Shown here in pieces: positions 1 through 64,000 of a stretch of 64,000 nt of DNA. Under the pieces are notes generated by a model, which made no database searches, had not been told where the DNA came from, and saw only the letters and a list, made by a program, of their open reading frames with translations. This stretch comes from an uncultured delta proteobacterium (GTDB lineage: Bacteria; Desulfobacterota; DSM-4660; Desulfatiglandales; HGW-15), in the NCBI GenBank assembly GCA_963740905.1, contig CAVUFY010000013.1, forward strand, positions 264,147-328,146, given 5' to 3'. The position numbers were made by a program, and so were the translations under genes. Position 1 is the stretch's first letter; the number at the start of each line of letters is the position of its first letter.

Positions 1-201
1 CCCGTGATCAACCTTCTGGCGGGGCAACCTCATGAAGAGATCGCCAAGTACGCGCTGGTGAACAACGTCGATCTGATTGTCCTGGGGGTGCGGGGACACG
101 GTCTTGTGGAAACCCTTTTCATCGGATCCACCACCGATCGGGTAATGCGCCGCGCCGAATGCCCGGTTTTATCGGTCCAGCATGCGATCAGCATCGCCTG
201 A
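1..201 (+). CDS. Universal stress protein (UspA family), C-terminal fragment running in from the left edge
   Basis: Translation ...VNNVDLIVLGVRGHGLVETLFIGSTTDRVMRRAECPVLSV matches the USP C-terminal ATP-binding region. There is no start codon in the window. Confidence 0.8.
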   Translation, partial: PVINLLAGQPHEEIAKYALVNNVDLIVLGVRGHGLVETLFIGSTTDRVMRRAECPVLSVQHAISIA

Positions 202-399
202 TACGCTGGTTTGCAGCGAACAGGAAATTTTTTCTTGTCTGAAACCTCCTTTTGAAATACAAACGAGGTTTAATTTGTAAAAGGACTCCCTCCTGCTTGG
301 GATTTCCGATTTGGGCACTACCATCCCGCGGTGAGGGAAAGGCACGGGTTTCTCACCATTGCAACGGGGCGCATAGCAGACCCGGCACCTTGCCCTTTC

Positions 400-966
400 A
401 TGTTCGGAGAAGATATGAAACTTGCTGAATCTCAAATCGAAGGCGCAGTCAAACTGGAATCGCCCCTCCTCTCCCACATTCAGCATTACGCTATGAAGAC
501 GAAATGGGCTGGAGCGAGGCTGCTCTTCATAGGTTGCACGGCTTTTGGTGTCATCACGGGGGTGGGCCTTTACCTCCTTGCTCCCCTGTTCAGCTACTGG
601 TTCTTCGGAAGTTTGCGTTTCTGGAAATATGCGGACATGGGACCTCGACTCGTTGTCTACGCGTATACCATGGCCTACCGTTACCTGAAAGGTGAATTCG
701 CGCCCGGGCTTTCTCTCGCCGCTCCTCCGATGAGCAAACCCGACCTGAGAATCGTCCAAATCAACCCGGCCTGGCAGAACGGAGATTCCTGCGCCGATTG
801 CGGCAAGTGTTGCAAGAGAATCGCCTGTCCTCTTCACGAAAGATCAAACGGATACTGCACAGGCTACGATGCTTTTTACTGGCGGTATTTCAACTGCGGC
901 CGCTATCCCTCCAATCAGAAGGAAATCGACTGGTATGAGTGCCCGAAGTGGATCATGAAACTCTAG
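400..966 (+). CDS. Hypothetical membrane protein with a Cys-rich C-terminus
   Basis: ORF 331..966. It has hydrophobic helices (WAGARLLFIGCTAFGVITGVGLYLLAPLF) and CADCGKCCKRIACPLHE...CTGY...CGRYP...CPKW. The start is uncertain (ATG at 400 or 415). The antisense ORF 169..837 looks like junk. Confidence 0.45.
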   Translation: MFGEDMKLAESQIEGAVKLESPLLSHIQHYAMKTKWAGARLLFIGCTAFGVITGVGLYLLAPLFSYWFFGSLRFWKYADMGPRLVVYAYTMAYRYLKGEFAPGLSLAAPPMSKPDLRIVQINPAWQNGDSCADCGKCCKRIACPLHERSNGYCTGYDAFYWRYFNCGRYPSNQKEIDWYECPKWIMKL

Positions 967-1195
967 CAGGTTGCTGAAAAACGCCCATCTCCCCGTCAAG
1001 CCGGGATCTGCGAGCGGTGTTGCCGTCATCCTGTTCAAGATCTCCGTGACCCGTGAAGTTGGAATTTCCCGAGTGCGGTGCTTCGTTCGGAATGCTTATG
1101 GTGCTCTCAAAACCGGCTGAGAGTCCCTGATTCATCGGGCAAGGGCTACTTGAGACCTGGAAGAATCAGCTATCCTTTGGGTAAAGGTATTTACG

Positions 1196-1951
1196 ATGAA
1201 AATTGCGGTAAGCGGTAAGGGAGGTGTCGGGAAGACAACGTTTGCTTCCTTTCTGATCAAGTCCTTCTCCGACGAGGGGAAAAAAGTTCTGGCCATCGAC
1301 GCGGACCCTGATGCCAACCTCGCTCAAGCCCTCGGGGTTGGAAAGGACGCCGAGATCGTGCCCATAGCGCAGATGAAGGACCTCATTGAGGAGCGCACGG
1401 AGACAAAGATGGGCAGCATGGGGTCCTTTTTTAAGCTTAACCCCAAAGTGGACGATCTGCCGGATAAGCTTTCCCTAAAGGTGAACGGCATCAGACTCAT
1501 GGTGCTGGGTGGCGTGAAGAAAGGCGGCGGAGGCTGCATCTGCCCCGAGAGCACCCTTTTGAAAAATCTCGTCCGCTACATCGTTCTGGCCAGAAACGAG
1601 GTGATTGTTCTGGACATGGAAGCCGGGCTGGAACATCTGGGAAGGGGAACGGCCATGGCCGTGGACAGGCTGATCGTGGTCGTGGAACCCGGAAGGCGCA
1701 GCCTTGAGACCGCACATCAGATTCGGAGGTTGGCAGAAGACATCGGTCTCAAGAAGCTGAGTCTCGTGGGCAACAAAATCCGTTCGGAAAAGGACCGCAC
1801 TTTCCTCTTCAACGAGATGCCTGATTTTCACTTCCTGGGCTTCATTCCCTTTGCGGCGAATATCATCGAGGCTGATCTCGAGGGACTCCCTCCTTTTGAA
1901 AAGGACCCGGAGGGTCTAAGGACGGTTAGGGAAATGATCAAGGATCTGTAA
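1196..1951 (+). CDS. CooC/AcsF-type MinD-family P-loop ATPase (metal-insertion accessory-like)
   Basis: N-terminal deviant Walker A MKIAVSGKGGVGKTT and the GGGCICPES Cys-x-Cys motif typical of CooC-type proteins. Confidence 0.75.
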   Translation: MKIAVSGKGGVGKTTFASFLIKSFSDEGKKVLAIDADPDANLAQALGVGKDAEIVPIAQMKDLIEERTETKMGSMGSFFKLNPKVDDLPDKLSLKVNGIRLMVLGGVKKGGGGCICPESTLLKNLVRYIVLARNEVIVLDMEAGLEHLGRGTAMAVDRLIVVVEPGRRSLETAHQIRRLAEDIGLKKLSLVGNKIRSEKDRTFLFNEMPDFHFLGFIPFAANIIEADLEGLPPFEKDPEGLRTVREMIKDL

Positions 1952-1962
1952 AGATCAAAAGA

Positions 1963-3081
1963 ATGAAACACATTGAGTCGAAAGGAGATGTGGCTGTGGC
2001 AAACAGAATCATCAATTTCAATCCGGGACCTGCGGCCCTGCCTCTACCTGTCTTGGAGCAGATTAAAGACGAACTTCTGGACTACCGGGGCACCGGCATG
2101 TCCATCATGGAAATCAGTCACCGATCCAAGGCTTTTGAGGAAGTGCTCAACCAGGCTGTGGAAAGAACCAAGAGGCTCCTCAAGTTAGGAGATGGTTTCC
2201 ACGTGGTCTTCATTCAGGGAGGGGCCAGTCTACAGTTCTGCATGGTTCCCATGAACCTCGCCCTGGAGGGGAAACCCGTGGAGTACATCAACACGGGCAC
2301 CTGGTCCACCAAGGCCATAAAGGAAGCCAAGATCTTGGGCAAGGATGTCCGGGTCATCGCTTCCTCGGAAGACAAGAACTTTTCCTACATTCCGAAGACT
2401 TTCCAGGTGGACGGAAGCGCCTCCTATCTGCACTTCACCTCCAATAATACAATCAAGGGCACCCAGTGGTCAGAATTTCCGAAAGCCGGCAGTGTTCCCC
2501 TCGTGTGCGACATGTCTTCAGACATCATGAGCCACTCGTTTGATCCTAAGCCCTTTGGACTAATCTACGCGGGCGCGCAGAAGAACGTCGGACCTGCCGG
2601 CACGGCTATGGTGATCATCCGCAAAGACATGCTCGAAAGGGTTCCTGCAACACTTCCCAGCATGCTCAAATACTCCACGTTCACAGGCGACAATTCCCTT
2701 TACAACACCCCCTCTTGTATCGTCATTTACACGATCAACCTGGTACTGACATGGTTGGAAGAAACCGTAGGCGGCCTGGAAAATATGGAGAAGGTTAACA
2801 ACGAAAAGGCGGATCTCCTCTACGGGTTCATGGACCGCTCCGGGTTCTACCGGGGCACGGCCGAGAAGGATAACCGTTCCCTGATGAACGTGACATTCAG
2901 GCTTCCCACTGAAGCGCTGGAAGCCAAATTCGTGGCCGAAGCGTCGAAGGCGGGTCTGGGAGGACTGAAGGGACACCGGTCGGTGGGCGGATGTCGGGCG
3001 TCCATCTACAATGCCATCGGGGTCGATGAGGTGAGGAAGCTGATCGACTTCATGGCTGATTTTCAGAAACGAGAGGGTTGA
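1963..3081 (+). CDS. serC: Phosphoserine aminotransferase
   Basis: [17 protein letters not shown]...[17 protein letters not shown] and full SerC-like length (372 aa). Confidence 0.9.
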
Positions 3082-4475
3082 AGTTGAACAGGGCCAGAAT
3101 CGCTGGAATACTGGCCGGCCAGGAGATAGGAGCCCGTGTCACAGTAGCGGGATGGGTCAGGACCAAGCGAGAATCCAAAGGAGGCTTCACCTTCATCGAA
3201 CTCAACGACGGCTCCTGTTTGAGCAATCTCCAGGTGATAGCCGACGAGCGGCTGCAAAACTACCGTTACAAGATGCTCAAGGTGCAGACGGGCAGTGCAC
3301 TTCGCGTGTCGGGAACCCTGGTGGCCTCTCCCGGCAAAGGACAAGCGGTGGAACTCCGTGCAGAAGATGTGGAGGTCCTGGGAGGAGCCGATCCTGATGC
3401 CTATCCTCTTCAAAAGAAGCGCCATTCCTTTGAGTTCCTTCGAACCATCGCCCACCTCAGACCCAGGACCAATACTTTCGGGGCAGTGGCAAGGGTCAGG
3501 AATGCCATGAGCTTCGCCGTCCACCGGTTCTTCCAAGAGAGGAATTTCATCTTCATTCACACACCGATCATCACCGGGAGCGATTGCGAAGGAGCCGGAG
3601 CCATGTTCAAGGTCACAACCCTGGATTTGGAACGGATTCCTTTGGCCCAGGGTCGTCCGGATTTTTCCAAGGATTTCTTCAACACCGCTGCCAACCTGAC
3701 GGTCAGCGGTCAGCTTGAGGCTGAGGTGTACGCTCTGGCTCTGGGTGACGTTTACACTTTCGGTCCTACTTTCAGGGCGGAGAATTCTAACACTCCGAGA
3801 CACCTTGCCGAATTCTGGATGGTGGAGCCCGAGATGGCTTTCTGCGACCTGGACGACAACGCAGCGCTTGCCGTGGACTTCCTGGAGTATGTCTTTTCTT
3901 ATGTCCTGGAGCACTGCAAAGAGGACATGTATTTTTTCAGACGCTTCATCGATCCTACTTGCGTGGAGACGCTGGAAAAGCTGATATCCCAGGGCTTTGA
4001 ACGGATCACCTACACCGAGGCTGTTCAGCTTCTTTCCAAAGCGAAGGAGTCTTTTGAGTTTCCCGTCTCCTGGGGTAGCGACCTGCAGGCTGAACATGAG
4101 AGGTATCTATGTGAGAAGGTGTTTCAGAGGCCCGTCGTGCTCACCGATTATCCCAAAACCATCAAACCCTTTTATATGAAATTAAACAACGACGGCAAGA
4201 CCGTTCGCGCCGTGGATGTGCTGGTGCCTAAGATTGGAGAGATCATAGGCGGCAGCCAGCGTGAGGACGACTACGATACCCTTGTAGAGAGGATGAAAGA
4301 GCTCAATATTAATCCGGAGCCTTACTGGTGGTACTTGGAATTGAGGAAGTTCGGTTCGGCGCCCCATTCGGGCTTCGGTCTTGGGTTTGAAAGGCTTATC
4401 CAGTTCGTTACCGGCATCGCTAACATCCGTGATGTGATCCCCTTTCCGAGAACACCGGGGAACGTGAGTTTCTGA
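3078..4475 (+). CDS. asnS: Asparaginyl-tRNA synthetase
   Basis: Class IIb aaRS motifs [24 protein letters not shown] and GFGLGFERL. The TTG start overlaps the serC TGA stop (TTGA). Confidence 0.93.
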
Positions 4476-4503
4476 CGCCCGTCGTGGACGGCAACGATGC
4501 TCC

Positions 4504-4794
4504 CTATCCTTCTGCCACGGCAAGGCCTACCAGACAGTGGCCCTTGAAGCGTCCCTGATCCTCTTTGGTAATATGACGGATTCGGGTGTCCATGAGCCTC
4601 GTGGGACAGAAGGTATCCCTGGTATAGTATTTCATTTTCATAGTGTCGCCCACTCTCAGTCGCTCGAGAATTTCAGAGCTCTGCTTCACGACCACAAACA
4701 TCGCCGCTTTTTCAGTGTTCCAGATCCGGAATTGGTGGGGATACTCGATGCCGTCAACGGCAACCTCCACGCTTTCCAGTTGATCGTAACCCAT
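4504..4794 (-). CDS. Small hypothetical protein (96 aa), possibly a PilZ-like beta-barrel lacking the c-di-GMP motifs
   Basis: The ORF has a strong SD (GGAGAGGGGGG) 7 nt upstream of the ATG and its own sigma54 promoter. It appears monocistronic and is convergent with asnS. Confidence 0.55.
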   Translation of the reverse strand: MGYDQLESVEVAVDGIEYPHQFRIWNTEKAAMFVVVKQSSEILERLRVGDTMKMKYYTRDTFCPTRLMDTRIRHITKEDQGRFKGHCLVGLAVAEG

Positions 4795-4837
4795 GACGTT
4801 TCCCCCCTCTCCAGGAAGAGATGCTTATCTTGCTCTG

Positions 4838-4853
4838 AGCAACAATTGTGCCA
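4838..4853 (-). promoter_or_regulatory. sigma54 (-24/-12) promoter
   Basis: The minus strand reads TGGCACAATTGTTGCT, a full match to TGGCAC-N5-TTGCW with correct GG/GC spacing. It lies about 45 nt upstream of the ATG at 4794. Confidence 0.6.
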
Positions 4854-4961
4854 TTAGCCGGGCCCCGCCGTGGAACCCGAGATCCGCCGTCTCTCCTGAA
4901 AAGGAGGGGGGAAAAAGCATTGAGAGAGTGACCTTTTCAGTGTATAGTTCCAATAACTTAG

Positions 4962-4975
4962 AGATTACGTAATCT
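4962..4975. promoter_or_regulatory. Perfect 14-bp palindrome AGATTACGTAATCT, candidate enhancer (UAS) site
   Basis: The palindrome is exact in the sequence. It sits about 110 bp upstream of the sigma54 promoter, the usual distance for an enhancer-binding-protein site. Confidence 0.35.
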
Positions 4976-5195
4976 TTTGAAGACCTTTCCCCCCTGGGAA
5001 GCATGGTGGTTGGCACATCTATTTGAACTTTCTCATCGACCTAGTCCAGAATGCTCACGGGGAGTCATGTGGAGAGAAGTATACGTTTTCCTTAATTTTG
5101 TAGAGTAAAACATCCACTCAGCGACAGAATCGCGGTTACTGACACTCGCAACTTTGATAGGAACGTAAAGAATGACGGCAAGGGTTATTTCCAGC

Positions 5196-5507
5196 TCACA
5201 CGTCGAGGGCAAAACGAATCGCCCGCCCCACATCAATCATTTTTGAAGGAGGCAAGGATGTGATCAGTGGCCCGATTTTCTTCTTTGAAACGGTCTGCAA
5301 GTGATCACAATTAACAGCGCACTCCTGGGGGAGGCCGTCGGCTTTTGAGAGAAATACCTCAGACGGAATATTTCGGATGGTAGTTGTGATAGGAGCGATA
5401 ATGACCCCTCCAAGATATTCCGAAACGGAATCTCGTGTCAGGATAAGAATCGGCCGTTTCTTGTCAGGCGGTAGGAACTTATACCAGCGTATTTCACCGC
5501 GTTTCAT
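5196..5507 (-). CDS. Type II toxin, MazF/PemK family endoribonuclease
   Basis: MKRGEIRWYKF...RPILILTRD...IIAPITTTIRNIPSEV...VNCDHLQTV is the typical PemK/MazF fold sequence. It overlaps the upstream antitoxin gene by 4 nt. Confidence 0.85.
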   Translation of the reverse strand: MKRGEIRWYKFLPPDKKRPILILTRDSVSEYLGGVIIAPITTTIRNIPSEVFLSKADGLPQECAVNCDHLQTVSKKKIGPLITSLPPSKMIDVGRAIRFALDV

Positions 5508-5737
5508 TCGTCACCCCAAGCCTGCTCCGTTTCCCAAACCGAAAACTCATCTGTAGCAACCGGATGTTGTTCATACCCCCGACGATGCTTTCGTTCCAGT
5601 TGCTCAAGGTTATAACGCGCAATGGCGTCACGGAGTGCCTTTCTTGCGAAAGCAGAACGGCTTGTGGATAGTTCCTTGGAAACGCGGTCGACCGCTTTCA
5701 CAAGGTCATCATCAAGGGTCATCTGGATGGTTCTCAT
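5504..5737 (-). CDS. Type II antitoxin, ribbon-helix-helix (CopG/MazE-like)
   Basis: MRTIQMTLDDDLVKAVDRVSKELSTSRSAFARKALRDAI is an RHH N-terminus. The start was chosen at MRTIQ; the ORF extends to 5752. Confidence 0.75.
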   Translation of the reverse strand: MRTIQMTLDDDLVKAVDRVSKELSTSRSAFARKALRDAIARYNLEQLERKHRRGYEQHPVATDEFSVWETEQAWGDE

Positions 5738-5753
5738 ATTGCACCTCTGCAAT
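5738..5753. promoter_or_regulatory. Inverted repeat ATTGCA-N4-TGCAAT abutting the antitoxin start (candidate TA operator)
   Basis: The repeat is read directly and lies immediately upstream of the start codon at 5737. Confidence 0.3.
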
Positions 5754-5950
5754 GTGGTATTTTATAGCTATGTTAATCCACGTTGAAAACACTGTCAAAT
5801 CCACTTTCGGTAAAACTTTCTCCGACTTGGGGGGTTCAGCGCTTTCTCGCTGGTACCTCAACGGTGTCTTTTTTCCTGCCTTGTATTGCAGATCCAGAGC
5901 GAACATCTTATGTCCGAAATGATATAAGTATTTAATATTACTATTATTTC

Positions 5951-5979
5951 TTGACTTAATCCGTCTCCCGCATTAATAA
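5951..5979 (+). promoter_or_regulatory. sigma70-type promoter candidate for AOR-1
   Basis: TTGACT, 17 nt, TAATAA, about 80 nt upstream of the ATG at 6058. Confidence 0.4.
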
Positions 5980-6057
5980 GTTAAAGAAATCGGTTCTCTG
6001 TTCTGAGGACGCGGTACATTTCAGTTCCTAGAAACAAACCTGGAAAGGAGGGTGTTC

Positions 6058-7800
6058 ATGGATAAGATACTTCGCGTCGATATGGGTGCGGAAGGCGGCC
6101 CCAAGGCAAAGGCCGTGGATGTTGGCGCCTATGCGGGCCTGGGTGGGCGAGCTCTCACCTCCGCTATCGTTTCCAAAGAAGTGCCTCCCCTGTGTCATCC
6201 TCTGGGCGAAGGAAACAAGCTGGTTATTGCTCCGGGGCTCTTAAGCGGCACAACCGCCGCCATGTCGGGCCGTCTCTCGGTGGGCTGCAAGAGCCCACTC
6301 ACCGGCGGAATCAAGGAGGCTAACGCAGGAGGCCAACCGTCGCAGATGCTTGCCAGACTGGGGTATGCGGCTATTGTTCTGGAAGGAAAACCGAAAGACG
6401 ACACCCTTTACAAGATACTCATTAACAAGGACGGCGCAAAAATCATTCCGGATAAGAGCCTCAGGATGCTGGGTAACTATGATCTGGTGGAAAGGTTAAA
6501 AAAGGAATACGGGGACAAAGTGGGTATCATTTCAATTGGGCCTGCCGGTGAAATGAAGATGTCAGCGGCTTCCATCGCTTGCACGGATATGGAAATGCGG
6601 CCCACCAGACACGCGGGACGAGGGGGCGTAGGAGCCGTCATGGGTGCCAAGCATGTAAAGGCCATCATCCTTGACGACACGGGCATGAAGATGCGTTCCC
6701 CTAAGGATCCCGAGACGTTCAAAGACGCCAGCAAGAAATGGGTGGAAGGACTCCGCAAGCACCCCGTAACGGGGCAGGGTCTGCCCGCTTACGGCACCAA
6801 TGTGCTCACCAACGTCATCAATGAGGCAGGCGGCTATCCGACCCATAACTTCATGTGGGGCCGTTTCGAGGGATGCTCCAAGATCAGCGGGGAGACGCAG
6901 GCTGAGACGGAAAATGCAAGGGGCGGCGAAGGTTCCGCGACCCACGGCTGCCACCGCGGCTGTATCATCCGCTGCTCGGGCACATTCTATGATAAGGACG
7001 GTCACTACATGACCAAGCAGCCTGAATACGAGACCGTGTGGGCTCACGGCGGCAACTGCGGGATTGATGATCTTGACGCCATTGCCACGTTGGATCGCAT
7101 GGATGACGATTTCGGACTTGACACCATTGAGATGGGCGCCACCATCGCCGTGGCAATGGATGCGGGACTGGCCAAGTTCGGAGATGCACAGGCTGCCATT
7201 AATCTACTCAAAGAGGTGGGCAAGGGAAGTCCGCTCGGTCGTATTCTGGGTAACGGCGCAGCGGTCACGGGCAGAGTGTTCGGGGTGGAAAGAGTCCCCG
7301 TGGTCAAGGGACAATCCATGCCCGCTTACGATCCCCGGGCCGTCCAGGGTATCGGCGTCACTTATGCTACGAGCCCGATGGGTGCCGATCATACCGCCGG
7401 TTACGCGGTGGCAACCAACATCCTGGGAGTGGGCGGCAAGGTTGACCCGTTGAAACCCGAGGGCCAGGCCGAGTTGTCGAGAAACCTGCAGATCGCCACG
7501 GCCGCTATCGATTCTACAGGCATGTGCCTGTTCATCGCCTTTGCGGTAATGGACCAGCCCGAAACCTTTCAGGCTTTGATTGATCTGATCAATTCTTTCT
7601 ACGGTCTCAAGCTGGCTGCGGAGGATGTGACCGCGCTTGGGAAGTCCGTACTGAAAAATGAGAGGGATTTCAACAAGCGGGCCGGTCTCACTGATGAGCA
7701 GGACCGGTTGCCCGAGTTCTTCAAAAAAGAGGCTCTGTCTCCTCATAACATCACCTTCACGGTAACAGACAAGGATCTGGATTCCGTTTTCAACTGGTAA
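6058..7800 (+). CDS. aor: Tungsten-type aldehyde:ferredoxin oxidoreductase (AOR family), copy 1
   Basis: MDKILRVDMG...GLGGRALTSAIV...LVIAPGLLSGT... and C-terminal AOR domains. AAGGAGG lies 6 nt upstream of the ATG at 6058. Confidence 0.92.
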   Translation: MDKILRVDMGAEGGPKAKAVDVGAYAGLGGRALTSAIVSKEVPPLCHPLGEGNKLVIAPGLLSGTTAAMSGRLSVGCKSPLTGGIKEANAGGQPSQMLARLGYAAIVLEGKPKDDTLYKILINKDGAKIIPDKSLRMLGNYDLVERLKKEYGDKVGIISIGPAGEMKMSAASIACTDMEMRPTRHAGRGGVGAVMGAKHVKAIILDDTGMKMRSPKDPETFKDASKKWVEGLRKHPVTGQGLPAYGTNVLTNVINEAGGYPTHNFMWGRFEGCSKISGETQAETENARGGEGSATHGCHRGCIIRCSGTFYDKDGHYMTKQPEYETVWAHGGNCGIDDLDAIATLDRMDDDFGLDTIEMGATIAVAMDAGLAKFGDAQAAINLLKEVGKGSPLGRILGNGAAVTGRVFGVERVPVVKGQSMPAYDPRAVQGIGVTYATSPMGADHTAGYAVATNILGVGGKVDPLKPEGQAELSRNLQIATAAIDSTGMCLFIAFAVMDQPETFQALIDLINSFYGLKLAAEDVTALGKSVLKNERDFNKRAGLTDEQDRLPEFFKKEALSPHNITFTVTDKDLDSVFNW

Positions 7801-7817
7801 TCGGTATTTTTCTTTTT

Positions 7818-7847
7818 GGGAGATCTCCATGGAGATCTCCTTTTTTT
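7818..7847 (+). terminator. Rho-independent terminator after AOR-1
   Basis: GGGAGATCTCCATGGAGATCTCC followed by TTTTTTT. Confidence 0.8.
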
Positions 7848-7935
7848 CGCCAGGTCGGGATCTTGAGATCATCGCTCGGGAAAGAGAATCATGATCCTAT
7901 CGGAAGAAATAAACTGAATCATCCTTTTGAGGCTA

Positions 7936-8565
7936 ATGATGGGAAAGGATAGAGAAGCAGAAGGTGAGGGCGTAAGAGCTGAACCGGACCTTCTGATGGT
8001 CGTTTGTCAAGATCGGTTGTCTGCCTTTCAGGACCTTCTTCAAAGAGGCGTATGGGTAAAGGCGTTGATCGGTTCCACGGTTCAGTCTTTCCTCTGTGAC
8101 GGCCTGGGGATGGATCCACATTACGTGGATGAGAGAATTCAGACTGTGTTCTTGAATGGAAAAGCCGTTGACGATCCTTCCTCCGCCGTGATAACGGACC
8201 ACTCCACCATCGCTCTGTCCGCGGCCATGCCGGGACTCCTCGGGGCAACGTTGAGAAAGGGAAGCTATTATTCCAGAATGCGCAGCGAAATCTCTTACAG
8301 GGCACAAGAGGGAGTTCGGCCCCATGAAGGGTGGATTCTCCTGAAACTGTTCAACCTTCTTCCGCGGGAGATAGGTCCCCTGGTGCTACAGAAAGGTGCG
8401 AGGGTGAAAGGGAAGGACATCCAAGATTTTCTCGGAAAAAGGTCATCTTTTTTCTGGCAGGGTTGTATGGATGTGAGACTGAAGGGAAAGAAGGTGGACC
8501 CTGGCATGCTTGTCGATATGAAATGGCCGGAACAGGACGTCTTCCTCAGAGTCCAGGTAGCATAA
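7936..8565 (+). CDS. Hypothetical protein (about 209 aa) in the AOR-1 locus
   Basis: ORF 7927..8565, with the first ATG at 7936. I recognised no family. The segment IQTVFLNGKAVDDPSS is faintly beta-grasp-like. The antisense ORFs are Pro/Arg-rich junk. Confidence 0.5.
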   Translation: MMGKDREAEGEGVRAEPDLLMVVCQDRLSAFQDLLQRGVWVKALIGSTVQSFLCDGLGMDPHYVDERIQTVFLNGKAVDDPSSAVITDHSTIALSAAMPGLLGATLRKGSYYSRMRSEISYRAQEGVRPHEGWILLKLFNLLPREIGPLVLQKGARVKGKDIQDFLGKRSSFFWQGCMDVRLKGKKVDPGMLVDMKWPEQDVFLRVQVA

Positions 8566-8802
8566 TCATCCGCCGGCGACGGGCGGGAAAACTCCTATTC
8601 TGTCCCCTTCACGGAGCACTTCATCTCCTGTCGCTTGGACGCCGTTGAGAAAGACCACTTTTACGGCTTCCAGAGGGACCTTCATCGCCTCCAGAAGCTC
8701 TCTCACCGTGATCCCCACATTCGCCTCCACCGTCGGTGAACCCCTCCACTGCTCCGGCATGAAACGGGAAAGCGAGGCATAGAGTCTCAATTGTATTTTC
8801 AT
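8566..8802 (-). CDS. MoaD/ThiS-family sulfur-carrier protein (ends in Gly-Gly)
   Basis: 78 aa with C-terminal ...GDRIGVFPPVAGG. Confidence 0.75.
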   Translation of the reverse strand: MKIQLRLYASLSRFMPEQWRGSPTVEANVGITVRELLEAMKVPLEAVKVVFLNGVQATGDEVLREGDRIGVFPPVAGG

Positions 8803-8817
8803 GAAAGATCAATAACC

Positions 8818-9768
8818 ATGGCCAAAGACATTTGTCAACGGTCACTGGAAATGGACGATTTTCTTGCATTCCCCTCAAAAAAGCTTTACACGAGACCTAT
8901 GGAAGATGCGCTGGCGAAGATCATTCGAAGCAAAGCAAGAAGATTTGAGGATCCCGCAGGCCGCCAAGTGGACGTCCTTGATGAGCATGAGGCGCTGGAG
9001 ATAGGTCGGGCTTGCGATTCTTCCCTCCGCGAGATTTACAGGCAAGCCCTCCGCCTCGGCCTCTGTCCCTGTCGATACGTGAGGAACAGACAGATCCTTT
9101 CCCTCCAGGAACAACTGAAGCTGGCCGAGTCACGAGTAACGGTGGTGGGCGCCGGGGGGCTTGGAGGTTCTGTCCTGTCTTTGCTGGCCCGGGTGGGAGT
9201 GGGTCACCTCGTGGTGGTAGACAGTGATGCTTTCGATGAGACGAATTTGAATCGCCAAGCCTTTTGCCACGTTGAGAACCTGGGAAAGCTCAAGGCCCAA
9301 GAAGCGCGCAGCCAGATGAAACGCATCAACCCGGGCGTGGAGGTCACGGCCCACGCAACTCTCTTTGATGATTCCAACGGGAGGGAGATCCTCACCGGTT
9401 CTCAGGTCGCCGTCGACGCCCTTGACAATGTGGAGAGTCGTCTGGTCCTGGAAAAGATTGCCCGGAGTCTCTGTATCCCTCTGGTCCATGGAGCTCTGGC
9501 AGGTTTCGAGGGGCAGGTTATGACCATATTTCCCGGAGACACCGGACTGCGGCAAATCTATGGAGATGGAAGAAAAGAAACCGATGCTTTTGCGCGGCCA
9601 GAGGCGATTCTCGGGGTACCCGGGATTACGCCTTCCCTCGTCGCCGCCTTTCAGGCCATGGAAGTTCTCAAGATCCTGTTGAACCGGGGAAGCGTCTTCA
9701 GGAACACAATGGCCTACGTGGATCTTGAAAGCGGCGAAATCAGTCGTTTTAGTTTTAGTGAAGAGTGA
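8818..9768 (+). CDS. ThiF/MoeB/HesA-family adenylyltransferase with an N-terminal extension
   Basis: VTVVGAGGLGGSVLSLLARVGVGHLVVVDSDAFDETNLNRQ is the E1-like nucleotide-binding motif. The start is uncertain (8791, 8818 or later). Confidence 0.8.
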   Translation: MAKDICQRSLEMDDFLAFPSKKLYTRPMEDALAKIIRSKARRFEDPAGRQVDVLDEHEALEIGRACDSSLREIYRQALRLGLCPCRYVRNRQILSLQEQLKLAESRVTVVGAGGLGGSVLSLLARVGVGHLVVVDSDAFDETNLNRQAFCHVENLGKLKAQEARSQMKRINPGVEVTAHATLFDDSNGREILTGSQVAVDALDNVESRLVLEKIARSLCIPLVHGALAGFEGQVMTIFPGDTGLRQIYGDGRKETDAFARPEAILGVPGITPSLVAAFQAMEVLKILLNRGSVFRNTMAYVDLESGEISRFSFSEE

Positions 9769-9800
9769 GCCAAGCTGACTCTTAAAGAGCCGTCAAAGCG

Positions 9801-10511
9801 ATGATCATGCGTGTGACAAGGACGTGCTGCCTTCATGGAGCCAGAGAAGCTTCCGGCCTGGCGGTGATCATCGATGTCTTCAGGGCTTTTTCCTGCCAGC
9901 CCCTGCTTTTTCATTTCGGTGCAGGGAAAGTCATCCTTGAAGATGATCCATTCAAGGCCAGGGGACTGAAAAGGGAGCATCCCGAGTACGTGCTCATCGG
10001 TGAAGTCAACGAAGTTCCCATTGAGGGATCGGATCTGGGAAACTCTCCATCGGAAATCATCCTCAGAGGAGAGACCTTCTTCAAGGGGAAGACTATTGTT
10101 CACCGGACCACGGCCGGCGTCACGGGAGCCGTAGCCGCTTTGGAGAACGCCGATGAAGTCCTCCTTGGAAGCTTCATGACGGCAAAATCGCTGGCAGCTT
10201 ATATCAACAGGAAACAGCCGGCCCATGTCACTCTAGTCGCCATGGGCGAGCGGGGGGAACGTAAAGCCCCTGAAGATGAGGCGTGCGCAGATTATCTGGA
10301 GCACCTTCTCTTCCAAAAGCCCTTTGACCCTGTCCAGTCCCTCAAGGAGATGGTCTTTCAGCCGACGGCACAGAAATTCATCACGGGACTCAAGCCTTAC
10401 CTTCCGAGAGAAGACCCCCTGTTCTGTCTTCAACGAGACCTGTTCGACTTTGTTCTTTCCGTTAAAAGGGAAGGTAGCCTTTTGACGGTCGTCAAAGTAG
10501 ATCCTCTCTAA
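9801..10511 (+). CDS. comB: 2-phosphosulfolactate phosphatase family protein (ComB-like)
   Basis: VIIDVFRAFS...HRTTAGVTG...VTLVAMGERGE pattern and ComB-family length. Confidence 0.7.
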   Translation: MIMRVTRTCCLHGAREASGLAVIIDVFRAFSCQPLLFHFGAGKVILEDDPFKARGLKREHPEYVLIGEVNEVPIEGSDLGNSPSEIILRGETFFKGKTIVHRTTAGVTGAVAALENADEVLLGSFMTAKSLAAYINRKQPAHVTLVAMGERGERKAPEDEACADYLEHLLFQKPFDPVQSLKEMVFQPTAQKFITGLKPYLPREDPLFCLQRDLFDFVLSVKREGSLLTVVKVDPL

Positions 10512-11893
10512 TGGAGATGGTAGGCTTTGATCTTGGCGATGAGCTTGGGTCGGCTGATCTCCAGGATCCTGGCCGCCTGGGTGCGATTGCCGCCTGTGCG
10601 TTCAAGAGCTTTCTTGATAAGATCTCTTTCCATCCATTTTGAAGCCATGCGGATCGAGAGACTGCCCTCGGGAAACTGGCCCGGAGGAAAGGCATGATCG
10701 GAGGTGCTATGGGTTATGATGTGGCTTGGAAGATCCTCGGGCGTGATCCACCGGCCTCTGGCAAGCAGAAGAGCTCGTTCAATCACATTCTCAAGCTCTC
10801 TGATATTACCCGGCCAGGAATATCCCATCAGGATGGGCATGGCTTCAGAAGAGAGCCCTTCAATGTCCTTCTGCAACTTCTTGTTAAACATGTCGATGAA
10901 GTATCCGACCAGGAGGGGGATATCTCCCCGTCTCTCTCTCAAGGGAGGCAAGTGGATGGACATCACATTGATCCGGTAGAAAAGGTCTTCCCGGAATCGC
11001 CCGTCGGCAACCTCCTTGTTCAGATCCTTTGACGTGGCAGCGATCACCCGGGCATCAATTTTCCTGGTCCCCACACCTCCCAGGGGCGTGATCTCCTCTT
11101 CCTGGAGCACCCGGAGCAGTTTCACTTGCAGGGGAAGGGGGAGTTCCCCGATCTCATCGAGGAGAATCGTCCCGCCGTCCGCCTCATCAAAGCGACCGGG
11201 CTTGTCCTTCACAGCATCGGTAAAAGCGCCGCGTTTGTAACCGAACAATTCACTTTCCAGAAGATTCTCCGGTATCCCTCCGCAGTTGATGGACACCATG
11301 GGCTTGCTCCCTCTGCGACCGTTGTGGTGGATCGCCCTGGCAATCAGATCTTTGCCTGTTCCACTCTCTCCGGTGATGAGAACTGTGGTCTTGTGATCCG
11401 CCACCTTCTCTACCAGGTCAAAAACGTGGCGCATGGCCTCACTGCGAGCCACAATGTTTCCGAAAGAGTACCTCTGCTCGATTTTATCGATCCTCTTCTG
11501 GAGATTGATGTTCTCCTCCTTGAGACGCTCCCGTTCCTCGGCCTTTTTCAGGGTGAGCAGGACCTCGTCGGTCTTAAAAGGCTTGGAGATGTAATCATAG
11601 GCTCCGATTTTCATCGCTTCTACGGCATCGTCGATGTTTCCGTAAGCAGACATCATAATAAACGTTTTTTCCGCGAATCTTTCCCTGGCCTGCCTCAGAA
11701 AGGTCATCCCGTCCATCTTCGGCATCTTGAGGTCGCACAGGACAAAGTCGAAGTCGCCCTGGCCGATCTTCTCCAGGCCTTCCACCCCGTCGCCTGCCGT
11801 TTCGACCGAGTAGCCGGCCTTGCCCAGCATGATCTGAAGCATGTGCCGCATATTTGTTTCATCATCAATGACCAAGACACGGTGGCCGGACAT
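10508..11893 (-). CDS. sigma54-dependent response regulator (NtrC/PilR type: REC-AAA+-HTH)
   Basis: REC domain (VLVIDDE...DLKMPKMDG), AAA+ Walker A (GESGTGKD), GAFTDA loop, and a C-terminal Fis-type HTH (QAARILEISR). The ATG at 11893 is preceded by AAGGAG. Confidence 0.92.
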   Translation of the reverse strand: MSGHRVLVIDDETNMRHMLQIMLGKAGYSVETAGDGVEGLEKIGQGDFDFVLCDLKMPKMDGMTFLRQARERFAEKTFIMMSAYGNIDDAVEAMKIGAYDYISKPFKTDEVLLTLKKAEERERLKEENINLQKRIDKIEQRYSFGNIVARSEAMRHVFDLVEKVADHKTTVLITGESGTGKDLIARAIHHNGRRGSKPMVSINCGGIPENLLESELFGYKRGAFTDAVKDKPGRFDEADGGTILLDEIGELPLPLQVKLLRVLQEEEITPLGGVGTRKIDARVIAATSKDLNKEVADGRFREDLFYRINVMSIHLPPLRERRGDIPLLVGYFIDMFNKKLQKDIEGLSSEAMPILMGYSWPGNIRELENVIERALLLARGRWITPEDLPSHIITHSTSDHAFPPGQFPEGSLSIRMASKWMERDLIKKALERTGGNRTQAARILEISRPKLIAKIKAYHLH

Positions 11894-11898
11894 GAGCA

Positions 11899-13452
11899 CT
11901 ACTCCTTCTTTTCCTCTTGTTGCCTCTTCACATGAGGGATGATCAATATGATGGTCGTACCCTGGCCGACGACGCTTTCCGCTTTGATGGTTCCGCCCAG
12001 GCTCTCGACAATTCTATAGCAAACCGAAAGGCCCAGGCCTGTGCCCTTCCCAGGTTCTTTGGTGGTGTAAAAGGGATCGAATATGCGGGTCAGTTCATTT
12101 TTGGGGATGCCGGGTCCGTTGTCACTGAATGCCAGTCGAATGTTTCCGTCCTGGTCTTCGGTCCTGATTGTCAGCATCTTGGACCCCTCACTTCCCTCGG
12201 AAAGAGCATCTGCGGAGTTCATGATAAGGTTCAGGAAAACCTGCTGGAGGCGATTGGTGTCCGCCAGGACCACATCATAACGCGCCGTCAGATCGAGCCG
12301 CGTGGTGACGTCCTCCATCATAGGCTGATGATCGAGCATGTTCACGGTATTCTGCAAGGCTTCATGAACATGAGTTTCTATCAACTCCCCTGAAGACGGT
12401 CGCGAGAAGTCCAGCAGCTCTCTAATGATCCGGCTCACTCTTGTGATTTCCGACTCGATCCGGCCGAGGAAATCCCTTTTTTCTTCTTCCATCATGCCCC
12501 CAGAATTCAAGAGCTCCAGATAACCGAGGATGATGCCGATGGGATTCCCTATCTCATGGGCGACTCCGGCAGCGAGACGCCCCACTGATGCCAGCTTCTC
12601 CGATCGAATGATCTCATCCTGTGCCTGCTGAAGTCCTCTATTCGCCTTTTCGAGTGACGCAATGTGATCCCTCAGTTCCTTCTTGTTTTCCTCCAGACGC
12701 CTGAGCATGTTCTGGAGAGATCTAGAGAGTTCTCCGATCTCATTCCTCGATGCTTCCTCCACCGTGGGCACCGCATCGCCGTCCTTATATCCGGCGGTCA
12801 GTCGGAGCAGCTGGTGGATGGGTTTGACCACGATCCGGGAGAGGAGCACAAGGCCCACCATGACCAGGATCAGAGTGTCGAGTAAGATGTAGAGAAGGAT
12901 CACTTTCTCGGAATTCCGCAGAGTCTCATACAGGGGAACCAGAGAGCAGGACAGACTCATGCCGCCACGCACACGGCCTTCAAAAGAAAGGGGCGCAAAA
13001 ATCCACAGATCACTCTTGCTCAGCCAGATGACCCCCCACGTGGTGCCGGTAAAATAATGAGACGACATTCCTGTGGCGGCCGCCTCCCTTGCTCCTGACA
13101 AGGCATATTCCTCGGCTTCCCCGGCTGGACTGGTGGCAAAAATCTTGTTGCCTTCCCGATCAACGATCAAAGCATTGGAGAAGCCTGCTTCGGCGAGCAG
13201 GCGCATTACGGAGGTGTGGAAGGAAGCATCCGTGTCCGGCAAGGGCGACTTTTTCATCCCATCCGGAAAGTGGTAATCAAAGCTCTGTTCAAAAGCTCGG
13301 GCGAGTAAGCCTCCGGATTGGAGTCTGGCCCCAATGAGATCCTTTTCGGCAAGCTTAACCATGACCACGTTGATGAGGAGCATGGCGGCGAGGATGAGGA
13401 AAGTGAGCTGCGCAAGTATTCCGGTCCTTAAGCTGTCTACTGGAATCCTCAA
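11899..13452 (-). CDS. Membrane sensor histidine kinase (HAMP-HisKA-HATPase)
   Basis: H-box VAHEIGNPI and G-boxes DNGPGI / GTGLGLS. The long ORF (to 13797) overlaps pilD, so the real start is probably the TTG at 13452 (TTGA overlap with the pilD stop) or a Met near 13386. Confidence 0.85.
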   Translation of the reverse strand: MRIPVDSLRTGILAQLTFLILAAMLLINVVMVKLAEKDLIGARLQSGGLLARAFEQSFDYHFPDGMKKSPLPDTDASFHTSVMRLLAEAGFSNALIVDREGNKIFATSPAGEAEEYALSGAREAAATGMSSHYFTGTTWGVIWLSKSDLWIFAPLSFEGRVRGGMSLSCSLVPLYETLRNSEKVILLYILLDTLILVMVGLVLLSRIVVKPIHQLLRLTAGYKDGDAVPTVEEASRNEIGELSRSLQNMLRRLEENKKELRDHIASLEKANRGLQQAQDEIIRSEKLASVGRLAAGVAHEIGNPIGIILGYLELLNSGGMMEEEKRDFLGRIESEITRVSRIIRELLDFSRPSSGELIETHVHEALQNTVNMLDHQPMMEDVTTRLDLTARYDVVLADTNRLQQVFLNLIMNSADALSEGSEGSKMLTIRTEDQDGNIRLAFSDNGPGIPKNELTRIFDPFYTTKEPGKGTGLGLSVCYRIVESLGGTIKAESVVGQGTTIILIIPHVKRQQEEKKE

Positions 13453-14234
13453 AATGGGCCTCCAGGCCTGCCCAGTTGGTTGAACCAGTATACGAGTTGG
13501 TTCCCAAAGAGCAAATAGATCAGAGTCCCGAGAGAAAGGAAGGGGCCGAAGGGGATTTTCGTTCTCGCTCCTTGACGGCTTATTAACAGGACAGCGCCGC
13601 CTAGAAGGCTCCCTGATAGCGAAGAGAGGAGGATGATGAACGGCAAAGCCTTCCAGCCTACCCAAGCTCCGATCATGGCCAGCATCTTGACATCTCCCAT
13701 GCCCATGCCTTCGCGACCCGTCATCTTTTCGAAAAAGATCGCAACCAGAAGAAGAAAGCCTCCGCCTCCGACAATACCGATCAGGGAATCCAACCACGAC
13801 AACGGTGCTGAAGGGACCAGGGAAAAGGCAAATCCTACCACAATACCCGGGAGAGAGACGACATCGGGGATGACTTTATGGTGGAAATCAATGAAAGCCA
13901 TGGTGATCAGTGAACCGGCGAAAAGCATGAAAAGAACGTATTCCAGTGTCGGACCCAGCTTGAGAAGCAAAGCAACGCTGATCAAACCTGTAGTCATTTC
14001 CACCAGGGGGTATTGGAGAGAGATCGGGTGACCGCAACGCCTGCACCTGCCTCGAAGGAGAAGATAGCTGAGGACGGGAATATTGTCGTAAAACTTGATT
14101 CGTTCTTCGCACCGAGGGCAGCTAGAGGGAGGAGAGACGATCGACTTTCTGATGGGGATGCGATAGATACACACGTTGAGGAAGCTCCCAAGAGCCAACC
14201 CGAAAAGACACGCAAAAACAATCGCTACCGTCAT
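13449..14234 (-). CDS. pilD: Prepilin peptidase / N-methyltransferase (A24 family)
   Basis: CPRCEERIKFYDNIPVLSYLLLRGRCRRCGHPIS plus polytopic A24 helices and GMGDVK. Confidence 0.9.
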   Translation of the reverse strand: MTVAIVFACLFGLALGSFLNVCIYRIPIRKSIVSPPSSCPRCEERIKFYDNIPVLSYLLLRGRCRRCGHPISLQYPLVEMTTGLISVALLLKLGPTLEYVLFMLFAGSLITMAFIDFHHKVIPDVVSLPGIVVGFAFSLVPSAPLSWLDSLIGIVGGGGFLLLVAIFFEKMTGREGMGMGDVKMLAMIGAWVGWKALPFIILLSSLSGSLLGGAVLLISRQGARTKIPFGPFLSLGTLIYLLFGNQLVYWFNQLGRPGGPF

Positions 14235-14465
14235 CTCAAGAGCCTCGCCTCAGAATTTTTTCTATCAAGCCCCATTCGTTCTCCCGCTCCTTCCCGTGCA
14301 CCGGCTATGTCCCAATCTCTCTTCGTTTCCTCATTTTGAAAGAGACCCACACCACGACCCCCACAATCCGCACTCCCTGGTGTCCAGGAACCCCACACGG
14401 TATTAGTCAGTTCATGGACAGGAGGGATTGACAACAGGTCCGAATTGGGGCAACATCTCTTTATT

Positions 14466-15056
14466 ATGATCCTTTCCATCAACCCTGAAAATCCGCAGAA
14501 GCGCCTGCTGCAGAGAGTCTGCGACACTCTGGAGCAAGGAGGGGTAATCGCCTACCCCACTGACAGCTTTTACGGGATAGGCTGTGACCTCATGAACAAA
14601 AAGGGCATCCAGCTGATTCATAAACTTAAAAACCGTCCCCTCAAACGACCCTTTTCCATCATTTGTGACAGTCTCAAGGAGATCAGTCAGTATGCCCAAG
14701 TTTCTAACTACGCGTACAAGACCATGAAACGGTGCCTTCCGGGCCCCTACACCTTCATTCTTGAAGCCAGTCAACTGGTGCCAAAAATCATGCTTACAAA
14801 AAGAAGAACCGTCGGCATCCGAGTGCCCGACAACAAGATCTGCCTCGGGATCGTTAAAACCCTCGGTCGCCCCGTCATCAGCACGAGCGCCGGTTATGAC
14901 GATCCATACGCCATCGAAGACGCCTATGCGCCTCATCTCGATGTGGTTGTAGATGGCGGGGTGGTGTATCCTGATCCATCCAGCGTGATCTCCCTGATAG
15001 GGGATATTCCGGAGGTCGTTCGTGAAGGGAAGGGAGATGTCAGTTTATTTCGCTGA
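14466..15056 (+). CDS. tsaC: L-threonylcarbamoyladenylate synthase (YrdC/TsaC family)
   Basis: GGVIAYPTDSFYGIGCDL...PGPYTFIL...VGIRVPD. Confidence 0.85.
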   Translation: MILSINPENPQKRLLQRVCDTLEQGGVIAYPTDSFYGIGCDLMNKKGIQLIHKLKNRPLKRPFSIICDSLKEISQYAQVSNYAYKTMKRCLPGPYTFILEASQLVPKIMLTKRRTVGIRVPDNKICLGIVKTLGRPVISTSAGYDDPYAIEDAYAPHLDVVVDGGVVYPDPSSVISLIGDIPEVVREGKGDVSLFR

Positions 15057-15066
15057 TGGTAATCTT

Positions 15067-15969
15067 CTAGTAGGGAAGGCCATCCCATCGATATTCAACC
15101 CGCGTATCCGCGATGTTCCTCAGCGCCCGGGAAAGGGCATGAGAACCACCCTCGAATAGGAGATCCCAGAGCCTGGTCCTGGCTTTCTTCGGATAGACCA
15201 GGGTGACTTCACCCTTTATACCCACCATAGTTTTCGCCAATTCTACTGCGTCTTCGAAGTTGCCAAGCTCATCCACCAGCCCCAATTCTTTGCCTTGAGA
15301 CCCGGAGATGATGCGGCCGTCGGCGATGTCACGCACCTTTTCCAAGGGCAGATTCCTGCCTTGCGCCACCGCCTCCACGAACTGTTTCTGGATGTCGAAA
15401 ATCAGCTTCTGGACCAGTTCCCTGTCTGGCTCCGTCAATTTTCTGAAAGGTGACCCCATGTCCTTGAATTGACCGCTCTTAAGGACTTCCATCTCCACTC
15501 CAATTTTCTGCATCAACTCCTGGAGCCGGACAAACTCCATGAGTACGCCGATGCTTCCGGTCAGAGTCCCCGGACTTGCGACAATCTTGTCGGCGGCCGA
15601 CGCGATATAATATCCTCCGGATGCGGCAACGCTGCCCATGGAGACGACCACCCTTTTCTTTTCTATGGTCTTTCGGATCTCGCGATAGATTTCTTGGGAA
15701 GGCGCGACCCCTCCACCCGGAGAATTGACTCTCAGAATGATCGCCCTGATTCCTCTGTCCTTTCCAAATTCCACCAATTGAGAGACGACTGTTTCCGATT
15801 CGGTGATAGCGCCTTCGACAGGAATGACGCCGATCTTTTCCTTCAGAGAAAGGGTACCGGTAGGTCCTGCAAGCGAAAAAATCAGGGTGATCACCAGACC
15901 CAAAACCAGGACAGCTATCCCCAGTATGGCAGCAACCACCAATATAGGATGGGGCTTTCCTTTCATCAC
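15067..15969 (-). CDS. sppA: Signal peptide peptidase SppA (36K type)
   Basis: N-terminal TM helix, then VNSPGGGV...GSVAASGGYYIASAADKIVA. Confidence 0.88.
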   Translation of the reverse strand: MMKGKPHPILVVAAILGIAVLVLGLVITLIFSLAGPTGTLSLKEKIGVIPVEGAITESETVVSQLVEFGKDRGIRAIILRVNSPGGGVAPSQEIYREIRKTIEKKRVVVSMGSVAASGGYYIASAADKIVASPGTLTGSIGVLMEFVRLQELMQKIGVEMEVLKSGQFKDMGSPFRKLTEPDRELVQKLIFDIQKQFVEAVAQGRNLPLEKVRDIADGRIISGSQGKELGLVDELGNFEDAVELAKTMVGIKGEVTLVYPKKARTRLWDLLFEGGSHALSRALRNIADTRVEYRWDGLPY

Positions 15970-15970
15970 T

Positions 15971-17824
15971 CTATTCGCGGGTCGTCGAACTCTCCTCCTG
16001 CAAAGCAGGACGCATCTCTTCGGGCGTTTTGTCCGTGGGCGAGCCCTGGGTTTCGCGGCCGAGCATTTCCTTTTTCAAAATTTCTCCCAGGTTGGAGGTG
16101 GCGCCGTTTCGGCTTTCCAGGTAGCTCTTGTAAATTTCTCTTTCCTCGGTTTCCTCCAGCCTCTTAATGGAAAGCCCGATTTTCTTTTCGCCTCGGGAGA
16201 CGTTGATTACCTTCGCTTGAATCACGTCATCGACATTGAATCGGCTCAGGGGGTTGCCTCCCTTCTCTTTGGATAATTCAGAGACATGAATCAGGCCTTC
16301 GATTCCTTCCTCTAGCTCCACAAAGATCCCGAAGTCAGTGATGTTTGTGACGGTTCCTGTTACCCTGGTTCCCGGCTTATACCTGTTCGGGACTTCGTCC
16401 CACGGATCCTGCGCGAGTTGTTTAATGCCTAGTGAGAAGCGTTCATTCCCCTTGTCGATATTGAGCACCACTGCTTGCACCACCTGGCCTTTTTTAAACA
16501 ACTCCGAAGGATGCTTGATTCGTTTGGTCCAGGAAATGTCAGAGATATGAACAAGCCCGTCTATGCCTTCATCGATTCCGATGAAAATGCCGAAGTCCGT
16601 GATGTTCTTGATCCTGCCTTCGATCGTGGTACCCACGGGATATCTCCCTCCAATGATATCCCAGGGGTTCGGCTGGGTCTGCTTGAGCCCAAGGGAGATG
16701 CGTTTATTGGCTGTGTCGATGTTCATGACCATAGCCTCAACCTCTTCTCCCACCTTCACGATCTGAGAAGGATGCCTGATTTTCCTGGTCCACGACATCT
16801 CCGAGACATGGACGAGTCCTTCAATGCCTTCCTCCACTTCGACAAAAGCGCCATAATCCGCAAGGCTGACCACTTTCCCTTTCACCCGGCTGGATACCGG
16901 ATACTTCTCGTCGGCGTTGAGCCAGGGATCGGGTTTCAACTGCTTAAGACCCAAGGAGACCCTTCCCTTTTCTTGGTCATAATTCAAAACCATGACTCGA
17001 ATGGAATCACCGACCTTAAAAAGCTCCGACGGATGCCCCACACGGCCCCAGGACATGTCCGTGATGTGCAGAAGACCGTCAATTCCACCCAAATCGATGA
17101 ACAGGCCATACTCCGTTATATTCTTCACCGTCCCGTCCATGACCGCTCCCACGCTGAGGCAATCGAGCGTCTTTTCCCTTAGAGAAGCCCTTTCCGATTC
17201 CAGAATGGCCCTGCGCGACAGGACGATGTTTGCCCTCCGTTTGTTGTACTTAAGAATCTTGAACTCATGGTAGGCTCCGATGAAGGAGTCAAAATCCTTG
17301 ATGGGCTTCAGGTTGATTTGAGACCCGGGCAGGAAGGCCGGAAGGCCAATGTCTACGGACATGCCTCCTTTCACGCGAGCCACGATCTTTCCTCGGATCG
17401 TGCCCGCCTTTTCATAAATCTCTTTGATCTCATCCCATATCTTAATTTTTGCCGCCTTCTCTTTTGACAGGATGATGATGCCCTCGTCATCCTCTCTTCG
17501 TTCCAGGAGCACATCCACTTTGTCGCCTACCTTGGCCGTGATCTGGCCATCGGGGTCAACAAACTCAGCAATGGGAATCTGTCCTTCTGATTTATAACCG
17601 ATGTCAATGAGCACGAATTCTTTACCGACGTGTACGATTTCTCCGCAGACAAGTCCCCCTTCTTGGATACTCTTCAAACTCTCCTCGTAGAGTTCCATGA
17701 AGTTCTTGCCCTCCTTGCCGCCCCCCCCGACTGTCTCGGCGGTCGTGCTCTTGAGGTTCTCCTGTGGATCTCCCTGGATAAATACTTTGTTTTCGCCCGT
17801 TTTGTCTGATTGTTCGTTCATCAA
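15971..17824 (-). CDS. rpsA: 30S ribosomal protein S1
   Basis: Six tandem S1 domains (repeated G.V..I..FG.F..L..GI.GL.H.S.). Confidence 0.95.
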   Translation of the reverse strand: MMNEQSDKTGENKVFIQGDPQENLKSTTAETVGGGGKEGKNFMELYEESLKSIQEGGLVCGEIVHVGKEFVLIDIGYKSEGQIPIAEFVDPDGQITAKVGDKVDVLLERREDDEGIIILSKEKAAKIKIWDEIKEIYEKAGTIRGKIVARVKGGMSVDIGLPAFLPGSQINLKPIKDFDSFIGAYHEFKILKYNKRRANIVLSRRAILESERASLREKTLDCLSVGAVMDGTVKNITEYGLFIDLGGIDGLLHITDMSWGRVGHPSELFKVGDSIRVMVLNYDQEKGRVSLGLKQLKPDPWLNADEKYPVSSRVKGKVVSLADYGAFVEVEEGIEGLVHVSEMSWTRKIRHPSQIVKVGEEVEAMVMNIDTANKRISLGLKQTQPNPWDIIGGRYPVGTTIEGRIKNITDFGIFIGIDEGIDGLVHISDISWTKRIKHPSELFKKGQVVQAVVLNIDKGNERFSLGIKQLAQDPWDEVPNRYKPGTRVTGTVTNITDFGIFVELEEGIEGLIHVSELSKEKGGNPLSRFNVDDVIQAKVINVSRGEKKIGLSIKRLEETEEREIYKSYLESRNGATSNLGEILKKEMLGRETQGSPTDKTPEEMRPALQEESSTTRE

Positions 17825-17909
17825 CCTTTAACCCCCCTGTTGTTTTCTCCTCCCCTGACAGACCCTCGGACTTTAGTGCTTAACAAAAATTCCTGTAAAA
17901 TTCAACTTT

Positions 17910-18602
17910 TTACTCAGAAATTTTTGGTTCTTCCTGTCCATCCCCGATCGTTTTGAGCATGAGACGGACAACATGATCAGGAGACATAGAGGAGGTGTCG
18001 ATGATCATGGCATCCTTCGGGAGGCGGAGGGGGGCAATGGGACGGCTGGTATCCTGCTCGTCCCTCTGCGCGAGTTCCCTTTCTACATCCTCTTTGCGTA
18101 CCGACTCTCCACGGAGGATTCTCTCTCTGTACCTTCGCTCCGCCCTGACTTTCGCATCCGCAGTAAGAAAGAATTTGCATTCCGCCCCAGGGAAAACCAC
18201 CGTTCCCATGTCCCTTCCTTCCGCTACGATGCGTCCCTTGTTTCCCAACTCCCTCTGAAGTTCCGTCATTGCCTCTCGAACTTCTCTAATGGCTGAAATG
18301 GTTGATGAAAGCAGGTCCATTTCAGGGCTTCGTATGGCTGCTGAAATATCTTCTGCTCCGAGGTACAATCGGTTCTCATCCTCTTCCATCCGGAACCGAA
18401 GATTCATCGCTTTGCATAATCTTCCCAACCTCACTGTCTCTGCGGGGGTTACACCTTGTCGAAGAGATTGAAGCGCCACAGCCCGGTACATAGCTCCCGT
18501 GTCCAGGTATGAGTATCCGAGCCGCCTGGCGAGAAGACGGCTCACGGTAGTCTTGCCCGAGCCTGCGGGTCCGTCGATGGTAATGATTTTCTTAATACCC
18601 AT
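17910..18602 (-). CDS. cmk: Cytidylate kinase
   Basis: ITIDGPAGSGKTTVSRLLARRLGYSYLDTGAMYRA. Confidence 0.93.
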   Translation of the reverse strand: MGIKKIITIDGPAGSGKTTVSRLLARRLGYSYLDTGAMYRAVALQSLRQGVTPAETVRLGRLCKAMNLRFRMEEDENRLYLGAEDISAAIRSPEMDLLSSTISAIREVREAMTELQRELGNKGRIVAEGRDMGTVVFPGAECKFFLTADAKVRAERRYRERILRGESVRKEDVERELAQRDEQDTSRPIAPLRLPKDAMIIDTSSMSPDHVVRLMLKTIGDGQEEPKISE

Positions 18603-18859
18603 CGTTAGATTCTTAACCTATAAGCTTCTTGTATGTTGCCGAACGTTTGATTGCGGGCGGTAGCCTGCATTAGGACAAATCTGTGAGGAAAACGCCTCGC
18701 GACTCGTCGAGAGGAAAGTACTGTAAATCAAATGCAAGGAAATATCAAGCACCCTGCTTTTTAGAGCTTGACTTAACAGATTGGCTTTATTATGTTCTTA
18801 TGGTTCTGTCTTATGCAGACGGTCTTCCCGAAACCTCTTTATCTTTGGAGAGAAGGCCC

Positions 18860-19135
18860 ATGAATAAATCACAACTGGTGGAAGCCTTGGCCAAGTCCGA
18901 GAATCTTGCCCTCAAGAAGGCCGAAGAAGTGGTCAACACGGTTTTCGGAGACATGGAGAAGGCCTTGATCAACGGGGAAAGGGTGGAAATTAGAGGCTTT
19001 GGGAGCTTCAAGATCAAGAAGTATGAAGGCTACCAGGGCCGGAACCCGAAAACCGGCGAGATCATCAACGTGGCGTCAAAAAAACTCCCTTTCTTCAAAG
19101 TCGGCAAAGAGCTCAAAGACCGGGTGGATATTTAG
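18860..19135 (+). CDS. ihfB: HU/IHF-family DNA-binding protein (IHF-beta-like)
   Basis: MNKSQLVEALA...GERVEIRGFGSFKIK...GRNPKTGE...FKVGKELKDRV. The start is at the internal ATG 18860 of ORF 18683..19135. Confidence 0.8.
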   Translation: MNKSQLVEALAKSENLALKKAEEVVNTVFGDMEKALINGERVEIRGFGSFKIKKYEGYQGRNPKTGEIINVASKKLPFFKVGKELKDRVDI

Positions 19136-19144
19136 GCATCAACC

Positions 19145-19412
19145 TTGGTCGTGCTAGACGGGGAGCCAGCGGTGCCCTGTAACCCGAAAACCGCTTACGC
19201 GGGGTCGAAAGTCCTTGTTGAGAGCCGCGCGTCGGTTCTGCCCCTTGTCGCCTCTCGCAAAGGGTGGACCTCACGTGACAGACGGTTACAAACCCCGTCA
19301 GGTCCGGGAGGAAGCAGCGGTAAGTAATGCGGTCTGTGTCGTGATGAAACCTACCCGTTTCGGAGGTGTTGAAGACAGGCCGGTGCGAGTTCGAAGGAGG
19401 ATGCACGACCAA
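19145..19412 (+). ncRNA. ffs: Signal recognition particle RNA, long (Alu-domain, Bacillus-type) form
   Basis: The 5' end GGTCGTGCTAGACGGGGAGCCAGCGGTGCCCTGTAACC closely resembles the 5' Alu domain of B. subtilis scRNA as I recall it. The S-domain core GTCAGGTCCGGGAGGAAGCAGC is present. The 3' GCACGACCAA pairs with the 5' TTGGTCGTGC. Confidence 0.85.
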
Positions 19413-19473
19413 GGTCTTTGATAGTCCCTTCCCAGGCAGTTCTCCCGCCAAGATTCAGGAAGGATCGTTGCCC

Positions 19474-20277
19474 ATGGAGCGCGGGACTGCCCTTATCCAT
19501 CCTGTTTCCAGTGCTCCTGTCCTGCCTCCTATGGAAGTCGTTTCTTTTCACTTTCCGGCTCTTTCAGGCGAGGCCGGATTGAGGCATGCCGTGTACACGA
19601 GACGAGGGGGTGTCAGCCGATCTCCCTATGACAGCCTTAACACAAGCTACAGTGTGGGTGACGCGGAAGAGCGTGTCACAATCAACCTTCTCATTATCCA
19701 ACAATCGATAGGAGCCCGGCACCTACTCTGTATGGATCAGGTTCACGGCACCAATGTCGCGGTCTTTGAGCATGAGGCGCAGGTTCTTCGAAGTGGCGGT
19801 GCATCCGCAGCGGACGCCATGGTAACCAATCTTCCGGGTGTCGCTCTCATGGTGAAGCAGGCCGACTGCCAAAGCGTCATCCTATTTGACCCCAGGAAAA
19901 GGGTCATTGCCAATGTGCATTGCGGTTGGAGAGGGAACAAGGCCAATGTTCTGGGCACGGTGATTGATCGGATGAGGTCGTCCTTCGGGATTTCTCCAGC
20001 TGAAATGAGAGCCGCCGTTGGACCCTCCCTCGGTCCCTGTTGCGCCGAGTTTACTTCTTACAGAACGATGTTTCCGCAGAGCTTCGAGCCGTTCATGGTG
20101 AGCAAAGATCACTTTGATCTATGGGCAATCAGCCGGTGGCAGCTTCTTGAGGCGGGGATGCGTAGAGAGAGGATCGAGGTTGCGGGAATATGCAATAGGT
20201 GCCGCACTGACCTGTTTTTCTCTTACAGGGGCGAGGGGACCACGGGACGATTCGCCACAGCGGTCATGTTGGAATAG
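19474..20277 (+). CDS. pgeF: YfiH/PgeF-family (purine nucleoside phosphorylase / peptidoglycan editing factor) protein
   Basis: HAVYTRRGGVS...DQVHG...DA...ADC..V...HCGWRG... pattern. The start is uncertain (19474 or 19531); the upstream part of the ORF overlaps the SRP RNA. Confidence 0.85.
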   Translation: MERGTALIHPVSSAPVLPPMEVVSFHFPALSGEAGLRHAVYTRRGGVSRSPYDSLNTSYSVGDAEERVTINLLIIQQSIGARHLLCMDQVHGTNVAVFEHEAQVLRSGGASAADAMVTNLPGVALMVKQADCQSVILFDPRKRVIANVHCGWRGNKANVLGTVIDRMRSSFGISPAEMRAAVGPSLGPCCAEFTSYRTMFPQSFEPFMVSKDHFDLWAISRWQLLEAGMRRERIEVAGICNRCRTDLFFSYRGEGTTGRFATAVMLE

Positions 20278-20645
20278 AATCTTGACCTGCGATTTCTTCG
20301 CAAGCTGCGGAGAAGTTCTGCAGGGGAATAGTTCCGACGAGTCCGGAACCGAAAATGGACCGCCCATTTAATCGCCCCAGGGTACTTAATCTTCTTCTGG
20401 GTAGGCGCTATCCAAGCCAACCGGAGAGGTTATCCTGTGGGGCTACCTCCATAGAGTTTTCGGCGCCGTTTCAGGTCACGGGAGAAAGGTGCGGCTCTGA
20501 GAGACCCCCCGGGGCTTGGCCGCACGGGGTTTGGTTGCGGTCGAATGCCTGCATTGGGGTACGGACCTTAAATTCCAACAGTTGACAAAGGAACGAAAAA
20601 ACATATTATGTGACAACGTCGATTTTTCACGCGGAGGAAAGAGCC

Positions 20646-20810
20646 ATGCCCACGTACGATTTCAGGTGCGAGAAATGCAACCGCAGGTTTACTCTCATCC
20701 TCTCCATCTCAGAGTACGAAAAGACAAAGTTTCGGTGTCCGAAATGCAAGAGCACGAAGGTGAAGCAGGAAATCTCGCCGTTTCAGGTCAAAACATCCAA
20801 GAAGAGCTGA
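20646..20810 (+). CDS. FmdB-family zinc-ribbon putative regulatory protein
   Basis: MPTYDFRCEKCNRRFT...FRCPKCKSTKVKQ. TTGACA-17-ATTATG lies upstream at about 20581. Confidence 0.75.
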   Translation: MPTYDFRCEKCNRRFTLILSISEYEKTKFRCPKCKSTKVKQEISPFQVKTSKKS

Positions 20811-20815
20811 TCATC

Positions 20816-21082
20816 ATGGAATGCCCTCATTGTCATAAGGAAATCGCCGGAAAACCCTGCCCTGCTTGCGGAAAGAACGTCCCTACGGAAAGTCGCTATT
20901 GCATGGAATGCGGGGCTCCTTTCAGGGAGGAATCTCCTATAACTGCGGATCAGGATGATTCTTTTGATCTTGACGATCGGGTCCTTTGTCCGGACGGCAC
21001 GTGTACCGGCATTATTGTTGAGGGGAAGTGCACCGAGTGCGGCAAGCCGTACCCGGAAAAAGAAAAGAGCAGTATCGAGTGA
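20816..21082 (+). CDS. Double zinc-ribbon domain protein
   Basis: MECPHCHKEIAGKPCPACGKNV...YCMECGAPF...CPDGTCTG...CTECGKPY. The start is at the internal ATG of ORF 20516..21082. Confidence 0.6.
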   Translation: MECPHCHKEIAGKPCPACGKNVPTESRYCMECGAPFREESPITADQDDSFDLDDRVLCPDGTCTGIIVEGKCTECGKPYPEKEKSSIE

Positions 21083-21133
21083 CCGGAACAAGATCACTCT
21101 ATTTGTGTTGCATAACCTCATGGAGGCTTTGGC

Positions 21134-21505
21134 TTGTACGAACTGAAGATCGTCACCCATATGGCCGCAGCCCATCAACTGAGGGAATATGAGGGTCAGT
21201 GCGAGAAGCTCCACGGTCACAATTGGAAAATTGAGGTATGCCTCACAGGCACGGAGTTGGGAGAAGATGGGCTCCTCATCGATTTCAGGAGGGTCAAAGA
21301 GGCCGCAGCCGCAATACTCGAAAAGTTGGACCACACTTTTCTGAACGAGGTGGAGCCTTTCAGGAGCATCAATCCTTCCTCTGAAAATATCGCCCGTTAT
21401 ATCTATCAATTCCTCAGCCGCGACCTCAACGACCAAAAAGTCGCGGTAAGCAAAGTCACAGCCTGGGAATCGGAGACCGCTTGTGCGACGTATATGGAAC
21501 CGTGA
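21134..21505 (+). CDS. queD: 6-carboxy-5,6,7,8-tetrahydropterin synthase
   Basis: AAHQLREYEGQCEKLHGHNWKIEV...LDHTFLNE. TTG start with TGGAGG upstream. Confidence 0.88.
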   Translation: MYELKIVTHMAAAHQLREYEGQCEKLHGHNWKIEVCLTGTELGEDGLLIDFRRVKEAAAAILEKLDHTFLNEVEPFRSINPSSENIARYIYQFLSRDLNDQKVAVSKVTAWESETACATYMEP

Positions 21506-21531
21506 CGCGGGCTGCCGGTGTCCGTGAACCC

Positions 21532-22287
21532 ATGCGCATATATGCCTTCATTCCTGCGCGCTACGAATCCACCCGCTTTCGGGGAAAACCCCTCCACTCC
21601 ATAGACGGAAAGCCGATGATTCGTCATGTGTATGAGCGCGCCTGCTCCTGTGAAGTGATCCAAGAGGTCTTTGTGGCTACGGATGACGAAAGGATTCTCC
21701 GTGAGGTGAATCGCTTCGGCGGCAAAGCTGTCATGACCGCTGCGAGCCATCTTTCGGGGTCAGACCGAATCGCCGAGGGTGCACAGGCACTAGGGCTCCG
21801 GGACGATGATTTGATCGTCAACATCCAAGGGGACCAGCCCGACTTCAAATCCGCCTCCGTGGACGATCTCATCCTGCCCTTCCAGAAGGGGGGCTCTGAC
21901 ATTCCGATGAGCACGCTTAAATACAGGATTAGGGATCCGAATGAAATCGAAGACCCAAAAGTTGTTAAGGTGGTCACGGACGTGGACGGTTGGGCTCTCT
22001 TTTTCTCCCGTTCTGCCATTCCCTTTTACCGGGACGCCGGAACTGAGCCGACATTTTTTAAGCACCTGGGCTTCTATGCTTACTCCTTACGATTCTTAAA
22101 GCAATTTGCGAGCCTTCCTCCGGAAAAACTCGAATCCGCCGAGAAGCTGGAGCAACTGCGCGCTCTTGAATATGGCTATAGAATAAAAGTTGTTGAAACG
22201 GCTTATGACTCCCCAGAAATCGATACACTGGAGGATGCCGAAAAACTGGAAAAGATCATTGTCCAGCGAAACGCTCGAATCGCATGA
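21532..22287 (+). CDS. kdsB: 3-deoxy-manno-octulosonate cytidylyltransferase
   Basis: MRIYAFIPARYESTRFRGKPL...GSDRIAE...NIQGDQP. Confidence 0.9.
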   Translation: MRIYAFIPARYESTRFRGKPLHSIDGKPMIRHVYERACSCEVIQEVFVATDDERILREVNRFGGKAVMTAASHLSGSDRIAEGAQALGLRDDDLIVNIQGDQPDFKSASVDDLILPFQKGGSDIPMSTLKYRIRDPNEIEDPKVVKVVTDVDGWALFFSRSAIPFYRDAGTEPTFFKHLGFYAYSLRFLKQFASLPPEKLESAEKLEQLRALEYGYRIKVVETAYDSPEIDTLEDAEKLEKIIVQRNARIA

Positions 22288-24017
22288 AGACCCTTTGGAA
22301 GCTCAAGGCGCCCTCTTCTCTTGCCTCGGAACTTGCCAGCGCCGCGGGTCTCTCCCCGCTGGAAGCCCAGATCCTGATGAACCGAGGTATCTCGGAAGTC
22401 AAAAGCGTGTCCTCCTTTCTCCTCCCTAGGCTGAATGATCTCACCGACCCCTTGATGTTCAAGGATATGAAAGAGGCGGTAGCCCTCATCCTCGAGGCGT
22501 TGAACAACCGGGAACCCATCACGGTGTACGGAGACTTCGACGCCGACGGATTCACATCCACGGCGCTTCTCCATAATTTCTTTTCAAGCCTCGGGGTTCC
22601 TGCGTTCTACTACATACCGGACCGCCTCACCGAAGGATACGGCCTCCATGCTGGTGCCCTGGCAAGAATCGCTGAGAAAGGCTCGGGCTTGCTCATCACC
22701 GTGGACTGCGGCGCGACCCATGGGGATGAGATCGTACACGCCGGATCTCTGGGACTCAAGGTTGTAGTCACCGATCATCACCAAGTGAGGGAAGACTTTA
22801 GGCCTCTATGCCCCGTGATCAATCCCCAACGCCCTGATTGCCATTTTCCTTTCAAACATCTGGCCGGCGTAGGCGTTGCCTTTTTTCTTGCCGTGGCTTT
22901 GAGGGCCGCTCTGCGAGAGACGGGGTGGTTCCGTCATAGACCGGAACCTGACTTGAAGAACTACCTCGATTTGGTTGCTCTCGGCACCGTGGCCGACATG
23001 GTTCCCCTTCTTGATCAGAATCGTATTCTGGTCAAGGCGGGACTGGAAAGGATCGGACAGTCACAGTGGCCGGGCATTCAGGCCCTTGTACAACTCGCCC
23101 ACGTCAACCCTGCCTCCGTTTCCTCCGCCGACGTGGCTTACAGAATGGCGCCACGGCTCAACGCGTCGGGAAGGATGGGAGAGGCCGAGGTCGGGGTTAT
23201 GGTCCTCACGGCCGGTCAACCGGGACAGGCTGTGCACCTTGCCAAAAGGCTGGAAGCGATGAATGCAGAGCGTCAGCTCATTGAACGAAACATCATGGAG
23301 GAAATCGAGAACGCCTGTCTTTTGCCGGAAAATATAGAAGATCGAAGAACGATAGTTGTGGCAGGAAAGGGGTGGCACCGGGGAGTTCTGGGAATCGTCG
23401 CTTCAAGACTGTTGGAAAAGTACCATCGTCCGGTGGTGGTCCTGGACGTTGAGAACGGCACTGCTTCGGGCTCAGGGAGGAGCATTCCCGGATTCAATCT
23501 CTACCGGGCGCTTACGAGACTCGCGCACCTTTTCGAAAGATACGGCGGCCACGAACATGCCGCAGGCTTGGCCCTCAAGGCCTCGAGAGTAGACGCCCTC
23601 ACTTGGGAACTGGAAAATCTTGCCCAAAAGGAGCTGAAAGAGGAAGACCTGTTTCATTCCATCCAGGTAGATGCCGAGGTCAGGTTTGAAGAATTGGGGC
23701 TTGGCCTTACTCGCCGCTTCACGTCCTTGTCTCCTTTTGGTCCAGGAAATCCGGAGCCCTTGTTTTATTCCCGGTCCGTGGAGGTCGTGGAGTCCAGAAT
23801 CGTGGGCGAAAGACACCTTAAGCTCAAGGTGAAGCAGGGTCAAACCGTCTTCGAAGCCATCGGATTCGGTTTGGGAGAGAAACATCCTCTTGACGGCAAG
23901 TTGATCAATATCGTCTTCTCACCGCAAATCGATCGGTGGCGGGGATATGAGAAAATTCAGCTGCGATTGGCCGACTTGGAGCCGATCGACCAACCATCAA
24001 AGCTTGTCATAAACTGA
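22284..24017 (+). CDS. recJ: Single-stranded-DNA-specific exonuclease RecJ
   Basis: DHH motifs (YGDFDADG, VTDHH) and the DHHA1 region GGHEHAAG. ATGA overlap with kdsB. Confidence 0.93.
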   Translation: MKTLWKLKAPSSLASELASAAGLSPLEAQILMNRGISEVKSVSSFLLPRLNDLTDPLMFKDMKEAVALILEALNNREPITVYGDFDADGFTSTALLHNFFSSLGVPAFYYIPDRLTEGYGLHAGALARIAEKGSGLLITVDCGATHGDEIVHAGSLGLKVVVTDHHQVREDFRPLCPVINPQRPDCHFPFKHLAGVGVAFFLAVALRAALRETGWFRHRPEPDLKNYLDLVALGTVADMVPLLDQNRILVKAGLERIGQSQWPGIQALVQLAHVNPASVSSADVAYRMAPRLNASGRMGEAEVGVMVLTAGQPGQAVHLAKRLEAMNAERQLIERNIMEEIENACLLPENIEDRRTIVVAGKGWHRGVLGIVASRLLEKYHRPVVVLDVENGTASGSGRSIPGFNLYRALTRLAHLFERYGGHEHAAGLALKASRVDALTWELENLAQKELKEEDLFHSIQVDAEVRFEELGLGLTRRFTSLSPFGPGNPEPLFYSRSVEVVESRIVGERHLKLKVKQGQTVFEAIGFGLGEKHPLDGKLINIVFSPQIDRWRGYEKIQLRLADLEPIDQPSKLVIN

Positions 24018-24066
24018 CAGGCAATCGCTTAACGGAGGTCGCGGAGCATTTGACGTGATACTGATC

Positions 24067-24549
24067 CTAATCCTTGAATATGCGCGCCGCCGCATCGATA
24101 TCTTCAGGTGAGAAGACGAAAAGCGATGTCTTGTCCCCCGGCGTCGCCGACCCATAGACGTAGCTGATATTGATGCCTTCCTCTCCGAACTTCTTCGCCA
24201 TCCGTGCAAGCGTGCCTGGTTTGTTTTCGATTTCCAGCGCGATCACCGGCATGATGTCAAAGATGTAGCCTGCCTTGGAAAGAAGATCGATCGCTTTGTC
24301 CGTACTGGTTGCCAGAAGACGAATGAGTGCAAAGTCGGCCGAGTCTTTTTGCATGGACCCGTAAGATGCCGCCGGGGCGATTCTCTTCAAGGATTTCCCT
24401 CTGGCCTTGAAGAGTTCCTTCACGTAAGCGGAGGCGTCCTGAATGGTCATGGCATCAATATTGATGCCCTCGTTTCCCAGGAGGCTCGCCAGTTTGCCTA
24501 GCTCGCCGGGCACATTTTCCAAAAAGAGCTGGATCTCTGTTCTCACCAC
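24067..24549 (-). CDS. Tandem ACT-domain protein
   Basis: Two repeats of the ..ENVPGELGKLA..L...GINI.. / ..ENKPGTLARMAKKFGEEGINI.. type. Confidence 0.75.
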   Translation of the reverse strand: MVRTEIQLFLENVPGELGKLASLLGNEGINIDAMTIQDASAYVKELFKARGKSLKRIAPAASYGSMQKDSADFALIRLLATSTDKAIDLLSKAGYIFDIMPVIALEIENKPGTLARMAKKFGEEGINISYVYGSATPGDKTSLFVFSPEDIDAAARIFKD

Positions 24550-24583
24550 TTCCTCACTCCTTCAAAAACCCTGTCACCTTCTT

Positions 24584-25525
24584 TCACTTCTTCACTTCAT
24601 ATCCCTTGAAAAACCTCAGCAATTCTGAATCCGTGGACAGAAGGAGGGACGTACTCTTGTCCATGGTTTCCTTGTAAATATCCAGAGTCTGCACAAAGGA
24701 GTAAAACTCAGGGTCTTTCCCGTAGGATTGAGCGTAGATCCGCGTAGCCTCGGCATCAGCCTTCCCCTTGGCCTCTTGCGCTGTCTTGTACGCCTGCGAG
24801 GTGATCTGCTTCAGCTCCTTTTCCATGTCGCCTTCAATTTTCCGGGCTTCTCCCTTTCCTTCGGAGCGAAACTTCTCCGCAATCTGCTTCCTTTCAGCGA
24901 TCATCCTGCCGTAAACCGACTTCTGAACTTCTTCGACATAGTTCAACATCTTAATCTTCACGTCGACAAGCTCAATGCCGAATTTGTCCAATTTGGGCTG
25001 GGCCTGATCCAGAATTCCCTTGGTGATCTGGCGTCTCCCCATCTTGACTTCGCCCAGCGGGCTCGCATCCTTTACCGCGTCCACGCCCACTTCGAAGGTG
25101 TCGAGCTCACGATTGGTCATTCTCACGGTTTCGATGAGAGGATAGGAGGTGACAAAATTGCGCACCGCAGAGTCGAGGATGTCGTCCAGACGTCCCATGG
25201 CGCCTGTCAAGTTGCCCACGGTCTGAAAAAACTTGAGAGGGTCCACGATCTTCCACCGCGCAAAGGTATCCACCCAGATGAAAGTCTTGTCCAGAGTAGG
25301 AATCTGGCCGGGATCACCATCCCATTCCAGGAGATTCTTTGGAAAATAGTTGGCCTGCTGGACTATCGGGATCTTGAAATATAATCCCGGTGTTTTCTTG
25401 GGTTCACCGATCGCTTTACCGAATTGGGTGATGACCACCTGTTCCGTTTCATCCACCACGTAGGCAGTGCTGAATACCGCGATGATGATAATGACAAGGG
25501 CTACGATCAGTCCTTTTGATTTCAC
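24584..25525 (-). CDS. hflC: Protease modulator HflC (SPFH/band 7)
   Basis: N-terminal TM helix plus an SPFH domain. It is overlap-coupled to hflK. Confidence 0.9.
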   Translation of the reverse strand: MKSKGLIVALVIIIIAVFSTAYVVDETEQVVITQFGKAIGEPKKTPGLYFKIPIVQQANYFPKNLLEWDGDPGQIPTLDKTFIWVDTFARWKIVDPLKFFQTVGNLTGAMGRLDDILDSAVRNFVTSYPLIETVRMTNRELDTFEVGVDAVKDASPLGEVKMGRRQITKGILDQAQPKLDKFGIELVDVKIKMLNYVEEVQKSVYGRMIAERKQIAEKFRSEGKGEARKIEGDMEKELKQITSQAYKTAQEAKGKADAEATRIYAQSYGKDPEFYSFVQTLDIYKETMDKSTSLLLSTDSELLRFFKGYEVKK

Positions 25526-26562
25526 TGTTTCCCTCCTTTGGAGTTGCCGAGGTTCAGTAGGGGAAGGAGGTTTTTCTGTTCTCCGTCCACAACGTATTTC
25601 TCGCCCATTTTCGGCAGGATTTCCCGAATCGCCTCGAGGTACAGACGTCGCCTGGTCACGTCCGTCGCCTTGGCGTATTCCTCATAGAGGGACGAGAACC
25701 TCGCAGCATCTCCCTGTGCCCTGTTGACCCGGTCGAGAGCATATCCCTCAGCTTCCCGGATCGTCTTCTCCGCATCCCCCCTGGCCTGAGGGATGCGTTT
25801 GTTGTATTCTTCGCGGGCCTGGTAGATCATCTTCTCCTTGTCCTGAACCGCCTGATTCACTTCGTTGAAGGAGGGCTGAACCGGCTCAGGCACGTTGGTC
25901 TTCTTCATCTCGATGGTGGTGACGCTGATACCTGTTTCCGCCTCGTCCAGTTCCTTCTGCAAAAGGCTTTGGGCCTGCGCTGCGATCTCTTCTCTTTTGC
26001 TGATGACTTCGTTGATGCTCCGGTCTCCAACCACGAGACGCATGGTCGCTTCCGACAGGTCCCTCAAAGTACTCCGGGGATTTCTGACCTTGAAAAGAAA
26101 GTTGTAGGGATCTTTGATACGATATTGGACGATCCAAGGTACCACGGCAACGTTAAGGTCGCCTGTGAGCATCAGAGACTCGGGGAGATAGGCGTCCCCG
26201 GAGGCATAGCGAGTTCTCACATCAGCTTTGAGGGTCCGAAACCCGAATTCCTCTTTGTAAACGAATCTGACCTTCACCTTGGTGACTTTCTCGATTCCGC
26301 TCGGCAGTTTAAAACTGAGGCCCGGGGGCGTGGTCCGCACGTACTCGCCGAACCTTTGCACGATGCCCACCTCATCGACGCCCACAGTATAAAAGGTCGA
26401 AGAGCCCAAGTATAAGATGATGAGAAGAACGATGATGAGCCAGACCCCGGGGACCTTGCCCTTCACTCCCTTAATCCTGTTGATCACATCGTTTACCTGG
26501 GGAGGGGGTCCGCCGCCGCCTCCCCGTCTCTGCTGCTGAAGTTTTTCCCAGTCCCAAGCCAT
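25522..26562 (-). CDS. hflK: Protease modulator HflK (SPFH/band 7)
   Basis: MAWDWEKLQQQRRGGGGGPPP..., a TM helix and an SPFH domain. The start is at the internal ATG (ORF extends to 26652). Confidence 0.9.
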   Translation of the reverse strand: MAWDWEKLQQQRRGGGGGPPPQVNDVINRIKGVKGKVPGVWLIIVLLIILYLGSSTFYTVGVDEVGIVQRFGEYVRTTPPGLSFKLPSGIEKVTKVKVRFVYKEEFGFRTLKADVRTRYASGDAYLPESLMLTGDLNVAVVPWIVQYRIKDPYNFLFKVRNPRSTLRDLSEATMRLVVGDRSINEVISKREEIAAQAQSLLQKELDEAETGISVTTIEMKKTNVPEPVQPSFNEVNQAVQDKEKMIYQAREEYNKRIPQARGDAEKTIREAEGYALDRVNRAQGDAARFSSLYEEYAKATDVTRRRLYLEAIREILPKMGEKYVVDGEQKNLLPLLNLGNSKGGKQ

Positions 26563-26785
26563 AAAAATCCCCTGTAAGAAAAATTTAATACCTGTTAAGG
26601 TATAAACGAATCGCTTCACGCGCGTCAAGCAGTAAAGCGCTCCCTGCCACAAGGCTTTCTTACGATCTTGATCTGTGAATTGTTGGCAGGGCGCGGAGAG
26701 GTTTCAAGTCCGGGATGGGAGGTGGTCTCTTCAGAGCCCCGGCCGGAAAAGAACTCCACGCTGTTAACCGCCATCATGAATTGTT

Positions 26786-27094
26786 ATGAGTGAAAAAAAA
26801 CCGACTCTCGTCGCGCTGAAAGACATCATGGCCGATTTGCTTGGGAGCCCCGATCTTCCTTTCAATCCGCAAGATGCTCTCATCTGGCGACTTTGGGACG
26901 AAGTTGTGGGCGACATGATCGCCCGAAACGCAAAGCCTGTCTGGATCAAGAAAGGACGGCTCAGGGTCAAGGTCTCTGATCCTATCTGGCTCCAGGAACT
27001 CTCTTTCATGGAGGCAAATATCAGGAAAAACCTTAACGAAAGGCTCGGTAGAATGGCCATAAACAAAATAGAGTTCAAGATGAGGTCGAGATAG
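26786..27094 (+). CDS. DUF721 (DciA-like) protein
   Basis: ...IWRLWDEVVGDMIARNAKPVWIKKGRLRVKVSDPIWLQELSF resembles DUF721. Confidence 0.65.
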   Translation: MSEKKPTLVALKDIMADLLGSPDLPFNPQDALIWRLWDEVVGDMIARNAKPVWIKKGRLRVKVSDPIWLQELSFMEANIRKNLNERLGRMAINKIEFKMRSR

Positions 27095-27803
27095 AGTCCC
27101 CTCCCTGCTCCAGCAAAGGAGGCAGGATCCTCAGGCCTGCCTTGCCTCCCCTTATCGCCTCGATGAAGACGAGTTTCGCCTCTCCCCCCATGTGAGGATA
27201 GTTGATCCTCATTTTCTTGGGTTCAAAATCAAAGCTTCGCATCTTCACCAGAAGCTCTGCCAACCGAACAGCAGGATAGACCATGGTGATTCGGCCTCTG
27301 GGCTTGATAACACGGCTTGCCGCGCATAAAACATCATTCAGGGAGGCCATGATCTCGTGTCTGGCAATGGCCTTTTCAGGATGGGGGTTGGTTTTTCCGC
27401 TCCGAGGAGCACGGTAGGGAGGATTGCACACGACAACATCTGCGATGGACGGTGCCAGGGGTGGATGCCTGATATCCCCGAGGATCACGCTCATTCTCTC
27501 TTCGAGTTCGTTCAGCACCCCATTGCGAAAGGCCCGATCCGCCAAGGCGGGCTGGATTTCAAGACATATGACGCGGGCCGCACCCGTGGTGCGAAGCAAC
27601 ATCAATGCGATCACTCCGCATCCTGCGCCCAGGTCCACGACCGAATCCCCCGGTCTGATGGTGACGAACTGGGAGAGCAGGACAGCATCCATAGAGAAAC
27701 GGTACCCTTTTGCCGATTGGATCATCCGCAGGCGACCTTCCATGAAGACGTCTACAGATTCTCCGGGCCGCAGTGGGACATCATGGCACGGGGTTGATTT
27801 CAT
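27075..27803 (-). CDS. SAM-dependent N6-adenine methyltransferase (TrmN6/YfiC-like)
   Basis: GYRFSMDAVLL, VDLGAGCGVIALML, VVCNPPYR (NPPY). Confidence 0.8.
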   Translation of the reverse strand: MKSTPCHDVPLRPGESVDVFMEGRLRMIQSAKGYRFSMDAVLLSQFVTIRPGDSVVDLGAGCGVIALMLLRTTGAARVICLEIQPALADRAFRNGVLNELEERMSVILGDIRHPPLAPSIADVVVCNPPYRAPRSGKTNPHPEKAIARHEIMASLNDVLCAASRVIKPRGRITMVYPAVRLAELLVKMRSFDFEPKKMRINYPHMGGEAKLVFIEAIRGGKAGLRILPPLLEQGGDSISTSS

Positions 27804-27891
27804 ACCGGAAATTCTACCTACCAGATCGTTCGGGCATGTCAAGCAAATTCAACGCATTGACGGTACCGGGGAAATCCGTTAATTTGTGTTG

Positions 27892-29238
27892 ATGTCGCAG
27901 TCACGTACGGTAAAAGCCAAAGAAACCGGTGCGCCGGCGGATTTCATCATCCGGGGAGGCATGCTTGTCTCCATGGTGGAGGGAGAACCGCCCCTTGAGG
28001 ACGCCACTGTAATCATCAAAGGGGATCGAATCACTCACATCCGGCAAGGCTCTCCTTTCGACGTTCGGGGTGGTGAAATCATCGATGCCTCGCAATGCAT
28101 CGTTCTGCCGGGGCTAGTGAATGCTCATGGTCATACGGCCATGACGCTTTTCAGGGGATTTGCCGATGATCTCCCTTTAAAGGAATGGCTCTACAAAAAG
28201 ATATTCCCTGCCGAATCCGCTCTTCTCAGCCCGGAAACCGTTTACTGGGGCGCCCTCCTAGGAGCCCTGGAGATGATCGCCTCCGGGACCACGACGGTCT
28301 CGGACGGCTACTTTTACCAAGATGCGACGGCCCGCGCGTTTCAGAAGGCAGGTCTCAGGGCCCTCATCGCACAGGGTGTAATCGATTTTCCCGCTCCAGG
28401 GGTGCCCGATCCCAAAGAGAACCTGCGGACCGGCAGAGAATTTTTGCAGAAATGGAGCGGCAGATCGGACCTCGTGCATCCAGGGCTTTTTTGTCACAGC
28501 CTTACAACCTGCACGGAGAGCACGCTGCAAGGGGCAATGAAGATGTCCATGGAGTTTGGCTCACCTCTTCAAATTCATCTTTCAGAGACGAAAGAGGAGG
28601 TGCATGAAGTTCTGGCCAGAACGGGAAAAAGGCCGGTATCCTACCTTGAAAGCGTTCAGCTGTTATCGAATCGTATGATCGCCGTACACTGTGTTCATCT
28701 CGCTGACGAAGAAATGGAACTCATCGCCCGGAGAGGCGTCGGTGTCGTTCATTGTCCCGAAAGCAATATGAAGCTCGCCTCGGGCCCTGCAAAGATATCC
28801 CGCATGATGGAGAAAGGAGCGCTCGTAGGGCTTGGCACAGATGGTTGTGCTTCCAACAACGACCTTGATCTCTTCCAGGAAATGGACACCGCCGCTAAGC
28901 TCGACAAAGTTTACACCTCAAACCCGATGAACATGCAAGCTTCCACGGTGCTGAAAATGGCCACCTGTTGGGGAGCAAGAGTCCTGGGCCTTGAACGGGA
29001 AATCGGAACAATCGAGGTCGGCAAGAAAGCCGACATCATCGTCGTAGACCTCCAGAGCCCCCACTTGGTCCCTCTCTATCATCCCATATCCACGCTGGTG
29101 TATGCTGCCAGCGGAGGAGATGTGAAGCATGTGATGATCGACGGGAAGATCGTGATGAGAGATCGCAGGATAACCCACGTGGACAGTGCGGAGGTCATGG
29201 CAAAGGTGAAAGAGATCACTGAGAAGATAAGAACCTAA
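27892..29238 (+). CDS. mtaD: Amidohydrolase, 5-methylthioadenosine/S-adenosylhomocysteine deaminase-like
   Basis: LPGLVNAHGHTAMTLFRG...HLSET...HCVH...GTDG. Confidence 0.85.
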   Translation: MSQSRTVKAKETGAPADFIIRGGMLVSMVEGEPPLEDATVIIKGDRITHIRQGSPFDVRGGEIIDASQCIVLPGLVNAHGHTAMTLFRGFADDLPLKEWLYKKIFPAESALLSPETVYWGALLGALEMIASGTTTVSDGYFYQDATARAFQKAGLRALIAQGVIDFPAPGVPDPKENLRTGREFLQKWSGRSDLVHPGLFCHSLTTCTESTLQGAMKMSMEFGSPLQIHLSETKEEVHEVLARTGKRPVSYLESVQLLSNRMIAVHCVHLADEEMELIARRGVGVVHCPESNMKLASGPAKISRMMEKGALVGLGTDGCASNNDLDLFQEMDTAAKLDKVYTSNPMNMQASTVLKMATCWGARVLGLEREIGTIEVGKKADIIVVDLQSPHLVPLYHPISTLVYAASGGDVKHVMIDGKIVMRDRRITHVDSAEVMAKVKEITEKIRT

Positions 29239-29322
29239 ACAATGGACAGAGATGCCATGATGGTGTATAGAAGTCCTTAGACCTTATCATCATCCCCTGA
29301 TGAATGAAGATCTCGGGTGATC

Positions 29323-30750
29323 ATGGAGAGGGTTGTCCCTCTTCCTGCGCGTTTGATTATTTGCAGATCTAATGAGGAGATTATCTTGAAAGCCAAGAGA
29401 CTTTACTACACTTTGGCGCTCATACCCGTTCTCATTATCGTCGGGTTTTTCGCGTGGTTCTTTGCGATGATGTTTGAGGGTGAGGCCCCTTCTTTGCTCC
29501 TCCAGCCTTTGCCGGAGTTTCTTGCCCGGCCTCAAAAGTTTACGCTGAAGATCGAGGACAAGAAGAGGGGCATAAGGTCGCTCAAGGTCTCGATACAGCA
29601 AGGCACCAGAGAGATGACGATCCTTCAAGAAAACTTCCCGTTTCAAGGTTTGTTGAATGCCGAGGGAATTCATGGTTACGGGAAAGAATTCGCCGTTGAT
29701 CCGCAGGCCTTGAAGCTTGCCCAAGGAGAGACGAACCTTCAAGTGCAGGTCTGGGACTACTCGAGGAGAGGGGGAGGGGACGGCAATTCATCGGTGATTC
29801 GCCACAAGATGATCGTGGACACTCTTCCTCCCTCTGTCAGAGCCATCAGCCGCATGCACAATGTCAACGTGGGGGGCAGCGCCCTGATTGTCTATCAAAC
29901 TTCCTCAGACGTTGTGGAGAGCGGTGTCTTTGTGAACGAAATATTTTTTCCTGGCTTCGCTGCTGCGGAAAGTTCGCAGAAGGGAATCCATGATTGCTAT
30001 TTCGCACTTCCGTACAACGTGGAATCCAATCCTAAAATTAGACTTTGGGCCAAAGACAAGGCGGGGAATACGGCGGAAACCTCCTTCTATTACCACATTC
30101 GGAAGAAGATATTTCGGACAGACAAGCTAGAGATTTCGGATCAATTTATCAATCACATCCTGCCTTACTTCGCTTCCTTCTACCCTCTTGACGACCAACA
30201 GAGTTTGATTGGAAAGTTCCTCAAGATCAATCATGAGCTTCGCAAAGAAAACCATGAAATCCTTTACCGGCTCAAGGACAAAACCAGTCCCAAGAGGCTT
30301 TGGGAGGGTACCTGGCTGAGACAGCGGAACGCAGCGAACATGGCTCGATTCGCGGATCATCGTCTTTACTACTATAACGGCCAGCAGGTGGACGAGCAAG
30401 ACCATCTCGGTGTCGATCTGGCCTCCGTGACAAACTCCCCGGTGGAAGCCGCCAACAACGGGCGAATCGTCTATGCGGACCGGCTGGGAATTTACGGTCT
30501 TACTGTTGTGCTCGATCACGGACAAGGCCTGACCTCTCTATACGGACACTTGAGCAAAATCAATGTTTCTCTCGGCCAGGAGGTCAGGAGGGGAGACACT
30601 GTCGGGCTCACCGGCGCTACAGGGTTGGCAGGCGGCGATCACCTGCACTTTGCCGTCATGGTCAGCGGCGTCTATGTTAACCCCATTGAATGGTGGGATG
30701 ATCATTGGATCGAGGACAATGTTTCAAGAAAACTCGGTCTCACTGAATAG
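29323..30750 (+). CDS. M23-family metallopeptidase (membrane-anchored)
   Basis: N-terminal TM helix, then HLGVDLAS...YGHLS...GDHLHFAVMVSGVYVNP. Confidence 0.85.
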   Translation: MERVVPLPARLIICRSNEEIILKAKRLYYTLALIPVLIIVGFFAWFFAMMFEGEAPSLLLQPLPEFLARPQKFTLKIEDKKRGIRSLKVSIQQGTREMTILQENFPFQGLLNAEGIHGYGKEFAVDPQALKLAQGETNLQVQVWDYSRRGGGDGNSSVIRHKMIVDTLPPSVRAISRMHNVNVGGSALIVYQTSSDVVESGVFVNEIFFPGFAAAESSQKGIHDCYFALPYNVESNPKIRLWAKDKAGNTAETSFYYHIRKKIFRTDKLEISDQFINHILPYFASFYPLDDQQSLIGKFLKINHELRKENHEILYRLKDKTSPKRLWEGTWLRQRNAANMARFADHRLYYYNGQQVDEQDHLGVDLASVTNSPVEAANNGRIVYADRLGIYGLTVVLDHGQGLTSLYGHLSKINVSLGQEVRRGDTVGLTGATGLAGGDHLHFAVMVSGVYVNPIEWWDDHWIEDNVSRKLGLTE

Positions 30751-31387
30751 GCTCGGCTTGGAGGACATCAAGCTTTTTTCCAGGGACTCTCTTGCGTCCG
30801 CAGGAAGCAGCCACGGCTGGGACCATACCAAGAGGGTCTACAACCTGTGCATGCGCCTTGCTGAAGCCGAAGGAGCAGACAAAGAAATCCTGGCCATTGC
30901 GGCCTTTCTCCATGATGTGGGCCGACCTTATCAGGACGAATCCAAAGGGGCAATCTGCCATGCGGAAAAAGGAGCAGACATAGCGGAATCGCTGCTTCGC
31001 GCCTATCCGCTGCCCTTGGACAAGAAGCGGAACATTGTTCACTGCATCAGAACCCACAGATTCCGAGGCAGCCACCGGCCTGAGACGCTGGAGGCCAAGG
31101 TCCTTTTCGATGCGGACAAACTCGATGCCATCGGTGCCCTGGGTATCGCAAGGGCTTTTCTGTTTGCCGGAGAGATAGGGGCAAGGCTCCACAATCCCCA
31201 TGCGCGTCCCGAAGAGACGGAACCTTACTCCAAAGAGGACACCGGCTTTCGTGAGTTCAAACTCAAACTATCTAAGATCAAAGATTTGATGACGACGAGT
31301 GAAGGGAAGCGCATCGCTGCGGGTCGTCATGCCTTCATGGAATCCTTTTTCCAGCGTTTTTTGGAAGAATACGAGGGTGAGAAATGA
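30719..31387 (+). CDS. HD-domain phosphohydrolase
   Basis: HGWDHTKRV...AAFLHDVGR...DADKLDAIG. The start is uncertain; the chosen ATG overlaps the M23 gene by about 30 nt. Confidence 0.75.
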   Translation: MFQENSVSLNRLGLEDIKLFSRDSLASAGSSHGWDHTKRVYNLCMRLAEAEGADKEILAIAAFLHDVGRPYQDESKGAICHAEKGADIAESLLRAYPLPLDKKRNIVHCIRTHRFRGSHRPETLEAKVLFDADKLDAIGALGIARAFLFAGEIGARLHNPHARPEETEPYSKEDTGFREFKLKLSKIKDLMTTSEGKRIAAGRHAFMESFFQRFLEEYEGEK

Positions 31388-31390
31388 CCT

Positions 31391-32170
31391 TTACCGGGAG
31401 GTCACAGACTGTCTTTCGACCTTCAGGCGGATGGCTTCGGCCGCTTCCTTGGTAAAGGCTCCGAGGGCTTTCATCCTGGCTTCATCAAGACTCGCCTTGA
31501 ACCCCACGACCCAGATCGCGGACATGCGATGACTTCCCGCCATAATAGGCGCAGCCACAGCCCTCACTCCCGGGATATACTCTTCATCGTCCGTGGCAAA
31601 TCCCCGCTGTTTCACGACTTTCATTTCTTCACAATAACGGTCCAAGTCTGTGATTGTGTTGTCCGTGTATTTGGCCAGCCCCTTCATACGAATCTGCCTC
31701 ACTGCCTGCTCTTCTTCCATCATGGCCAGGAAGACCTTCCCGACAGCGCCCGCAAGGAGAGGGATGTTGGTTCCAATGGGGGAGGTGATTTTCAGGTCTG
31801 TCCTCGGTTCGACAATGTCGAGGATCGTGACGTGATCCCAGTTGAGCACACCTAGAAAAACGGAAGCTTGGGTCTTCTCCATGAGTTCTTCCATGGCGGG
31901 GCGCGCGAGATCCTTCAGGTCAATCTGCGAATAGGCCGTTTTGCCCAGTTCAAACAAGGTAAAACCCAGGGTGTAGCGTTTGGTCATGGGATCCCTTCGC
32001 ACGGCTCCCAACTCTTCCAGCGCGGAAGTCATGCCGTGCACCGTGCTCTTGGCCATGTCCAGTCCCCGGGCGATTTCACTGATGCCCATGCCTTCTTTGA
32101 CTGAGGCGATCAGTTTGAGGACCTCGAAGGCTTTTACGACGGAAGGAGCAGAGTATGCTTTTGCCATCAT
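31391..32170 (-). CDS. IclR-family transcriptional regulator
   Basis: N-terminal wHTH (VVKAFEVLKLI...GISEIARGLDMAKSTVHGM) and a C-terminal IclR effector domain. Confidence 0.88.
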   Translation of the reverse strand: MMAKAYSAPSVVKAFEVLKLIASVKEGMGISEIARGLDMAKSTVHGMTSALEELGAVRRDPMTKRYTLGFTLFELGKTAYSQIDLKDLARPAMEELMEKTQASVFLGVLNWDHVTILDIVEPRTDLKITSPIGTNIPLLAGAVGKVFLAMMEEEQAVRQIRMKGLAKYTDNTITDLDRYCEEMKVVKQRGFATDDEEYIPGVRAVAAPIMAGSHRMSAIWVVGFKASLDEARMKALGAFTKEAAEAIRLKVERQSVTSR

Positions 32171-32297
32171 TGTTCATCCTGTTGAACATTTTTTATAGTC
32201 TACTGCCTTCTCCTGCATATTGTCAATAGCCTTGTGTTGAGAGGTTGCCGCACGTGGGATTCAGGTGGAGCTTTATGTGTGCCTCCCCTATTTTTCC

Positions 32298-32325
32298 TTG
32301 ACAAAGCAGAGAAACCCGATAAGAT
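32298..32325 (+). promoter_or_regulatory. sigma70-type promoter candidate (CTTGACAAAGC...TAAGAT)
   Basis: TTGACA, 16 nt, TAAGAT. It lies in the divergent region between iclR and the membrane Fe-S gene. Confidence 0.35.
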
Positions 32326-32433
32326 ATTCACTGTTTTGGGTTCATAATGATGAACTCCCTTTCGGGACTTCAGTTCCGACGGAGTCGGGAGCTATCTGAA
32401 ATTCGAAGGAGTCGGATTTCAGGGAGGAACGAG

Positions 32434-33492
32434 ATGGATTTTGAAAACCTTGTCGAAGGTCCTTTACTGTGGATTGTTTTTCTCGTCCTCATCATCGCCG
32501 TCCTGGCAAGGCTGAGCTTTTTTTCCTTCAAAATTATCCATGACGCCGACACGGCGCAACCTGGGCGGAGTTCGAAAGCCGCCCTGTTCGGTCGATTCTT
32601 TTTCCCTTTCCATAAGGCATTGGTCAAGAGACCAGCCTATGCTCTCCCACGCTACATTTTTCATTTCTGCCTGTTTGTAGTTCCCCTCTGGTTGGGCGGT
32701 CATGTAGCGCTTTGGGCCGAATCCCGTTTTGAATGGGAGTGGTCTTCCCTGCCCGACCCCGTTGCGGACTGGATGACCATCGCCGTAATGGTCATAGCCG
32801 TGTTCTACGTCATCCGAAAGATCGCGTGGCCCGGTGTAAGACCAGGATCGTTGTCCGACTACCTGATCATCCTCATCGCCGCGCTACCTTTCTTCACCGG
32901 GTACTCTCTTTCTCACGGAACCCTCGACGCTCTGCCTGTGATCGGAGGGCATGTGATGCTCATCCATGTACTGAGCGGTCAGGCGATGATGGTCATGGCA
33001 GCGTTTCTCTTCTGCAGAACACGGCTAAACCCATCGAGATGCACGGGATGTGCTTCCTGCGAATTAAGCTGCCCTACCGGGACTCTCGAATCCAAAGATG
33101 AGGGAAGATTTCGAATTTTCAGTTACTCCCATTATCAATGCATTTGTTGTGGCGCCTGCGTTAACACCTGCCCGGAGAATGCTGCGGAGCTCAGACACGA
33201 AATCAGCCTCAAGGAGTTCTTTCAGGTTATCCCTAAGCAGGAAATCAGATCAGTAGAACTGAAGGCCTGCCAGAAATGCGGCGCTCTTTTCGTGCCCGAG
33301 CCTCTATTGGATAAAATCAACCGGACCTTTTCGGACGACTATCTCTTCTTCTGCCCGAACTGCAGAAAAACCAACCTCCTCAATCTGTACCGCAGGCTGT
33401 CACCCCTGTATACCAAAGAGCCGTCTCCTTCGCATGAGCCTGTGTTACCCGAGACAAAAAACGGCTCTTCCGAAAGACCCGCACACCGCTAG
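32434..33492 (+). CDS. Membrane protein: NarI/DsrM-like 5-TM (putative b-type cytochrome) domain fused to a 2x[4Fe-4S] ferredoxin domain
   Basis: About five hydrophobic helices carry His residues in helices 2 and 5 (FHFCL...GGHVALW; GGHVMLIHV). These are followed by CTGCASCELSCP and CICCGACVNTCP. The start is at MDFENL; the ORF opens at 32347. Confidence 0.7.
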   Translation: MDFENLVEGPLLWIVFLVLIIAVLARLSFFSFKIIHDADTAQPGRSSKAALFGRFFFPFHKALVKRPAYALPRYIFHFCLFVVPLWLGGHVALWAESRFEWEWSSLPDPVADWMTIAVMVIAVFYVIRKIAWPGVRPGSLSDYLIILIAALPFFTGYSLSHGTLDALPVIGGHVMLIHVLSGQAMMVMAAFLFCRTRLNPSRCTGCASCELSCPTGTLESKDEGRFRIFSYSHYQCICCGACVNTCPENAAELRHEISLKEFFQVIPKQEIRSVELKACQKCGALFVPEPLLDKINRTFSDDYLFFCPNCRKTNLLNLYRRLSPLYTKEPSPSHEPVLPETKNGSSERPAHR

Positions 33493-33611
33493 CTGTTCAC
33501 AATAATGAACGAAACGACCAAGGGCTTGTTTCTCCCGATTTTTCTTATATCAAATCAGCCACAACAGGCATTGGCACTCAATCAAATCTTTTTGGACCTG
33601 TTGTTTTTTGC

Positions 33612-33640
33612 TTGACAAAGCCATCTGATCTGTTACGATT
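33612..33640 (+). promoter_or_regulatory. sigma70-type promoter candidate (CTTGACAAAGC...TACGAT)
   Basis: TTGACA, 16 nt, TACGAT. It shares the extended -35 CTTGACAAAGC with the promoter at 32298. Confidence 0.35.
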
Positions 33641-33784
33641 CAATAAGATGTTCAGGGGAATGAACTCACCTGTACAGTGCGATAGGACGAATTGACCTTT
33701 GCTGGTTGGTTCTTTTTCGCAGCAGAAAGATCTGCCGCGACCACATGCTTCCAAGATACACTGGGAACAAGAAAGGAGATCGTT

Positions 33785-34063
33785 ATGGCGCCAGAGAAAG
33801 GAGATCTTTCAACAGCAGAAAGCCTGCGCTCTACCAGGACATACGGCAAATTCCGATGCCACAATCCCACATGCATGGAAAGGCTGGAACCCAAGAAAGG
33901 TGATAAAACCATCAAGTGCCCGTCGTGCGGCATGGAATACCGCGTTGCATGGGTCAAGGATGGACTCCCTCGAATCAGGGGACCGGTCTGGGACGTGAAC
34001 CGAAAAATCGCTGAAGAAGAATTAGCCAGAAAAATGCAGGCTAAGGGGAAGGAGGAGAAGTAA
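33785..34063 (+). CDS. Small zinc-ribbon protein (92 aa), translationally coupled to AOR-2
   Basis: AGGAGAT SD, then MAPEKGD...CHNPTCMERL...CPSCGMEY. Its stop overlaps the AOR-2 start (TAATG). Confidence 0.6.
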   Translation: MAPEKGDLSTAESLRSTRTYGKFRCHNPTCMERLEPKKGDKTIKCPSCGMEYRVAWVKDGLPRIRGPVWDVNRKIAEEELARKMQAKGKEEK

Positions 34064-36003
34064 TGCCTTTAAACAGAAAAATTGCTTATATTGATCTCAC
34101 CACAGGGGACATCCAGATAAAACCTATTCCTATCGAGGTTCGAAAAAAGTTCCTCGGAGGCAGAGGGCTGGACGCCTACCTGCTTTTTAACCACGCCAAA
34201 GAGGGGTGTGATCCCCTCGGCCCGGACAATGCGCTCATGGTGAGCGGCGGATTCCTTTGCGCCACCTGCGCTTCTGCAACGTCCAGGTGCCATGTGATGG
34301 CCAAATCCCCCCTAACCGGACTTTTGGGGAGCTGCAACATGGGCGGTTTTTTTTCTCCTGAAATGGCCTGGGCAGGGTTCCATCATCTGGTAATCACAGG
34401 CAAAGCCAAGCATCCCGTATACATCTATATCCATAACGGCGAAATCGAGATCCGTGACGCCCGCGGCGTGTGGGGCCTGAGTGTGACGGAAGCTCAATGG
34501 GCCATTCGGGATGATCTCGGCGACCAGGAAGTCAAGAGCATGGTCTGCGGCCCTGCCGGCGAGAACCTGGTCCGATACGCCAACGTGATGACCGGGATCA
34601 AAAACTCGGGCGGAAGGACAGGCATGGGCTGCGTCATGGGCTCGAAGAACCTCAAGGCCGTTGCCGCCAGGGGAACCATGGACATCCCCATCGCACACCC
34701 CAAAGAGGCTCTCGAATTCAATAAGCGTTTCATTGAACAGATCACGAGCGCCAAGGTGAACCAGACCCAGGGCACCATCGGTACGCCCTTCATCTGGGGC
34801 GCCACCAACTCCTGGGGAGGAATCCGGTGTAGGAACTTCCAGTTAAACCAGTGCGAATACGCGGATGACGTCGAACCTGAGCATCTCGACGAAATCGCCG
34901 AGGAAACGATCGGACCCTACCACATGACCGGTTGTTTCGGTTGTCAGGTGCACTGCCGGGCTCAGTACAAGATCCCAGATGGTCCCTATGCGGGCAAGTA
35001 TGATGAGGGGCCGGAATATACCTCCCAGGGCGCTTTCTGCGGGGAAACGGACACCCCCAGGGCAACTACTCTGCTGACAGCCAACCACCTTGTGGATCAG
35101 TACGGAGTGGACAACCTTGAAATCGGCAGCATTATCTCCTGGGCCATGGAGCTCTATGAGTTGGGGATACTGACCAGCAAAGACACGGACGGCGTGGATC
35201 TGCGCTTCGGCAATGACGAAGCGGTCATTGAAATGATCCACCGCATTTGCTACAGGAAGGGTTGGCTTGGCGACGCTCTGGCCGACGGAGGTATTCCTGC
35301 TTCGAAGAAGATCGGCAAGAACTCCTTCAGCTATCTGATCCAGGTCAAGGGCATGAGCAACCTTCATTCCGACGAGCGGGCCACGCCGGGCCTTGCGCTC
35401 AACATCGCCACCTCCTCCAGAGGTTCGGACCACCTGCGAAGCCGGCCTGCTATCGACCTTTATCACCTTCCTGAACCGGTCATGCGAAAGATTTACAGCA
35501 GTCCGGTTCCTTACGACGGACCCTTGAGCTCCGAGCATACGGAATATATCGGCAAACCCTGGCAGGTCTTCTGGCATGAAAACTGTTACATGGCCGTGGA
35601 TTGCCTCGGGATCTGCAAATACCACACGACTTTTCTCGGGGCGACCCTTCCCAACTTCGAGGACTGGGCAAAGGTCATTTACTACAATACGGGCCTTCAG
35701 TTTACCCCTCAGGAAATCTGGGAGGTCGCCGAGAGGTGTAACAACATGGAGCGGCTCTTCAACTTGAGGGAAGGGTTGTCCAAGGATGATCCTGAAAAGG
35801 GCGATGTGCTCAACCATCGTTATCACGACGAGCCTTGCAGGCGTGGCGCGCCGGACGTCGTCGGTCGACTCATTGATAAGGACAAGTTCCTGAAGATGAG
35901 GGCTGAGCTTTACGGCCACAAGGGTTGGGATGAAGATGGAATCCCCACACCTGAGACTCTGAAAAGACTCGGCATCGACAACGAGCCGTCACACTTGGTG
36001 TAA
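34063..36003 (+). CDS. aor: Tungsten-type aldehyde:ferredoxin oxidoreductase (AOR family), copy 2
   Basis: IAYIDLTTG...FLGGRGL..., Cys ligand region, and AOR C-terminal domains. At 646 aa it is longer than copy 1. Confidence 0.92.
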   Translation: MPLNRKIAYIDLTTGDIQIKPIPIEVRKKFLGGRGLDAYLLFNHAKEGCDPLGPDNALMVSGGFLCATCASATSRCHVMAKSPLTGLLGSCNMGGFFSPEMAWAGFHHLVITGKAKHPVYIYIHNGEIEIRDARGVWGLSVTEAQWAIRDDLGDQEVKSMVCGPAGENLVRYANVMTGIKNSGGRTGMGCVMGSKNLKAVAARGTMDIPIAHPKEALEFNKRFIEQITSAKVNQTQGTIGTPFIWGATNSWGGIRCRNFQLNQCEYADDVEPEHLDEIAEETIGPYHMTGCFGCQVHCRAQYKIPDGPYAGKYDEGPEYTSQGAFCGETDTPRATTLLTANHLVDQYGVDNLEIGSIISWAMELYELGILTSKDTDGVDLRFGNDEAVIEMIHRICYRKGWLGDALADGGIPASKKIGKNSFSYLIQVKGMSNLHSDERATPGLALNIATSSRGSDHLRSRPAIDLYHLPEPVMRKIYSSPVPYDGPLSSEHTEYIGKPWQVFWHENCYMAVDCLGICKYHTTFLGATLPNFEDWAKVIYYNTGLQFTPQEIWEVAERCNNMERLFNLREGLSKDDPEKGDVLNHRYHDEPCRRGAPDVVGRLIDKDKFLKMRAELYGHKGWDEDGIPTPETLKRLGIDNEPSHLV

Positions 36004-36025
36004 TTTTTGGATGAGGAGGAAACCA

Positions 36026-36523
36026 ATGGCTAAAGTGCTCTATGTTGATTACCAGAAATGCACAGGCTGCAGGCTCTGCGAACTTGTGTGTTCTGTGTTC
36101 CACGACGGCATTTCCAATCCGGCCAGAAGCCGAATCAGGGTCATGAAGTGGGAGCAGGAGGGGCTCTACATCCCCATGTCATGCCAGCAGTGTGTGGACG
36201 CCCCCTGCATGAATGTGTGCCCGGTCAAGGCTATTTCAAGAGATGAGGATATGGCCAGGGTCATGGTGGACTACGATAAATGTATCGGCTGCCGATCCTG
36301 CGTAGCCGTCTGTCCCTTCGGCGCCATGTCCTTCAATCGCATGGACAAGAAGGTGTTCAAGTGCGACGTCTGTGACGGCGATCCCCAGTGCGTCCGCTTC
36401 TGTGACATGAAGGCCGTGGATTATGTCGATGCCGACGAGGTAAGCATTCATAAGAGAAGGGATGCCGCCACAAGAGTATCCCGTGCGGGGAAAGAGGCGG
36501 CCGCCATGGTGGCACAACTCTAA
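36026..36523 (+). CDS. Poly-ferredoxin electron-transfer subunit (4 x [4Fe-4S] motifs, AorA/HybA-like)
   Basis: CTGCRLCELVCS, CQQCVDAPCMNVCP, CIGCRSCVAVCP, CDVCDGDPQCVRFC. Confidence 0.88.
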   Translation: MAKVLYVDYQKCTGCRLCELVCSVFHDGISNPARSRIRVMKWEQEGLYIPMSCQQCVDAPCMNVCPVKAISRDEDMARVMVDYDKCIGCRSCVAVCPFGAMSFNRMDKKVFKCDVCDGDPQCVRFCDMKAVDYVDADEVSIHKRRDAATRVSRAGKEAAAMVAQL

Positions 36524-36635
36524 CGCCATCACACAGTCAAATCAGAGAGGTTTCCGGTCGCCGGCTGGGAACCTCTTTTTCGACCGTTACATCTCGCAGG
36601 GCCCTTTGAGAGGCAGGGTTTTTTGAGAGGCGGCC

Positions 36636-38066
36636 ATGGAAATTAAGACCATCGATCTCCTTTCTGTCGGCATAGACGTCGGCAGCGCAACCAGTCACTT
36701 GGTCTTTTCAAACCTGGTCCTGGCGAAGGACGAGATGTCCCCGACGCTCCGGTTCAATATCAAGCAAAGAAAGGTCATTTACGAGGGCGAGATCATTCAG
36801 ACCCCTCTTCTCGAAGACAAGACTATTGATGTGGATGCGTTGACCGCCTTTTTCAGGCGGGAATACGAGAAGGCGGGAATTGACCCCGCCCACATTCAAA
36901 CCGGCGCGGTGATCATTACCGGGGAGTCGGCCAAGAGACACAACGCACGGCAGATCGCTCAGGCCCTGTCCAAGGATGCAGGGAAGCTCGTGGCGGCGAC
37001 TGCGGGCCCTAACTTCGAAAGCCTTCTCGCTGCTATGGGCTCCGGAGCAACCGGAAGATCAAGAGATCAGAGCAAGACCATACTTTCCTGCGACATCGGC
37101 GGCGGGACATCCAACCTGGCCATTTCCAGAAACGGTGAAGTTCTCTCAACGAGTTGCATCGCTGTAGGCGGCAGATTACTGGCCATGGATTCTGAGATAA
37201 GAATCCGCCAGTTTGCCGATCCGGCGATGAAAGTCATGCGGGATATCGGCTTGAACTATCAGGTCGGCGATCGGATACTCAAAGAGGATATTGGAAAAAT
37301 CGCATCCAGGATGGCCGAAGTGCTGGTTGAAGTGTTGACGGGGCCTGCCAAGTCTTCCCTGGCAAAACAGCTCATGGTAACCGGTGATCTGGACTTTTCG
37401 ACCCCTGTCGATGAATATCTGTTTTCCGGAGGGGTGGCAGAGATCATCTACGGAAGAAAGGGTCGTTACAATGACATCGGAAGTATTCTTGCAAAAAAGA
37501 TCCAATCGTTGATTCCTGCACTCAAGTCTCCGGTTGTAGAGCCGGTCAACAAGATCAGAGCGACGGTCATCGGTGCAGGGGCCTATTCCCTGTCCGTTTC
37601 GGGTTCGTCGGGCTTTATAGACGACCGTCTCATCCTTCCTATCAGAAACATCCCTGTCCTGAGGGTGGACGCGGAGCTTCCAAAGCTGAGTCTGGAACAT
37701 GTCGTTTCACGGGTGAACATGGCTTTTCGGAGACATGATTTGCTCGAAGGCCAGGAAATCGTGGCCCTCTACTTCAAGGACCCTGTCCGGGTCAACTATC
37801 CGGAGCTGGAGCTCTTTGCAAAAGCCATGGAAACGGCCCTTCCAAACTCTATCACCAAAGAGCTGCCCATTGTCCTCATTTTTGGAAAAGATATCGCATG
37901 CAGTGTGGGCAAGGTTATTCGCCGGGAAACCGATTTGAAAACCAATCTGCTTTCCCTGGACGAATTATCCCTCAACGACGGGGATTGGATCGATATTAGC
38001 GAGCCTTTGGTAGGGCGGCAGGTATTTCCTGTCACCGTCAAATCGCTCGTCTTCCCTGTAAACTAA
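36636..38066 (+). CDS. EutA-family (ethanolamine ammonia-lyase reactivase-like) ASKHA ATPase
   Basis: LLSVGIDVGSATSHLVFS...GAVIITGESAKRHNAR...VAATAGPNFES...DIGGGTSNLA...VGGRLL parallels E. coli EutA block by block, as I recall that sequence. Confidence 0.85.
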   Translation: MEIKTIDLLSVGIDVGSATSHLVFSNLVLAKDEMSPTLRFNIKQRKVIYEGEIIQTPLLEDKTIDVDALTAFFRREYEKAGIDPAHIQTGAVIITGESAKRHNARQIAQALSKDAGKLVAATAGPNFESLLAAMGSGATGRSRDQSKTILSCDIGGGTSNLAISRNGEVLSTSCIAVGGRLLAMDSEIRIRQFADPAMKVMRDIGLNYQVGDRILKEDIGKIASRMAEVLVEVLTGPAKSSLAKQLMVTGDLDFSTPVDEYLFSGGVAEIIYGRKGRYNDIGSILAKKIQSLIPALKSPVVEPVNKIRATVIGAGAYSLSVSGSSGFIDDRLILPIRNIPVLRVDAELPKLSLEHVVSRVNMAFRRHDLLEGQEIVALYFKDPVRVNYPELELFAKAMETALPNSITKELPIVLIFGKDIACSVGKVIRRETDLKTNLLSLDELSLNDGDWIDISEPLVGRQVFPVTVKSLVFPVN

Positions 38067-38117
38067 TAGGGGTATCGGAAGTGATGGTAGTTGCTTTGGA
38101 AATTGGAATTTTTGTCG

Positions 38118-38160
38118 TTTCGATTTCTTTCGAATTTCGTGCTTCGCATTTCGAATTTGC
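38118..38160. repeat. Short TTTCG / TTTCGAATTT reiterations in a convergent intergenic region
   Basis: gtTTCGatttcTTTCGAATTTCGtgcttcgcaTTTCGAATTTgc, read directly. Confidence 0.3.
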
Positions 38161-38264
38161 TCGTCAGGAATCTAGCCTGTTTGTTTGAGGATTAAGGAGC
38201 GCTTCGCTTGGGGTTTGAGGAAAAGCCCTTCTTGGCTTTAACCTCCGACCTCTTCTTGCATGTG

Positions 38265-38735
38265 TCAGACTTTCAAAGCTCTCTCCAGCGCAAGTCCTGC
38301 CATCTTCCTTACATGCTCATCGCTTGAGATCAGGTAATCCGCGATTCCCTCTATAAACGATGCAGTGAAAAGCGCCAGTCCATCGAAGAGCTCTTCCTTT
38401 TCCTCCTTTGCCCGGAGACACACGATCTTAGGAAACTTTCTCTGCTTCTTGAATCCTTCCACAAGGATCAAATCACAACCGGCACAATATGGGAGCATGT
38501 CATCAAGACTCTTTTCTCCCTTGACGATGATTTCTGCCTCCCCGGGAGAAGCGGCTGCAACCACCTCGGCGAAGGGTCTGTATCTGGACGAATCCGCATC
38601 GGCAAGCCGGAGCTCACAGGAAACGTGTTTGACCACCCCCACACGCAGCCCTTTGTCGGAGAGTTCCCTGCACAGTTTAACACCCAGCGTGGTCTTGCCG
38701 CTCTTGTGGTAACCGACGATGCCGATGACTTTCAC
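38265..38735 (-). CDS. mobB: Molybdopterin-guanine dinucleotide biosynthesis adaptor protein MobB-like
   Basis: MKVIGIVGYHKSGKTTL...VGVVKH... and MobB-like size. Confidence 0.8.
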   Translation of the reverse strand: MKVIGIVGYHKSGKTTLGVKLCRELSDKGLRVGVVKHVSCELRLADADSSRYRPFAEVVAAASPGEAEIIVKGEKSLDDMLPYCAGCDLILVEGFKKQRKFPKIVCLRAKEEKEELFDGLALFTASFIEGIADYLISSDEHVRKMAGLALERALKV

Positions 38736-38741
38736 TTCATT

Positions 38742-39014
38742 CTATCCTCCTGCAAGCATCATGGTCACATGAATCTCATCCCCATCCTTTACCGGTTTAA
38801 GCAGTTCATTCGGGTAGGCGCTCTGCATATTCAAATAGATCTCCACGACGTTGTTGAGTCCCCCCTTCTTATCGAAGATGTTCGGCCCCATGCCCGGGAA
38901 TATCCCTACCAGAGTCTTTAGGCATTCTCCTACCGTTTTTCCTTCCACCTCGACCATTTCCTGCCCGTTTGCGTATTGTCTGAGAGTCAGGTGAAGGTTT
39001 ACTTTCACACCCAT
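38742..39014 (-). CDS. moaD: MoaD/ThiS-family sulfur carrier (C-terminal Gly-Gly)
   Basis: 90 aa, ...GDEIHVTMMLAGG. Confidence 0.8.
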   Translation of the reverse strand: MGVKVNLHLTLRQYANGQEMVEVEGKTVGECLKTLVGIFPGMGPNIFDKKGGLNNVVEIYLNMQSAYPNELLKPVKDGDEIHVTMMLAGG

Positions 39015-39017
39015 GTC

Positions 39018-39761
39018 CTACTCCTCCTTGGCCACGTGGGCACAGTGTTCACATTCCGGATTCCTGCTCACCTTGAATTCGGCAAACCTCAGATTCAGCC
39101 CATCGTAGATCAACAAACGATTGACGAGCAGTTCGCCGGCCCCCGTGAGATATTTTATGACCTCCGTAGCCTGGATGCAACCGATAACCGCCGGTGTAGC
39201 ACCGAGAACAGGGAATTTCTCATGAGGTCCGGGGCCTCTGTAGAGACAGCGCAAGCATGCGCTTTTTCCCGGAATTACAGTCATGGCCCGTCCTTCCAGG
39301 CCGCGGACCGCGCCATGGAAAAAAGGAATACGCAGCGCGACGGCCGCTCTGTTCAGGATGAACCTTGTAGGCAGGTTATCCATGGCGTCCACGATTGCGT
39401 CACATCCTGTCGTAAGATCCTTCACATTGTCTTCTGTGATCGTCTTGTCTACGATTTCCACCTTGACGTGAGGATTCATTTTTCGAAGCTTTTCACTTGC
39501 TGAATCCACTTTCTTTCTTCCCACGTCTTCATCCCAGTGGAGGATCTGTCTATTCAGGTTGCTCACCTCAATCCTGTCATGATCTGCCAGCCTGATCCCG
39601 CCCACGCCGGCAACGGCGAGATACATGCTGACAGGTGATCCGAGACCTCCTGCGCCCGCAACAAACACTCTTGCCTCTTTCAGTTTCTCCTGCCCGGCTT
39701 CCCCAATCTCCGGGATCATGATCTGCCTGTCGTATCTTTTCAGCTCTTCGGCTTTGAACAT
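39018..39761 (-). CDS. moeB: Molybdopterin-synthase adenylyltransferase (MoeB/ThiF family)
   Basis: RYDRQI...VFVAGAGGLGSPV...DHDRIEVSNLNRQ and C-terminal CxxC pairs (CLRC, CEHC). Confidence 0.88.
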   Translation of the reverse strand: MFKAEELKRYDRQIMIPEIGEAGQEKLKEARVFVAGAGGLGSPVSMYLAVAGVGGIRLADHDRIEVSNLNRQILHWDEDVGRKKVDSASEKLRKMNPHVKVEIVDKTITEDNVKDLTTGCDAIVDAMDNLPTRFILNRAAVALRIPFFHGAVRGLEGRAMTVIPGKSACLRCLYRGPGPHEKFPVLGATPAVIGCIQATEVIKYLTGAGELLVNRLLIYDGLNLRFAEFKVSRNPECEHCAHVAKEE

Positions 39762-39928
39762 GACCGGTTCCTCCCACAGATAGGCCCACAGAAAAGGCTT
39801 TACAACGCCACCCCGTTATGGAACTTTTAAGCAATCCCAATCTGTTTTTCAAGCGCTTTCCTTGATGAAATCATCTGCGATGATGGATTTCATTGTCCAC
39901 ACTTTCTGAAAAGGGTGACAGGCCAACC

Positions 39929-41342
39929 ATGACTGTCAAACGACAAAAGATGGTCATTCTTGCAAGCTATCTTCCCGGCGAAACCTACGGCCTTCTCGGA
40001 CCCCAGGCAGCGGCAACCATCATTCAGGGGCATTCCCCTTACGAATGCGTCGTCCTCGCGGTCACCAGAGAGGATGACAAAAGCCTGCTCAAAAAGCTCC
40101 TGGCCCGTTTCTTCGACTCTGGAAAGGCCTGTGGTCGGCTTTTCTTACCTCAGCGGAAGAGAAGACCTCTTCTCTTTTGCTAAAGAACTCACCGAGGAGG
40201 GAGGATTCACTATTCTAGCCGGTCCCCAAGCCGATGTGGATTACCTAGGTGAAAAGGAATGGCGAAAATACGACCACCGTTTTAACGGACTTTCAAAACA
40301 CTTTTCCTTAGCCCTGCACGGGCCTGCAGAGCAGATTCTTGCACTTTTTCATGAACCGAAACAAAGCGCCTGGAGCAAAGTGCCCGGATTGCTTTGGCCG
40401 GATAAAGAACAGGGGTTGATCCAGAATCCGAAGTCCTCATGGGATCCAGCCCGTTTCACCAGAGTTTCATGGAATAACCTTTATCGCCTGGTGGATGGCC
40501 AAATGGTCCCTCTGAAGATTACCACCGCGCAAGTTCTCTGGCATATCGGTTGCCCTCATGCGGCCCGCGCCCGGCTTGCGGAAGTGGATTATCCGGCGTT
40601 CCTGGCTGGAGGGGAAAGAAAGAAAACAAAGGTCCTTCTCAGGGGTTGCAGTTTCTGCGACGTGGCAGTAGACAAGGGTTTCCTCGGCTCTCTCGGCATC
40701 GAAGCCGTTCTCTCTCAGATCCAGAACCTTCCTGAAAAGGAGGACGGCCGGAAGATAAGTTTTGAATTGATCAATGAAAACGCCCTTCCTAGCCTTCCTC
40801 GCCTGCTGGAAGCGCTCAGGATCAAGGGGGTCAGTCTCTCCCAGATCCATCTCACTCTCAGGGCCGACTGGTTCGGACTGGGGGAAGCCTACCTCCGGCA
40901 AGCCCTGCGATTGGCCCGGGAGATGGGAATCCGGATCTTACTGGGGTCCATGGGTTTTGAATCCTTTGACGACACGATCCTTGCCAATCTCCACAAAGGC
41001 CTGGATGTGAGCACCAACCTGCGCGCCATTCAGCTTATGCGTCAAATGAAGAATGAGTTTCCCGACCAGTGGAGCTACTCCAGGCAGGATGGGGCCGTCC
41101 ATGGGTTCATTCATCCTACCCCTTGGGACACGGAGGAGACGGAGGCCAACAGCCGCAAAATTATTAACACCTACGGGTTGGCCCTTGACATCCTGCCGGA
41201 TCACAGTATACCTCTCATCATTCACCATGCCTCGGCCCTCGGGGACTGGATTCGCGAAGTGGAGACGAAAGAGAATATTCAATTCAAAAGGGAGGGCACC
41301 ATCATCGGATGGTGGCAGGCGGGAGATCAATTTGTGCTGTAG
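39929..41342 (+). pseudogene. B12-binding-like domain / radical-SAM-like protein with an apparent 1-nt frameshift near 40121-40130
   Basis: Frame A (39929-40130) gives MTVKRQKMVILASYLPGETYGLLGPQAAATIIQG...LLARFFDSGK. Frame B continues (R)PVVGFSYLSGREDLFSFAKELTEEGGFTILAGPQA, as in B12-binding domains. The C-terminus has GCSFCDV and LGSMGFESFDDTILANLHKG (radical-SAM-like). The alternative is two separate genes, the second starting at a GTG near 40129. Confidence 0.6.
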
Positions 41343-41389
41343 GAATGAACCCCGCAGATTTCATGGGACCAGAGCAAAGGAGGAAAGAC

Positions 41390-41584
41390 ATGAAAGTAAG
41401 GATTGATTACGACCTGTGCATGGGAGACAGGAATTGTAACAAGGTCTGCCCCGAGGTTTTTCAGTATGATGAAGACAAGCTCATATCACGTGTTCTAGCC
41501 GAAGTGGTGCCTAGACACCTGGAGAAGGCCGTGAGAAAAGCGGCTCGAGAATGCGCGCCGGGAGCCATTGTCGTGGAGGAGTAG
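41390..41584 (+). CDS. Small single-cluster ferredoxin
   Basis: AGGAGG SD, then MKVRIDYDLCMGDRNCNKVCPEVF...ECAPGAIVVEE. Confidence 0.7.
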   Translation: MKVRIDYDLCMGDRNCNKVCPEVFQYDEDKLISRVLAEVVPRHLEKAVRKAARECAPGAIVVEE

Positions 41585-41595
41585 GAGGATCAATC

Positions 41596-42279
41596 TCACT
41601 CAAGCATTCTCATCTTCCACACTTTTTCGCCCTGTTTGAGGGTAACGGCGTCCTGGCTTATTCCCGTGACGCTCACCCCTTCCACCATTCCGTTTGCTCG
41701 GACAATGTGCCCGTTGATCACGGCAAAACATGATTCAGGGTCATGTGACCAGACAATGGCCTGGAGCTCCAGCACGGGCCCAGCCGAATCATGAGGCGCT
41801 CTTTCGACACGCGGACGAGGTGGTTCGATCCGTCGTTGAGACGTTCTCTCTTTCAGGTCTTCCTTAAGAACCGTGGCAGGGACTTTGGGGGCGTTTAATC
41901 TTGCAGCCTCGGGCTCTGCTGCCATGTCGAGTTCAGGGATCGCTCTCTTCCCATCCGCCGGCCCCGGCTTTTCCTTTCCGAGCTTTTCCGAATCCAGAGG
42001 GAGAAAGAGGGGCGTTTTTTCCTCGGAGATTTTGGGGACAGCGGGTGCGGAAGCTGGTGCTATGGGCGCGAAGGACATGTGCCGTAAGCCGATTACAACG
42101 CCTGCGGACAACACAAGGATCAACCCCAGAAGTGTCGTCATTCGATGGACAAGCCAGGTCCTCCTTATCCTCTGGTTCATGGCTCGCTTGGCGTCAAACT
42201 TCTTCGGCGGGGACAGGTCAGAGGCCTGCTTGGTCGATTGGCTTTCGATCTTCCTAAGGGCTTTCAAGATGGCGCTCAA
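41596..42279 (-). CDS. GspB/ExeB-like protein (N-terminal MSxILxALRK motif, TM helix)
   Basis: MSAILKALRKIESQS..., one TM helix and a Pro-rich periplasmic part. It lies downstream of the exeA-like gene. Confidence 0.6.
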   Translation of the reverse strand: MSAILKALRKIESQSTKQASDLSPPKKFDAKRAMNQRIRRTWLVHRMTTLLGLILVLSAGVVIGLRHMSFAPIAPASAPAVPKISEEKTPLFLPLDSEKLGKEKPGPADGKRAIPELDMAAEPEAARLNAPKVPATVLKEDLKERTSQRRIEPPRPRVERAPHDSAGPVLELQAIVWSHDPESCFAVINGHIVRANGMVEGVSVTGISQDAVTLKQGEKVWKMRMLE

Positions 42280-42380
42280 GAATCAGAACTCCCTCATGTG
42301 CTGTTTATATCCCACCCTTGCCCAAAAATCCTCTCACGCAGGCTGCCGGACGCAAGTAGACGCTATGCTGGCCCGCGAGT

Positions 42381-44201
42381 CTAATCAACAAGTCGTGGGA
42401 TGTTCAGCGACCTATTCTCGTTATACAGCGCAATCTTGGTGAAAGGCCCCACCAGTCCATCCGTTTGGATTCCGTGCTTTGCCTGAATCCCTTTAATGAC
42501 CATGATGGTCTGACCATTATAGGCTGAGCTGATCTCTATTCCTTCATAGCCAAGATCGCGGATAAACGCCTTGAGACTCAGTACGGAATCAGCTGAGCTC
42601 TCGTAGGGAATCACTCCTTCATAACCCAGGAAGTCCTTCCATGGAACATACGCGACACCCCCCCAATAGGGCTTGATCTGACTGAAAGCGCACTCCATCT
42701 CGCCCCTTTCCGGCGCGCTGAAGGTCAGATCATCCTGGTGCATCTTCACAAGTGCCACAAACTTGGGAGGCAGGTTATCACCCATCCGAATCTCGAGAAT
42801 GGCGGGCAAATTGAGTTTTCGCAAAAGATCCAAGCCCTCTGTAACCCTGAGAATTTGTAAACCCTTTTGCTTGGCAGCAATGCGAAAGAAAGCCTGGTCA
42901 TCGTCCATCGTATCGAGGAGGCTGGTAATCTCCGGCTGGTCGGTCCACAGATCGAGGACAGCCGTGAGCGCATGGGTTCTCGTTGCCCTTCTGTCCATCG
43001 AGTTCAGATAATCATCAAAATTTCCAAGAGGCTTCGATAAGGACCCCTGTTTCTGTGATTCTTGAAAAGGAGGCTTCTCCGTCTCTGTCTCCATGGCCGG
43101 AGCTTTCGGTATGAGTGCTGGGTTGGCCTGATTTTCCTTGATTGCGGAGGGTAGAACGGTAGCCTGGCTCAAATAGGGATCGAGCATCTTCTCCTTCTCG
43201 TTTTCAACCTTTTGCCGCACCTTCGGAGTTTCGAGTTCTTTTGATTCTAGAAGAGTGCTGATTCGCATATCCACCGAGCGATGAATAACCAAGAAGATAG
43301 AAGCCAGGTAAAGGACGGCCACCAGCACCCCAAGGAGGACTCCCAAGGAAAGCGGCATTTTCCTCCCCCCGCCAAGTGCGGTTTTCCGAACATTAACGCG
43401 TCCCGCAAGTTCCCGGATGGCAGCCCTTGCGATGATACCGGTCATTCGCTTGCGATTCAGGCCGAAGGCAGTGAGAAGGACACGGTCGGAGGCAATGTTG
43501 ATCATTCTTGGAACGCCTCCCGAGTATCGGTAGATGGCACGGTAGGCGCCGCGTGCAAACTTGACATCGGACTTTTGCGAAGCCACCTGAATACGATGCT
43601 GGATGTACTCCCTGGTCTCCTTGAAGGTTAAGGGAGTCAGGTGACAACTGAGAGTGATTCTTTGCCCAAGCTGCCTCAGGTCATGGGAATCCAGCATTTC
43701 GCTCAGCTCGGGCTGTCCCACCAGGATAATTTGTAAAAGCTTGCTTGTGGTGGTTTCCAGATTGGAAAGAAGCCGCAACTGTTCGAGGACGTCTTTGCTC
43801 AGATTTTGTGCCTCATCAATGATGAGAACAACTTTCTTGCCCTCCGCCTTCTTCTTCATGAGGAAGCCATTGAGGCCGTCAATCAGATTCTTGATGTCCT
43901 CCCCGTGGGATGCTATACCGAATTCATCACTGATGGCCTTAAGCAACTGCAGGGCGTCCAGTTTGGGATTGAAGATGTAGGCCGCTTCCGTGAATTTGTC
44001 CAGGTTCTCGAGCACAGCACGGCACAGGGTCGTCTTTCCCGTGCCCACCTCACCTGTCATTTCAACGAATCCGTCTCCTTGGGAGATGGCATAAACGAGG
44101 TGTGCCATCGCCTCTTCATGGCTCCGGCTCAGAAAGAGGTAGGCGGGATTAGGAACAAGCTGGAATGGCCTTTCCCTGAATCCGTAGAAGTTGTTGTACA
44201 T
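42381..44201 (-). CDS. ExeA/GspA-like AAA ATPase with a C-terminal peptidoglycan-binding domain
   Basis: FYGFRERPFQLVPNPAYLF...GEVGTGKTTLCRAV...IIDEAQNL, a TM helix, and C-terminal ...GIQTDGLVGPFTKIALY. Confidence 0.88.
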   Translation of the reverse strand: MYNNFYGFRERPFQLVPNPAYLFLSRSHEEAMAHLVYAISQGDGFVEMTGEVGTGKTTLCRAVLENLDKFTEAAYIFNPKLDALQLLKAISDEFGIASHGEDIKNLIDGLNGFLMKKKAEGKKVVLIIDEAQNLSKDVLEQLRLLSNLETTTSKLLQIILVGQPELSEMLDSHDLRQLGQRITLSCHLTPLTFKETREYIQHRIQVASQKSDVKFARGAYRAIYRYSGGVPRMINIASDRVLLTAFGLNRKRMTGIIARAAIRELAGRVNVRKTALGGGRKMPLSLGVLLGVLVAVLYLASIFLVIHRSVDMRISTLLESKELETPKVRQKVENEKEKMLDPYLSQATVLPSAIKENQANPALIPKAPAMETETEKPPFQESQKQGSLSKPLGNFDDYLNSMDRRATRTHALTAVLDLWTDQPEITSLLDTMDDDQAFFRIAAKQKGLQILRVTEGLDLLRKLNLPAILEIRMGDNLPPKFVALVKMHQDDLTFSAPERGEMECAFSQIKPYWGGVAYVPWKDFLGYEGVIPYESSADSVLSLKAFIRDLGYEGIEISSAYNGQTIMVIKGIQAKHGIQTDGLVGPFTKIALYNENRSLNIPRLVD

Positions 44202-44227
44202 TTAGAAGATCCTTCGTCTCTCTTCTC

Positions 44228-44371
44228 TCATCGTTCCCCCATCTTCCGGGGACGACGGTTCCACAGAACTGACACCTTCCCCAAAGCCCATCCTTCACCG
44301 ATGCAAAAAACGGCGGGAATGCCCTGTTCCAGGGATTTGAGGAACTCTTTTCTCGTCATCATCCCGGCCAT
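44228..44371 (-). CDS. Candidate 47-aa small ORF upstream of the exeA-like gene
   Basis: GGAGAG SD 4 nt before the ATG, then MAGMMTRKEFLKSLEQGIPAVFCIGEGWALGKVSVLWNRRPRKMGER. It is below the ORF-track cutoff and has no recognised family. Confidence 0.25.
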   Translation of the reverse strand: MAGMMTRKEFLKSLEQGIPAVFCIGEGWALGKVSVLWNRRPRKMGER

Positions 44372-44612
44372 GAGTCTCTCCGCCCCTCGTCAAATAATAT
44401 AGGTATGTTACTCGAAATCTTGACAAGGATCAAAAAAATTATTGTCTTTTGAATGCCACCAGCGGAATCAGGAGTCCGCCGGCGGCCAGGGCCCCAACCG
44501 TAGTCCCGGTGAGAGATCCGCCGCAAGGATCCGGCAGCGCTGAGAGGTCTTATAGGAATGAGCTGAGCCGTGAGGAGAAGCCATGAGAAGAGCGCTAGGG
44601 AGATGGAGGTCC

Positions 44613-45191
44613 TTATTCCTCCTCAAAGGCTTGGACTTGGTAAGTAGACACTTCAAGTGTCTCGTTTTTCCACGCTTCCGCGTCAAGCCCCGCCTTCATG
44701 CAGAGATGGGCGAGGAAAGCTTCCTTGTCGGGAAGTTGGTCCCAAACTTGTGGAAGGAAGGTCGCCTGGTAATAGCCCTTTCGGATGATCACTCCATCCA
44801 CACCCGGTCTCAGCCTGTTCAACAGGTCGTGGGCGTCCGAATAGAAGAGGGGCCGGGGCTCAGTCAGGATGCTTACTTCTATTTTGATCTTTCCGAATTC
44901 GTTCTTTGAAAGAGGTCTGAACCTGGGATCCCGGAAGGCGGCATTGGTGGCGTTCACTCTGACCCCATCGATCACAGTTTCCTGAGGGATGATATGGCCG
45001 ATGCATCCCCTCAGGTTTCCGTTCATAGTAAGCGTGACGAAGGTACCTCGCTTTTCTGAGAATCTCGGCGAGAAGTCCGTCTCATCCTTGGTTCCGCCTT
45101 TCCTTTCGAAAAGGGCTTGATCAATGGCCTGCCTTGCGACTTGCAGAAGATGTCTCCCCTCTGCCTCGGTCAGTTTGTTCGTATCCGCCAT
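44613..45191 (-). CDS. AMMECR1-domain protein
   Basis: ...RGTFVTLTMNGNLRGCIGHI... is the AMMECR1 signature. AAGGAGGG lies upstream of the ATG at 45191. Confidence 0.85.
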   Translation of the reverse strand: MADTNKLTEAEGRHLLQVARQAIDQALFERKGGTKDETDFSPRFSEKRGTFVTLTMNGNLRGCIGHIIPQETVIDGVRVNATNAAFRDPRFRPLSKNEFGKIKIEVSILTEPRPLFYSDAHDLLNRLRPGVDGVIIRKGYYQATFLPQVWDQLPDKEAFLAHLCMKAGLDAEAWKNETLEVSTYQVQAFEEE

Positions 45192-45419
45192 CCCACCCTC
45201 CTTGACCATGCGGCGTTGCACTCCAGTGAGTGCTCTGTCCTCCGGCTTCGCAAACCGGAGATACATGAAAGAAACACGACACACCATGGTATTACTCTTC
45301 CGGTTTCATCTCATTCTCAAAGAGCCCTGCTGCCTTTTCATGATCTTAACTCTTATTATTTTACCAATCGACAAAAAGATTTCTTCCTCTGTTCCCGAGC
45401 TGAAATCTGTCGGCAGATT

Positions 45420-45742
45420 TCATTTGGAAGAAACCGACAAGCGGAAGACGGGCGTTTCGATATGAGATTTCTTGCATTGGGGACATCGACTCGGGCGGGT
45501 AAATCGCTTCCTTTCTTCAAAGGTATACCCACAGGCAAACAGCGAACAGGAAGGACGGTGAGCTTTCCCCGATGAGCCGCCACAGTGCGCGCAATATGAT
45601 CGAGATGATCAAGGACTTCTCTTTCCCGGATTCCAAGCGCCTGAGAGAGGTCTTTGGCGGTCATTTCTTGTTCGCTGAGGAGGGCGATCATTCTCTGACG
45701 AAGAGTTTGAGACTGATCCACTTTTCCCAAAAGCCGGCTCAT
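45420..45742 (-). pseudogene. HTH + C-terminal zinc-ribbon transcriptional regulator with an apparent 1-nt deletion near 45535-45541
   Basis: Frame 1: MSRLLGKVDQSQTLRQRMIALLSEQEMTAKDLSQALGIREREVLDHLDHIARTVAAHRGKLTVLPVRC. The next frame continues ACGYTFEERKRFTRPSRCPQCKKSHIETPVFRL*, which completes the expected CxxC...CxxC ribbon. The uncorrected ORF (to 45356) loses all ribbon cysteines. Confidence 0.6.
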
Positions 45743-45896
45743 CCTTTCAGTGAATCTCCCGCCACTTAAGAGGCTGTGCCACGATGCAAATAAATCGCCA
45801 AGGCGAGCGAATCTTGAGGAATGATGAGCACATGGAAGTGCGCTGCAACGACTGAGGATGAAGCGCAACGCAGCAGATGGACTTTTCACGAAGTCG

Positions 45897-47141
45897 TCAA
45901 ATTTCAAAAGCCTTGAAGACCAAAGAAGCGTTGGTTCCGCCGAAGCCGAAGGAGTTTGACATGGCCGCCTTCACGCTCCCTTTTCTTGCCGCGTTAGGAA
46001 CGAAGTCCAAGTCACATTCGGGGTCAGGCGTTTCGTAGTTGATGGTCGGCGGCATTATCCCGTGTCTAATGGTAAGAGACGTGTAGATCGCTTCGATACC
46101 CCCTGCCCCACCAAGAAGATGGCCGGTCATGGATTTGGTCGAACTTACCGCCAGTTTGTAGGCGTGCTCCCCGAAGACAGCCTTGATGGCTCTCGCTTCC
46201 GATTCGTCGTTCAGTTTGGTGGATGTTCCGTGGGCGTTGATATAATCGATGTCTTCCGGTTTGAGCCCTGCATCTTCCACAGCATTCTTCATGCAAAGGA
46301 TCGCACCGACGCCGTTCGGGTCGGGTGCCGAAATGTGGTAGGCATCCGCTGACATGCCGTAACCGACCACTTCGGCATAAATGTGGGCACCCCGCTCAAG
46401 GGCTTGGTTAATCTCTTCAAGAATGAGGATCCCTGCTCCCTCCGCCATGACGAACCCGTCCCTGTTCAAATCAAACGGGCGAGACGCCCTTTCAGGTTCA
46501 TTGTTTCGGTTGGAAAGAGCCCTCATGGAGCAAAAGCCGCCCAGAGCCAGCGGCGTGACCACGGCTTCCGAGCCTCCCGAAATCATGGCATCTGCCTTGC
46601 CTTCCTGGATGAGCCTGAAGGATTCCCCAACGGCATGGCTGCTCGCCGCGCAGGCAGTCTCAATGGAAAGATTGGGCCCCTTAGCGCCGAATTCTATGGC
46701 AATTTGCCCGGGTGCCATATTGGCAATGATTCCGGGGATGAAAAAGGGGCTGATCCGACGGGGACCTTGCTCCAGTAAGACCTGATGATAGTGCTCGAGC
46801 ATGGCCAGCCCACCCAACCCGGAACCGGTGAGGCATCCGACCCGGTGACAGTTCTTATCCGTAATCTTCATCCCCGAGTCCTCGATCGCCATCCTGGCTG
46901 AAGCCACGGCGTAGTGGACAAAAATATCAAAACGTCTTACTTGCTGCTTATCCATAAAGTCTTCGGACTTGAAATCGCGGACCTCTCCGGCAATCTGACA
47001 CGGAAAAGCAGAAGCATCGAATTTTTCGATCCTTCCGATTCCTGATTTTCCGGCGCAGACAGCCTCCCAGTTCTTTGCAACACCAGTGCCCAAAGGAGTC
47101 ACCATCCCAAGGCCTGTGATGACCACCCTTCTTTTCTTCAT
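45897..47141 (-). CDS. fabF: 3-oxoacyl-ACP synthase II
   Basis: RRVVITGLGMVTPLG...active-site ACAASSHA...HGTST...GHLLGGAG. Confidence 0.93.
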   Translation of the reverse strand: MKKRRVVITGLGMVTPLGTGVAKNWEAVCAGKSGIGRIEKFDASAFPCQIAGEVRDFKSEDFMDKQQVRRFDIFVHYAVASARMAIEDSGMKITDKNCHRVGCLTGSGLGGLAMLEHYHQVLLEQGPRRISPFFIPGIIANMAPGQIAIEFGAKGPNLSIETACAASSHAVGESFRLIQEGKADAMISGGSEAVVTPLALGGFCSMRALSNRNNEPERASRPFDLNRDGFVMAEGAGILILEEINQALERGAHIYAEVVGYGMSADAYHISAPDPNGVGAILCMKNAVEDAGLKPEDIDYINAHGTSTKLNDESEARAIKAVFGEHAYKLAVSSTKSMTGHLLGGAGGIEAIYTSLTIRHGIMPPTINYETPDPECDLDFVPNAARKGSVKAAMSNSFGFGGTNASLVFKAFEI

Positions 47142-47203
47142 TCCAGACTCTTCCTCTTGCCAAAGAGGAACCTTCCTCAAGGTCCTTTCAAAAAATGTCT
47201 ACC

Positions 47204-47443
47204 CTAAGCGCCCAAGGCCTTCTTAACATAGTCGATCGCGTCCTGAACCGTGACGATCTTTTCAGCCTCCTCATCCGTGATGGAAACGTTGAACTCTTCT
47301 TCCATTGCCATGATCAGTTCCACCTGGTCCAAAGAGTCCGCTCCCAAATCATCCACAAAAGAAGCAGTTGTGACAACGTCCTCTTCCGCCACATCCAACT
47401 GCTCGCATATGATCTTCTTAATTCTTTCTACCAAATCCGCCAT
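47204..47443 (-). CDS. acpP: Acyl carrier protein
   Basis: [19 protein letters not shown]. Confidence 0.93.
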
Positions 47444-47522
47444 AAAATTCTCCTCCTTTTGCTCTTATGACCATGCTGCAACAATAAAATCTGTATTGAA
47501 TGGAAAGGCTGGTCAATGCTGA

Positions 47523-48269
47523 TCACATGAACAGGCCGCCGTTGATATGAATCACCTGGCCTGTCACATAGCTGGCTGCATCCGAACAGAGCCAGTAGAC
47601 TGCTTCGGCCACATCTTCGGGCTCACCTGCCCGGCCCAGAGGGATTTGCTGAAGGAAGTATTCCTTCACCTTCCCGGAAAGGCTTTCCGTCATCTCCGTA
47701 CGAATAAAACCGGGTGCCACGGCATTCACCGTGATGCCTCGACCAGCCACCTCCCGGGCAAGCGTTTTGGTGAAGCCCATGATTCCTGCTTTGGATGCAG
47801 AGTAATTGGCCTGACCCGGATTGCCGATCTGCCCCACTACGGACGAGATATTCACGATTCGGCCGCTTCTTTGTTTCACCATAGACCTGATAACGGCTTG
47901 GGAACAGTTGAACGCGCTTTTCAGGTTGACCCTCATGACCGTATCCCAGTCCTCCTCGGACATCCTCATCAACAGAGCATCCCGGGCGATGCCTGCGTTG
48001 TTCACGAGCACGTCCACCCTTCCGAGACTCGAAAGGATTTCCTTGAAAAGGGTCTCTACGTCTCCTTTGGAGGACACATCCAGCCGGTGGCTTTCGGCCA
48101 CGATGCCCTTTTCAGCGAGAAGTCTCAGAGTCTCTTCCGATGCAGACGGATCCGAGTCGTAGTGAATGATCACGATTCGAGGCATCTCTTCCGTGAACCT
48201 CATGGCCACGGCCCTTCCGATTCCTCTCGACCCTCCTGTGATCACCACGACTCTCGACGGCTTTCCCAT
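47523..48269 (-). CDS. fabG: 3-oxoacyl-ACP reductase
   Basis: VVVITGGSRGIGRA...NNAG...SSVVG...YSASKAG. Confidence 0.92.
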   Translation of the reverse strand: MGKPSRVVVITGGSRGIGRAVAMRFTEEMPRIVIIHYDSDPSASEETLRLLAEKGIVAESHRLDVSSKGDVETLFKEILSSLGRVDVLVNNAGIARDALLMRMSEEDWDTVMRVNLKSAFNCSQAVIRSMVKQRSGRIVNISSVVGQIGNPGQANYSASKAGIMGFTKTLAREVAGRGITVNAVAPGFIRTEMTESLSGKVKEYFLQQIPLGRAGEPEDVAEAVYWLCSDAASYVTGQVIHINGGLFM

Positions 48270-48323
48270 CTCTCTCCTCATTGCCTCAGGCATTCAGACT
48301 TAATAAAAGCCGGAAGTCAAAAT

Positions 48324-48506
48324 TCAGCTTTCCTGGGTTTCAATGAGCGTCTTCCCCCGATAAGTGCCGCACTGGAGGCACACGTGATGGGGAAGCACGG
48401 GCTCGTGGCACTGAGGACAAGTGGTCGGGTTGAGCAGCTTTGCGTGATCGTGAGATCTTCTCATGTCCCTTCTTGATTTCGATTTTTTCCTTTTCGGCAG
48501 AGCCAT
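48324..48506 (-). CDS. rpmF: 50S ribosomal protein L32
   Basis: MALPKRKKSKSRRDMRRSH...CPQCHEPVLPHHVCLQCGTY. Confidence 0.93.
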   Translation of the reverse strand: MALPKRKKSKSRRDMRRSHDHAKLLNPTTCPQCHEPVLPHHVCLQCGTYRGKTLIETQES

Positions 48507-48511
48507 TCTTG

Positions 48512-49042
48512 CTATTCTCCTTCAACCTTCAGTTCTTTCAGCTTCGAAAAAACAGATTGTCCGTCCTGGCGACTGCAGAGGCACGGGGCAATGTTAAGAT
48601 TAGTCCCGCATTTCGGGCACAGGCCCCGGCAACCGCTCTTACAGACGCACTTCATGGGTACAGAGAGATAAATTTGCTCTCGGATGATCTCAGCTAGATC
48701 TATCGTTTCCCCTTTGATGAAGTCAACCTCCATTTCTTCATCAAGCAGTTCCACATCCTCCTCACCAGCTGCAGCCGTCTTCCTGACCAGGTAGACGTTC
48801 AATTTGGTTTTCAACTCCGAGTCGAAAGCTTCGAGACATCGATCACATCGGACTCGCAAGCGCCCGGAGAGGGTGCCATCGACCAGGAATTTGTCCGCTG
48901 CTTTGGAGACCTTGATGTAGACCTCCAGAGGTCCATTGAGTCCGACAACTTGTTGGCTGGGATCGCTGGCACGCCACCATTCCTGAGGCAGAGTCTCATC
49001 GAAATGAGTTTCCTCGGCAATGGTTTGAAGGTTGATAATCAC
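48512..49042 (-). CDS. yceD: YceD/DUF177 family protein
   Basis: Position upstream of rpmF, and C-terminal CKSGCRGLCPKCGTNLN...C.C. Confidence 0.85.
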   Translation of the reverse strand: MIINLQTIAEETHFDETLPQEWWRASDPSQQVVGLNGPLEVYIKVSKAADKFLVDGTLSGRLRVRCDRCLEAFDSELKTKLNVYLVRKTAAAGEEDVELLDEEMEVDFIKGETIDLAEIIREQIYLSVPMKCVCKSGCRGLCPKCGTNLNIAPCLCSRQDGQSVFSKLKELKVEGE

Positions 49043-49104
49043 CAGGGTAATCCCCGCTTTAAGACAATCTCGCTTAATCCGGCTTAAGATAATGTAAATG
49101 TACT

Positions 49105-49132
49105 ACTATATATGCTCAATTTCGATTGTCAA
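49105..49132 (-). promoter_or_regulatory. sigma70-type promoter candidate for yceD-rpmF
   Basis: Minus strand TTGACA, 16 nt, TATAGT, about 60 nt upstream of the yceD ATG. Confidence 0.45.
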
Positions 49133-49337
49133 GAAAATTTAGCCCCCGAGTCGGTTGGCGACAGATCTTCCGGGCGGATGAACCATGGGGCTTTTAAACC
49201 CCTACACCCTCTCCGAAGTACTCGTTTTATGTTGACACTTGAGCCAATTTGTTGATATGCTTAGAAAAAAGCGATTATTATAGGCTCACCCCAACCACGA
49301 AGACGTTGATTTCCTCGTTGAACTCAGAGAGAGATGC

Positions 49338-50396
49338 ATGTGGACATACCGAGAAAGACTTAATTATTTCGAAAAGTTACGTCGCTCTTTGTACGAAATT
49401 TCGAGAGATGTTCTCGAACAAAGACTGATGAAAATTTCTCTCATTGATTCTTATTACAAGCACGTTAAGCAGGGCATGGAATACAGCTTTGTGGAAAAGA
49501 GCGAACTCAAGCCAAAGTCGAAGAAGAAAGAAAAGGAATCGGAGCTTTTCAACACATTTATCGTCCTCTTTTGTGAGGGGACCGTCAATCCGGAACTCAA
49601 GAATTACATCCGTTTTTTCCCTGAAAACAGGCTGGTGAAGGAAAACCTCGATTACTTGATCGAGTTCTCGTTGAGTCAGAATTTCAATTACATCCCGAAA
49701 TATTTCGAGCAACCCCGCTTCCTCGATTTTCTGGAAAGCCTCCTGAATGTGGACTACGCTCTCCTCATACAGCAGGACCCCACGGTAAAAAAGAAGAACC
49801 GGTATGCTTTGACCCATTTTCATGTGAAGATCGACTGGCCTATCGCGGATGCGGCAGAGGATCTGGCCAAGTGGCTCCGGTACATCCAGAACAATCTTTA
49901 CGAAAGAGGAGACAACGAGGCCAGAATCCTGCAAAGAAAGTTGTTTGAATACTACGGCTGTCACCACAGTGTGGGAGGAAGGCGAACGGCGGCTCTCATC
50001 GCGGCTCAGCTTCTCAGGCGGATGGATTTCATATCCACCGTTTTTGTATCCAGTTCGGAATCACGGTCCATGGTCAAATATTCGGAAAGAGGAGTTTCAA
50101 AATTCTTTCTCATCCAACTGACGGATATGCAGATCGCCGCCTTAGCGCAAAAGGAAGGCATGGACCCGGAAGCATTCAAGGCTTCCTACCTATATCCTGC
50201 CCAGGGCTTTTCATTAGGGATCTCGGAGGCTGTCTACGGGCACACTCTTTTTTCGAAGCCTCCGGAGGACGGCAAACTGCGCAGGCCCAAACCGGCCTAC
50301 AACTGGCTCAAAGTCAGGGACGAATTCCTCCACCCTAGGGACACATACCAACATCTCAGACCCATCAGTTACAACTGGGTTTATGCGGCACAGTGA
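49338..50396 (+). CDS. Hypothetical protein (352 aa), no family recognised
   Basis: Long ORF in an AT-richer stretch. A TTGACA-type promoter candidate lies at 49232. It has a Lys/Glu-rich linker (KPKSKKKEKESE). I could identify no motif. Confidence 0.55.
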   Translation: MWTYRERLNYFEKLRRSLYEISRDVLEQRLMKISLIDSYYKHVKQGMEYSFVEKSELKPKSKKKEKESELFNTFIVLFCEGTVNPELKNYIRFFPENRLVKENLDYLIEFSLSQNFNYIPKYFEQPRFLDFLESLLNVDYALLIQQDPTVKKKNRYALTHFHVKIDWPIADAAEDLAKWLRYIQNNLYERGDNEARILQRKLFEYYGCHHSVGGRRTAALIAAQLLRRMDFISTVFVSSSESRSMVKYSERGVSKFFLIQLTDMQIAALAQKEGMDPEAFKASYLYPAQGFSLGISEAVYGHTLFSKPPEDGKLRRPKPAYNWLKVRDEFLHPRDTYQHLRPISYNWVYAAQ

Positions 50397-50480
50397 GGTT
50401 TGGCCTAGTCCTTGTCCAGACGGTTTGCGGTTTTCCTCGTCGGAACACAGGGAAAACTCCATGAGTTTCAGAAGGCCGCA

Positions 50481-50777
50481 TCAGTGCTTGCCCATTCTAT
50501 CCATCACTTTGACGATGAACCATAAGTCCAAGATCCTGTGCCATCGCAGGATATACACCTTTCCGTCATCTGCCAGAACCTTAAAATAATCGTGCTCCAC
50601 TCCGTACCACCGGTCTATGATATCGGCCACCTCGCGCATTTGTCCTTCCACAATGAAGGACGTGGGCCTTTCATTGGCCTTATAGCCGGAATAGGCAAAC
50701 ACCTTTGTGCTTCTGGGCAGGTCTTCTCTTTTCACGAGCCATCTTGTACGGAGACCGGCGTACCATCCCGGGATCAA
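50481..50777 (-). CDS. Hypothetical protein (98 aa)
   Basis: ORF with a TTG start overlapping the upstream gene's TGA (TTGA). ...ERPTSFIVEGQMREVADIIDRWYG..DYFKVLADDGKVYILRW... No family recognised. Confidence 0.45.
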   Translation of the reverse strand: MIPGWYAGLRTRWLVKREDLPRSTKVFAYSGYKANERPTSFIVEGQMREVADIIDRWYGVEHDYFKVLADDGKVYILRWHRILDLWFIVKVMDRMGKH

Positions 50778-51085
50778 ACCTTGTTGAAAAAATCCTGAAG
50801 TTCTTTGATAACCTGAACCTTGATCTCGCCGGACACATCTTTCCGGAACTCAAAATCCAGCAGGAACACCATCCGGTAGTCTACCGCCGAAGTCTTGTAC
50901 TCTTGGTAAGAGGAAACACTCACATCCTCAAGGCTGCCGAAGCTCTCCTCCTTGAAGATATCTTTTTCCCTCAGGATGAGATGGAGAGCCTCTTTCGCAT
51001 CTTCCACATTCTCCAGGACCAGCTCCACACCGCAGATTTTCTTCACGGCCTTGATAATCTTTTCGCCTTCAACTTTGATCTTCAT
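50774..51085 (-). CDS. Hypothetical protein (103 aa from MKIKVEGEK; the ORF opens at 51199)
   Basis: It is overlap-coupled to the 98-aa ORF. The start is ambiguous (51085 vs 51199) and neither has a good SD. Confidence 0.4.
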   Translation of the reverse strand: MKIKVEGEKIIKAVKKICGVELVLENVEDAKEALHLILREKDIFKEESFGSLEDVSVSSYQEYKTSAVDYRMVFLLDFEFRKDVSGEIKVQVIKELQDFFNKV

Positions 51086-51494
51086 CGTCTTAATCTTGTC
51101 CGTATCATCCTTCTTCAGTCCCGAAAAGCTTCGGGCTATCCCATGTCCTCCAGTTGCAGAACAACTCCGTGCGTCACGTTTTTCTCGCGTTTTTATCATA
51201 CCAGCAAATAGTTGTTCTTTTCAAGGAACTCCGCCTCTTTCAACGCTCTTTCGCTTTTGAAAGAAAATTCTTTATAAAATGGACAATATATGTTAAAAAT
51301 AACCCGGTTTCTCCCCTTCTGCCATAAATGAAGAAAGGAGATTTTAGAAAGGACATCAGATAATGGTCCCTCCTTTCTCCGAAGTCCTCTCATTGCCAGC
51401 ATGGGCTATTGAATATCCCGCTCATCCAGAGGGCTACATCTTCTTCGGCTGAGATCTGGTATTCCCGGTTGGTCAGGGGAGTCAGGTGCGACAG

Positions 51495-52400
51495 ATGTCT
51501 GAAAAGGATCAAATCAAACGGTTGCTGAAGGAAGCCGAGATCTACCGTACCCAAGGGCTGCTTTCTGATTCCAAAACAAAATATTCACAGGTCCTGACCC
51601 TGCTCTTAAAGAGTCCGACTCTTTCCAAGAATCAGAAGCTGATTGACGGCGTGAAAACCAAGGTTCGCGCAGTCGAGAAATCCCTGCGCGAACTGAGGAG
51701 GAGGCTGGATAAGCCCGAGCTCACACGGGATCTTCAGAGTTTGATCAAGAAGCTATTTACTTTTTCGCAGACCAAGGAAGCCGCGGCAATCGAGGGCGCC
51801 GTGGCTCTGGCAAAGTTCGGTCAATATGACGAGGCGATCAGGGAATTCCTGGTTTTGCTTGACCATGGAGTTTTGCCCTTTGTGACAGCCAAGAACATCA
51901 TCCGATGCAACATGGCGCTGAAAAGGCCGGAGGCGGCTGTGGAGCAATTCTCTAACTGGGTCTCACGAGACTTGTTTTCCTTTCAAGAACTCAAGCAGTT
52001 GCAAACCTTTATCAAGGGTACTTTCGCGAAAGAGGGGATTAAGATTCAAGTGCCTGAGGTGACCCCAAGACGCAGAAAACCCTCAAAATCCAAGAAGGAT
52101 GAGATGCTTTTCCTGGAAATTTCGGCTATATCCGTGCACCTTCAGGGTGGTCCTTTTCAGAACCAGACCCTGGACTTCGAGGTGCAGTTTCAGTCAGCTA
52201 ACACGGTCACCGTTCATCTGCCTTCCAACCGAAAGGAAGTCGCCGATTTCCTTACACCCGGAACCCGCCTTGAAGAGATTCAGTGCTACTCCCCCATCAC
52301 CGTGTTCAGGAGTAGCGGAACGGTCGCGGGTACGGCGACCATTAAGCACGGACCAAAGCGAGGTGATTTTACGCTGGATATTTCCATTGATGCGGATTAG
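51495..52400 (+). CDS. Hypothetical protein, helical repeat (TPR-like) N-terminus and beta-rich C-terminus
   Basis: MSEKDQIKRLLKEAEIYRTQGLLSDSKTKYSQVL... The C-terminal 100 aa is beta-rich and faintly PilZ-like, but the RxxxR / DxSxxG motifs are not intact. Confidence 0.6.
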   Translation: MSEKDQIKRLLKEAEIYRTQGLLSDSKTKYSQVLTLLLKSPTLSKNQKLIDGVKTKVRAVEKSLRELRRRLDKPELTRDLQSLIKKLFTFSQTKEAAAIEGAVALAKFGQYDEAIREFLVLLDHGVLPFVTAKNIIRCNMALKRPEAAVEQFSNWVSRDLFSFQELKQLQTFIKGTFAKEGIKIQVPEVTPRRRKPSKSKKDEMLFLEISAISVHLQGGPFQNQTLDFEVQFQSANTVTVHLPSNRKEVADFLTPGTRLEEIQCYSPITVFRSSGTVAGTATIKHGPKRGDFTLDISIDAD

Positions 52401-52592
52401 ATGGTTCGATCCGCGAATAATTGCCGGATATTTTCTGACTCCGAGCAGCGCAATAGCAGGCTCTATTCATGAGCGAATCGATACGTTATCGAATTTATGA
52501 ATCAAGCGATTAAACCCTATCGGAAACGACACGAACGGGCGCACGGTTGAACGTGACGAACTAAGGTCACGAGGAGGGCCTTCTTTAGAACT

Positions 52593-53207
52593 ATGGCTAT
52601 TTTTAATGCAAAGGATAGAATCATTGAGTGTAAGCTCGTTTATTACGGTCCGGGCCGTGGTGGAAAGACAACCAATTTGGACTATATCTTCAAGGCCTTC
52701 AACAAGAACACTTCAGCGGAAATGGTGTCCATCAATACCATGGGCGATCGGACCCTGTTTTTTGATTTTCTGCCTATGGGTTTGGGGAAAATTCGGGGCT
52801 GCGAAGTAAAGATCCAACTCTATACCGTGCCCGGTCAGGCGAGATATCGCTCCACGAGAAAAATGGTGCTTAAGGGAGTAGATGGGGTGGTCTTCGTAGC
52901 GGATTCTCTTGAGGTTCGAAGGAAAGCGAATATTCTGTCGCTCAAGGATCTTGCCGAAAACCTTAAGGAGGAAGGGAAGAGCATCTTTCAGATTCCGCTC
53001 GTTCTCCAGTACAATAAGAGAGACTTAAAGGACCAAGGGATCCCCCTTTTGCCTGAGAAACTCATGGATGTGGACCTCAACAGCAAGTTGAAAGCGCCCT
53101 ATTTTAGCGCAAGCGCTCTCAAAGGGCCGGGTGTGGGAGCAACCTTGAAACAGGCTTTGCTTCTCACGTTGCGCCAGCTCCAAAAAGAACTGCAGTGGAC
53201 GAGGTAA
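52593..53207 (+). CDS. mglA: MglA-family Ras-like small GTPase
   Basis: ECKLVYYGPGRGGKTTNLDYI...GDRTLFFDFLP...IQLYTVPGQARY...LKGVDGVVFVADS...QYNKRDL aligns along its length with M. xanthus MglA as I recall it. Confidence 0.88.
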   Translation: MAIFNAKDRIIECKLVYYGPGRGGKTTNLDYIFKAFNKNTSAEMVSINTMGDRTLFFDFLPMGLGKIRGCEVKIQLYTVPGQARYRSTRKMVLKGVDGVVFVADSLEVRRKANILSLKDLAENLKEEGKSIFQIPLVLQYNKRDLKDQGIPLLPEKLMDVDLNSKLKAPYFSASALKGPGVGATLKQALLLTLRQLQKELQWTR

Positions 53208-53217
53208 GGATTTCAGG

Positions 53218-54399
53218 ATGAGTGGAAAAGTTGTACTCACGGGCGGACTGAAGTTCACGAGTCTCGCAGACCTCTTTCAAATCATCGGCGGCAACAACAG
53301 TACCGGTACTCTCCGTATCAGCAGTCAGTATACCCCTGACACAGGGATCATCAACTTCCAGGATGGAAATCCCATCAATGCGATCGATGGCAATCTGAAG
53401 GGGCTGGAAGCCATTTACTCTCTGTTTGGAAGAACCGAAGGAAATTTCGAATTCGTTGAGGAAAAGGTTCCCGTCGAACACGTGGTCAAGAAGAGCCGCA
53501 TGGAAATCGTCCTGGATGCTTTACGCATGCTCGATGATGGCGTCATCAAGAAAGTGGAGCCTCTTTCCACGCAGGAGATTTTTGTCGGGAAACCCGCAAA
53601 GCCGGAAGAACAGCAAAAAGCCGGACCTCCTGCCATCAAAGGGCCTGCCATTGATTATCTTTATATCCTGGAAGAGGAAGAGTTTTACGACGGCAAGACC
53701 ATCGTTAAGGAGGGAACGCATGGCAAATGGATCTGGGTCTTGCTCGAGGGCAAGGTCAAGATCAGCAAGAATACCCAGAGAGGGCCTTTGACCATTCTCC
53801 ACCTTGGCGAGGGATGTTACGTCGGGACCTTTACCTCCCTTTTGTTTCATGATTATGCACGAAGCGCCACGGTCACGGCGGTGGGCGACGTCCGGCTGGG
53901 TTTGCTTGACACACAGAGACTTGCAGGAGAATTCTACACCCTGTCTCCTGAATTCAGAGGAATGTTGGCCAGTCTTGACCGCCGGCTGAAAAAGACAACG
54001 GAAAGAGTCGCCGAGCTGGCGATGAAACAACAAGGGTTCGCAGTACCTCAAAAAGGATTGGAGGTCCTGATCCCGATGGGCTCCAAAAGAGACAACGCAT
54101 ACCTGATCTCGGAAGGGAACGCTTACGTGATAGGAAAAACACAGAAGGGGCTTCTCCCTTTGGTGGAATTGGGGAAGGATGATCTTTTCGGATCAGTCCC
54201 TTTCATGGACATGGGCCAGGAGCCACGTTCCGCTTCCGTGGCGGCTCCAAAAGACTTGAAAGTTCAGAAACTCAACGTCGTCGAACTCCGGGACGCTTAC
54301 AATCAGCTTTCCATGGTTTTCAAAGGCATGATCTCCAACATTTGCACCTGTGTCGCCTACACGACCAAACTCGCATACCTTCTCGGCCGCAAAAAATGA
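53218..54399 (+). CDS. DUF4388 (PATAN-type) domain protein with two cyclic-nucleotide-binding-like domains
   Basis: N-terminus LADLFQIIGGNNSTGTLRIS...INFQDGNPINAI...GLEAIYSLFGRTEGNFEF (DUF4388). Then EGTHGKWIWVLLEGKV...ARSATVTAV and ...PRSASVAAP (CAP-type cNMP-binding signatures). Confidence 0.8.
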   Translation: MSGKVVLTGGLKFTSLADLFQIIGGNNSTGTLRISSQYTPDTGIINFQDGNPINAIDGNLKGLEAIYSLFGRTEGNFEFVEEKVPVEHVVKKSRMEIVLDALRMLDDGVIKKVEPLSTQEIFVGKPAKPEEQQKAGPPAIKGPAIDYLYILEEEEFYDGKTIVKEGTHGKWIWVLLEGKVKISKNTQRGPLTILHLGEGCYVGTFTSLLFHDYARSATVTAVGDVRLGLLDTQRLAGEFYTLSPEFRGMLASLDRRLKKTTERVAELAMKQQGFAVPQKGLEVLIPMGSKRDNAYLISEGNAYVIGKTQKGLLPLVELGKDDLFGSVPFMDMGQEPRSASVAAPKDLKVQKLNVVELRDAYNQLSMVFKGMISNICTCVAYTTKLAYLLGRKK

Positions 54400-54438
54400 G
54401 ACTGGATCATTAAGAATGCTTACACAGGAGGAATTGAC

Positions 54439-55002
54439 ATGATCGGGAAGAAGATGGAAGAAGCCCTTAACGAGCAGGTCAACAAAGAAATTTATTCGGC
54501 CTATCTGTACGTGTCCATGTCCGCTCAAAGCGATTCCATGGGACTGAAGGGTTTTGCAAACTGGTTCATGGTCCAGTACCACGAAGAAATGCTTCATGCC
54601 ATGAAGATTTACGAGTACATACACCGGCAGGGCGGAAAGATAAAACTGATGAACATTAAAGAACCTCCCTCGCGGTTTGATTCGCCCCTTGACATGTTCG
54701 AGAAGACACTGGCCCACGAAAGGTCTGTGACGAAATCAATCAATGGCCTCGTCGATCTGGCCATCGCAGAAAAGGATCATGCCACCCAAATTTTTCTCCA
54801 GTGGTATGTGACGGAACAAATCGAGGAAGAAGAAAATGACAACGACATCATCGCCAAGCTGAAACTGGTCGGGACAGGAAGCGAGAATAACAATGGTCTG
54901 TTCTTGCTCGATAAGGAACTCGGAACTCGCCTCACCACTGTTCTCACCGATTTCAGCAAGGGAATCGAGGCCGGCATGAAGGCCGCAGCAGCAGTTCCCT
55001 AA
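54439..55002 (+). CDS. ftn: Non-heme ferritin
   Basis: LNEQVNKEIYSAYLYVSMS...FMVQYHEEMLHAMKIYEYI...ALAHERSVT... are the ferroxidase-centre residues. Confidence 0.9.
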   Translation: MIGKKMEEALNEQVNKEIYSAYLYVSMSAQSDSMGLKGFANWFMVQYHEEMLHAMKIYEYIHRQGGKIKLMNIKEPPSRFDSPLDMFEKTLAHERSVTKSINGLVDLAIAEKDHATQIFLQWYVTEQIEEEENDNDIIAKLKLVGTGSENNNGLFLLDKELGTRLTTVLTDFSKGIEAGMKAAAAVP

Positions 55003-55030
55003 AGGGTCTCCCTGCGTCCAATCATGACCA

Positions 55031-55058
55031 AGCAGGCCGGCCGAGGCCTGCTTTTTTT
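55031..55058 (+). terminator. Rho-independent terminator after ferritin
   Basis: AGCAGGCC-GGCCGA-GGCCTGCT followed by TTTTTTT. Confidence 0.8.
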
Positions 55059-55099
55059 GTCAAAACTTGGCTTTCCTCCTTTCTTCTGAGTTCCACCAA

Positions 55100-55226
55100 A
55101 TCGATTTAAATATACACTATGTAGTATTATTGCTTATTTTGAAATACTATATATTTCAATTATATATAATTAATTTCAATATAGATAAAAATGCTTGACA
55201 AATATAAATATATAGATATTATATAG
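55100..55226. other. Strikingly AT-rich island with reiterated ATTTCAAT / ATATA elements
   Basis: tttaaatatacactatgtagtattattgcttattttgaaatactatatatttcaattatatataattaatttcaatatagataaaaatgc... contrasts by eye with the GC-rich flanks. Confidence 0.7.
55195..55223 (+). promoter_or_regulatory. Near-consensus sigma70 promoter
   Basis: TTGACA (55195-55200), a 16-17 nt spacer, then TATTAT / ATTATA. An AT-rich, UP-element-like tract lies upstream. Confidence 0.5.
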
Positions 55227-55229
55227 GCC

Positions 55230-55485
55230 AATCTGTTCGGCGCCGTTGGACTATCAGAAAGCCATAAACGATCTTCTCGGGTGAGCGTGCATCTTTTTTG
55301 CTGGGAGTCTTATCTTATAACTTTAAAGAAGATTATCGCTGGCAAAAACAACGGCACTCTGGGAAGGCGTGGGAGGATGGAGTTGTTGGATAGGAGAAGC
55401 CTGAATTGAGATTTGGCCCGTGGACAGCTGATTTTTGAACCAACCCTCCATTCTAAGCAGAGCCACTAGTGGCTCTGCTTTTTTT
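55230..55485 (+). ncRNA. Candidate novel small RNA (about 255 nt), family not recognised
   Basis: It is bounded by its own promoter (55195) and its own strong terminator (55457-55485), with ferritin already terminated upstream. It has no SD-preceded ORF. Long-range complementarities are visible: GGCCAATCT / AGATTTGGCC, GCCGTTG / CAACGGC, ATGGAG / CTCCAT. Confidence 0.45.
55457..55485 (+). terminator. Rho-independent terminator of the sRNA candidate
   Basis: GCAGAGCCAC-TA-GTGGCTCTGC followed by TTTTTTT. Confidence 0.85.
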
Positions 55486-55703
55486 GTTCCTGCCTTTCCT
55501 CTCCGCTGTCTGCCTCTCAGAACCTTGTCTCTCTCGTCTGCCTGTGCTAAGACTTTACGTGTTTCGTGACCTCACGAATTTCCCGGGCAGTTCCCATGTC
55601 CGGCCCGGGCTGGCACAAGGTTTGGCAGGACTTCACGCTGCGTTTTACTTATCTAGTCGGATCGTGAGGGCGAGTGAATATTTTCGGAGGCTCGAGAATT
55701 GCA

Positions 55704-57134
55704 ATGACCATGGATAAGGTTGTCACTCGCTTTCCGCCCAGTCCCACGGGCTATCTTCACATCGGCGGAGCGAGGACCGCTCTGTACAACTGGCTCTTTG
55801 CGAGGCAGAAAAAAGGAAAGTTTATCCTCAGAATTGAGGACACAGACAAGGAAAGATCAACAGACGAAGCGACGAGGACCATAGTCGAGTCCCTTCAATG
55901 GCTCGGCATCGACTGGGACGAGGGCCCGTACTTTCAATCCCGGAGATACCCGATTCACTGGGATGCGGTGGCGCGACTCCTGGCAACGGGAAAGGCCTAT
56001 TACTGCCATTGTTCTCCTGAAGATCTTGAAACAAGACGAAAGGAAGCCATGGCAAGGGGCTTGAAACCAAAGTATGACGGCAGGTGCCGCGACAAGGGGC
56101 TAGGAGCCGATCCTCACGCAGTGGTCAGACTGAAATCCCCTCAAACTGGAAAGACTTTCTTCCACGACCTCATCAAGGGGCCTATCTCCTTTGACAATGA
56201 GGAACTCGACGATCTGGTCCTCTGGCGTTCGGACGGGACTCCCACCTATCATCTCGCCGTGGTAGCCGATGATATTGCTATGGGCATCACGTATATCATC
56301 CGGGGAGACGATCATGTCAACAACACACCTCGCCAGATGCTGATCTATCAGGCCCTTGGAGAGCCTTTGCCTCTGTACGCTCATGTTCCCATGATTCTTG
56401 GTCCTGACAGAACAAGGCTCAGCAAACGCCATGGCGCCGCGTCTGTCCTTGCTTATAGGGACATGGGCTACTTGCCCCAAGCCTTGGTCAATGCCCTGGC
56501 TAGAGTCGGCTGGTCTTACGGTAATCAGGAAAAATTCGATCTCGCCGAGCTGATCGAGAAGTTCTCCCTGGAAAATGTGGGCAAATCCGCAGGCATCTTC
56601 AACACGGAAAAGCTTCTGGATCTGAATGCACAGTATATCCGCGAGTCGGAGAGCGAGGCATTAGCTCGCGAACTCATCCCTTTTCTTGAAAAGCAGGGTC
56701 TAGCAAACCTCGATCGCGGCCGGGTCGGAGCCGCGGTGGAGACCCTGAAGCCGCGAAGTAAGACACTGGTCGAGATGGCTGAGAAAGCGTGTTTTTACTT
56801 CGTCGAGGATGTGGTCTACGACCCTGCTGCGGCCAAAAAATTCCTCAAATCCGACGCCCTGGACCTCATGAAAGATATTCTTGACCACATCAGGGTTATG
56901 ACCGATTTCACCCGAAGAGATATGGAGAAAATATTTTCGGATTTCATCGAAGAAAAGGGGATCAAGCTCGGCCAGATTGCCCAGCCTCTCAGGGTGGCTC
57001 TCACAGGAACGAGTGTAAGCCCCGGCCTTTTTGAAGTTATGGAAGTCCTCGGCCGCAGGAAGGTGATGGAAAGAATCGAGAAGGCCTTGGCTTGCATTGC
57101 TGAGGATCATCGTCCTGGTGAACAACAAACTTGA
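55704..57134 (+). CDS. gltX: Glutamyl-tRNA synthetase
   Basis: RFPPSPTGYLHIGGARTALYNWLFA (HIGH) and RLSKRHG (KMSKS). The start is at 55704 or 55710. Confidence 0.93.
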   Translation: MTMDKVVTRFPPSPTGYLHIGGARTALYNWLFARQKKGKFILRIEDTDKERSTDEATRTIVESLQWLGIDWDEGPYFQSRRYPIHWDAVARLLATGKAYYCHCSPEDLETRRKEAMARGLKPKYDGRCRDKGLGADPHAVVRLKSPQTGKTFFHDLIKGPISFDNEELDDLVLWRSDGTPTYHLAVVADDIAMGITYIIRGDDHVNNTPRQMLIYQALGEPLPLYAHVPMILGPDRTRLSKRHGAASVLAYRDMGYLPQALVNALARVGWSYGNQEKFDLAELIEKFSLENVGKSAGIFNTEKLLDLNAQYIRESESEALARELIPFLEKQGLANLDRGRVGAAVETLKPRSKTLVEMAEKACFYFVEDVVYDPAAAKKFLKSDALDLMKDILDHIRVMTDFTRRDMEKIFSDFIEEKGIKLGQIAQPLRVALTGTSVSPGLFEVMEVLGRRKVMERIEKALACIAEDHRPGEQQT

Positions 57135-57143
57135 CTGAACCTG

Positions 57144-58064
57144 TCACGAGGGCTTCTGCTTTAAACGCCTGTCCACGAACACAAAGAGTTCTTCCTCGTA
57201 GTAGCGTCCGTTAATCACCTGTCCGGGCGGGAGTCGTTTCACTTCCTTTGCTTCCATGAACCGTAGAAAGCGGCGGTTCATTTCTCGCAGCGATACGGGC
57301 TCCTTCAACATCCGAGCAGGAAAGTTCAAGTTGATAGGACGCGCGGGAATCAGGTGCCGCGTGGATTTGGCAGCAAACAACTTTTTTTTCTTGGCGGCAT
57401 CGACAACCATCTCTTTGCTGATTTGAGGCGTCCACAGGATTATTTCTTCTTCCTTCAGACACTCGCAGAATTGCTGATCCTGGGCATACTGGCAGGGGAT
57501 ATACTCCACTTTCACCCCTTTTTGAATCAGTTCGTCCTGAAACCTTTCCAACATATCGTAAGCCGTTACGGCATCCCTCACCACCTCTTCACTGAAGCGG
57601 ATGACCGCAAAAAACCCGCCCTGCTGAATGCCGCAGCAGTAACATTGCTCCGCCATCACCCTCTGTAGCGAAACTCTGTCACCCACTTCGTAAAGGATTC
57701 CGTGAAACGCTCTAACCGCTCTGCTTATGATTTCCAGGTCCACAACATTTCTAAGAAGCCTGAACCAGTATCTGAGTTTCGTGCTTTGATCAAGATAGTC
57801 GATCCTGCAAACGGGAATATGCTTGAACTGGAGTTTCTTGAAAACATAGGTCCGGTGATTGCCGTCCAAAACGATGTTGTTCCTGTCAATGATGATCGGA
57901 TTCTCGAGGTTTACCAGGTTCTCGAATTCCAGAATCAGCTTGTTCGCGACATGAGGAAAGGTTCTCTCGTGGAGGAGGAGTGAGTCCACACTGGCGATTT
58001 CCAGCTCGAGCCTCAGATTTTCGCTCTCAATGATAAACTTGTCATGCCTGATGGTCGTTTCCAT
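57144..58064 (-). CDS. ParB/Srx-fold (ParB-like N-terminal domain) protein of unknown function
   Basis: PIIIDRNNIVLDGNHRTYVFKKL carries the DGxHR signature of the ParB/sulfiredoxin fold. The C-terminal 200 aa is unassigned. It lies downstream of, and co-oriented with, the gcvT-SHMT fusion. Confidence 0.65.
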   Translation of the reverse strand: METTIRHDKFIIESENLRLELEIASVDSLLLHERTFPHVANKLILEFENLVNLENPIIIDRNNIVLDGNHRTYVFKKLQFKHIPVCRIDYLDQSTKLRYWFRLLRNVVDLEIISRAVRAFHGILYEVGDRVSLQRVMAEQCYCCGIQQGGFFAVIRFSEEVVRDAVTAYDMLERFQDELIQKGVKVEYIPCQYAQDQQFCECLKEEEIILWTPQISKEMVVDAAKKKKLFAAKSTRHLIPARPINLNFPARMLKEPVSLREMNRRFLRFMEAKEVKRLPPGQVINGRYYEEELFVFVDRRLKQKPS

Positions 58065-58166
58065 CTTCGCGGCCTCAATGCGATGTTTCCATTAGCAAAC
58101 TCACTGCGATATTGTGCATCTTAAGGAGGAGGGCAACACCCCGGATGGGCATTTTTCAGCAACCTG

Positions 58167-60818
58167 TTAGAGGAGTCGATGCAGCCTGTCCATCACTCCT
58201 TCATACTCCTCTTCTCGGAAGCAGAACCGAAGGTCAAGAAACTGAGCCCGGAGAGCTTTCACCCGATCGATCACTTTCATGTTTTTCTCAACCACGTCGT
58301 ACAAGAGTGTGGCCAGGACACGGAAATCATCCTCTTCCATGCCGAACCGAGTCATTTCTGAAACGCCCAACCTTAAAGCGCCGGCAACGGTGAAACCCTC
58401 TTCCTCCGGAGTAGCCTGATAGTTACAGATGATGTTGTTTTCTTCGAGTCGTTTGGCGATTTCCGGTCCCCGACCGTAGCCCACCTTAACTATGACCTGG
58501 TGTGTTTCTGTAAAGTCGATAGCCGGGTCACCTGCCACATCCAGTCCGCAGTCTTTGATCGCCCTGGCAAAGGCTTTGGCATTCCTGATCACCCTGGGCT
58601 GGTAAAGATTCTTGAAATGGTTCATTTCGTAGGCTGCCATCAACAGGCCAAGGAGGGTGCCCAGGTGATGATTCGAAGTCGAGCCGGGAAACGCGCGCCG
58701 CTGGACAGCCTCCCAGAGATCATACCTTTCCTCGTGCTCCAAGAAAGGGCTGGCCACTACTCCGCGCTGAGTCCCAAAAAACGTCTTGTGAGTCGATCCG
58801 GTCACCAGGTCCGCTCCCTCTTTGAAGGGTTCCTGAAAGTAAGGACCTACCAAGCCTAAAACGTGAGCCATGTCATACATGACGACAGTGCGCAAATTCT
58901 GCTCGTCGATAAACCGGCAGATCTCTGCCACCGGTTCCCTGTGAAGCACCATGCTCTTCCCGAAGATGATCATTTCCGGCCGGAACTCCTCCACCAGGTC
59001 CAGGGCCTTCGGGACATCGATTTTGTAGGGATTTTCCTGGAGCACAGGGAAATTGATCACTGCCGCTCTTTCCGTCTGTGGGTCTCGTGCCACAAAATCC
59101 CTCAGGGCGCCCATGGGCTGGGCGCTCAAATGCCCCCCCTTTCCGAGATGGTTGTTCATTACAAGACGGATGCGCCGTTGCTCACTCTTGCGGTCCGGGC
59201 GGTTGATGTAATCCACCATAGCGCTGAAGACGGCCATGTTGGCCATTTGGCCGCTAATGATCCTTGTCTCGACTTCTGCACATCCCAGGAACTTCTTCAT
59301 CTCTTCGTGGATCATCCGCTCCACCTCATCGATAAACTCCGTCCCCTGGTAGTAATAGATCTCCATGTCATAAAAAGCCTTGGACTTCCTGTGCTCTGCA
59401 TATCGAAAGGACGGATCGGTGATGGACAGCATTCTAACCATCGGAGAGGCCGTCATTTCAGAAGGAATCAGATTGATGCATTCCCTTTGCCGCCACAGGT
59501 GGTTTTCAAGAGAACGTTGGAGGAGCCTTCCGGCCAGTGAGGGTTCTTGTCCCGAAGGAAGCGCTTCAGTCCGAGGCTCATGATTGAAAATAATGGGGCG
59601 CGCGTAGGGAGGAGCCTCGTTGCGGAGATGGCATTCAACCGCCACGGCTTCCACGCTTCTGCCTCGGATATCAATGCTCACCTGATCTCCTTCTATGATG
59701 TCGCTTGCGATATGAGCGAGGCAGATAGAGCGAAGTTGTTTTTGGTCGGTCATTTCGGAAGCAAGCCCTTCACCTTTGACGACCCAGTAAGGGACCATGG
59801 TTCCGCTCGTCACGTAACCCACATGCTTTCCGTTCCTGAATACTTTTGAGCCGGTGCGAGCCACGCCTCGGCCTGCAACTGCCAAAGGCTGAACCAGGCG
59901 AGGAAGGTCGGCGATCATGGAATAGTCTCTCTCCATAATCCTCCCGAGAGCCTCAAACTGAACGGCAAGGGCATCTCTTCCGACGAAATGGGCCTTGAGA
60001 GGAGAAAAGCTCACGCCGATTCTTACCATGGGGAAACTGAGGACGGGCATGTCCCCACCCTCCGGATCCTGACCCAGTTCGTGGCCGTAAAGGGGCAAAC
60101 CTGCTTCCAGTCTAAGGGTGTCCCTTGCCCCTAAGCCGACGGGCGTAGCTCCCTGACTCCTCAAAGCATCCCAAAGCGCTGGACCCTGGTCGTGTGGCAC
60201 AAAGAGCTCAAAACAAAGGGGTTCACCGGTGTAGCCGGTACGCGCCACCATGACTTGGATGCCCGAAAACGCCGCCACGCTCACCGTATTCCGCATGGGC
60301 TCAGGAAGTGACCCGGCGTCTATGAGACGTTCAAGAATGTTCCGTGATTCAGGGCCCTGCAGGGAAAGCATGACCACCTCTTGAGTCACGTCCCTCAACT
60401 CAACCTTGGGGAACGCTTTCAGGTAGTGCTGGAAGTGGTTCCAATCTTTCTTCGAGTTGGAAGCATTCACGACGAGCAGGTATTCATCGTCCAGGAACCG
60501 ATACAGGTAGGCGTCGTCAACCGTTCTACCCCTTTCGTCCGGTATGAGCGTATACTGCGCCCCTATGATCCTGGGATCAAGACCGGCGGCGTTATTGCTG
60601 AGGACGTGATTCAGAAAATTCAGCGACCCTTCTCCACGAATGATGAACCGGCCCATGTGGGACACATCGAAAAGACCCGCCCCCTTCCTTGTGGCCAGAT
60701 GCTCCTCCACGATTCCTGTAGGGTAAAGCACCGGCATCTCCCAGCCGGCGAAATCTACCATCTTGGCACCGAGTGAAACATGTCTGTCATAGAATACAGT
60801 CTTCTTGAACTGACCCAT
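58167..60818 (-). CDS. Fusion protein: glycine cleavage T-protein (aminomethyltransferase) N-terminus and serine hydroxymethyltransferase-like C-terminus
   Basis: N-terminus: TVFYDRHVSLGAKMVDFAGWEMPVLY...GLFDVSHMGRF...ARDTLRLEAGLPLYGHEL (GcvT). C-terminus: INLIPSEMTASPMV...GGHLS...LVTGSTHKTFFGTQRGVV (SHMT PLP-lysine motif). The ORF is 883 codons with no interruption. Confidence 0.88.
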   Translation of the reverse strand: MGQFKKTVFYDRHVSLGAKMVDFAGWEMPVLYPTGIVEEHLATRKGAGLFDVSHMGRFIIRGEGSLNFLNHVLSNNAAGLDPRIIGAQYTLIPDERGRTVDDAYLYRFLDDEYLLVVNASNSKKDWNHFQHYLKAFPKVELRDVTQEVVMLSLQGPESRNILERLIDAGSLPEPMRNTVSVAAFSGIQVMVARTGYTGEPLCFELFVPHDQGPALWDALRSQGATPVGLGARDTLRLEAGLPLYGHELGQDPEGGDMPVLSFPMVRIGVSFSPLKAHFVGRDALAVQFEALGRIMERDYSMIADLPRLVQPLAVAGRGVARTGSKVFRNGKHVGYVTSGTMVPYWVVKGEGLASEMTDQKQLRSICLAHIASDIIEGDQVSIDIRGRSVEAVAVECHLRNEAPPYARPIIFNHEPRTEALPSGQEPSLAGRLLQRSLENHLWRQRECINLIPSEMTASPMVRMLSITDPSFRYAEHRKSKAFYDMEIYYYQGTEFIDEVERMIHEEMKKFLGCAEVETRIISGQMANMAVFSAMVDYINRPDRKSEQRRIRLVMNNHLGKGGHLSAQPMGALRDFVARDPQTERAAVINFPVLQENPYKIDVPKALDLVEEFRPEMIIFGKSMVLHREPVAEICRFIDEQNLRTVVMYDMAHVLGLVGPYFQEPFKEGADLVTGSTHKTFFGTQRGVVASPFLEHEERYDLWEAVQRRAFPGSTSNHHLGTLLGLLMAAYEMNHFKNLYQPRVIRNAKAFARAIKDCGLDVAGDPAIDFTETHQVIVKVGYGRGPEIAKRLEENNIICNYQATPEEEGFTVAGALRLGVSEMTRFGMEEDDFRVLATLLYDVVEKNMKVIDRVKALRAQFLDLRFCFREEEYEGVMDRLHRLL

Positions 60819-61044
60819 AACTGCCCCCTCGCCTTCTGTCTTTGCGGCTGCTCCTTCGCGCTCCGCCCTTGATCATTTCCATCGAGACCGGCGCCCTTCA
60901 GGCAAGCCCCCCCCGCGTGATCCCAACGATCATTTCGCTGGCCACTAAAGGTGCTTCTTGGTTCCAGGTTTACAATGACAAATCTATTTTTTCAAGAGAT
61001 TTATGTAAATTTATTGAAGGAATATTCGAAAAAGAAAAAAGATA

Positions 61045-61073
61045 TTGACATAATCCTCAACTTACTCTAATTT
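61045..61073 (+). promoter_or_regulatory. sigma70-type promoter candidate for lrp-gcvH-gcvP
   Basis: TTGACA, 17 nt, TAATTT, about 30 nt upstream of the lrp-like start. Confidence 0.35.
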
Positions 61074-61103
61074 TCCCTTATTGTTCTTGCTCGGGTGGCT
61101 TAC

Positions 61104-61547
61104 ATGAAAATTGATGAAACCAGCCTTGCTATTATCAAACAACTCGGGGACGGGAGGAAATCTTTCAAGAAAATAGCGAAAGAGCTTTCCCTTTCTGAAA
61201 ACACGGTGCGTGGTCGGGTGAACAGGCTGGTGGACGAAGGGGTTCTGGATGTTGCCGGCCTTGTTGATCCCCAGTCTATTCCCGGACATCGGATGGTCAT
61301 GGTGGGCGTTAAATTACAGACCATGGATTTGATCAATAAAGGCGAAGAATTCAGCAGGCTCCGCGGCGTGGTTTCCGTCAGTGTGGTGACCGGACGCTTT
61401 GATCTTCTTTTGATCGTGCTTCTGAAAGAAGACTTCGGGCTTCTCGAGTTCTACACTGAGGAGGTCGCCTGCATTAAAGAAGTTCAGTCGGTGGAAACCT
61501 TCGTGGTTTACAAGGCTTACAATTTGAAGGTGCCCTACATTTTGTGA
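61104..61547 (+). CDS. Lrp/AsnC-family transcriptional regulator
   Basis: MKIDETSLAIIKQLGDGRKSFKKIAKELSLSENTVRGRVNRLVDEGVL plus a RAM domain. Confidence 0.85.
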   Translation: MKIDETSLAIIKQLGDGRKSFKKIAKELSLSENTVRGRVNRLVDEGVLDVAGLVDPQSIPGHRMVMVGVKLQTMDLINKGEEFSRLRGVVSVSVVTGRFDLLLIVLLKEDFGLLEFYTEEVACIKEVQSVETFVVYKAYNLKVPYIL

Positions 61548-61613
61548 TAGCGAATAACGATGAGCTTTACATCGAACGTCGGTGCTTGAAGGGTCAGAAA
61601 GGAGGAGACTCGA

Positions 61614-62018
61614 ATGAAAGAGTTGAGCGAACTCATACTACCTGAAGACGTGCGTTTTGCGAAGGATCACGAATGGGCGAAGATGGAGAAGGATAATGTG
61701 AAAGTGGGGATCAGCGACTATGCCCAGGATCAGCTCGGGGATATCGTGTTTGTTGAATTGCCTCGTGTTGGGGATACCCTGTCTAAAGGAGACCAATTCG
61801 GTACCGTGGAGTCGGTGAAAGCGGTATCGGAGCTTTTTATGCCCCTCAGCGGAGAGGTCCTTGCTGTCAACATGGTCCTCGAGGAATCTCCGGAATTAGT
61901 GAACAAGTCTCCCTATGATGAAGGATGGATGATCGAGCTGAAACCAAGCGATCTGTCCGAACTGAATGATTTGATGAGCAAAGAGACCTACATCTATATG
62001 CTGAAAGGATCGGAGTAA
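61614..62018 (+). CDS. gcvH: Glycine cleavage system H protein
   Basis: FAKDHEWA...GISDYAQDQLGDIVFVELP...VESVKAVSELFMPLSGEV (lipoyl-Lys). Confidence 0.93.
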   Translation: MKELSELILPEDVRFAKDHEWAKMEKDNVKVGISDYAQDQLGDIVFVELPRVGDTLSKGDQFGTVESVKAVSELFMPLSGEVLAVNMVLEESPELVNKSPYDEGWMIELKPSDLSELNDLMSKETYIYMLKGSE

Positions 62019-63349
62019 TGCGTTACCTTCCCCACACGGCGGAAGAAATTGCAGAGATGCTCCGGGTTGCGGGTGCGGAGAGCCTGGATGCTTTGTTCTC
62101 AGTAGTTCCGGAGGAATGCCGCCGCAAAAACAGGATGAACCTTCCCGAGCCGCTCACAGAGTGGGAGCTGAACAATTTGATGAGCACTCTTGCCCGAACC
62201 ACGGCTGTGCCGCCCGAGTATGCGATCTATCTCGGTGCAGGCCGATACCAACATCATATCCCCTATGCAGTCTCCTATCTACTCGGCCGCTCGGAGTTTC
62301 TCACTTCATACACTCCCTACCAGCCCGAGGTTAGTCAGGGAACACTTCAGGCTATCTACGAGTATCAGACTCTGACTGCCCGGCTTCTTGGGATGGAGGT
62401 AGCGAATGCTTCCATGTATGATGGGGCCTCCGCGCTCGCTGAAGCGCTTCTCATGGCTGTTCGGATCACGCACAGAAAAAGAGTGGTCTTGTCAGGACTG
62501 ATCCATCCCCAATATCGACGGGTTGTCCGCACCTACTTCGAGCCCACGGGCTTCGATGTGCTGGAATTGCCTCGTCTCGAAGATGGGAGAACCGACCCTT
62601 CGTCTCTTTTCGCAGTGGATGATGTTGCCGCCGTGGCCGTTCAATCGCCTAATTTCTTCGGTTGCGTTGAAGATCTCGCCTCCTTTGCAGAGAAGACCCA
62701 TCAAAAAGGAGCCCTTTTGGTCGTTGGCTTTACCGAGCCTTTGGCTTACGGCCTCTTCAAGAATCCGGGTAGCCTGGGGGCCGACATCGCCTGCGGTGAA
62801 GGTCAGAGCCTTGGCATCGCTCAGTCCTTCGGCGGGCCGGGACTCGGCATGTTTAGCAGCTGGATGAAGTATGTGAGGAATATGCCCGGCCGACTAGTGG
62901 GGCAAACAACGGACTTGGAGGGCCAGCGGGGATTTGTCCTGACGCTCGCTACGAGAGAACAGCACATCCGCAGGGAAAAGGCCACCTCTAACATCTGTAC
63001 CAACAACAGCCATTGTGCCCTTGCGGCTGCCATGTACATGGCCTCTCTTGGAGGGACAGGGTTCAGAGAACTTGCCCGCCTGAATCGGGACAAATCCGAG
63101 TACCTCAAAGAGAGCTTGCGGAAGGTGGGCTTCACCTTCCCTTTTTCATCGCCCACCTTCAACGAGTTTGTCGCTGAGGCACCGGAAGGATTTGCGAAGA
63201 CTTATCAGCAACTGCTGGAAAAGAAGATTGTGGCCGGCCTGCCTCTAGCCTCTTTTTACGCCGACCTGCCCAACCATTACCTTTTTTGCGCCACCGAAAC
63301 GAAGACCAGTGAAGACATGGATGTCTTGGCAAAGGAGATCCAGCAATGA
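62018..63349 (+). CDS. gcvPA: Glycine dehydrogenase (decarboxylating) subunit 1
   Basis: MRYLPHT..EI..ML...GAGRYQHHIP...SYTPYQPEVSQGTLQAIYEYQT. TAATG overlap with gcvH. Confidence 0.93.
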   Translation: MRYLPHTAEEIAEMLRVAGAESLDALFSVVPEECRRKNRMNLPEPLTEWELNNLMSTLARTTAVPPEYAIYLGAGRYQHHIPYAVSYLLGRSEFLTSYTPYQPEVSQGTLQAIYEYQTLTARLLGMEVANASMYDGASALAEALLMAVRITHRKRVVLSGLIHPQYRRVVRTYFEPTGFDVLELPRLEDGRTDPSSLFAVDDVAAVAVQSPNFFGCVEDLASFAEKTHQKGALLVVGFTEPLAYGLFKNPGSLGADIACGEGQSLGIAQSFGGPGLGMFSSWMKYVRNMPGRLVGQTTDLEGQRGFVLTLATREQHIRREKATSNICTNNSHCALAAAMYMASLGGTGFRELARLNRDKSEYLKESLRKVGFTFPFSSPTFNEFVAEAPEGFAKTYQQLLEKKIVAGLPLASFYADLPNHYLFCATETKTSEDMDVLAKEIQQ

Positions 63350-64000
63350 ACCATGCTGTGGGAACGACAGGCTTGATCCTGAATGAGCCCCTGCTCTGGG
63401 AGAAGGGAAGTCGCGGAAGAAACGGGTTTTCCCTTCCCCGCAGGGACGTGGAGCCCTGCTCCATTGAGAAGGACCTTGAGGGTGAAGGGCCCGACTTCCC
63501 CGATCTCAGCGAGGTGGATATCGTCCGTCACTACACGAGGCTTTCCACGTGGAACTTTGGTGTAGACACCGGTATGTACCCTCTAGGATCTTGCACCATG
63601 AAGTACAACCCCAAGACAAACGAGCGGCAGGCTTGCCTGCCGGGGTTTGCGGCAGCCCATCCTCTTCTGCCGAGTTCTCTGTCGCAGGGTTTGCTCAAAA
63701 TGATGTTTGAACTGGAGGCGTTCTTGGCCGAGATCACAGGTCTGGATGCGGTTACCCTTCAGCCTGCCGCAGGTGCGCAAGGAGAATTGACGGGTATGCT
63801 CCTGATCCACGCCTATCACAGCAGCACGGGGCGACGCCCCTCGAAAATCATCGTCCCTGACACCGCTCACGGCACGAATCCGGCCAGCGCGGCACTCTGC
63901 GGTTATCGACCCGTCCCTGTGGAGACTAATGAGAGGGGCATTCTTTCTCTTGAGAGCATTGCGAAGGTTATGGATGAGGATACGGCAGCGCTGATGGTGA
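63346..64000 (+). CDS. gcvPB: Glycine dehydrogenase (decarboxylating) subunit 2, N-terminal part (runs off the window)
   Basis: My own translation from the ATG at 63346 gives MNHAVGTTGLILNEPLLWEKGSRGR...VRHYTRLSTWNFGVDTGMYPLGSCTMKYNPK...PDTAHGTNPASA. ATGA overlap with gcvPA; no stop before 64000. Confidence 0.9.
   Translation, partial: MNHAVGTTGLILNEPLLWEKGSRGRNGFSLPRRDVEPCSIEKDLEGEGPDFPDLSEVDIVRHYTRLSTWNFGVDTGMYPLGSCTMKYNPKTNERQACLPGFAAAHPLLPSSLSQGLLKMMFELEAFLAEITGLDAVTLQPAAGAQGELTGMLLIHAYHSSTGRRPSKIIVPDTAHGTNPASAALCGYRPVPVETNERGILSLESIAKVMDEDTAALMV

Follow-up and report, generated by a model that had tools for sequence, protein, structure and literature searches.

A conserved gene cluster of uncultured sulfate-reducer-like bacteria that appears to link an unusual AOR-family enzyme to a membrane cytochrome b

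A widely conserved, uncharacterised gene cluster, whose hosts are uncultured sulfate-reducer-like bacteria, appears to encode an unusual AOR-family enzyme wired via iron–sulfur proteins to a membrane cytochrome b, with one common regulator. This suggests a new connection between the AOR family and the respiratory chain. The cluster lies on contig CAVUFY010000013.1 (assembly GCA_963740905.1) of an uncultured delta proteobacterium, where the whole stretch of DNA analysed (the window) comprised 64,000 nt (positions 264,147-328,146, forward strand). An earlier sequence-only reading had proposed that these genes form one undescribed system; every feature that it listed between 31391 and 38066 was found in place, the idea of one system is backed by comparative data (gene neighbourhood and a common operator), and a literature search found no paper on this AOR/membrane-cytochrome arrangement.

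Gene content and conservation

The HMM searches proposed by that reading gave Pfam or NCBIfam matches for the IclR regulator, the AOR, the EutA homologue and the membrane protein, which are listed here with the flanking genes.

31391-32170, minus strand: IclR-family regulator, divergent from MemFd (HTH_IclR 6e-16, IclR_C 8.8e-36)
32434-33492, plus strand: MemFd, membrane cytochrome b-ferredoxin fusion (NCBIfam TmcC 7e-31, HmcE 4.5e-23; hhalign 100%)
33785-34063, plus strand: Zn92, 92-aa CxxC...CxxC Zn-ribbon-type protein (AAGGAG ribosome-binding site)
34063-36003, plus strand: AOR-2, AOR/WOR-family catalytic subunit, 646 aa (AFOR_N 3.9e-71, AFOR_C 9.4e-98)
36026-36523, plus strand: Fd4, four-cluster polyferredoxin (16 Cys in four [4Fe-4S] motifs)
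36636-38066, plus strand: EutA-family ASKHA ATPase (PF06277, 1.9e-135)
38265-38735, minus strand: MobB, pterin-cofactor maturation
38742-39014, minus strand: MoaD/ThiS-like, pterin-cofactor maturation
39018-39761, minus strand: MoeB/ThiF-like, pterin-cofactor maturation
39950-41342, plus strand: conserved protein of ~460 aa, unknown family (weak Radical_SAM match only)

The MemFd start at 32434 was supported by a GGGAGG ribosome-binding site, and for Fd4 the start at 36026 was considered more likely than that at 36011 because of a GAGGAGG ribosome-binding site and its 165-aa orthologues. The TAA of Zn92 overlaps the ATG of AOR-2 as TAATG (34061-34065), exactly as first read, and the two genes are translationally coupled.

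MemFd adjoined the AOR-2 clade in 48 loci among the 69 MemFd loci of species-representative genomes, and the clade was present in 19 of the 26 MemFd loci with at least 3.5 kb on both sides. The linkage extended over four phyla and two gene orders and was kept upon transfer to MAGs of Fischerbacteria, Aminicenantes and Clostridia; Desulfobacteraceae- and Desulfatiglandales-like MAGs were also among the carriers. A compact alternative order, Zn92-AOR-Fd4-MemFd, was found in L044, L050, L062, L066, L067 and L068, with tight Fd4-MemFd junctions (~20-75 bp) in L044, L062 and L066. The co-occurrence check suggested at the outset thus identified AOR, polyferredoxin, Zn-ribbon protein and MemFd as conserved neighbours in several phyla. 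Zn92 was upstream of AOR-2 in 47/48 clade loci and iclR adjoined the cluster in 36/48, whilst MobB/MoaD/MoeB-type genes were conserved beside it in many loci and the ~460-aa protein, frameshifted in the window near 40125, often accompanied it. EutA was present in 15 of the 48 AOR-clade genome loci, and EutA homologues of at least 70% identity occurred in the same AOR clusters; the gene is tightly linked to the AOR. In a metagenome scan anchored on Zn92, MemFd was found in 12 of 16 well-flanked loci. The coupling of AOR and MemFd is therefore frequent, not obligatory, about a quarter of either partner's loci being without the other nearby.

The distribution of MemFd is that of a general membrane module. 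The gene followed a Mo-bisPGD oxidoreductase and a four-cluster ferredoxin in L055 and had AORs of other types nearby in L063, L069 and L071, and orphan MemFd genes adjoined selB or unrelated genes in some loci. In L140 MemFd was absent, and NrfD with an NrfC-like ferredoxin, a different quinone-interacting module, stood in its place. The cluster was followed by an ADP-forming ACS in L062, for which L068 has an ORF of equal size at the corresponding point, and by an AMP-forming ACS in L079; a HydABC-like NADH module was present upstream in L062 and L068.

Promoters and candidate operators

MemFd and the Zn92-AOR-Fd4-EutA operon would have separate promoters, both of which, together with iclR, may be controlled by the divergent IclR protein. 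The predicted elements were as follows.

32226-32197, minus strand: predicted iclR promoter
32172-32187: candidate operator O1 (GTTCATCCTGTTGAAC), abutting the iclR start codon, downstream of the predicted iclR promoter
32298-32325, plus strand: MemFd promoter-like site, TTGACA/16 nt/TAAGAT, within the common 11-mer CTTGACAAAGC
32340-32355: candidate operator O2 (GTTCATAATGATGAAC), 15 bp downstream of the MemFd -10 box, 168 bp from O1
33495-33510: candidate operator O3 (GTTCACAATAATGAAC), directly after the MemFd stop codon
33612-33639, plus strand: Zn92-AOR operon promoter-like site, TTGACA/16 nt/TACGAT with a TG extension
33650-33665: candidate operator O4 (GTTCAGGGGAATGAAC), 11 bp downstream of the Zn92-AOR -10 box, 155 bp from O3

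The 11-mer, first reported as a common -35 element, was recovered as exact copies at 32297 and 33611, both inside sigma-70-like promoters; two exact copies were expected 0.05 times, and two were reached in 1/100 shuffles.

A common element stronger than the -35 box, and absent from the sequence-only reading, is the palindrome GTTCA-N6-TGAAC. It had exactly four matches in the 64-kb window (32172, 32340, 33495 and 33650; expected 0.07), all in two intergenic regions, where they flank both plus-strand promoters and the iclR start. Over 742 kb from related loci, 104 of the 112 matches fell within the 450 bp preceding MemFd or Zn92, a density of 2.1 per kb vs 0.012 per kb (~180-fold enriched there), and the paired arrangement recurred upstream of both units. 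Since the palindrome recurs at the same places in the window and in related loci, the genes probably constitute one IclR regulon, in which IclR would bind paired operators overlapping the transcription starts.

Redox and accessory proteins

In MemFd a cytochrome-b domain of the TmcC/HmcE (NarI-family) type, with five helices (aa 1-~198), is fused to a 2x[4Fe-4S] ferredoxin (Cys203-246), and the C-terminal part bears a CxxC-x24-CxxC motif (Cys279-310). This motif and the two CxxCxxCxxxCP motifs were invariant among homologues, and an AlphaFold model (pLDDT 80) placed five long helices in residues 1-200, bearing out the earlier description of five transmembrane helices and two 4Fe-4S motifs. The NarI-like identity also held: MemFd matched NCBIfam-verified TmcC/HmcE with 100% probability (hhalign, E 9.7e-44), and the sole PDB match of the TmcC/HmcE profile was NarI (E 7.7e-9), its histidines falling on the NarI heme ligands. 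The NarI-type heme-ligand pattern, proposed as a check, was recovered for three of the four histidines: both distal ligands (H66 and H187 equivalents) are retained, but MemFd has no counterpart of His205, the residue that gives the proximal heme its second ligand, and this makes the intramembrane electron path uncertain. The best Foldseek match of the MemFd model was EtfD 9ojn (ETF:menaquinone oxidoreductase; probability 0.94), although E-values against solved NarI and EtfD were borderline (0.18-0.55), which counts against a quinone-linked complex. TmcC and HmcE are thought to have periplasmic cytochromes c as partners, instead of or besides quinones, a further point against such a complex. 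The charge distribution read from the MemFd sequence (acidic N-terminus, basic loops) would fit an N-out, C-in topology with the ferredoxin domain in the cytoplasm. MemFd is without a catalytic domain of its own and would therefore need a redox partner.

Fd4, a four-cluster ferredoxin as first described, is AorA-like and cytoplasmic, without a signal peptide. Its best PDB matches were AorA 8c0z_C (2.6e-43) and 9mqx_E (3.5e-43), and in the AorABC complex, whose structure is solved, it is AorA that connects AorB with its partner. Among the window ORFs of at least 180 aa run through Pfam, none was an AorC-like FAD subunit, in agreement with the earlier statement that the locus has none. The Zn92 family is uncharacterised and has no Pfam model; its 513 clusters, every one annotated as hypothetical, have strongly conserved motifs.

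AOR-2 retains Thr241, His457 and the four [4Fe-4S] Cys. Of the four second-shell residues that aldehyde-oxidising AORs conserve, however, it is missing two: Glu313 and Tyr427 (P. furiosus numbering) are replaced clade-wide by Thr and Ser, which are Thr320 and Ser436 in the window protein. Because of these replacements an aldehyde substrate is not assured, and the earlier label 'aldehyde/acid oxidoreductase' was an assumption.

The EutA-like ATPase of the sequence-only reading proved to be a full-length homologue of E. coli EutA (34% identity), with the phosphate motifs DVGSAT and DIGGGT intact; its score for the NCBIfam EutA equivalog was under threshold (388 bits vs a cut-off of 598).

Electron flow and comparison with known systems

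We infer from these data a membrane-anchored AOR/WOR-family (tungsten/molybdenum bis-pterin) complex of NarGHI-like plan that passes electrons from its substrate to menaquinone, a reading that we hold to be somewhat probable. AOR-2 would be the cytoplasmic catalytic subunit and Zn92 a tightly bound small subunit, whilst Fd4 would carry electrons between AOR-2 and MemFd, whose two [4Fe-4S] clusters would lie on the cytoplasmic side and which would exchange electrons with the menaquinone pool. In the likeliest flow, an aldehyde-like, probably polar, substrate would be oxidised and menaquinone would receive the electrons. The MoaD, MoeB and MobB genes may furnish the pterin cofactor, and the EutA-like ATPase may use ATP to (re)activate or assemble the enzyme, although we know of no precedent for such a role beyond B12 enzymes, which counts against the model.

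Aldehyde oxidation has a potential of about -580 mV and menaquinone one of about -74 mV, and a distal quinone site of the NarI type is usually found in quinol-oxidising reductases. Because much driving force would be wasted and because of this distal site, the direction may be the reverse: menaquinol would be oxidised at the periplasm-facing distal MemFd heme, and electrons would cross the membrane and pass via the Fe-S chain to AOR-2 to reduce a relatively high-potential substrate other than a carboxylic acid, with energy conserved in a NarGHI-style redox loop. We regard this reversal as possible but unlikely. It is favoured by the two retained distal ligands, by the non-canonical site of AOR-2, which would permit a non-aldehyde reaction, by the Mo-bisPGD enzyme that MemFd accompanies in L055, and by the quinol-oxidising direction in which NarI, DsrMK and HdrDE of the same family work. 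This family has been compared in bioRxiv 10.64898/2026.08.18.745454. However, the characterised AOR-family members other than BamB are described as aldehyde oxidoreductases (PMC12096430), and none is known as a terminal reductase; EtfD and EMO, of the same architecture, reduce menaquinone from cytoplasmic donors (PMC13083937); moreover, acyl-CoA synthetases near some clusters fit acid formation, and neighbouring genes suggest no candidate oxidant.

That AOR-2, Zn92 and Fd4 form a soluble enzyme served by ferredoxin or another carrier, with MemFd an independent membrane redox protein of the same IclR regulon or simply a neighbour and no direct electron transfer between them, seems rather improbable. 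The separate promoters and the 290 bp between the MemFd and AOR units count against one complex, AOR-2 or MemFd was missing from 7/26 well-flanked MemFd loci and 4/16 well-flanked AOR-clade loci, respectively, and the HydABC-like module of L062 and L068 could be the real partner. Adjacency across phyla and rearrangements, the tight Fd4-MemFd junctions, the paired operator common to both units, the NrfD substitution in L140 and the need of MemFd for a partner all argue the other way.

It is very doubtful that the cluster is an ethanolamine/acetaldehyde unit, in which EutA would reactivate a B12-dependent ethanolamine ammonia-lyase encoded elsewhere and AOR-2 would oxidise acetaldehyde: the intact, full-length EutA homologue and the acetyl-CoA synthetase genes after some clusters would fit, but no EutB or EutC was found in the 1.53 Mb that the 64-kb window and 159 related loci make up together, EutA occurs in a minority of loci and scores under the equivalog cut-off, and AOR-2 differs in its active site from the AORs that oxidise acetaldehyde. 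A BamB/YdhV-type AOR-2 (a dearomatising reductase or Mo enzyme) is scarcely credible, despite hosts in groups that include aromatic-compound degraders, the non-canonical second shell and the membrane/quinone output proposed for the Bam complex (PMC12096430), as no Cys metal ligand is conserved (orthologues have Gly where the window protein has Cys326), BamB was the weakest PDB match (3.8e-57, N-terminal part only), similarity to YdhV was 28% and restricted to the N-terminal domain, and no BamDEFGHI-like Hdr genes were found in the window.

The preferred reading, a complex delivering electrons to menaquinone, can be set beside several known systems. The division of known AORs into soluble enzymes and AorABC complexes, given as background by the sequence-only reading, is incomplete, since WOR1 with a HydABC-like module, the WOR5/ASOR and GOR heterodimers and BamB-I are also known. 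An AOR-family protein is already paired with a putative cytochrome b in the E. coli ydhYVWXUT operon (PMC12096430). EtfD, the top structural match of MemFd, combines a five-helix heme-b domain with two cubane clusters and passes cytoplasmic electrons to menaquinone (PMC13083937). In overall plan the proposed complex would correspond to NarGHI.

Gene content and regulation of the AOR-2 cluster

Genes were called from an ORF listing combined with Pfam and NCBIfam scans, and every gene proposed in the sequence-only reading was recovered at its proposed coordinates. The cluster comprises the following features:

31391–32170, minus strand: IclR-family regulator with HTH_IclR and IclR_C domains
32434–33492, plus strand: MemFd, a membrane/Fe-S fusion protein, with the start at 32434 backed by a GGGAGG ribosome-binding site
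33785–34063: Zn92, a 92-aa CxxC...CxxC protein
34063–36003: AOR-2, a 646-aa AOR (AFOR_N 3.9e-71, AFOR_C 9.4e-98)
36026 (better start): Fd4, a four-cluster ferredoxin
36636–38066: EutA-family protein (PF06277, 1.9e-135)
3′ of the EutA-like gene, minus strand: MobB, MoaD-like and MoeB/ThiF-like genes

The TAA of Zn92 and the ATG of AOR-2 overlapped as TAATG, as had been claimed. The start of Fd4 was better placed at 36026, since this position is preceded by GAGGAGG and gives a protein of 165 aa, as in the orthologues. The cluster had also been described as having no FAD subunit, and indeed no AorC-like match was found among the scanned large ORFs of the window; an AorC-like FAD/NAD subunit was absent from 27–43 kb, from the other large ORFs of the window and from the conserved neighbourhood of related loci.

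Several further genes were noted around the cluster. The MobB gene (38265–38735, minus strand) lies inside the AOR maturation block, and in one related locus (L003) its counterpart carries a fused FeS domain (PF04060). MobB functions in guanine-dinucleotide cofactor synthesis, whereas AOR-family enzymes use a non-nucleotide bis-metallopterin. A conserved protein of about 460 aa, of unknown family and with only a weak Radical_SAM match, is encoded at 39950–41342 and accompanies many AOR-2 clusters; compared with its orthologue in the related locus L001, the gene is split here by a 1-bp frameshift near 40125, which represents either an assembly error or a pseudogene. It is followed on its 3′ side by a small ORF for a single-cluster ferredoxin (41309–41584). 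Elsewhere in the window, an 883-aa ORF (58167–60818, minus strand) combines GCV_T (glycine-cleavage T-protein) and SHMT (serine hydroxymethyltransferase) domains in what looks like an unusual fusion, near a GDC-P gene at 62018–63349.

The two plus-strand units had been reported to carry an identical −35 element, and the 11-mer CTTGACAAAGC was found at both positions, where 0.05 exact pairs were expected. Both copies lie inside sigma-70-like promoters (TTGACA, 16 nt, TAAGAT or TACGAT), so that the 11-mer, although real, is essentially the −35 box itself. Much the stronger regulatory evidence is a palindrome, GTTCA-N6-TGAAC, which was overlooked in the sequence-only reading and emerged from repeat analysis of both intergenic regions. 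The 64-kb window contains exactly four copies, at 32172, 32340, 33495 and 33650 (0.07 copies expected; none of 100 shuffles reached four). One copy is located 11–15 bp downstream of each plus-strand −10 box and the second of each pair 155–168 bp further upstream; the copy at 32172, which is downstream of the predicted iclR promoter, directly adjoins the start codon of iclR. Such a layout would be expected for an autoregulated IclR-type repressor governing both plus-strand units. A survey of 69 related loci from species-representative genomes (742 kb) placed 104 of the 112 exact palindrome matches within 450 bp upstream of a MemFd or Zn92 start, a density of 2.1 per kb compared with 0.012 per kb elsewhere. 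With both IclR domains present in the regulator and a palindrome common to its candidate target promoters, GTTCA-N6-TGAAC is a putative operator that the IclR protein probably binds. No Moco/Wco riboswitch or any other RNA family was found in 31–42 kb.

AOR-2, its small partners and the EutA-like protein

The closest solved relatives of AOR-2 were the AOR of P. furiosus (6.4e-91), the AOR of 9mqx and AorB (1.7e-73), BamB being the weakest PDB match. Both AFOR domains were present, and the equivalents of Cys288, 291, 295 and 494 were invariant in 49 orthologues, which place AOR-2 in the AOR/WOR family. The clade formed by AOR-2 and its orthologues is tightly conserved, with 76–94 % identity even across phyla.

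The conserved second shell of aldehyde-oxidising AORs consists of Thr243, Glu313, Tyr427 and His448 (PMC12096430). Residue-level alignment, together with an alignment of 52 sequences (P. furiosus numbering), revealed that Thr243 and His448 are kept in the AOR-2 clade, but that the catalytic Glu313 is replaced by Thr (motif GPEYTSQGAF) and Tyr427 by Ser (motif NLHSDER), changes found in 46–47 of the 49 clade members. AOR-2 therefore departs from the aldehyde-oxidising second shell. Of the earlier proposal of a membrane-coupled aldehyde/acid oxidoreductase, the assignment to the AOR family stands, but an aldehyde/acid substrate is an assumption. No conserved Cys metal ligand was present in the corresponding region in the alignment with orthologues, and AOR-2 is thus not of the BamB/YdhV type; its similarity to YdhV (28 % identity) is limited to the N-terminal domain. 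Cys326 of AOR-2 was considered as a BamB-like metal ligand and ruled out, as the position is occupied by Gly in the orthologues.

The window encodes a second AOR outside the cluster, AOR-1 (6052–7800, 582 aa), in which the second shell is the canonical Thr/Glu/Tyr/His set and identity to AOR-2 is only 27 %. On its 3′ side are a 212-aa ORF of unknown family (7927–8565) and a ThiF-family gene (8791–9768).

Zn92 is a very conserved small protein whose gene immediately precedes that of the AOR at 47 of the 48 clade loci. Its family comprised 513 protein clusters, all annotated as hypothetical and none with a Pfam domain. Zn-ribbon-like four-Cys motifs are found both in Zn92 and in the C-terminus of MemFd, where the motif (CxxC-x24-CxxC, residues 279–310, 33271–33366) is invariant. 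Fd4 possesses four [4Fe-4S] motifs and lacks a signal peptide; its best PDB match was AorA (8c0z_C, 2.6e-43), with 9mqx_E at 3.5e-43, and an AorA-like four-cluster polyferredoxin is thus encoded beside the catalytic gene, as in AorABC-type systems.

The EutA-like protein is 34 % identical to E. coli EutA end to end, with intact ASKHA ATPase motifs and a PF06277 match spanning positions 3–474 of the 475 in the profile, although it falls below the NCBIfam equivalog cut-offs. Nothing significant for EutB or EutC was detected by tblastn in the window and 159 related loci (1.53 Mb in total). Both of the inspected homologues with about 70 % identity reside in equivalent AOR clusters, and, relative to the AOR cluster, no fewer than three different positions and orientations of the gene were seen. 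The most plausible, though conjectural, role for the protein is in the ATP-dependent activation, repair or assembly of the AOR-2 enzyme. A role as an electron-injecting activator of the BcrAD/HgdC type was rejected, the protein having one Cys in common with E. coli EutA and no cluster motif.

The membrane module MemFd and its conservation with AOR-2

The membrane domain of MemFd (residues ~3–190) matched the NCBIfam models TmcC (7e-31) and HmcE (4.5e-23). An exhaustive search with residues 1–200 recovered fusion-type relatives of ~320–350 aa and stand-alone proteins of ~220 aa, several of the latter exceeding the curated TmcC or HmcE cut-offs, and profile–profile comparison (hhalign) of the MemFd family with the TmcC/HmcE set gave 100 % probability (E 9.7e-44, 182 columns). 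When the TmcC/HmcE profile was compared with all PDB sequences, NarI was the sole match (E 7.7e-9), and the four conserved TmcC/HmcE histidines aligned with the NarI heme ligands H56, H66, H187 and H205, at most one residue away. The link between MemFd and NarI was drawn through TmcC/HmcE; a direct hhalign comparison with one NarI sequence had been weak and uninformative (10.6 %).

The sequence-only reading had described the membrane domain as NarI/DsrM-like. The homology to TmcC, HmcE and NarI, with a five-helix membrane domain, bears this out, but the heme-ligand set is not complete. His77, His90 and His178 of MemFd correspond to H56, H66 and H187 of NarI and are invariant, whereas the H205 position (TmcC motif TKLxH) reads TRLNP. 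With three histidines kept and the H205 equivalent lost, both distal-heme ligands are in place, against a single canonical ligand for the proximal heme; His60, in a cytoplasmic loop and invariant in the close family only, could substitute for the missing proximal-heme ligand. The pattern is not disqualifying, since heme content varies within the NarI-type family, with one heme in mycobacterial EtfD and three in Syntrophus EMO, which has only three conserved histidines (bioRxiv 10.64898/2026.08.18.745454).

An initial AlphaFold model of MemFd, built from 19 sequences (pLDDT 54; top Foldseek match NarI, E 0.55), was superseded by a model of the membrane domain built from 73 sequences (pLDDT 80, pTM 0.75), which has five long helices. 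The top PDB match of the latter was M. smegmatis EtfD (9ojn; probability 0.94, E 0.18, TM 0.45), a suggestive rather than conclusive structural resemblance. The ferredoxin domain matched NuoI, PorD and polyferredoxins, and EtfD was not recovered by sequence. As this domain is of the NuoI/PorD/polyferredoxin type and not the HdrC type, MemFd is a fusion of independent origin. An N-out, C-in topology, consistent with the acidic N-terminus and the basic loops, would place the Fe-S domain in the cytoplasm.

Conservation of the neighbours beside AOR orthologues was examined in a MemFd-anchored scan of one genome per species, which yielded 72 loci, all from MAGs, of which 69 were full matches. The AOR-2 clade was present in 48 of these 69, and in 19 of the 26 with at least 3.5 kb on both sides. 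The hosts were mostly Desulfobacteraceae-, Desulfatiglandales- or ‘Deltaproteobacteria’-like, with Fischerbacteria, Aminicenantes and Clostridia also represented. MemFd usually preceded Zn92-AOR-Fd4, and seven loci had a compact Zn92-AOR-Fd4-MemFd block. In the reverse test, a Zn92-anchored metagenome scan found at least 588 loci; among those that were well flanked, MemFd was present in 12 of 16 and EutA in 13 of 16.

Exceptions and variants were seen among related loci (named with an L). In L055 (5122–8987), a cytoplasmic-type molybdopterin (Mo-bisPGD) oxidoreductase and a four-cluster ferredoxin are encoded directly upstream of a MemFd homologue, an arrangement from which MemFd seems to serve several Mo/W enzymes as a general membrane module, and other AOR types were found near MemFd in L063, L069 and L071. 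L140 (4259–7447) lacks MemFd and has an NrfD-family membrane protein and an NrfC/DmsB-like ferredoxin upstream of the AOR-2 cluster, along with a distant homologue of the ~460-aa protein; the NrfD module is apparently a non-orthologous replacement by a different quinone module. In L062 (628–11192), a NuoE/NuoF/NuoG-N-terminal-like module (HydABC/WOR1-type NADH), FdhD and DUF454 precede the Zn92-AOR-Fd4-MemFd block, and an ADP-forming acyl-CoA synthetase lies 3′ of it. L068 matches it in ORF sizes and order, the domain scan covering L062. These two loci, from Aminicenantes and Clostridia MAGs, hint at a larger complex that has outlets to both NAD(H) and the membrane. An AMP-forming synthetase accompanies the cluster in L079.

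The AOR-family type found a few kb from MemFd in L069 and L071 (AOR-like ORF at 1779–3764 of L071) differs from AOR-2: its motif is GPLVASCN, His448 is missing, and identity to the N-terminal domain of YdhV from E. coli reaches 40 %. Orphan MemFd genes with no AOR nearby were located directly downstream of selB, which encodes the selenocysteine elongation factor, in L022 (5995–7944) and L042 (1779–3728).

A possible quinone-linked complex and its relation to known systems

The simplest reading of the cluster is a three-tier complex resembling NarGHI, in which AOR-2 and Zn92 would form the cytoplasmic catalytic unit, Fd4 would act as the electron wire, MemFd would anchor the complex in the membrane and exchange electrons with menaquinone, and one IclR regulon would govern all of the parts. 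Substrate oxidation would then feed the quinone pool. This direction is favoured because EtfD and EMO provide a structural precedent for transfer from substrate to quinone and because acid-activating genes adjoin some of the loci. Operation of the complex in reverse, as a reductase, is nevertheless a serious rival, since quinol-oxidising reductases typically have the distal-heme site that MemFd retains, about 0.5 V would be lost if aldehyde oxidation fed menaquinone, and the active site of AOR-2 is non-canonical. A looser functional association of the proteins, with no physical complex, is possible.

It is conceivable, if rather unlikely, that the cluster represents an unrecognised class of respiratory-type enzyme, in which an AOR-family bis-pterin (W or Mo) subunit with a Thr/Ser-remodelled site and a Zn-ribbon subunit is wired in NarGHI style to a NarI-family cytochrome b and, with an EutA-type ATPase to service it, catalyses a reaction other than ordinary aldehyde oxidation, possibly as a quinol-dependent reductase. 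This would make the EutA-like protein the first EutA-family reactivase whose client is not a B12 enzyme.

Should the quinone-linked complex be correct, it would give the AOR family a direct, membrane-bound link to the quinone pool, define a new AOR clade that is distinct in its active site and equipped with a new small subunit, and provide a new client for the orphan EutA family. Metagenomes from sediments, wetlands and the subsurface contain the cluster in abundance (Zn92 loci number at least 588, MemFd clusters at least 948, and EutA clusters with ≥70 % identity more than 100), and the hosts of every copy found were uncultured Desulfobacterota-like and other anaerobes. Given this abundance and these hosts, electrons may flow through the cluster by a significant route that accounts of anoxic carbon turnover have so far missed. 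Its conserved IclR operator provides a handle for finding the inducing substrate.

Characterised AOR-family enzymes have been described alone or with a polyferredoxin and FAD, HydABC-like or Bam partner subunits. The full-text literature on EutA with AOR, AOR with menaquinone or membranes, AOR with TmcC, and YdhV/YdhU yielded no description of the present combination, and many AOR-family clades are purely hypothetical according to a 2025 review (PMC12096430). AorABC of Aromatoleum aromaticum (8c0z) and the WOR1-type system (9mqx) resemble the cluster in pairing an AOR-family subunit with a four-cluster polyferredoxin, and the nearby MoaD- and MoeB-like maturation genes are a further likeness. 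In contrast to those systems, the window contains no AorC FAD subunit and no HydABC-like module, the cluster adds the cytochrome-b/ferredoxin fusion, the Zn-ribbon subunit and the EutA-like ATPase, and the catalytic Glu/Tyr pair is Thr/Ser in AOR-2.

NarGHI has the same overall plan, with a cytoplasmic catalytic subunit, a four-cluster ferredoxin and a five-helix cytochrome b, but its catalytic subunit belongs to the DMSO-reductase family. TmcC and HmcE of the Tmc and Hmc complexes of sulfate reducers are homologous to the membrane domain of MemFd, in which three of the four heme histidines are kept; unlike these proteins and NarI, MemFd has lost the His205 equivalent and is fused to its own 2×[4Fe-4S] domain, and neither an HdrD-like CCG partner (TmcB/HmcF) nor a cytochrome c is encoded near it. 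EtfD and EMO are ETF:(methyl)menaquinone oxidoreductases. EtfD conducts cytoplasmic electrons to menaquinone through a five-helix heme-b domain, two cubane clusters and CCG domains (PMC13083937). EtfD/EMO, HdrDE and QmoC share with MemFd the single-chain arrangement of a NarI-type five-helix heme-b domain followed by two cubane [4Fe-4S] clusters on the cytoplasmic side, an arrangement that links a cytoplasmic redox partner to menaquinone and would do so in MemFd too. A domain scan of MemFd found no non-cubane-cluster (CCG/HdrB-like) domain and no HdrC-type ferredoxin. The conserved histidine sets also differ, with two proximal-heme ligands and one distal ligand kept in EMO but two distal and one proximal in MemFd.

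The closest conceptual precedent for a membrane-linked AOR-family system is the ydhYVWXUT operon of E. coli, itself uncharacterised, in which genes for ferredoxin-like proteins and for YdhU, a putative membrane cytochrome, accompany that of the predicted AOR-family protein YdhV (PMC12096430). YdhV belongs to a Cys-ligated Mo clade, unlike AOR-2, YdhU has no sequence similarity to MemFd, and the Ydh system has a further ferredoxin-like protein, YdhX. EutA, the reactivase of ethanolamine ammonia-lyase, shares full-length homology and the ASKHA motifs with the EutA-like protein, but the latter has no adjacent eutBC or B12 enzyme and is linked instead to the AOR cluster. The parts belong to known superfamilies, and it is their combination that sets the cluster apart, in five respects: the AOR carries Thr/Ser in its second shell, it has a Zn-ribbon subunit dedicated to it, the partner ferredoxin is AorA-like, the cytochrome b is TmcC-type and fused to a NuoI-type ferredoxin, and the EutA is an orphan.

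Follow-up and report, generated by a model that had tools for sequence, protein, structure and literature searches.

The gene at 36636-38066 (+) of the window, by which we mean the whole 64-kb stretch of DNA analyzed here, raises the question of what a EutA-like protein does next to a gene for an aldehyde:ferredoxin oxidoreductase-type enzyme (AOR). We found the gene to be an intact open reading frame with an ATG start, encoding 476 aa, the same length as most of its 120 closest homologues. A preliminary description of this DNA had likened the product to EutA block by block, and every quoted block (GIDVGSATS, ITGESAKRHNAR, ATAGPNFES, DIGGGTSN, and VGGRLL) was located in the translation. The Pfam EutA family, PF06277, matched it with E = 1.9e-135 and 452.9 bits (cut-off, 27), and the alignment was full-length, with residues 8-473 covering model positions 3-474 of 475. 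Escherichia coli K-12 EutA (b2451) aligned along the entire length at 34% identity. The phosphate-1 (DxGxT), phosphate-2 (DxGGGT), and adenosine (GG) motifs of the ASKHA superfamily are conserved; D14, G16, T19, D153, G155-G157, and G265-G266 are invariant across clades, and T158 of the phosphate-2 motif is nearly so. A profile search of the PDB with the family returned ASKHA proteins only, led by MreB (1.3e-5) and followed by Ppx/GppA, EutJ, FtsA, and DnaK. The AlphaFold2 model of the ATPase was poor (mean pLDDT 64, pTM 0.42), so that no structural argument can be built on it.

We then compared the protein with EutAs that are encoded beside ethanolamine ammonia-lyase genes (eutBC). Among the NCBIfam EutA equivalog models, the best, NF007992, gave 387.8 bits against a cut-off of 598, and the window protein fell still further below the cut-offs of the other three. 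Identity to eutBC-linked EutAs was 34 to 35%, with a mean of 35% between the two clades, and even the canonical EutA of Desulfoluna, a member of the Desulfobacterales, shared just 38% with the window protein, compared to 64 to 94% within its own Desulfobacterales clade. In the tree, the window protein's clade and the canonical clade (E. coli, L052, L057, L066, and L074) formed separate groups with bootstrap values of 100/100 each. As the preliminary description had stated, the window holds no eutB, eutC, or microcompartment genes: there was no Pfam match to EutB, EutC, BMC, or EutN among the 60 ORFs scanned, a tblastn search of the window with all 17 E. coli K-12 Eut proteins matched with EutA alone, and neither eutB/eutC nor shell genes were present within 10 kb in any of the 16 loci of the clade. 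The gene had also been called an orphan. That term holds for the lack of eutBC in the window, but it describes nothing exceptional, since the canonical clade alone (4 loci) proved eutBC-adjacent when the 80 nearest family members from species-representative genomes were compared. The window gene is thus not a canonical EutA but a member of a separate branch of that ATPase family.

Which genes accompany this branch instead? In the window, an IclR-family regulator (31391..32170, -; Pfam HTH_IclR and IclR_C) is divergent from the operon of an AOR gene that we call AOR2, and the island has an IclR neighbor at 12 of the 16 loci of the clade in GTDB and at most of the metagenome loci. Next, on the + strand, come a membrane anchor of the TmcC/HmcE type with a fused 2x[4Fe-4S] ferredoxin domain (32347..33492, +; NCBIfam TmcC 7e-31 and HmcE 4.5e-23; Pfam Fer4), which has two CxxCxxCxxxCP motifs and recurs in the island, and a small zinc-ribbon protein of about 92 aa with an invariant CHNPxC...CxxCG signature (33785..34063, +; the mechanical ORF call was 33692-34063). 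No Pfam family matched the zinc-ribbon protein, whose gene overlaps the AOR2 start by one base and lies immediately 5′ of AOR2 in every locus whose contig extends that far. AOR2 itself (34063..36003, +) encodes a predicted tungstopterin large subunit, WorL (Pfam AFOR_N 3.9e-71, AFOR_C 9.4e-98; nearest solved structure, Pyrococcus furiosus AOR 1aor, 6.4e-91). Directly after it, in all islands, is the gene for a WorS/AorA-type ferredoxin (36011..36523, +), a 170-aa protein that matches Fer4 families and has 16 Cys in four 4-Cys groups, predictive of four [4Fe-4S] clusters. A "Class II WOR" has been defined as an AFOR_N/AFOR_C large subunit together with a four-cluster small subunit (PMC13328260), and AOR2 with the adjacent WorS fits this definition, tungsten rather than molybdenum being the presumed metal.

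The spacing between the ferredoxin and ATPase genes, put at about 110 nt in the preliminary description, measured 112 nt. Downstream, as also described there, the EutA-like ORF converges on three genes of the opposite strand, which encode a MobB-like GTP-binding protein of molybdopterin cofactor biosynthesis (38265..38735, -; Pfam MobB 8.9e-23; TIGR00176, 81.7 bits against a cut-off of 76.2), a MoaD/ThiS-like sulfur carrier of the "WorX" type (38742..39014, -; Pfam ThiS; C-terminal GG in ...LAGG; NCBIfam moaD_arch and SAMP1 matches under cut-off), and a MoeB/ThiF-family adenylyltransferase (39018..39761, -; Pfam ThiF 9.4e-79; NCBIfam MoeB models). Beyond them lies the predicted radical-SAM-like two-domain protein RS460 (39931..41342, +), whose presence had likewise been noted; the gene carries a frameshift near 40120, with the N-terminal 65 aa in the frame of ATG 39931 and the remainder in the frame of ORF 39960-41342, and the source record has a 403-aa product only (P0271). 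A small single-cluster ferredoxin (41309..41584, +; Pfam Fer4_15 and Fer4_13) follows RS460, as it does in related loci. No Moco/Tuco riboswitch or other Rfam element was detected in the island, either in the window or in nine related loci.

The association between the ATPase and AOR2 was assessed in both directions. In the forward direction, the flank at hand contained genes for IclR, the zinc-ribbon protein, AOR2, or WorS in 14 of 16 species-representative GTDB loci carrying the ATPase clade, and one further locus had mobB, moaD, and moeB. For the reverse direction, 80 metagenome loci were picked by AOR2 orthology (81 to 93% identity); where these offered 5 kb or more of flank on each side, 13 of 15 had the ATPase, and where they offered 8 kb or more, 9/9 did. 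The conserved content of the island comprises IclR, zinc-ribbon, AOR2 (WorL), WorS, and MoaD/MoeB/MobB, often with the radical-SAM-like gene, and the linkage persists through rearrangement of the gene order, the ATPase gene occupying four positions in the metagenome loci: after WorS (20 loci), after a MetV-like Fe-S protein (10), after IclR (9), or after RS460 (2). A discrete EutA-family clade tied to AOR rather than to eutBC, which the preliminary description had proposed to look for, therefore exists.

We also examined transcription signals around the gene. Between WorS and the EutA-like gene lies an intrinsic-terminator-like hairpin with a 16-bp stem and a U-tract (36544..36581, +). The 117-nt stretch that contains it (36524-36640) folds as RNA at -43.9 kcal/mol (z = -2.8), and a simple consensus terminator scan did not flag the hairpin. 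An equivalent hairpin and U-run, with differing stem sequences, are found in most loci that have the ATPase after WorS. In some lineages the ATPase gene, and no other, is preceded by a promoter-like motif, ATCA(A/T)TTGACACATAAGG (10 loci); the motif also stands in one locus whose contig stops ahead of that gene, and it is absent from the window itself. In the nine metagenome loci with the IclR arrangement, the ATPase gene is on the same strand as the regulator gene and 26 to 44 nt 3′ of it. The hairpins, the separate promoter-like motif, and the placement after IclR point to an accessory protein rather than a subunit, and a role as a catalytic subunit is unlikely. Taken together, these data show that the ATPase clade is a conserved, separately transcribed component of an AOR gene island in sulfate-reducing Desulfobacterales and is not associated with ethanolamine ammonia-lyase.

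Since a separate EutA-family branch travels with a tungsten AOR island, its members are candidate helper ATPases for the tungsten enzyme. EutA removes damaged cofactor from EutBC in an ATP-dependent manner (PMC5821096). By analogy, and from the gene association, we infer that the window protein may well be an ATP-driven, sub-stoichiometric factor for the maintenance of WorLS, acting in its maturation or reactivation, a reading that we favor while rating it just short of probable. The ATPase would open or remodel the WorLS complex, and the remodeled complex would then allow the buried tungstopterin cofactor to be installed, swapped, or restored to activity. The pterin-cofactor genes moaD, moeB, and mobB give the island a cofactor theme. 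Several observations count against an AOR role: the second AOR gene of the window (6052-7800) has no EutA-like ATPase nearby, and L118 and L154, two AOR2 loci whose flanks reach 5 kb or more, lack the ATPase. Tungstopterin is, moreover, chemically unrelated to cobalamin, and we know of no ATP-dependent chaperone or cofactor exchange for AOR-family enzymes.

The strongest competing explanation, which we nevertheless regard as unlikely, is that the protein is an ATP-coupled reductive activase working with neighboring Fe-S proteins, either WorS or a MetV-like protein plus ferredoxin. Such an activase, comparable to RACo and RamA, the ASKHA-type reductive activases of corrinoid proteins, and to the HgdC/BcrAD "archerases," would deliver low-potential electrons into an over-oxidized or inactive tungsten center or drive acid reduction. 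An Fe-S protein gene directly precedes the ATPase gene in 30 of 42 metagenome loci (WorS in 20, MetV-like DUF5981 in 10), the MetV-like cases form a MoaD2-ferredoxin-MetV-EutA-like gene string, and homologues of the window protein give weak Pfam cross-matches to BcrAD_BadFG. RACo and RamA themselves combine an ASKHA ATPase with Fe-S domains. The EutA-like protein, however, has three Cys only (152, 174, and 422), without a cluster-binding motif, and no Pfam match to a RACo-type or Fer4 domain. The MetV-like gene, a frequent neighbor in other arrangements, is missing from the window, and because WorS follows WorL in all islands, a position "after WorS" may equal merely "after the operon."

If the corrinoid chemistry of EutA had been kept and only the client had changed, the ATPase could be a cobalamin chaperone or reactivase for RS460. 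The AlphaFold2 model of an intact RS460 homologue, of moderate quality (pTM 0.72, pLDDT 68), resembles two radical-SAM methylases that depend on cobalamin, MgmA (E = 5.7e-10) and TokK, across about 470 alignment columns; RS460 is inside the island of the window, of 5 of 16 GTDB loci, and of many metagenome loci; and in two loci it is the gene immediately before the ATPase. Yet MiaB, which binds no cobalamin, was an equally good fold match, the Pfam Radical_SAM match was weak (0.002), there was no match to a B12-binding domain, and the invariant Cys motif is CX31CX2C rather than the CxxxCxxC canonical for class B radical SAM enzymes. In the window, RS460 is frameshifted while the ATPase is intact; four loci (L003, L007, L010, and L013; 10 kb of flank on each side) retain the ATPase without RS460, and two RS460 homologues of about 61% identity sit in unrelated contexts without AOR or EutA-like genes. 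RS460 is therefore a poor candidate, and we consider a cobalamin role quite improbable. The preliminary description had envisaged recruitment to either the AOR or the radical-SAM-like protein; the gene link is strong for the former and weak for the latter.

The ATPase might instead be a metabolic ASKHA enzyme and no protein chaperone, that is, a kinase or ATP-dependent activating enzyme for a substrate or product of the island, such as a carboxylic acid for AOR2. The superfamily includes many small-molecule kinases, and acetate kinase and sugar kinases were among the weak fold matches, but these stem from the poor AlphaFold2 model of the ATPase. The IclR-type regulator is typical for catabolic operons, and the other large non-eut clade, which is paired with a bicupin and often lies near UbiD decarboxylases, suggests catabolic modules. 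On the other hand, separate low-level transcription, as read from the terminator, the promoter-like motif, and the placement after the regulator, suits a maintenance factor better, and the sole characterized member of the family targets a protein-cofactor complex (PMC5821096). We think a metabolic role improbable to a similar or slightly greater degree. That the protein is a true ethanolamine ammonia-lyase reactivase for eutBC elsewhere in the genome, beside AOR by chance, is largely refuted and very improbable, for although homologues are publicly named "ethanolamine ammonia-lyase reactivating factor EutA," the scores under all equivalog cut-offs and the fully supported separation from every eutBC-linked EutA, including that of Desulfoluna, speak against it, and the two-way synteny with the AOR2 island over dozens of species cannot be chance.

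The sampled nearest relatives of the window protein include three well-supported non-eut groupings, none with a lyase nearby. Besides the AOR-linked Desulfobacterales clade, there is a large bacterial clade from Chloroflexota, Binatia, and Alphaproteobacteria in which the gene is paired with the bicupin gene mentioned above, and a group of Asgard archaeal sequences. No AOR was found near the Asgard homologues, whose genes are monocistronic with neighbors on the opposite strand, so that gene context is uninformative there. The Lokiarchaeal-type Asgard homologues are the closest non-bacterial relatives and are extended at the N terminus by 200 aa that include a CxxC...H(H/C) ribbon; homology of this extension to the small zinc-ribbon protein of the island was rejected (hhalign probability, 0.4%). 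Since the sister clades differ in this way, the clients of the EutA family appear to be diverse, and an AOR role gains nothing from them. The three groupings without a nearby lyase suggest that EutA-type ATPases may be maintenance factors in general, each specific for its client, and the automatic name given to the homologues has been over-propagated.

Returning to a maintenance role at WorLS, a bolder form of it is possible, if rather doubtful: the clade could be a dedicated ATP-driven factor that activates or reactivates a tungstopterin enzyme of the AOR family, the first of its kind. A EutA-type actin-fold ATPase would then have switched from a corrinoid to a pterin enzyme, serving either cofactor insertion or exchange or the reductive reactivation of WorLS, and "EutA" would be one branch among client-specific maintenance ATPases (AOR-linked, bicupin-linked, and Asgard). 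Our literature search found no published report of a link between a EutA-like ATPase and AOR, and EutA goes unmentioned in the AOR literature examined. The matter bears on how AOR-family tungsten enzymes obtain and retain their buried bis-pyranopterin cofactor. Obtaining these enzymes in active form from a heterologous host is notoriously hard, and a conserved, enzyme-specific ATPase of the island is a concrete, testable candidate.

Among the closest known systems are the accessory genes of WOR and AOR loci. ThiS-like WorX and ThiF genes have been described adjoining WOR genes and are the only accessory genes reported for them in that study (PMC13328260); in Aromatoleum aromaticum, aorD and aorE are accessory, non-subunit genes beside the AOR structural genes (PMC6365974). 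Like the ATPase gene, these are non-subunit genes next to the structural genes and are thought to act in cofactor maturation, and the window island likewise has MoaD and MoeB. In contrast, their products are sulfur carriers and adenylyltransferases of pterin synthesis, whereas the window protein is an actin-fold ATPase, a type that the text and examined supplements of PMC13328260 do not record among the genes accessory to WOR.

In mechanism, the proposed role recalls RACo, RamA, HgdC, and BcrAD/BadFG, ASKHA ATPases that are encoded beside their redox clients and carry out ATP-driven activation of metallo-cofactor enzymes; unlike the window ATPase, these have an Fe-S cluster or domain of their own. 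The diol and glycerol dehydratase reactivases DdrAB and GdrAB, functional analogues of EutA, also use an actin-fold ATPase for the ATP-dependent release of damaged cobalamin. They are two-subunit factors, unlike the window protein, and show no detectable sequence similarity to it, being absent from the PDB profile search at E up to 10; nor was a diol dehydratase found in the Pfam scan of the 60 ORFs of the window. EutA itself (PF06277; E. coli b2451) shares with the window protein a collinear end-to-end alignment, the ASKHA nucleotide-binding motifs, and the conserved C-terminal region GDxIDIG...PVxVKSLVF. The two differ in setting and presumed client: in the loci examined, the window clade never adjoins eutBC or genes for shell proteins but belongs to a tungsten AOR island, and its presumed client has a pterin cofactor, whereas that of EutA has a corrinoid.

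The EutA-like gene occupies window positions 36636-38066 on the forward strand and encodes, from an ATG start, a 476-aa protein containing every EutA-like sequence block quoted in the preliminary description. The match to Pfam EutA (PF06277) spans the whole protein and model (protein residues 8-473, model positions 3-474 of 475; E = 1.9e-135), the protein aligns over its full length with E. coli K-12 EutA at 34% identity, and the nucleotide-binding motifs of the actin-fold ATPase (ASKHA) superfamily (DxGxT at 14-19, DIGGGT at 153-158, GG at 265-266) are invariant in alignments across all clades. Against solved structures, the family profile matched only actin-fold proteins, MreB (1.3e-5) followed by Ppx/GppA, EutJ, FtsA and DnaK; no EutA-family structure was found in the PDB. 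The window gene is an intact EutA-family ASKHA ATPase. Its best score with the four NCBIfam EutA equivalog models was 388 bits versus a cut-off of 598, and its clade is separate from that of canonical EutA.

We scanned 60 window ORFs against Pfam and searched by tblastn with all 17 E. coli K-12 Eut proteins (locus L082). As to eut genes, both yielded the EutA match alone, with no EutB, EutC, BMC shell, EutN or other eut gene in the 64-kb window, in agreement with the preliminary description, which also had the neighbours right. AOR2 (WorL, the tungstopterin large subunit; 34063-36003, AFOR_N and AFOR_C domains) is followed by a 170-aa ferredoxin (WorS; 36011-36523, 16 Cys in four groups), a 112-nt gap and the EutA-like gene, with mobB, moaD and moeB convergent on the reverse strand 3′ of it and a radical-SAM-like gene (39931-41342) beyond them. 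The closest solved structure to AOR2 is P. furiosus AOR (1aor, 6.4e-91), and as judged from sequence, AOR2 and its four-cluster small subunit fit the definition of ‘Class II WOR’ (WorL plus WorS) in a 2026 classification (PMC13328260). The island also encodes a TmcC/HmcE-like membrane protein with a fused ferredoxin domain, which suggests electron delivery to the membrane. The stop codon of a small zinc-ribbon gene (33785-34063, ∼90 aa) overlaps the AOR2 start; its product carries an invariant CHNPxC...CxxCG, has no Pfam family, is encoded directly 5′ of AOR2 in every locus reaching it (the window, L003-L015 and L085-L164), and may be a third subunit or an assembly factor not yet described. 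The window holds a second AOR-family gene (582 aa, 6052-7800, in region 6052-9768) with a ThiF-family gene nearby, and without a ferredoxin subunit or EutA-like ATPase.

To place the protein, one genome per GTDB species was scanned with the family alignment, and the best 80 loci, ranked by similarity, had their context mapped both by tblastn (window island proteins and E. coli Eut proteins) and by de novo clustering of neighbouring ORFs. In a neighbour-joining tree with 100 bootstrap replicates, a canonical clade (E. coli, Desulfoluna, Clostridium, a Fusobacteriales MAG and a Bacillota MAG; bootstrap 100) was the only one among the tree sequences with EutB or EutC adjoining. A second clade from Chloroflexota (including Dehalococcoidia), Binatia and Alphaproteobacteria (bootstrap 100; L035-L081) had no eutBC nearby in any of its loci; in 26 of 45, a bicupin gene (∼370 aa) directly adjoins the EutA-family gene on the same strand, and the pair looks like an uncharacterised two-gene module. 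UbiD-family decarboxylases often lie near this pair (e.g., L071 4751-11422, L042 and L069). Asgard archaeal clades have monocistronic EutA-family genes. The window protein falls in a Desulfobacterales clade (bootstrap 100), whose sister group, joined to it with bootstrap 100, is made up of Lokiarchaeal-type proteins extended by 200 aa at the N terminus. Identity averages 70% within the window's clade, and 51%, 45%, 37% and 35% to the Loki-type, other Asgard, bicupin-type and canonical proteins, respectively; the clade is discrete because identities in the species-representative sample drop from 64% to 52% with a gap between. It is also large in metagenomes, where the family had >6,000 matches and the best 120 were all at least 70% identical, mostly of exactly 476 aa. 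Its closest relatives are Asgard proteins of Promethearchaeota and Heimdallarchaeota (L016-L020; P0121-P0129) at 48-52% identity, a kinship suggesting that the gene passed between Asgard archaea and sulfate reducers. P0121-P0129 are 640-830 aa long, and their 200-aa extension carries a CxxC...H(H/C) ribbon and has no Pfam match. In one 650-aa protein (P0160, from a library of representatives at 50% identity), a PduL-type phosphotransacylase (PTAC) domain is joined to a complete EutA domain.

The association with AOR genes that had been proposed for this gene proved strong in both directions, in a separate, AOR-linked and not eutBC-linked clade. In the forward direction, 14/16 species-level clade loci had IclR, the zinc-ribbon gene, AOR2 or the four-cluster ferredoxin in the available flank; L021 had mobB, moaD and moeB as in the window, and only L008, a 7.6-kb contig, lacked any island gene. 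A 72% identical metagenome homologue has exactly the window's gene order. For the reverse test, 80 metagenome loci were chosen by AOR2 orthology alone (81-93% identity). The zinc-ribbon/AOR2/ferredoxin core was present wherever the contig extends, and the EutA-like gene was found in 42 of the 80 loci overall, in 13/15 flanked by 5 kb or more on each side and in 9/9 flanked by 8 kb or more, counts that are not fully independent, as some contigs are near-duplicates. Its place in the island varies among four arrangements: it follows the ferredoxin in 20 loci (the window's order), a MetV-like DUF5981 Fe-S protein in 10 (in the string MoaD-like/ferredoxin/MetV-like/EutA-like), the IclR gene in 9 (same strand, 26-44 nt away) and the radical-SAM-like gene in 2. 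That the gene stays linked to the WorLS island in both directions, however the order is shuffled, speaks for selection to inherit it together with the whole island. In seven loci (L005, L106, L107, L119, L120, L122 and L128), a second, diverged AOR with its ferredoxin (54-57% identity to AOR2) precedes MoaD-like, ferredoxin, MetV-like (DUF5981) and EutA-like genes, the whole set lying upstream of the IclR-AOR2 unit.

The 112-nt gap 3′ of the ferredoxin gene contains a 16-bp hairpin followed by a U-run (−43.9 kcal/mol, z = −2.8), a site that a simple consensus terminator scan did not flag. In most loci that share the window's gene order, a hairpin and U-run come directly after the stop codon of the ferredoxin gene, with differing stem sequences (GGAGGUUUCCGG/CCGGAAACCUCC versus GGAGGUCGCCGG/CCGGGGGCCUCC). 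Lineages with longer gaps carry a motif, ATCA(A/T)TTGACACATAAGG, that contains a TTGACA box; in 10 loci (L087, L090, L091, L096, L098, L100, L104, L108, L123 and L147) it precedes the EutA-like gene by 60-260 nt. No other copy was found in those loci and none in the window; the motif recurs in L086, whose contig ends before the EutA-like gene. In L098, inspected in full, TATACT lies 17 nt downstream of the motif. The motif is partly palindromic (TCAATTGA) and therefore may also be an operator. Taken together, the hairpins and promoter-like motif suggest that the ATPase gene is its own, probably weakly expressed transcription unit, an arrangement more in keeping with an accessory factor than with a stoichiometric subunit. 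No Rfam elements were found in the island; elsewhere in the window, 19149-19408 is a bacterial large SRP RNA (RF01854, 124.5 bits), an ordinary housekeeping gene.

EutA requires ATP to clear damaged cofactor from EutBC (PMC5821096). On this analogy, the most economical reading, to which we tentatively give somewhat less than an even chance, is that the EutA-like protein serves the tungsten enzyme complex as a maintenance factor, driven by ATP, that would act in cofactor insertion, exchange or reactivation. RACo/RamA-like ATP-coupled reductive activation, which would proceed via the adjacent Fe-S proteins, appears unlikely; the window protein itself has three cysteines and no Fe-S motif was found in it. 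Less probable still is a corrinoid chaperone serving the radical-SAM-like protein. The ‘B12-type radical-SAM-like’ label is fair, as a provisional one, at the level of the predicted fold: the AF2 model of an intact homologue (pLDDT 68, pTM 0.72) matches the cobalamin-dependent methylases MgmA and TokK, and also MiaB, which has no cobalamin, over ∼470 alignment columns, and the invariant cysteines form CX31CX2C. However, several well-flanked loci keep the ATPase without this gene, and two homologues of 61% identity occur in unrelated contexts, so the radical-SAM-like protein is weak as a client; of the two candidate clients first proposed, the AOR has a strong gene linkage to the ATPase and this one a weak link. 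In the window, the gene is frameshifted near 40120 (at ...tctggaaaggcctg...), with its first 65 residues in the frame of ATG 39931 and the remainder in that of ORF 39960-41342. Homologues read GK-ERP across this point, and the public record holds a 403-aa product only. Either the gene is a pseudogene or the sequence is in error here. A small-molecule kinase or activating enzyme of the pathway seems a slightly poorer candidate again, and the AF2 model of the ATPase was of too poor quality for choosing among these readings. That the protein is a true EutA serving a distant eutBC is very improbable; it lies outside the eutBC-linked clade.

Recruitment of a EutA-type ATPase to a tungsten enzyme, of which we found no earlier report in the searchable open literature, is partly supported by these comparisons. 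No paper found there combined EutA with ‘aldehyde ferredoxin oxidoreductase’, and the text and available supplements of PMC13328260 do not mention EutA or an ATPase. The maintenance factor would provide a testable candidate for how AOR-family enzymes get matured or repaired. The putative cofactor-maturation neighbours in PMC13328260 are ThiS/MoaD-like and ThiF genes only, and likewise those in the A. aromaticum AOR paper.

What the first reader, a model, noticed from the sequence alone, without database searches (positions are those of the whole stretch)
39929..41584. B12-domain / radical-SAM-like gene with a split Cys motif (C-X31-C-X2-C), an apparent frameshift, and a trailing mini-ferredoxin
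**What the sequence shows.** The N-terminal B12-binding-like sequence is in one frame up to ...FFDSGK. The natural continuation, (R)PVVGFSYLSG...ILAGPQA, is in the +1 frame, with the junction inside ctctGGAAAGGcctgtg (40117-40133). The ORF-track start at 39960 yields Pro/Ser/Arg-rich junk before that point.

Further downstream, a normal radical SAM enzyme would read GCPxxCxFC. This protein instead reads HIGCPH-[AARARLAEVDYPAFLAGGERKKTKVLLRG]-CSFCDV, so 31 residues lie between the first and second Cys. The later GFESFDDTILANLHKG block is typical of radical SAM enzymes. A 64-aa ferredoxin (41390-41584) follows.

An imperfect palindrome, ATGAAATCATC-N3-GATGAT(GG)ATTTCAT (39865-39893), sits in the divergent promoter region shared with moeB.

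**Inference.** This is either an unusual radical SAM variant involved in cofactor maturation or a decaying gene.
Basis: partly seen in the sequence, partly recalled or inferred. Interest (0 to 1): 0.55.

Follow-up and report, generated by a model that had tools for sequence, protein, structure and literature searches.

The report
Split-motif radical-SAM-like gene beside tungsten enzyme
This gene belongs to an undescribed, widespread family of radical-SAM-like enzymes whose three iron-sulfur-binding cysteines are always split by a long insert, and which sits next to a tungsten aldehyde oxidoreductase operon; in this genome one extra base breaks its reading frame.

Summary
The gene at 39929-41342 reads in one frame up to ...RFFDS and continues in the +1 frame. 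DNA alignment with two relatives shows exactly one extra base, most simply a G at 40121/40122. Removing it gives a 470-aa protein, the usual length in the family.

More than 1,100 homologues exist. Nearly all of the 80 located in reference genomes come from Desulfobacterota metagenome-assembled genomes, and every one inspected is a single fused protein.

The split motif C-X31-C-X2-C is a family trait, not decay. These are the only invariant Cys down to about 20% identity, and the spacer ranges from about 27 to 47 aa. The corrected protein matches 120 of 120 invariant family columns.

A confident AlphaFold model (pLDDT 90.9) matches cobalamin-dependent radical SAM TokK and MiaB-type enzymes. 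No Pfam or NCBIfam family claims the protein.

The family is tied in both directions to a conserved operon: small zinc-ribbon protein, tungsten-type AFOR, polyferredoxin, IclR and an EutA-like protein. A MoaD/ThiS-like carrier lies divergently upstream in 30 of 61 loci. The likeliest role is AFOR-specific maturation, which is inferred, not shown.

The mini-ferredoxin is real but lineage-specific (7 of 86 loci). The palindrome is not conserved. Whether the frameshift is an assembly error or a recent mutation needs reads.

The parts
39929..40120 (+). N-terminal 64 codons of the radical-SAM-like gene (RSL), frame A (MTVKRQK...RFFDS)
   Evidence: Aligns residue for residue with the N-termini of 470-aa homologues.
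40121..40122 (+). GG dinucleotide holding the one extra base (frameshift site). The indel can only be placed within 40115-40122.
   Evidence: DNA alignment A2 with L086 and L001 shows a single 1-nt gap in both relatives at this point.
40122..41342 (+). Rest of RSL in the +1 frame (ERPVVGFSYLSG...GDQFVL, stop 41340-41342). The public annotation calls only a 403-aa product from GTG 40131.
   Evidence: (P0001, 403 aa, 100% identical over 86% of the query).
40551..40553 (+). Cys208 (first Cys, in HIGCPH)
   Evidence: Invariant in alignments A1, A3 and A4.
40554..40646 (+). 31-residue insert between Cys1 and Cys2, predicted to form a beta-hairpin (strands 214-220 and 232-238)
   Evidence: pLDDT about 79-89 over this stretch. 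Spacer length is 27-47 aa across the clade.
40647..40658 (+). Cys240-Ser-Phe-Cys243 (CxxC half of the motif)
   Evidence: C240, F242 and C243 are invariant.
41390..41584 (+). 64-aa single-cluster ferredoxin with a CxxDxxC...C pattern
   Evidence: Pfam Fer4_15 and Fer4_13. Closest solved structures are T. maritima Fd (1rof) and P. furiosus Fd (1siz). Present downstream of RSL in only 7 of 86 loci.
39865..39893 (.). Imperfect palindrome in the divergent intergenic region
   Evidence: 8-nt perfect arms. Not conserved beyond the nearest relative.
39018..39761 (-). ThiF/MoeB-type E1, divergent from RSL
   Evidence: Pfam ThiF 9.5e-79. Found upstream on the opposite strand in 15 of 61 loci.
38742..39014 (-). 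ThiS/MoaD-like sulfur carrier ending in Gly-Gly
   Evidence: Pfam ThiS, translation. Found within 2 kb upstream of RSL, always on the opposite strand, in 30 of 61 loci.
38265..38735 (-). MobB-like P-loop protein
   Evidence: Pfam MobB 9e-23.
36636..38066 (+). EutA-family (reactivase-like ATPase) protein
   Evidence: Pfam EutA 1.9e-135. Present in 15 of 17 well-flanked AFOR loci.
36011..36523 (+). 170-aa polyferredoxin
   Evidence: Pfam Fer4 families. Present in 17 of 17 AFOR loci.
34063..36003 (+). Tungsten-type aldehyde:ferredoxin oxidoreductase (AFOR), 646 aa
   Evidence: AFOR_N and AFOR_C. Closest solved structure is P. furiosus AOR 1aor, 6e-91.
33785..34063 (+). 92-aa Cys-rich (zinc-ribbon-like) protein whose stop overlaps the AFOR start by 1 nt
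   Evidence: Present in 17 of 17 AFOR loci. No significant Pfam hit.
31391..32170 (-). IclR-family regulator of the cluster
   Evidence: Pfam. Present in 16 of 17 AFOR loci.

Best explanation
The gene encodes a member of an uncharacterised family of about 470-aa proteins that is widespread in Desulfobacterota.

**Architecture.** It has the layout of cobalamin-dependent (class B) radical SAM enzymes: an N-terminal Rossmann-type, B12-binding-like domain followed by a radical-SAM partial barrel. The usual CX3CX2C cluster motif has been pulled apart. Cys208 sits at the end of one strand (GCP). A 31-residue beta-hairpin follows, and then Cys240-x-x-Cys243 (GCSFC).

**Likely chemistry (inferred).** The three Cys bind one [4Fe-4S] cluster that cleaves SAM.

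**Likely role (inferred from gene neighbourhood).** The enzyme probably matures a particular tungsten aldehyde:ferredoxin oxidoreductase or its tungstopterin cofactor. It would work with the divergently encoded MoaD-like sulfur carrier and MoeB-like E1, and possibly with the EutA-like ATPase. This parallels, without homology at the family level, the radical SAM genes next to archaeal AOR.

**State in this genome.** One extra base at about 40121/40122 splits the gene. Nothing else in it is damaged, so this is either a sequencing or assembly indel or a very recent inactivating mutation.
For: **Frameshift.** Searches show one extra nucleotide relative to two relatives. The corrected length of 470 aa is the usual one in the family.

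**Family size.** 1,147 hits among the 8,000 candidates scored. In the 50%-identity representative library there are 512 hits at E <= 0.001. Of the 80 loci recovered from reference genomes, nearly all are Desulfobacterota MAGs.

**Motif.** C208, C240 and C243 are the only invariant Cys in 18- and 49-sequence alignments reaching about 20% identity. The spacer varies from about 27 to 47 aa.

**No decay.** The corrected protein matches 120 of 120 invariant columns and 190 of 195 near-invariant columns. Intact homologues used as controls show 0-13 mismatches.

**Fold.** The AF2 model has pLDDT 90.9 and pTM 0.90. The top Foldseek hits in the PDB are TokK (E 3e-9, TMq 0.55), then MiaB/MtaB, then the Elp3 radical SAM domain.

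**Neighbourhood, starting from RSL.** In 32 well-flanked RSL loci, AFOR is present in 22, the polyferredoxin in 23, s90 in 22, ThiS in 16 and EutA in 14. ThiS lies divergently upstream in 30 of 61 loci.

**Neighbourhood, starting from AFOR.** Of 17 well-flanked loci found with the AFOR as query, 13 carry RSL.

**Precedents.** In T. kodakarensis the order is AOR, MoaD-like protein, radical SAM (PMC11323500). The A. aromaticum aor operon carries the MoaD-like aorD and aorE (PMC6365974). NCBIfam TIGR04317 is named 'tungsten cofactor oxidoreductase radical SAM maturase' (seen). QueE, with CX14CX2C, shows that an extended loop between Cys1 and Cys2 is compatible with a canonical cluster site (PMC4389238).
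Against: - Pfam Radical_SAM scores only 18.9 bits against a 29.5-bit cut-off. Pfam B12-binding does not hit at all.
- No solved structure matches by sequence, even at E <= 1.
- No biochemical data exist for any member.
- About 30% of well-flanked RSL loci have no AFOR nearby. These sit in unrelated contexts, such as CoA-transferase, acyl-CoA metabolism or a PLP enzyme.
- Solved AOR structures, to my knowledge, show an unmodified tungstopterin, so the substrate of any 'maturase' is unknown.
- The cluster lacks MoaE, the usual partner of MoaD.
Confidence: 0.6

Rival explanations
1. The frameshift is a real mutation, and the gene is a recently inactivated pseudogene in this organism. The AFOR either works without it or is itself unused.
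For: The extra base is not inside a long homopolymer, only GG. The other genes of the cluster are intact and the same length as in the relatives L086 and L001. No other obvious split genes appear in the 64-kb window, so the assembly does not look indel-prone. The public annotation of the same genome also calls only a truncated 403-aa product.
Against: There is no second lesion, and 120 of 120 invariant and 190 of 195 near-invariant positions are intact. Any inactivation would therefore have to be very recent. A single-base indel is also the commonest assembly or consensus error. No reads are available.
Confidence: 0.4
2. Programmed +1 ribosomal frameshifting joins the two frames into one protein.
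For: The two frames join seamlessly into a full-length protein.
Against: All other family genes examined are contiguous, with none of the 85 homologous loci showing a shift at this site. The site, GAC UCU GGA AAG, has no slippery run, no stop or rare codon in the zero frame and no properly spaced upstream Shine-Dalgarno sequence (comparison with the prfB-type site is from my own knowledge).
Confidence: 0.02
3. The protein has a radical-SAM-like fold but does not carry out radical SAM chemistry. The three Cys would bind a cluster or metal for another purpose, for example TsrM-like non-radical methyl transfer, a redox role or a structural role.
For: The Pfam score is below threshold. The canonical motif is broken. 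The GGE-type motif is degenerate ((D/N)(E/Q)NP).
Against: Exactly three Cys are invariant, and the CxFC half with its aromatic residue is retained. The GFES, KG and RxD blocks typical of class B and MiaB-type enzymes are conserved. QueE shows that a long Cys1-Cys2 loop still gives a normal site.
Confidence: 0.2
4. The family's function has nothing to do with the AFOR. The neighbourhood reflects inherited gene order in related Desulfobacterota. The true partner would be the MoaD/ThiF pair, for example in a sulfur-insertion reaction on another substrate, or something else entirely.
For: 21 of 61 RSL loci with at least 2 kb of upstream flank have no AFOR in the locus, yet 10 of those 21 still have ThiS. 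Contexts such as L004 and L005 are unrelated to AFOR. The fold also resembles the sulfur-inserting MiaB and MtaB.
Against: The association holds in both directions: 22 of 32 loci from RSL and 13 of 17 from AFOR. It also holds across several gene orders, including s90-AFOR-Fer4x-RSL directly on one strand, RSL upstream of the operon, and RSL divergent from ThiS-ThiF. That variety argues against simple inherited synteny. RSL identities in these loci are only 52-67%. The N-terminal domain lacks the three Cys of the auxiliary cluster found in methylthiotransferases.
Confidence: 0.2

Closest known systems
Cobalamin-dependent (class B) radical SAM enzymes, e.g. TokK (7kdx) and TsrM (6wte)
   Same: Two-domain layout with an N-terminal Rossmann-type domain and a radical SAM barrel. 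These are the best structural matches (E 3e-9, TMq 0.55). RSL shares sequence blocks of the GxES, KG and RxD type.
   Different: The cluster motif is CX31CX2C rather than CX3CX2C. Pfam B12-binding does not hit and Radical_SAM is below threshold. Sequence identity is 12-16%. Cobalamin binding is unproven.
MiaB/MtaB/RimO methylthiotransferases
   Same: Fold match over the whole length (E about 1e-7, TM 0.43-0.50). The genomic link to a sulfur-carrier protein is suggestive of sulfur chemistry.
   Different: RSL has no three-Cys auxiliary-cluster motif in the N-terminal domain and no TRAM domain.
QueE (7-carboxy-7-deazaguanine synthase) with CX14CX2C
   Same: An insertion between the first and second cluster Cys that leaves a canonical cluster site (PMC4389238).
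   Different: The RSL insert is two to three times longer (27-47 aa) and forms a hairpin. The fold subclass differs, and there is no sequence relationship.
AOR-linked radical SAM 'maturases': P. furiosus Cmo / T. kodakarensis TK1064 / NCBIfam TIGR04317
   Same: Same genomic logic: a radical SAM gene beside a tungsten AOR and a MoaD-like carrier (PMC11323500). Their function is also unknown.
   Different: RSL does not match TIGR04317 even at E <= 1. Those proteins are canonical MoaA/SPASM-type enzymes with CX3CX2C and no B12-like domain.
Pyrococcus furiosus / Thermotoga maritima single-cluster ferredoxins (for the 64-aa ORF)
   Same: Same length and pattern. The window protein has Asp at the second ligand position, like the P. 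furiosus Fd. To my knowledge that Fd is the redox partner of AOR.
   Different: The match is modest (E about 2e-7 to 4e-7). Only four Cys are present. The ORF occurs in just 7 of 86 RSL loci.

Membership tests
Radical SAM superfamily (PF04055) | CX3CX2C cluster-binding motif | tested here: not met
   No CX3CX2C exists anywhere in the protein or its homologues. The motif is CX31CX2C here and CX27-47CX2C across the clade, and those three are the only invariant Cys.
Radical SAM superfamily (PF04055) | Profile score at or above Pfam's gathering threshold | tested here: not met
   18.9 bits against a 29.5-bit cut-off, E 0.0018, covering residues 239-374. A few homologues pass weakly.
Radical SAM superfamily (PF04055) | Partial TIM-barrel radical SAM fold | tested here: met
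   The model has pLDDT 90.9. The nine best PDB matches are all radical SAM enzymes with probability 1.00.
Radical SAM superfamily (PF04055) | [4Fe-4S]-dependent reductive cleavage of SAM | not testable with these tools
   Needs biochemistry.
Class B (cobalamin-dependent) radical SAM | N-terminal Rossmann-type cobalamin-binding domain | tested here: inconclusive
   The full-length fold matches TokK and TsrM. Pfam B12-binding gives no hit for this protein and only weak or moderate hits in distant relatives: P0242 at 5e-4 and P0202 at 2e-8.
Class B (cobalamin-dependent) radical SAM | Bound cobalamin used in catalysis | not testable with these tools
   The only hint is indirect. An EutA-family protein lies in the cluster, and EutA is known, from my own knowledge, as a reactivase of a B12 enzyme.
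TIGR04317 tungsten cofactor oxidoreductase radical SAM maturase | Match to the NCBIfam model | tested here: not met
   There is no hit at E <= 1.
Methylthiotransferases (MiaB/RimO/MtaB) | Three-Cys auxiliary cluster in the N-terminal domain | tested here: not met
   No Cys is conserved across the clade in residues 1-200. Cys40 is conserved only among close relatives.
Pseudogene | Disrupted reading frame relative to intact orthologues | tested here: met
   One extra nucleotide.
Pseudogene | Further signs of relaxed selection, such as extra lesions or loss of conserved residues | tested here: not met
   120 of 120 invariant columns are retained and there is no second frameshift or stop.
Single-cluster [4Fe-4S]/[3Fe-4S] ferredoxin (Fer4_13/Fer4_15) | Profile score above the gathering threshold and the Cys pattern | tested here: met
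   49.3 bits (cut-off 22.4) and 48.1 bits (cut-off 24.5). The protein aligns with 1rof and 1siz.

The most novel reading that the evidence does not exclude
RSL defines a new subclass of radical SAM enzyme with an obligatorily split cluster motif (Cys, then a 27-47-residue hairpin, then CxxC). It is the dedicated maturase of one clade of bacterial tungsten aldehyde oxidoreductases. It would act on the tungstopterin or on the AFOR polypeptide, using a MoaD-like thiocarboxylate and/or cobalamin, with the EutA-like ATPase servicing its cofactor. If so, it would be a tractable bacterial handle on the long-unanswered question of what AOR-linked radical SAM 'cofactor-modifying' proteins do.
Probability: 0.3. 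Interest if true: 0.75.

Novelty: new variant of a known kind. Interest (0 to 1): 0.58.

Why it matters
Radical SAM enzymes are usually recognised by CX3CX2C. A family of more than a thousand sequences in which the first Cys sits 27-47 residues away escapes the Pfam and NCBIfam models, and most members are annotated 'hypothetical'. It extends the known tolerance of the cluster loop well beyond the CX14CX2C of QueE.

Its two-way genomic coupling to a tungsten AFOR operon and to a MoaD/MoeB pair gives a concrete candidate for AFOR-specific maturation in bacteria. What the analogous archaeal radical SAM genes do next to AOR is still unknown.

For genome annotation, the practical point is that the 403-aa public call is a truncation caused by a single extra base.

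Tried and rejected
- **Sequence searches of the PDB.** A profile search found no radical SAM hit. There was nothing at E <= 1 and only a spurious PelA hit at E <= 10.
- **Source genome.** An exact-sequence look-up of the public 403-aa product returned no contig.
- **Literature.** Searches for 'CX31CX2C', for AFOR with EutA, and for a tungsten 'radical SAM maturase' found nothing.
- **First structure model.** A model from a 24-sequence alignment was mediocre (pLDDT 71). It was replaced by a model from a 49-sequence alignment that includes distant relatives (pLDDT 90.9).
- **Palindrome as operator.** Rejected as a family feature. Both arms occur in 3 of 104 upstream regions, and in the nearest relative the spacing is changed with one arm mismatch. 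No enriched upstream 8-mer stood out.
- **Sigma-54-like TGGAAC-N-GCA at about 39814-39830.** The spacing is one base short of the consensus and the element is not conserved in L001, so I dropped it.
- **Programmed frameshifting.** Rejected; see the rival explanations.
- **Ferredoxin as an obligate partner.** Rejected, because it is present in only 7 of 86 loci.
- **Error-prone assembly.** A scan for other split genes in the window found nothing obvious.
Full report
**1. What is in the sequence**

An ATG at 39929 opens a frame reading MTVKRQKMVILASYLPGETYGLLGPQAAATIIQ...LLARFFDSGKACGRLF..., which stops at 40183. The +1 frame (ORF 39960-41342) begins with Pro/Ser/Arg-rich sequence and then reads ...LERPVVGFSYLSGREDLF... 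through to GDQFVL*. A 64-codon ORF with a good Shine-Dalgarno sequence follows at 41390-41584.

**2. The frameshift**

A search of 5.8 billion proteins returned 1,147 hits among the 8,000 candidates scored.
- The best are 458-526 aa, with 470 aa the commonest length.
- They cover 100% of a frame-joined query.
- The only 100%-identical entry is a 403-aa product (P0001) from a 562-kb public contig. It starts at GTG 40131, so the public annotation is truncated.

In a 24-sequence alignment, homologues read ...(F/Y)FGxERPVVGFSYLSGR... without a break. DNA alignment with the two closest syntenic relatives shows a single one-base gap in both relatives. These relatives are L086 (encoding P0002, 80% aa identity) and L001.
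- Window: TTCTTCGACTCTGGAAAGGCCT
- L086: TTCTTCGGCGTC-GAAAGACCT

Deleting one G of the GG at 40121/40122 gives ...RFFDSERPVVGFS... and a 470-aa protein.

The corrected protein matches 120 of 120 columns that are invariant in 22 homologues. It also matches 190 of 195 columns that are at least 90% conserved. Intact homologues treated the same way show 0-13 mismatches.

There is no second lesion. The neighbouring cluster genes have the same lengths as in the relatives, and no other obvious split genes appear in the window.

The defect is therefore a single-base insertion. It is either an assembly or consensus error or a very recent mutation, and only reads can decide. Programmed +1 frameshifting is very unlikely. 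The site has no slippery or pausing features, and no other family gene examined is shifted.

**3. The split Cys motif is a family trait**

In corrected numbering, Cys208 (GCPH), Cys240 and Cys243 (GCSFC) are invariant in the close family. HMMER read all 1.84 billion representative proteins with the family profile and found 512 relatives at E <= 0.001. The full-length distant ones (P0123 to P0154 and P0190 to P0246, 19-38% identical) all keep GC(P/A)...(K/R)GCSFC. The spacer is about 27-47 residues.

Across 18 and 49 sequences, the only invariant Cys are these three. Other conserved blocks are typical of class B and MiaB-type radical SAM enzymes:
- (D/N)(E/Q)NP in place of GGE
- LRAD
- GFESF
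- NKG
- HGFIxPTPW

**4. Fold**

The first AF2 model, from 24 close sequences, reached pLDDT 71. Adding distant relatives raised it to pLDDT 90.9 and pTM 0.90. The stretch between Cys1 and Cys2 is predicted as a short helix followed by a beta-hairpin (strands 214-220 and 232-238). The block-averaged pLDDT over residues 211-240 is 79-89.

Foldseek against the PDB gives radical SAM enzymes as the nine best hits.
- TokK, a cobalamin-dependent radical SAM methylase: E 3e-9, TMq 0.55
- MiaB and MtaB: TM 0.42-0.50
- The Elp3 radical SAM domain follows.

By sequence the protein is an orphan.
- Pfam Radical_SAM scores 18.9 bits against a 29.5-bit cut-off.
- Pfam B12-binding gives no hit.
- No NCBIfam family matches, including TIGR04317.
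- No PDB sequence matches.

I therefore call it radical-SAM-like with a class-B-type architecture. It fails the letter of two membership criteria, the motif and the profile score, and passes on fold.

**5. Genomic context**

The window cluster, in order:

| Coordinates | Strand | Product |
|---|---|---|
| 31391-32170 | - | IclR regulator |
| 32347-33492 | + | membrane Fe-S protein |
| 33785-34063 | + | 92-aa Cys-rich protein (s90) |
| 34063-36003 | + | AFOR |
| 36011-36523 | + | polyferredoxin |
| 36636-38066 | + | EutA-family protein |
| 38265-38735 | - | MobB |
| 38742-39014 | - | ThiS/MoaD-like carrier ending in GG |
| 39018-39761 | - | ThiF/MoeB |
| 39929-41342 | + | RSL |
| 41390-41584 | + | ferredoxin |

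The closest solved structure to the AFOR is P. furiosus AOR (1aor, 6e-91). BamB is far more distant.

I clustered the flanking ORFs of 85 homologous loci plus the window and checked the result by tblastn on 86 loci. Counts for the 32 RSL loci with at least 5 kb upstream and 3 kb downstream:

| Neighbour | Loci (of 32) |
|---|---|
| AFOR | 22 |
| polyferredoxin | 23 |
| s90 | 22 |
| ThiS | 16 |
| IclR | 16 |
| EutA | 14 |
| ThiF | 9 |
| ferredoxin | 1 |

Gene order varies, which argues for selection rather than mere inheritance. The orders seen include:
- s90-AFOR-Fer4x-RSL on one strand
- RSL divergent from ThiS(-ThiF)
- RSL upstream of the operon

ThiS lies within 2 kb upstream of RSL, always on the opposite strand, in 30 of 61 loci.

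For the reverse test I fetched 80 metagenome loci with the AFOR as query (81-93% identity). Counts for the 17 with adequate flanks:

| Neighbour | Loci (of 17) |
|---|---|
| s90 | 17 |
| polyferredoxin | 17 |
| IclR | 16 |
| EutA | 15 |
| RSL | 13 |
| ThiS | 11 |

About 30% of RSL loci lie in other contexts, so the link is strong but not absolute.

**6. How it most likely works**

*Shown here*
- A conserved three-Cys site.
- A class-B-type radical SAM fold.
- Two-way genomic coupling to a tungsten-type AFOR operon and to a MoaD-like/MoeB-like pair.

*Inferred*
- The three Cys hold a [4Fe-4S] cluster that cleaves SAM.
- The N-terminal domain may hold cobalamin.
- The enzyme modifies the AFOR or its tungstopterin.

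*Precedents for the genomic logic*
- The A. aromaticum aor operon carries two MoaD-like genes, aorD and aorE (PMC6365974).
- NCBIfam names TIGR04317 a tungsten cofactor oxidoreductase radical SAM maturase.

RSL is not homologous to those at the family level. It would be an analogue.

Two more specific ideas remain open.
- **Sulfur insertion.** The donor would be the MoaD-like thiocarboxylate. The MiaB-like fold fits this, but RSL has no auxiliary-cluster Cys.
- **Cobalamin-dependent methylation.** The EutA-like ATPase would service the corrinoid. EutA's known role as a B12-enzyme reactivase is from my own knowledge.

**7. The other elements**

The 64-aa ORF is a genuine single-cluster ferredoxin (Fer4_15, 8e-13). 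It is closest to the T. maritima and P. furiosus ferredoxins, with Asp at the second ligand position as in the P. furiosus protein. It follows RSL in only 7 of 86 loci, all among the closer relatives (RSL 59-81% identical). It is a lineage-specific accessory that could serve either RSL or the AFOR.

The palindrome has perfect 8-nt arms. It is altered in the nearest relative and absent from the other upstream regions, occurring in 3 of 104, one of them by a different sequence. There is no evidence that it is functional.

**8. Verdict**

'Decaying gene' is limited to one extra base of unknown reality.

The family appears to be undescribed. It has no curated model, and the literature I could search says nothing about it. 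It is a new variant of a known kind. Interest is moderate to fairly high, mainly for radical SAM enzymology and tungsten-enzyme maturation.

Noticed in passing
window 33785-34063 (+): A 92-aa protein with a CxxxxC...CxxC (zinc-ribbon-like) pattern. Its stop overlaps the AFOR start codon by 1 nt. It has no significant Pfam family, yet it is present in 17 of 17 well-flanked loci of this AFOR clade. It may be an undescribed AFOR subunit or chaperone.
   Followed up: partly
window 36636-38066 (+): A full-length EutA-family protein (Pfam 1.9e-135) sits in an AFOR operon with no ethanolamine ammonia-lyase genes nearby. It is conserved in 15 of 17 AFOR loci. Its client (RSL's putative corrinoid, or the AFOR) is unknown.
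   Followed up: partly
window 32347-33492 (+): A 381-aa predicted membrane protein with a C-terminal 2x[4Fe-4S] domain lies between IclR and the AFOR operon. It recurs in 12 of 17 AFOR loci. Other loci carry HdrA/HdrC-like, MTHFR_C-like (DUF5981), FAD (DAO) or multihaem modules, which suggests the electron-transfer partners are interchangeable.
   Followed up: partly
proteins P0202, P0217, P0232 (distant RSL relatives): Large proteins (733-1084 aa) carry an RSL-like core followed by a second, canonical radical SAM domain of the HxsC/MoaA-like type. P0202 also has a Pfam B12-binding domain. These are two-radical-SAM fusions within the wider split-motif clade.
   Followed up: no
window 39790-39865: The intergenic stretch upstream of RSL is roughly 90% identical to that of L086, by eye from the alignment. 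That is higher than the 80% amino-acid identity of the adjacent coding region. It includes a TGGAAC-N6-GCA element one base short of sigma-54 spacing. It is not conserved in L001.
   Followed up: partly
window 41596-44201 (-): A T2SSB-like protein (227 aa) is followed by an AAA_22 plus peptidoglycan-binding protein (606 aa), which looks like an ExeA/ExeB (GspA/GspB)-type pair. They are syntenic with RSL only in the closest relatives.
   Followed up: no
window 44613-45907 (-): AMMECR1 (224 aa) lies next to a protein with a PF0610-like N-terminal domain and upstream of a beta-ketoacyl synthase. The position relative to RSL is conserved only in near relatives (6 loci).
   Followed up: no
locus L072 1-1407: My ORF caller split the RSL homologue into two pieces in this contig-end locus. 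This could be another frameshift or simply an overlap with the downstream ferredoxin ORF.
   Followed up: no
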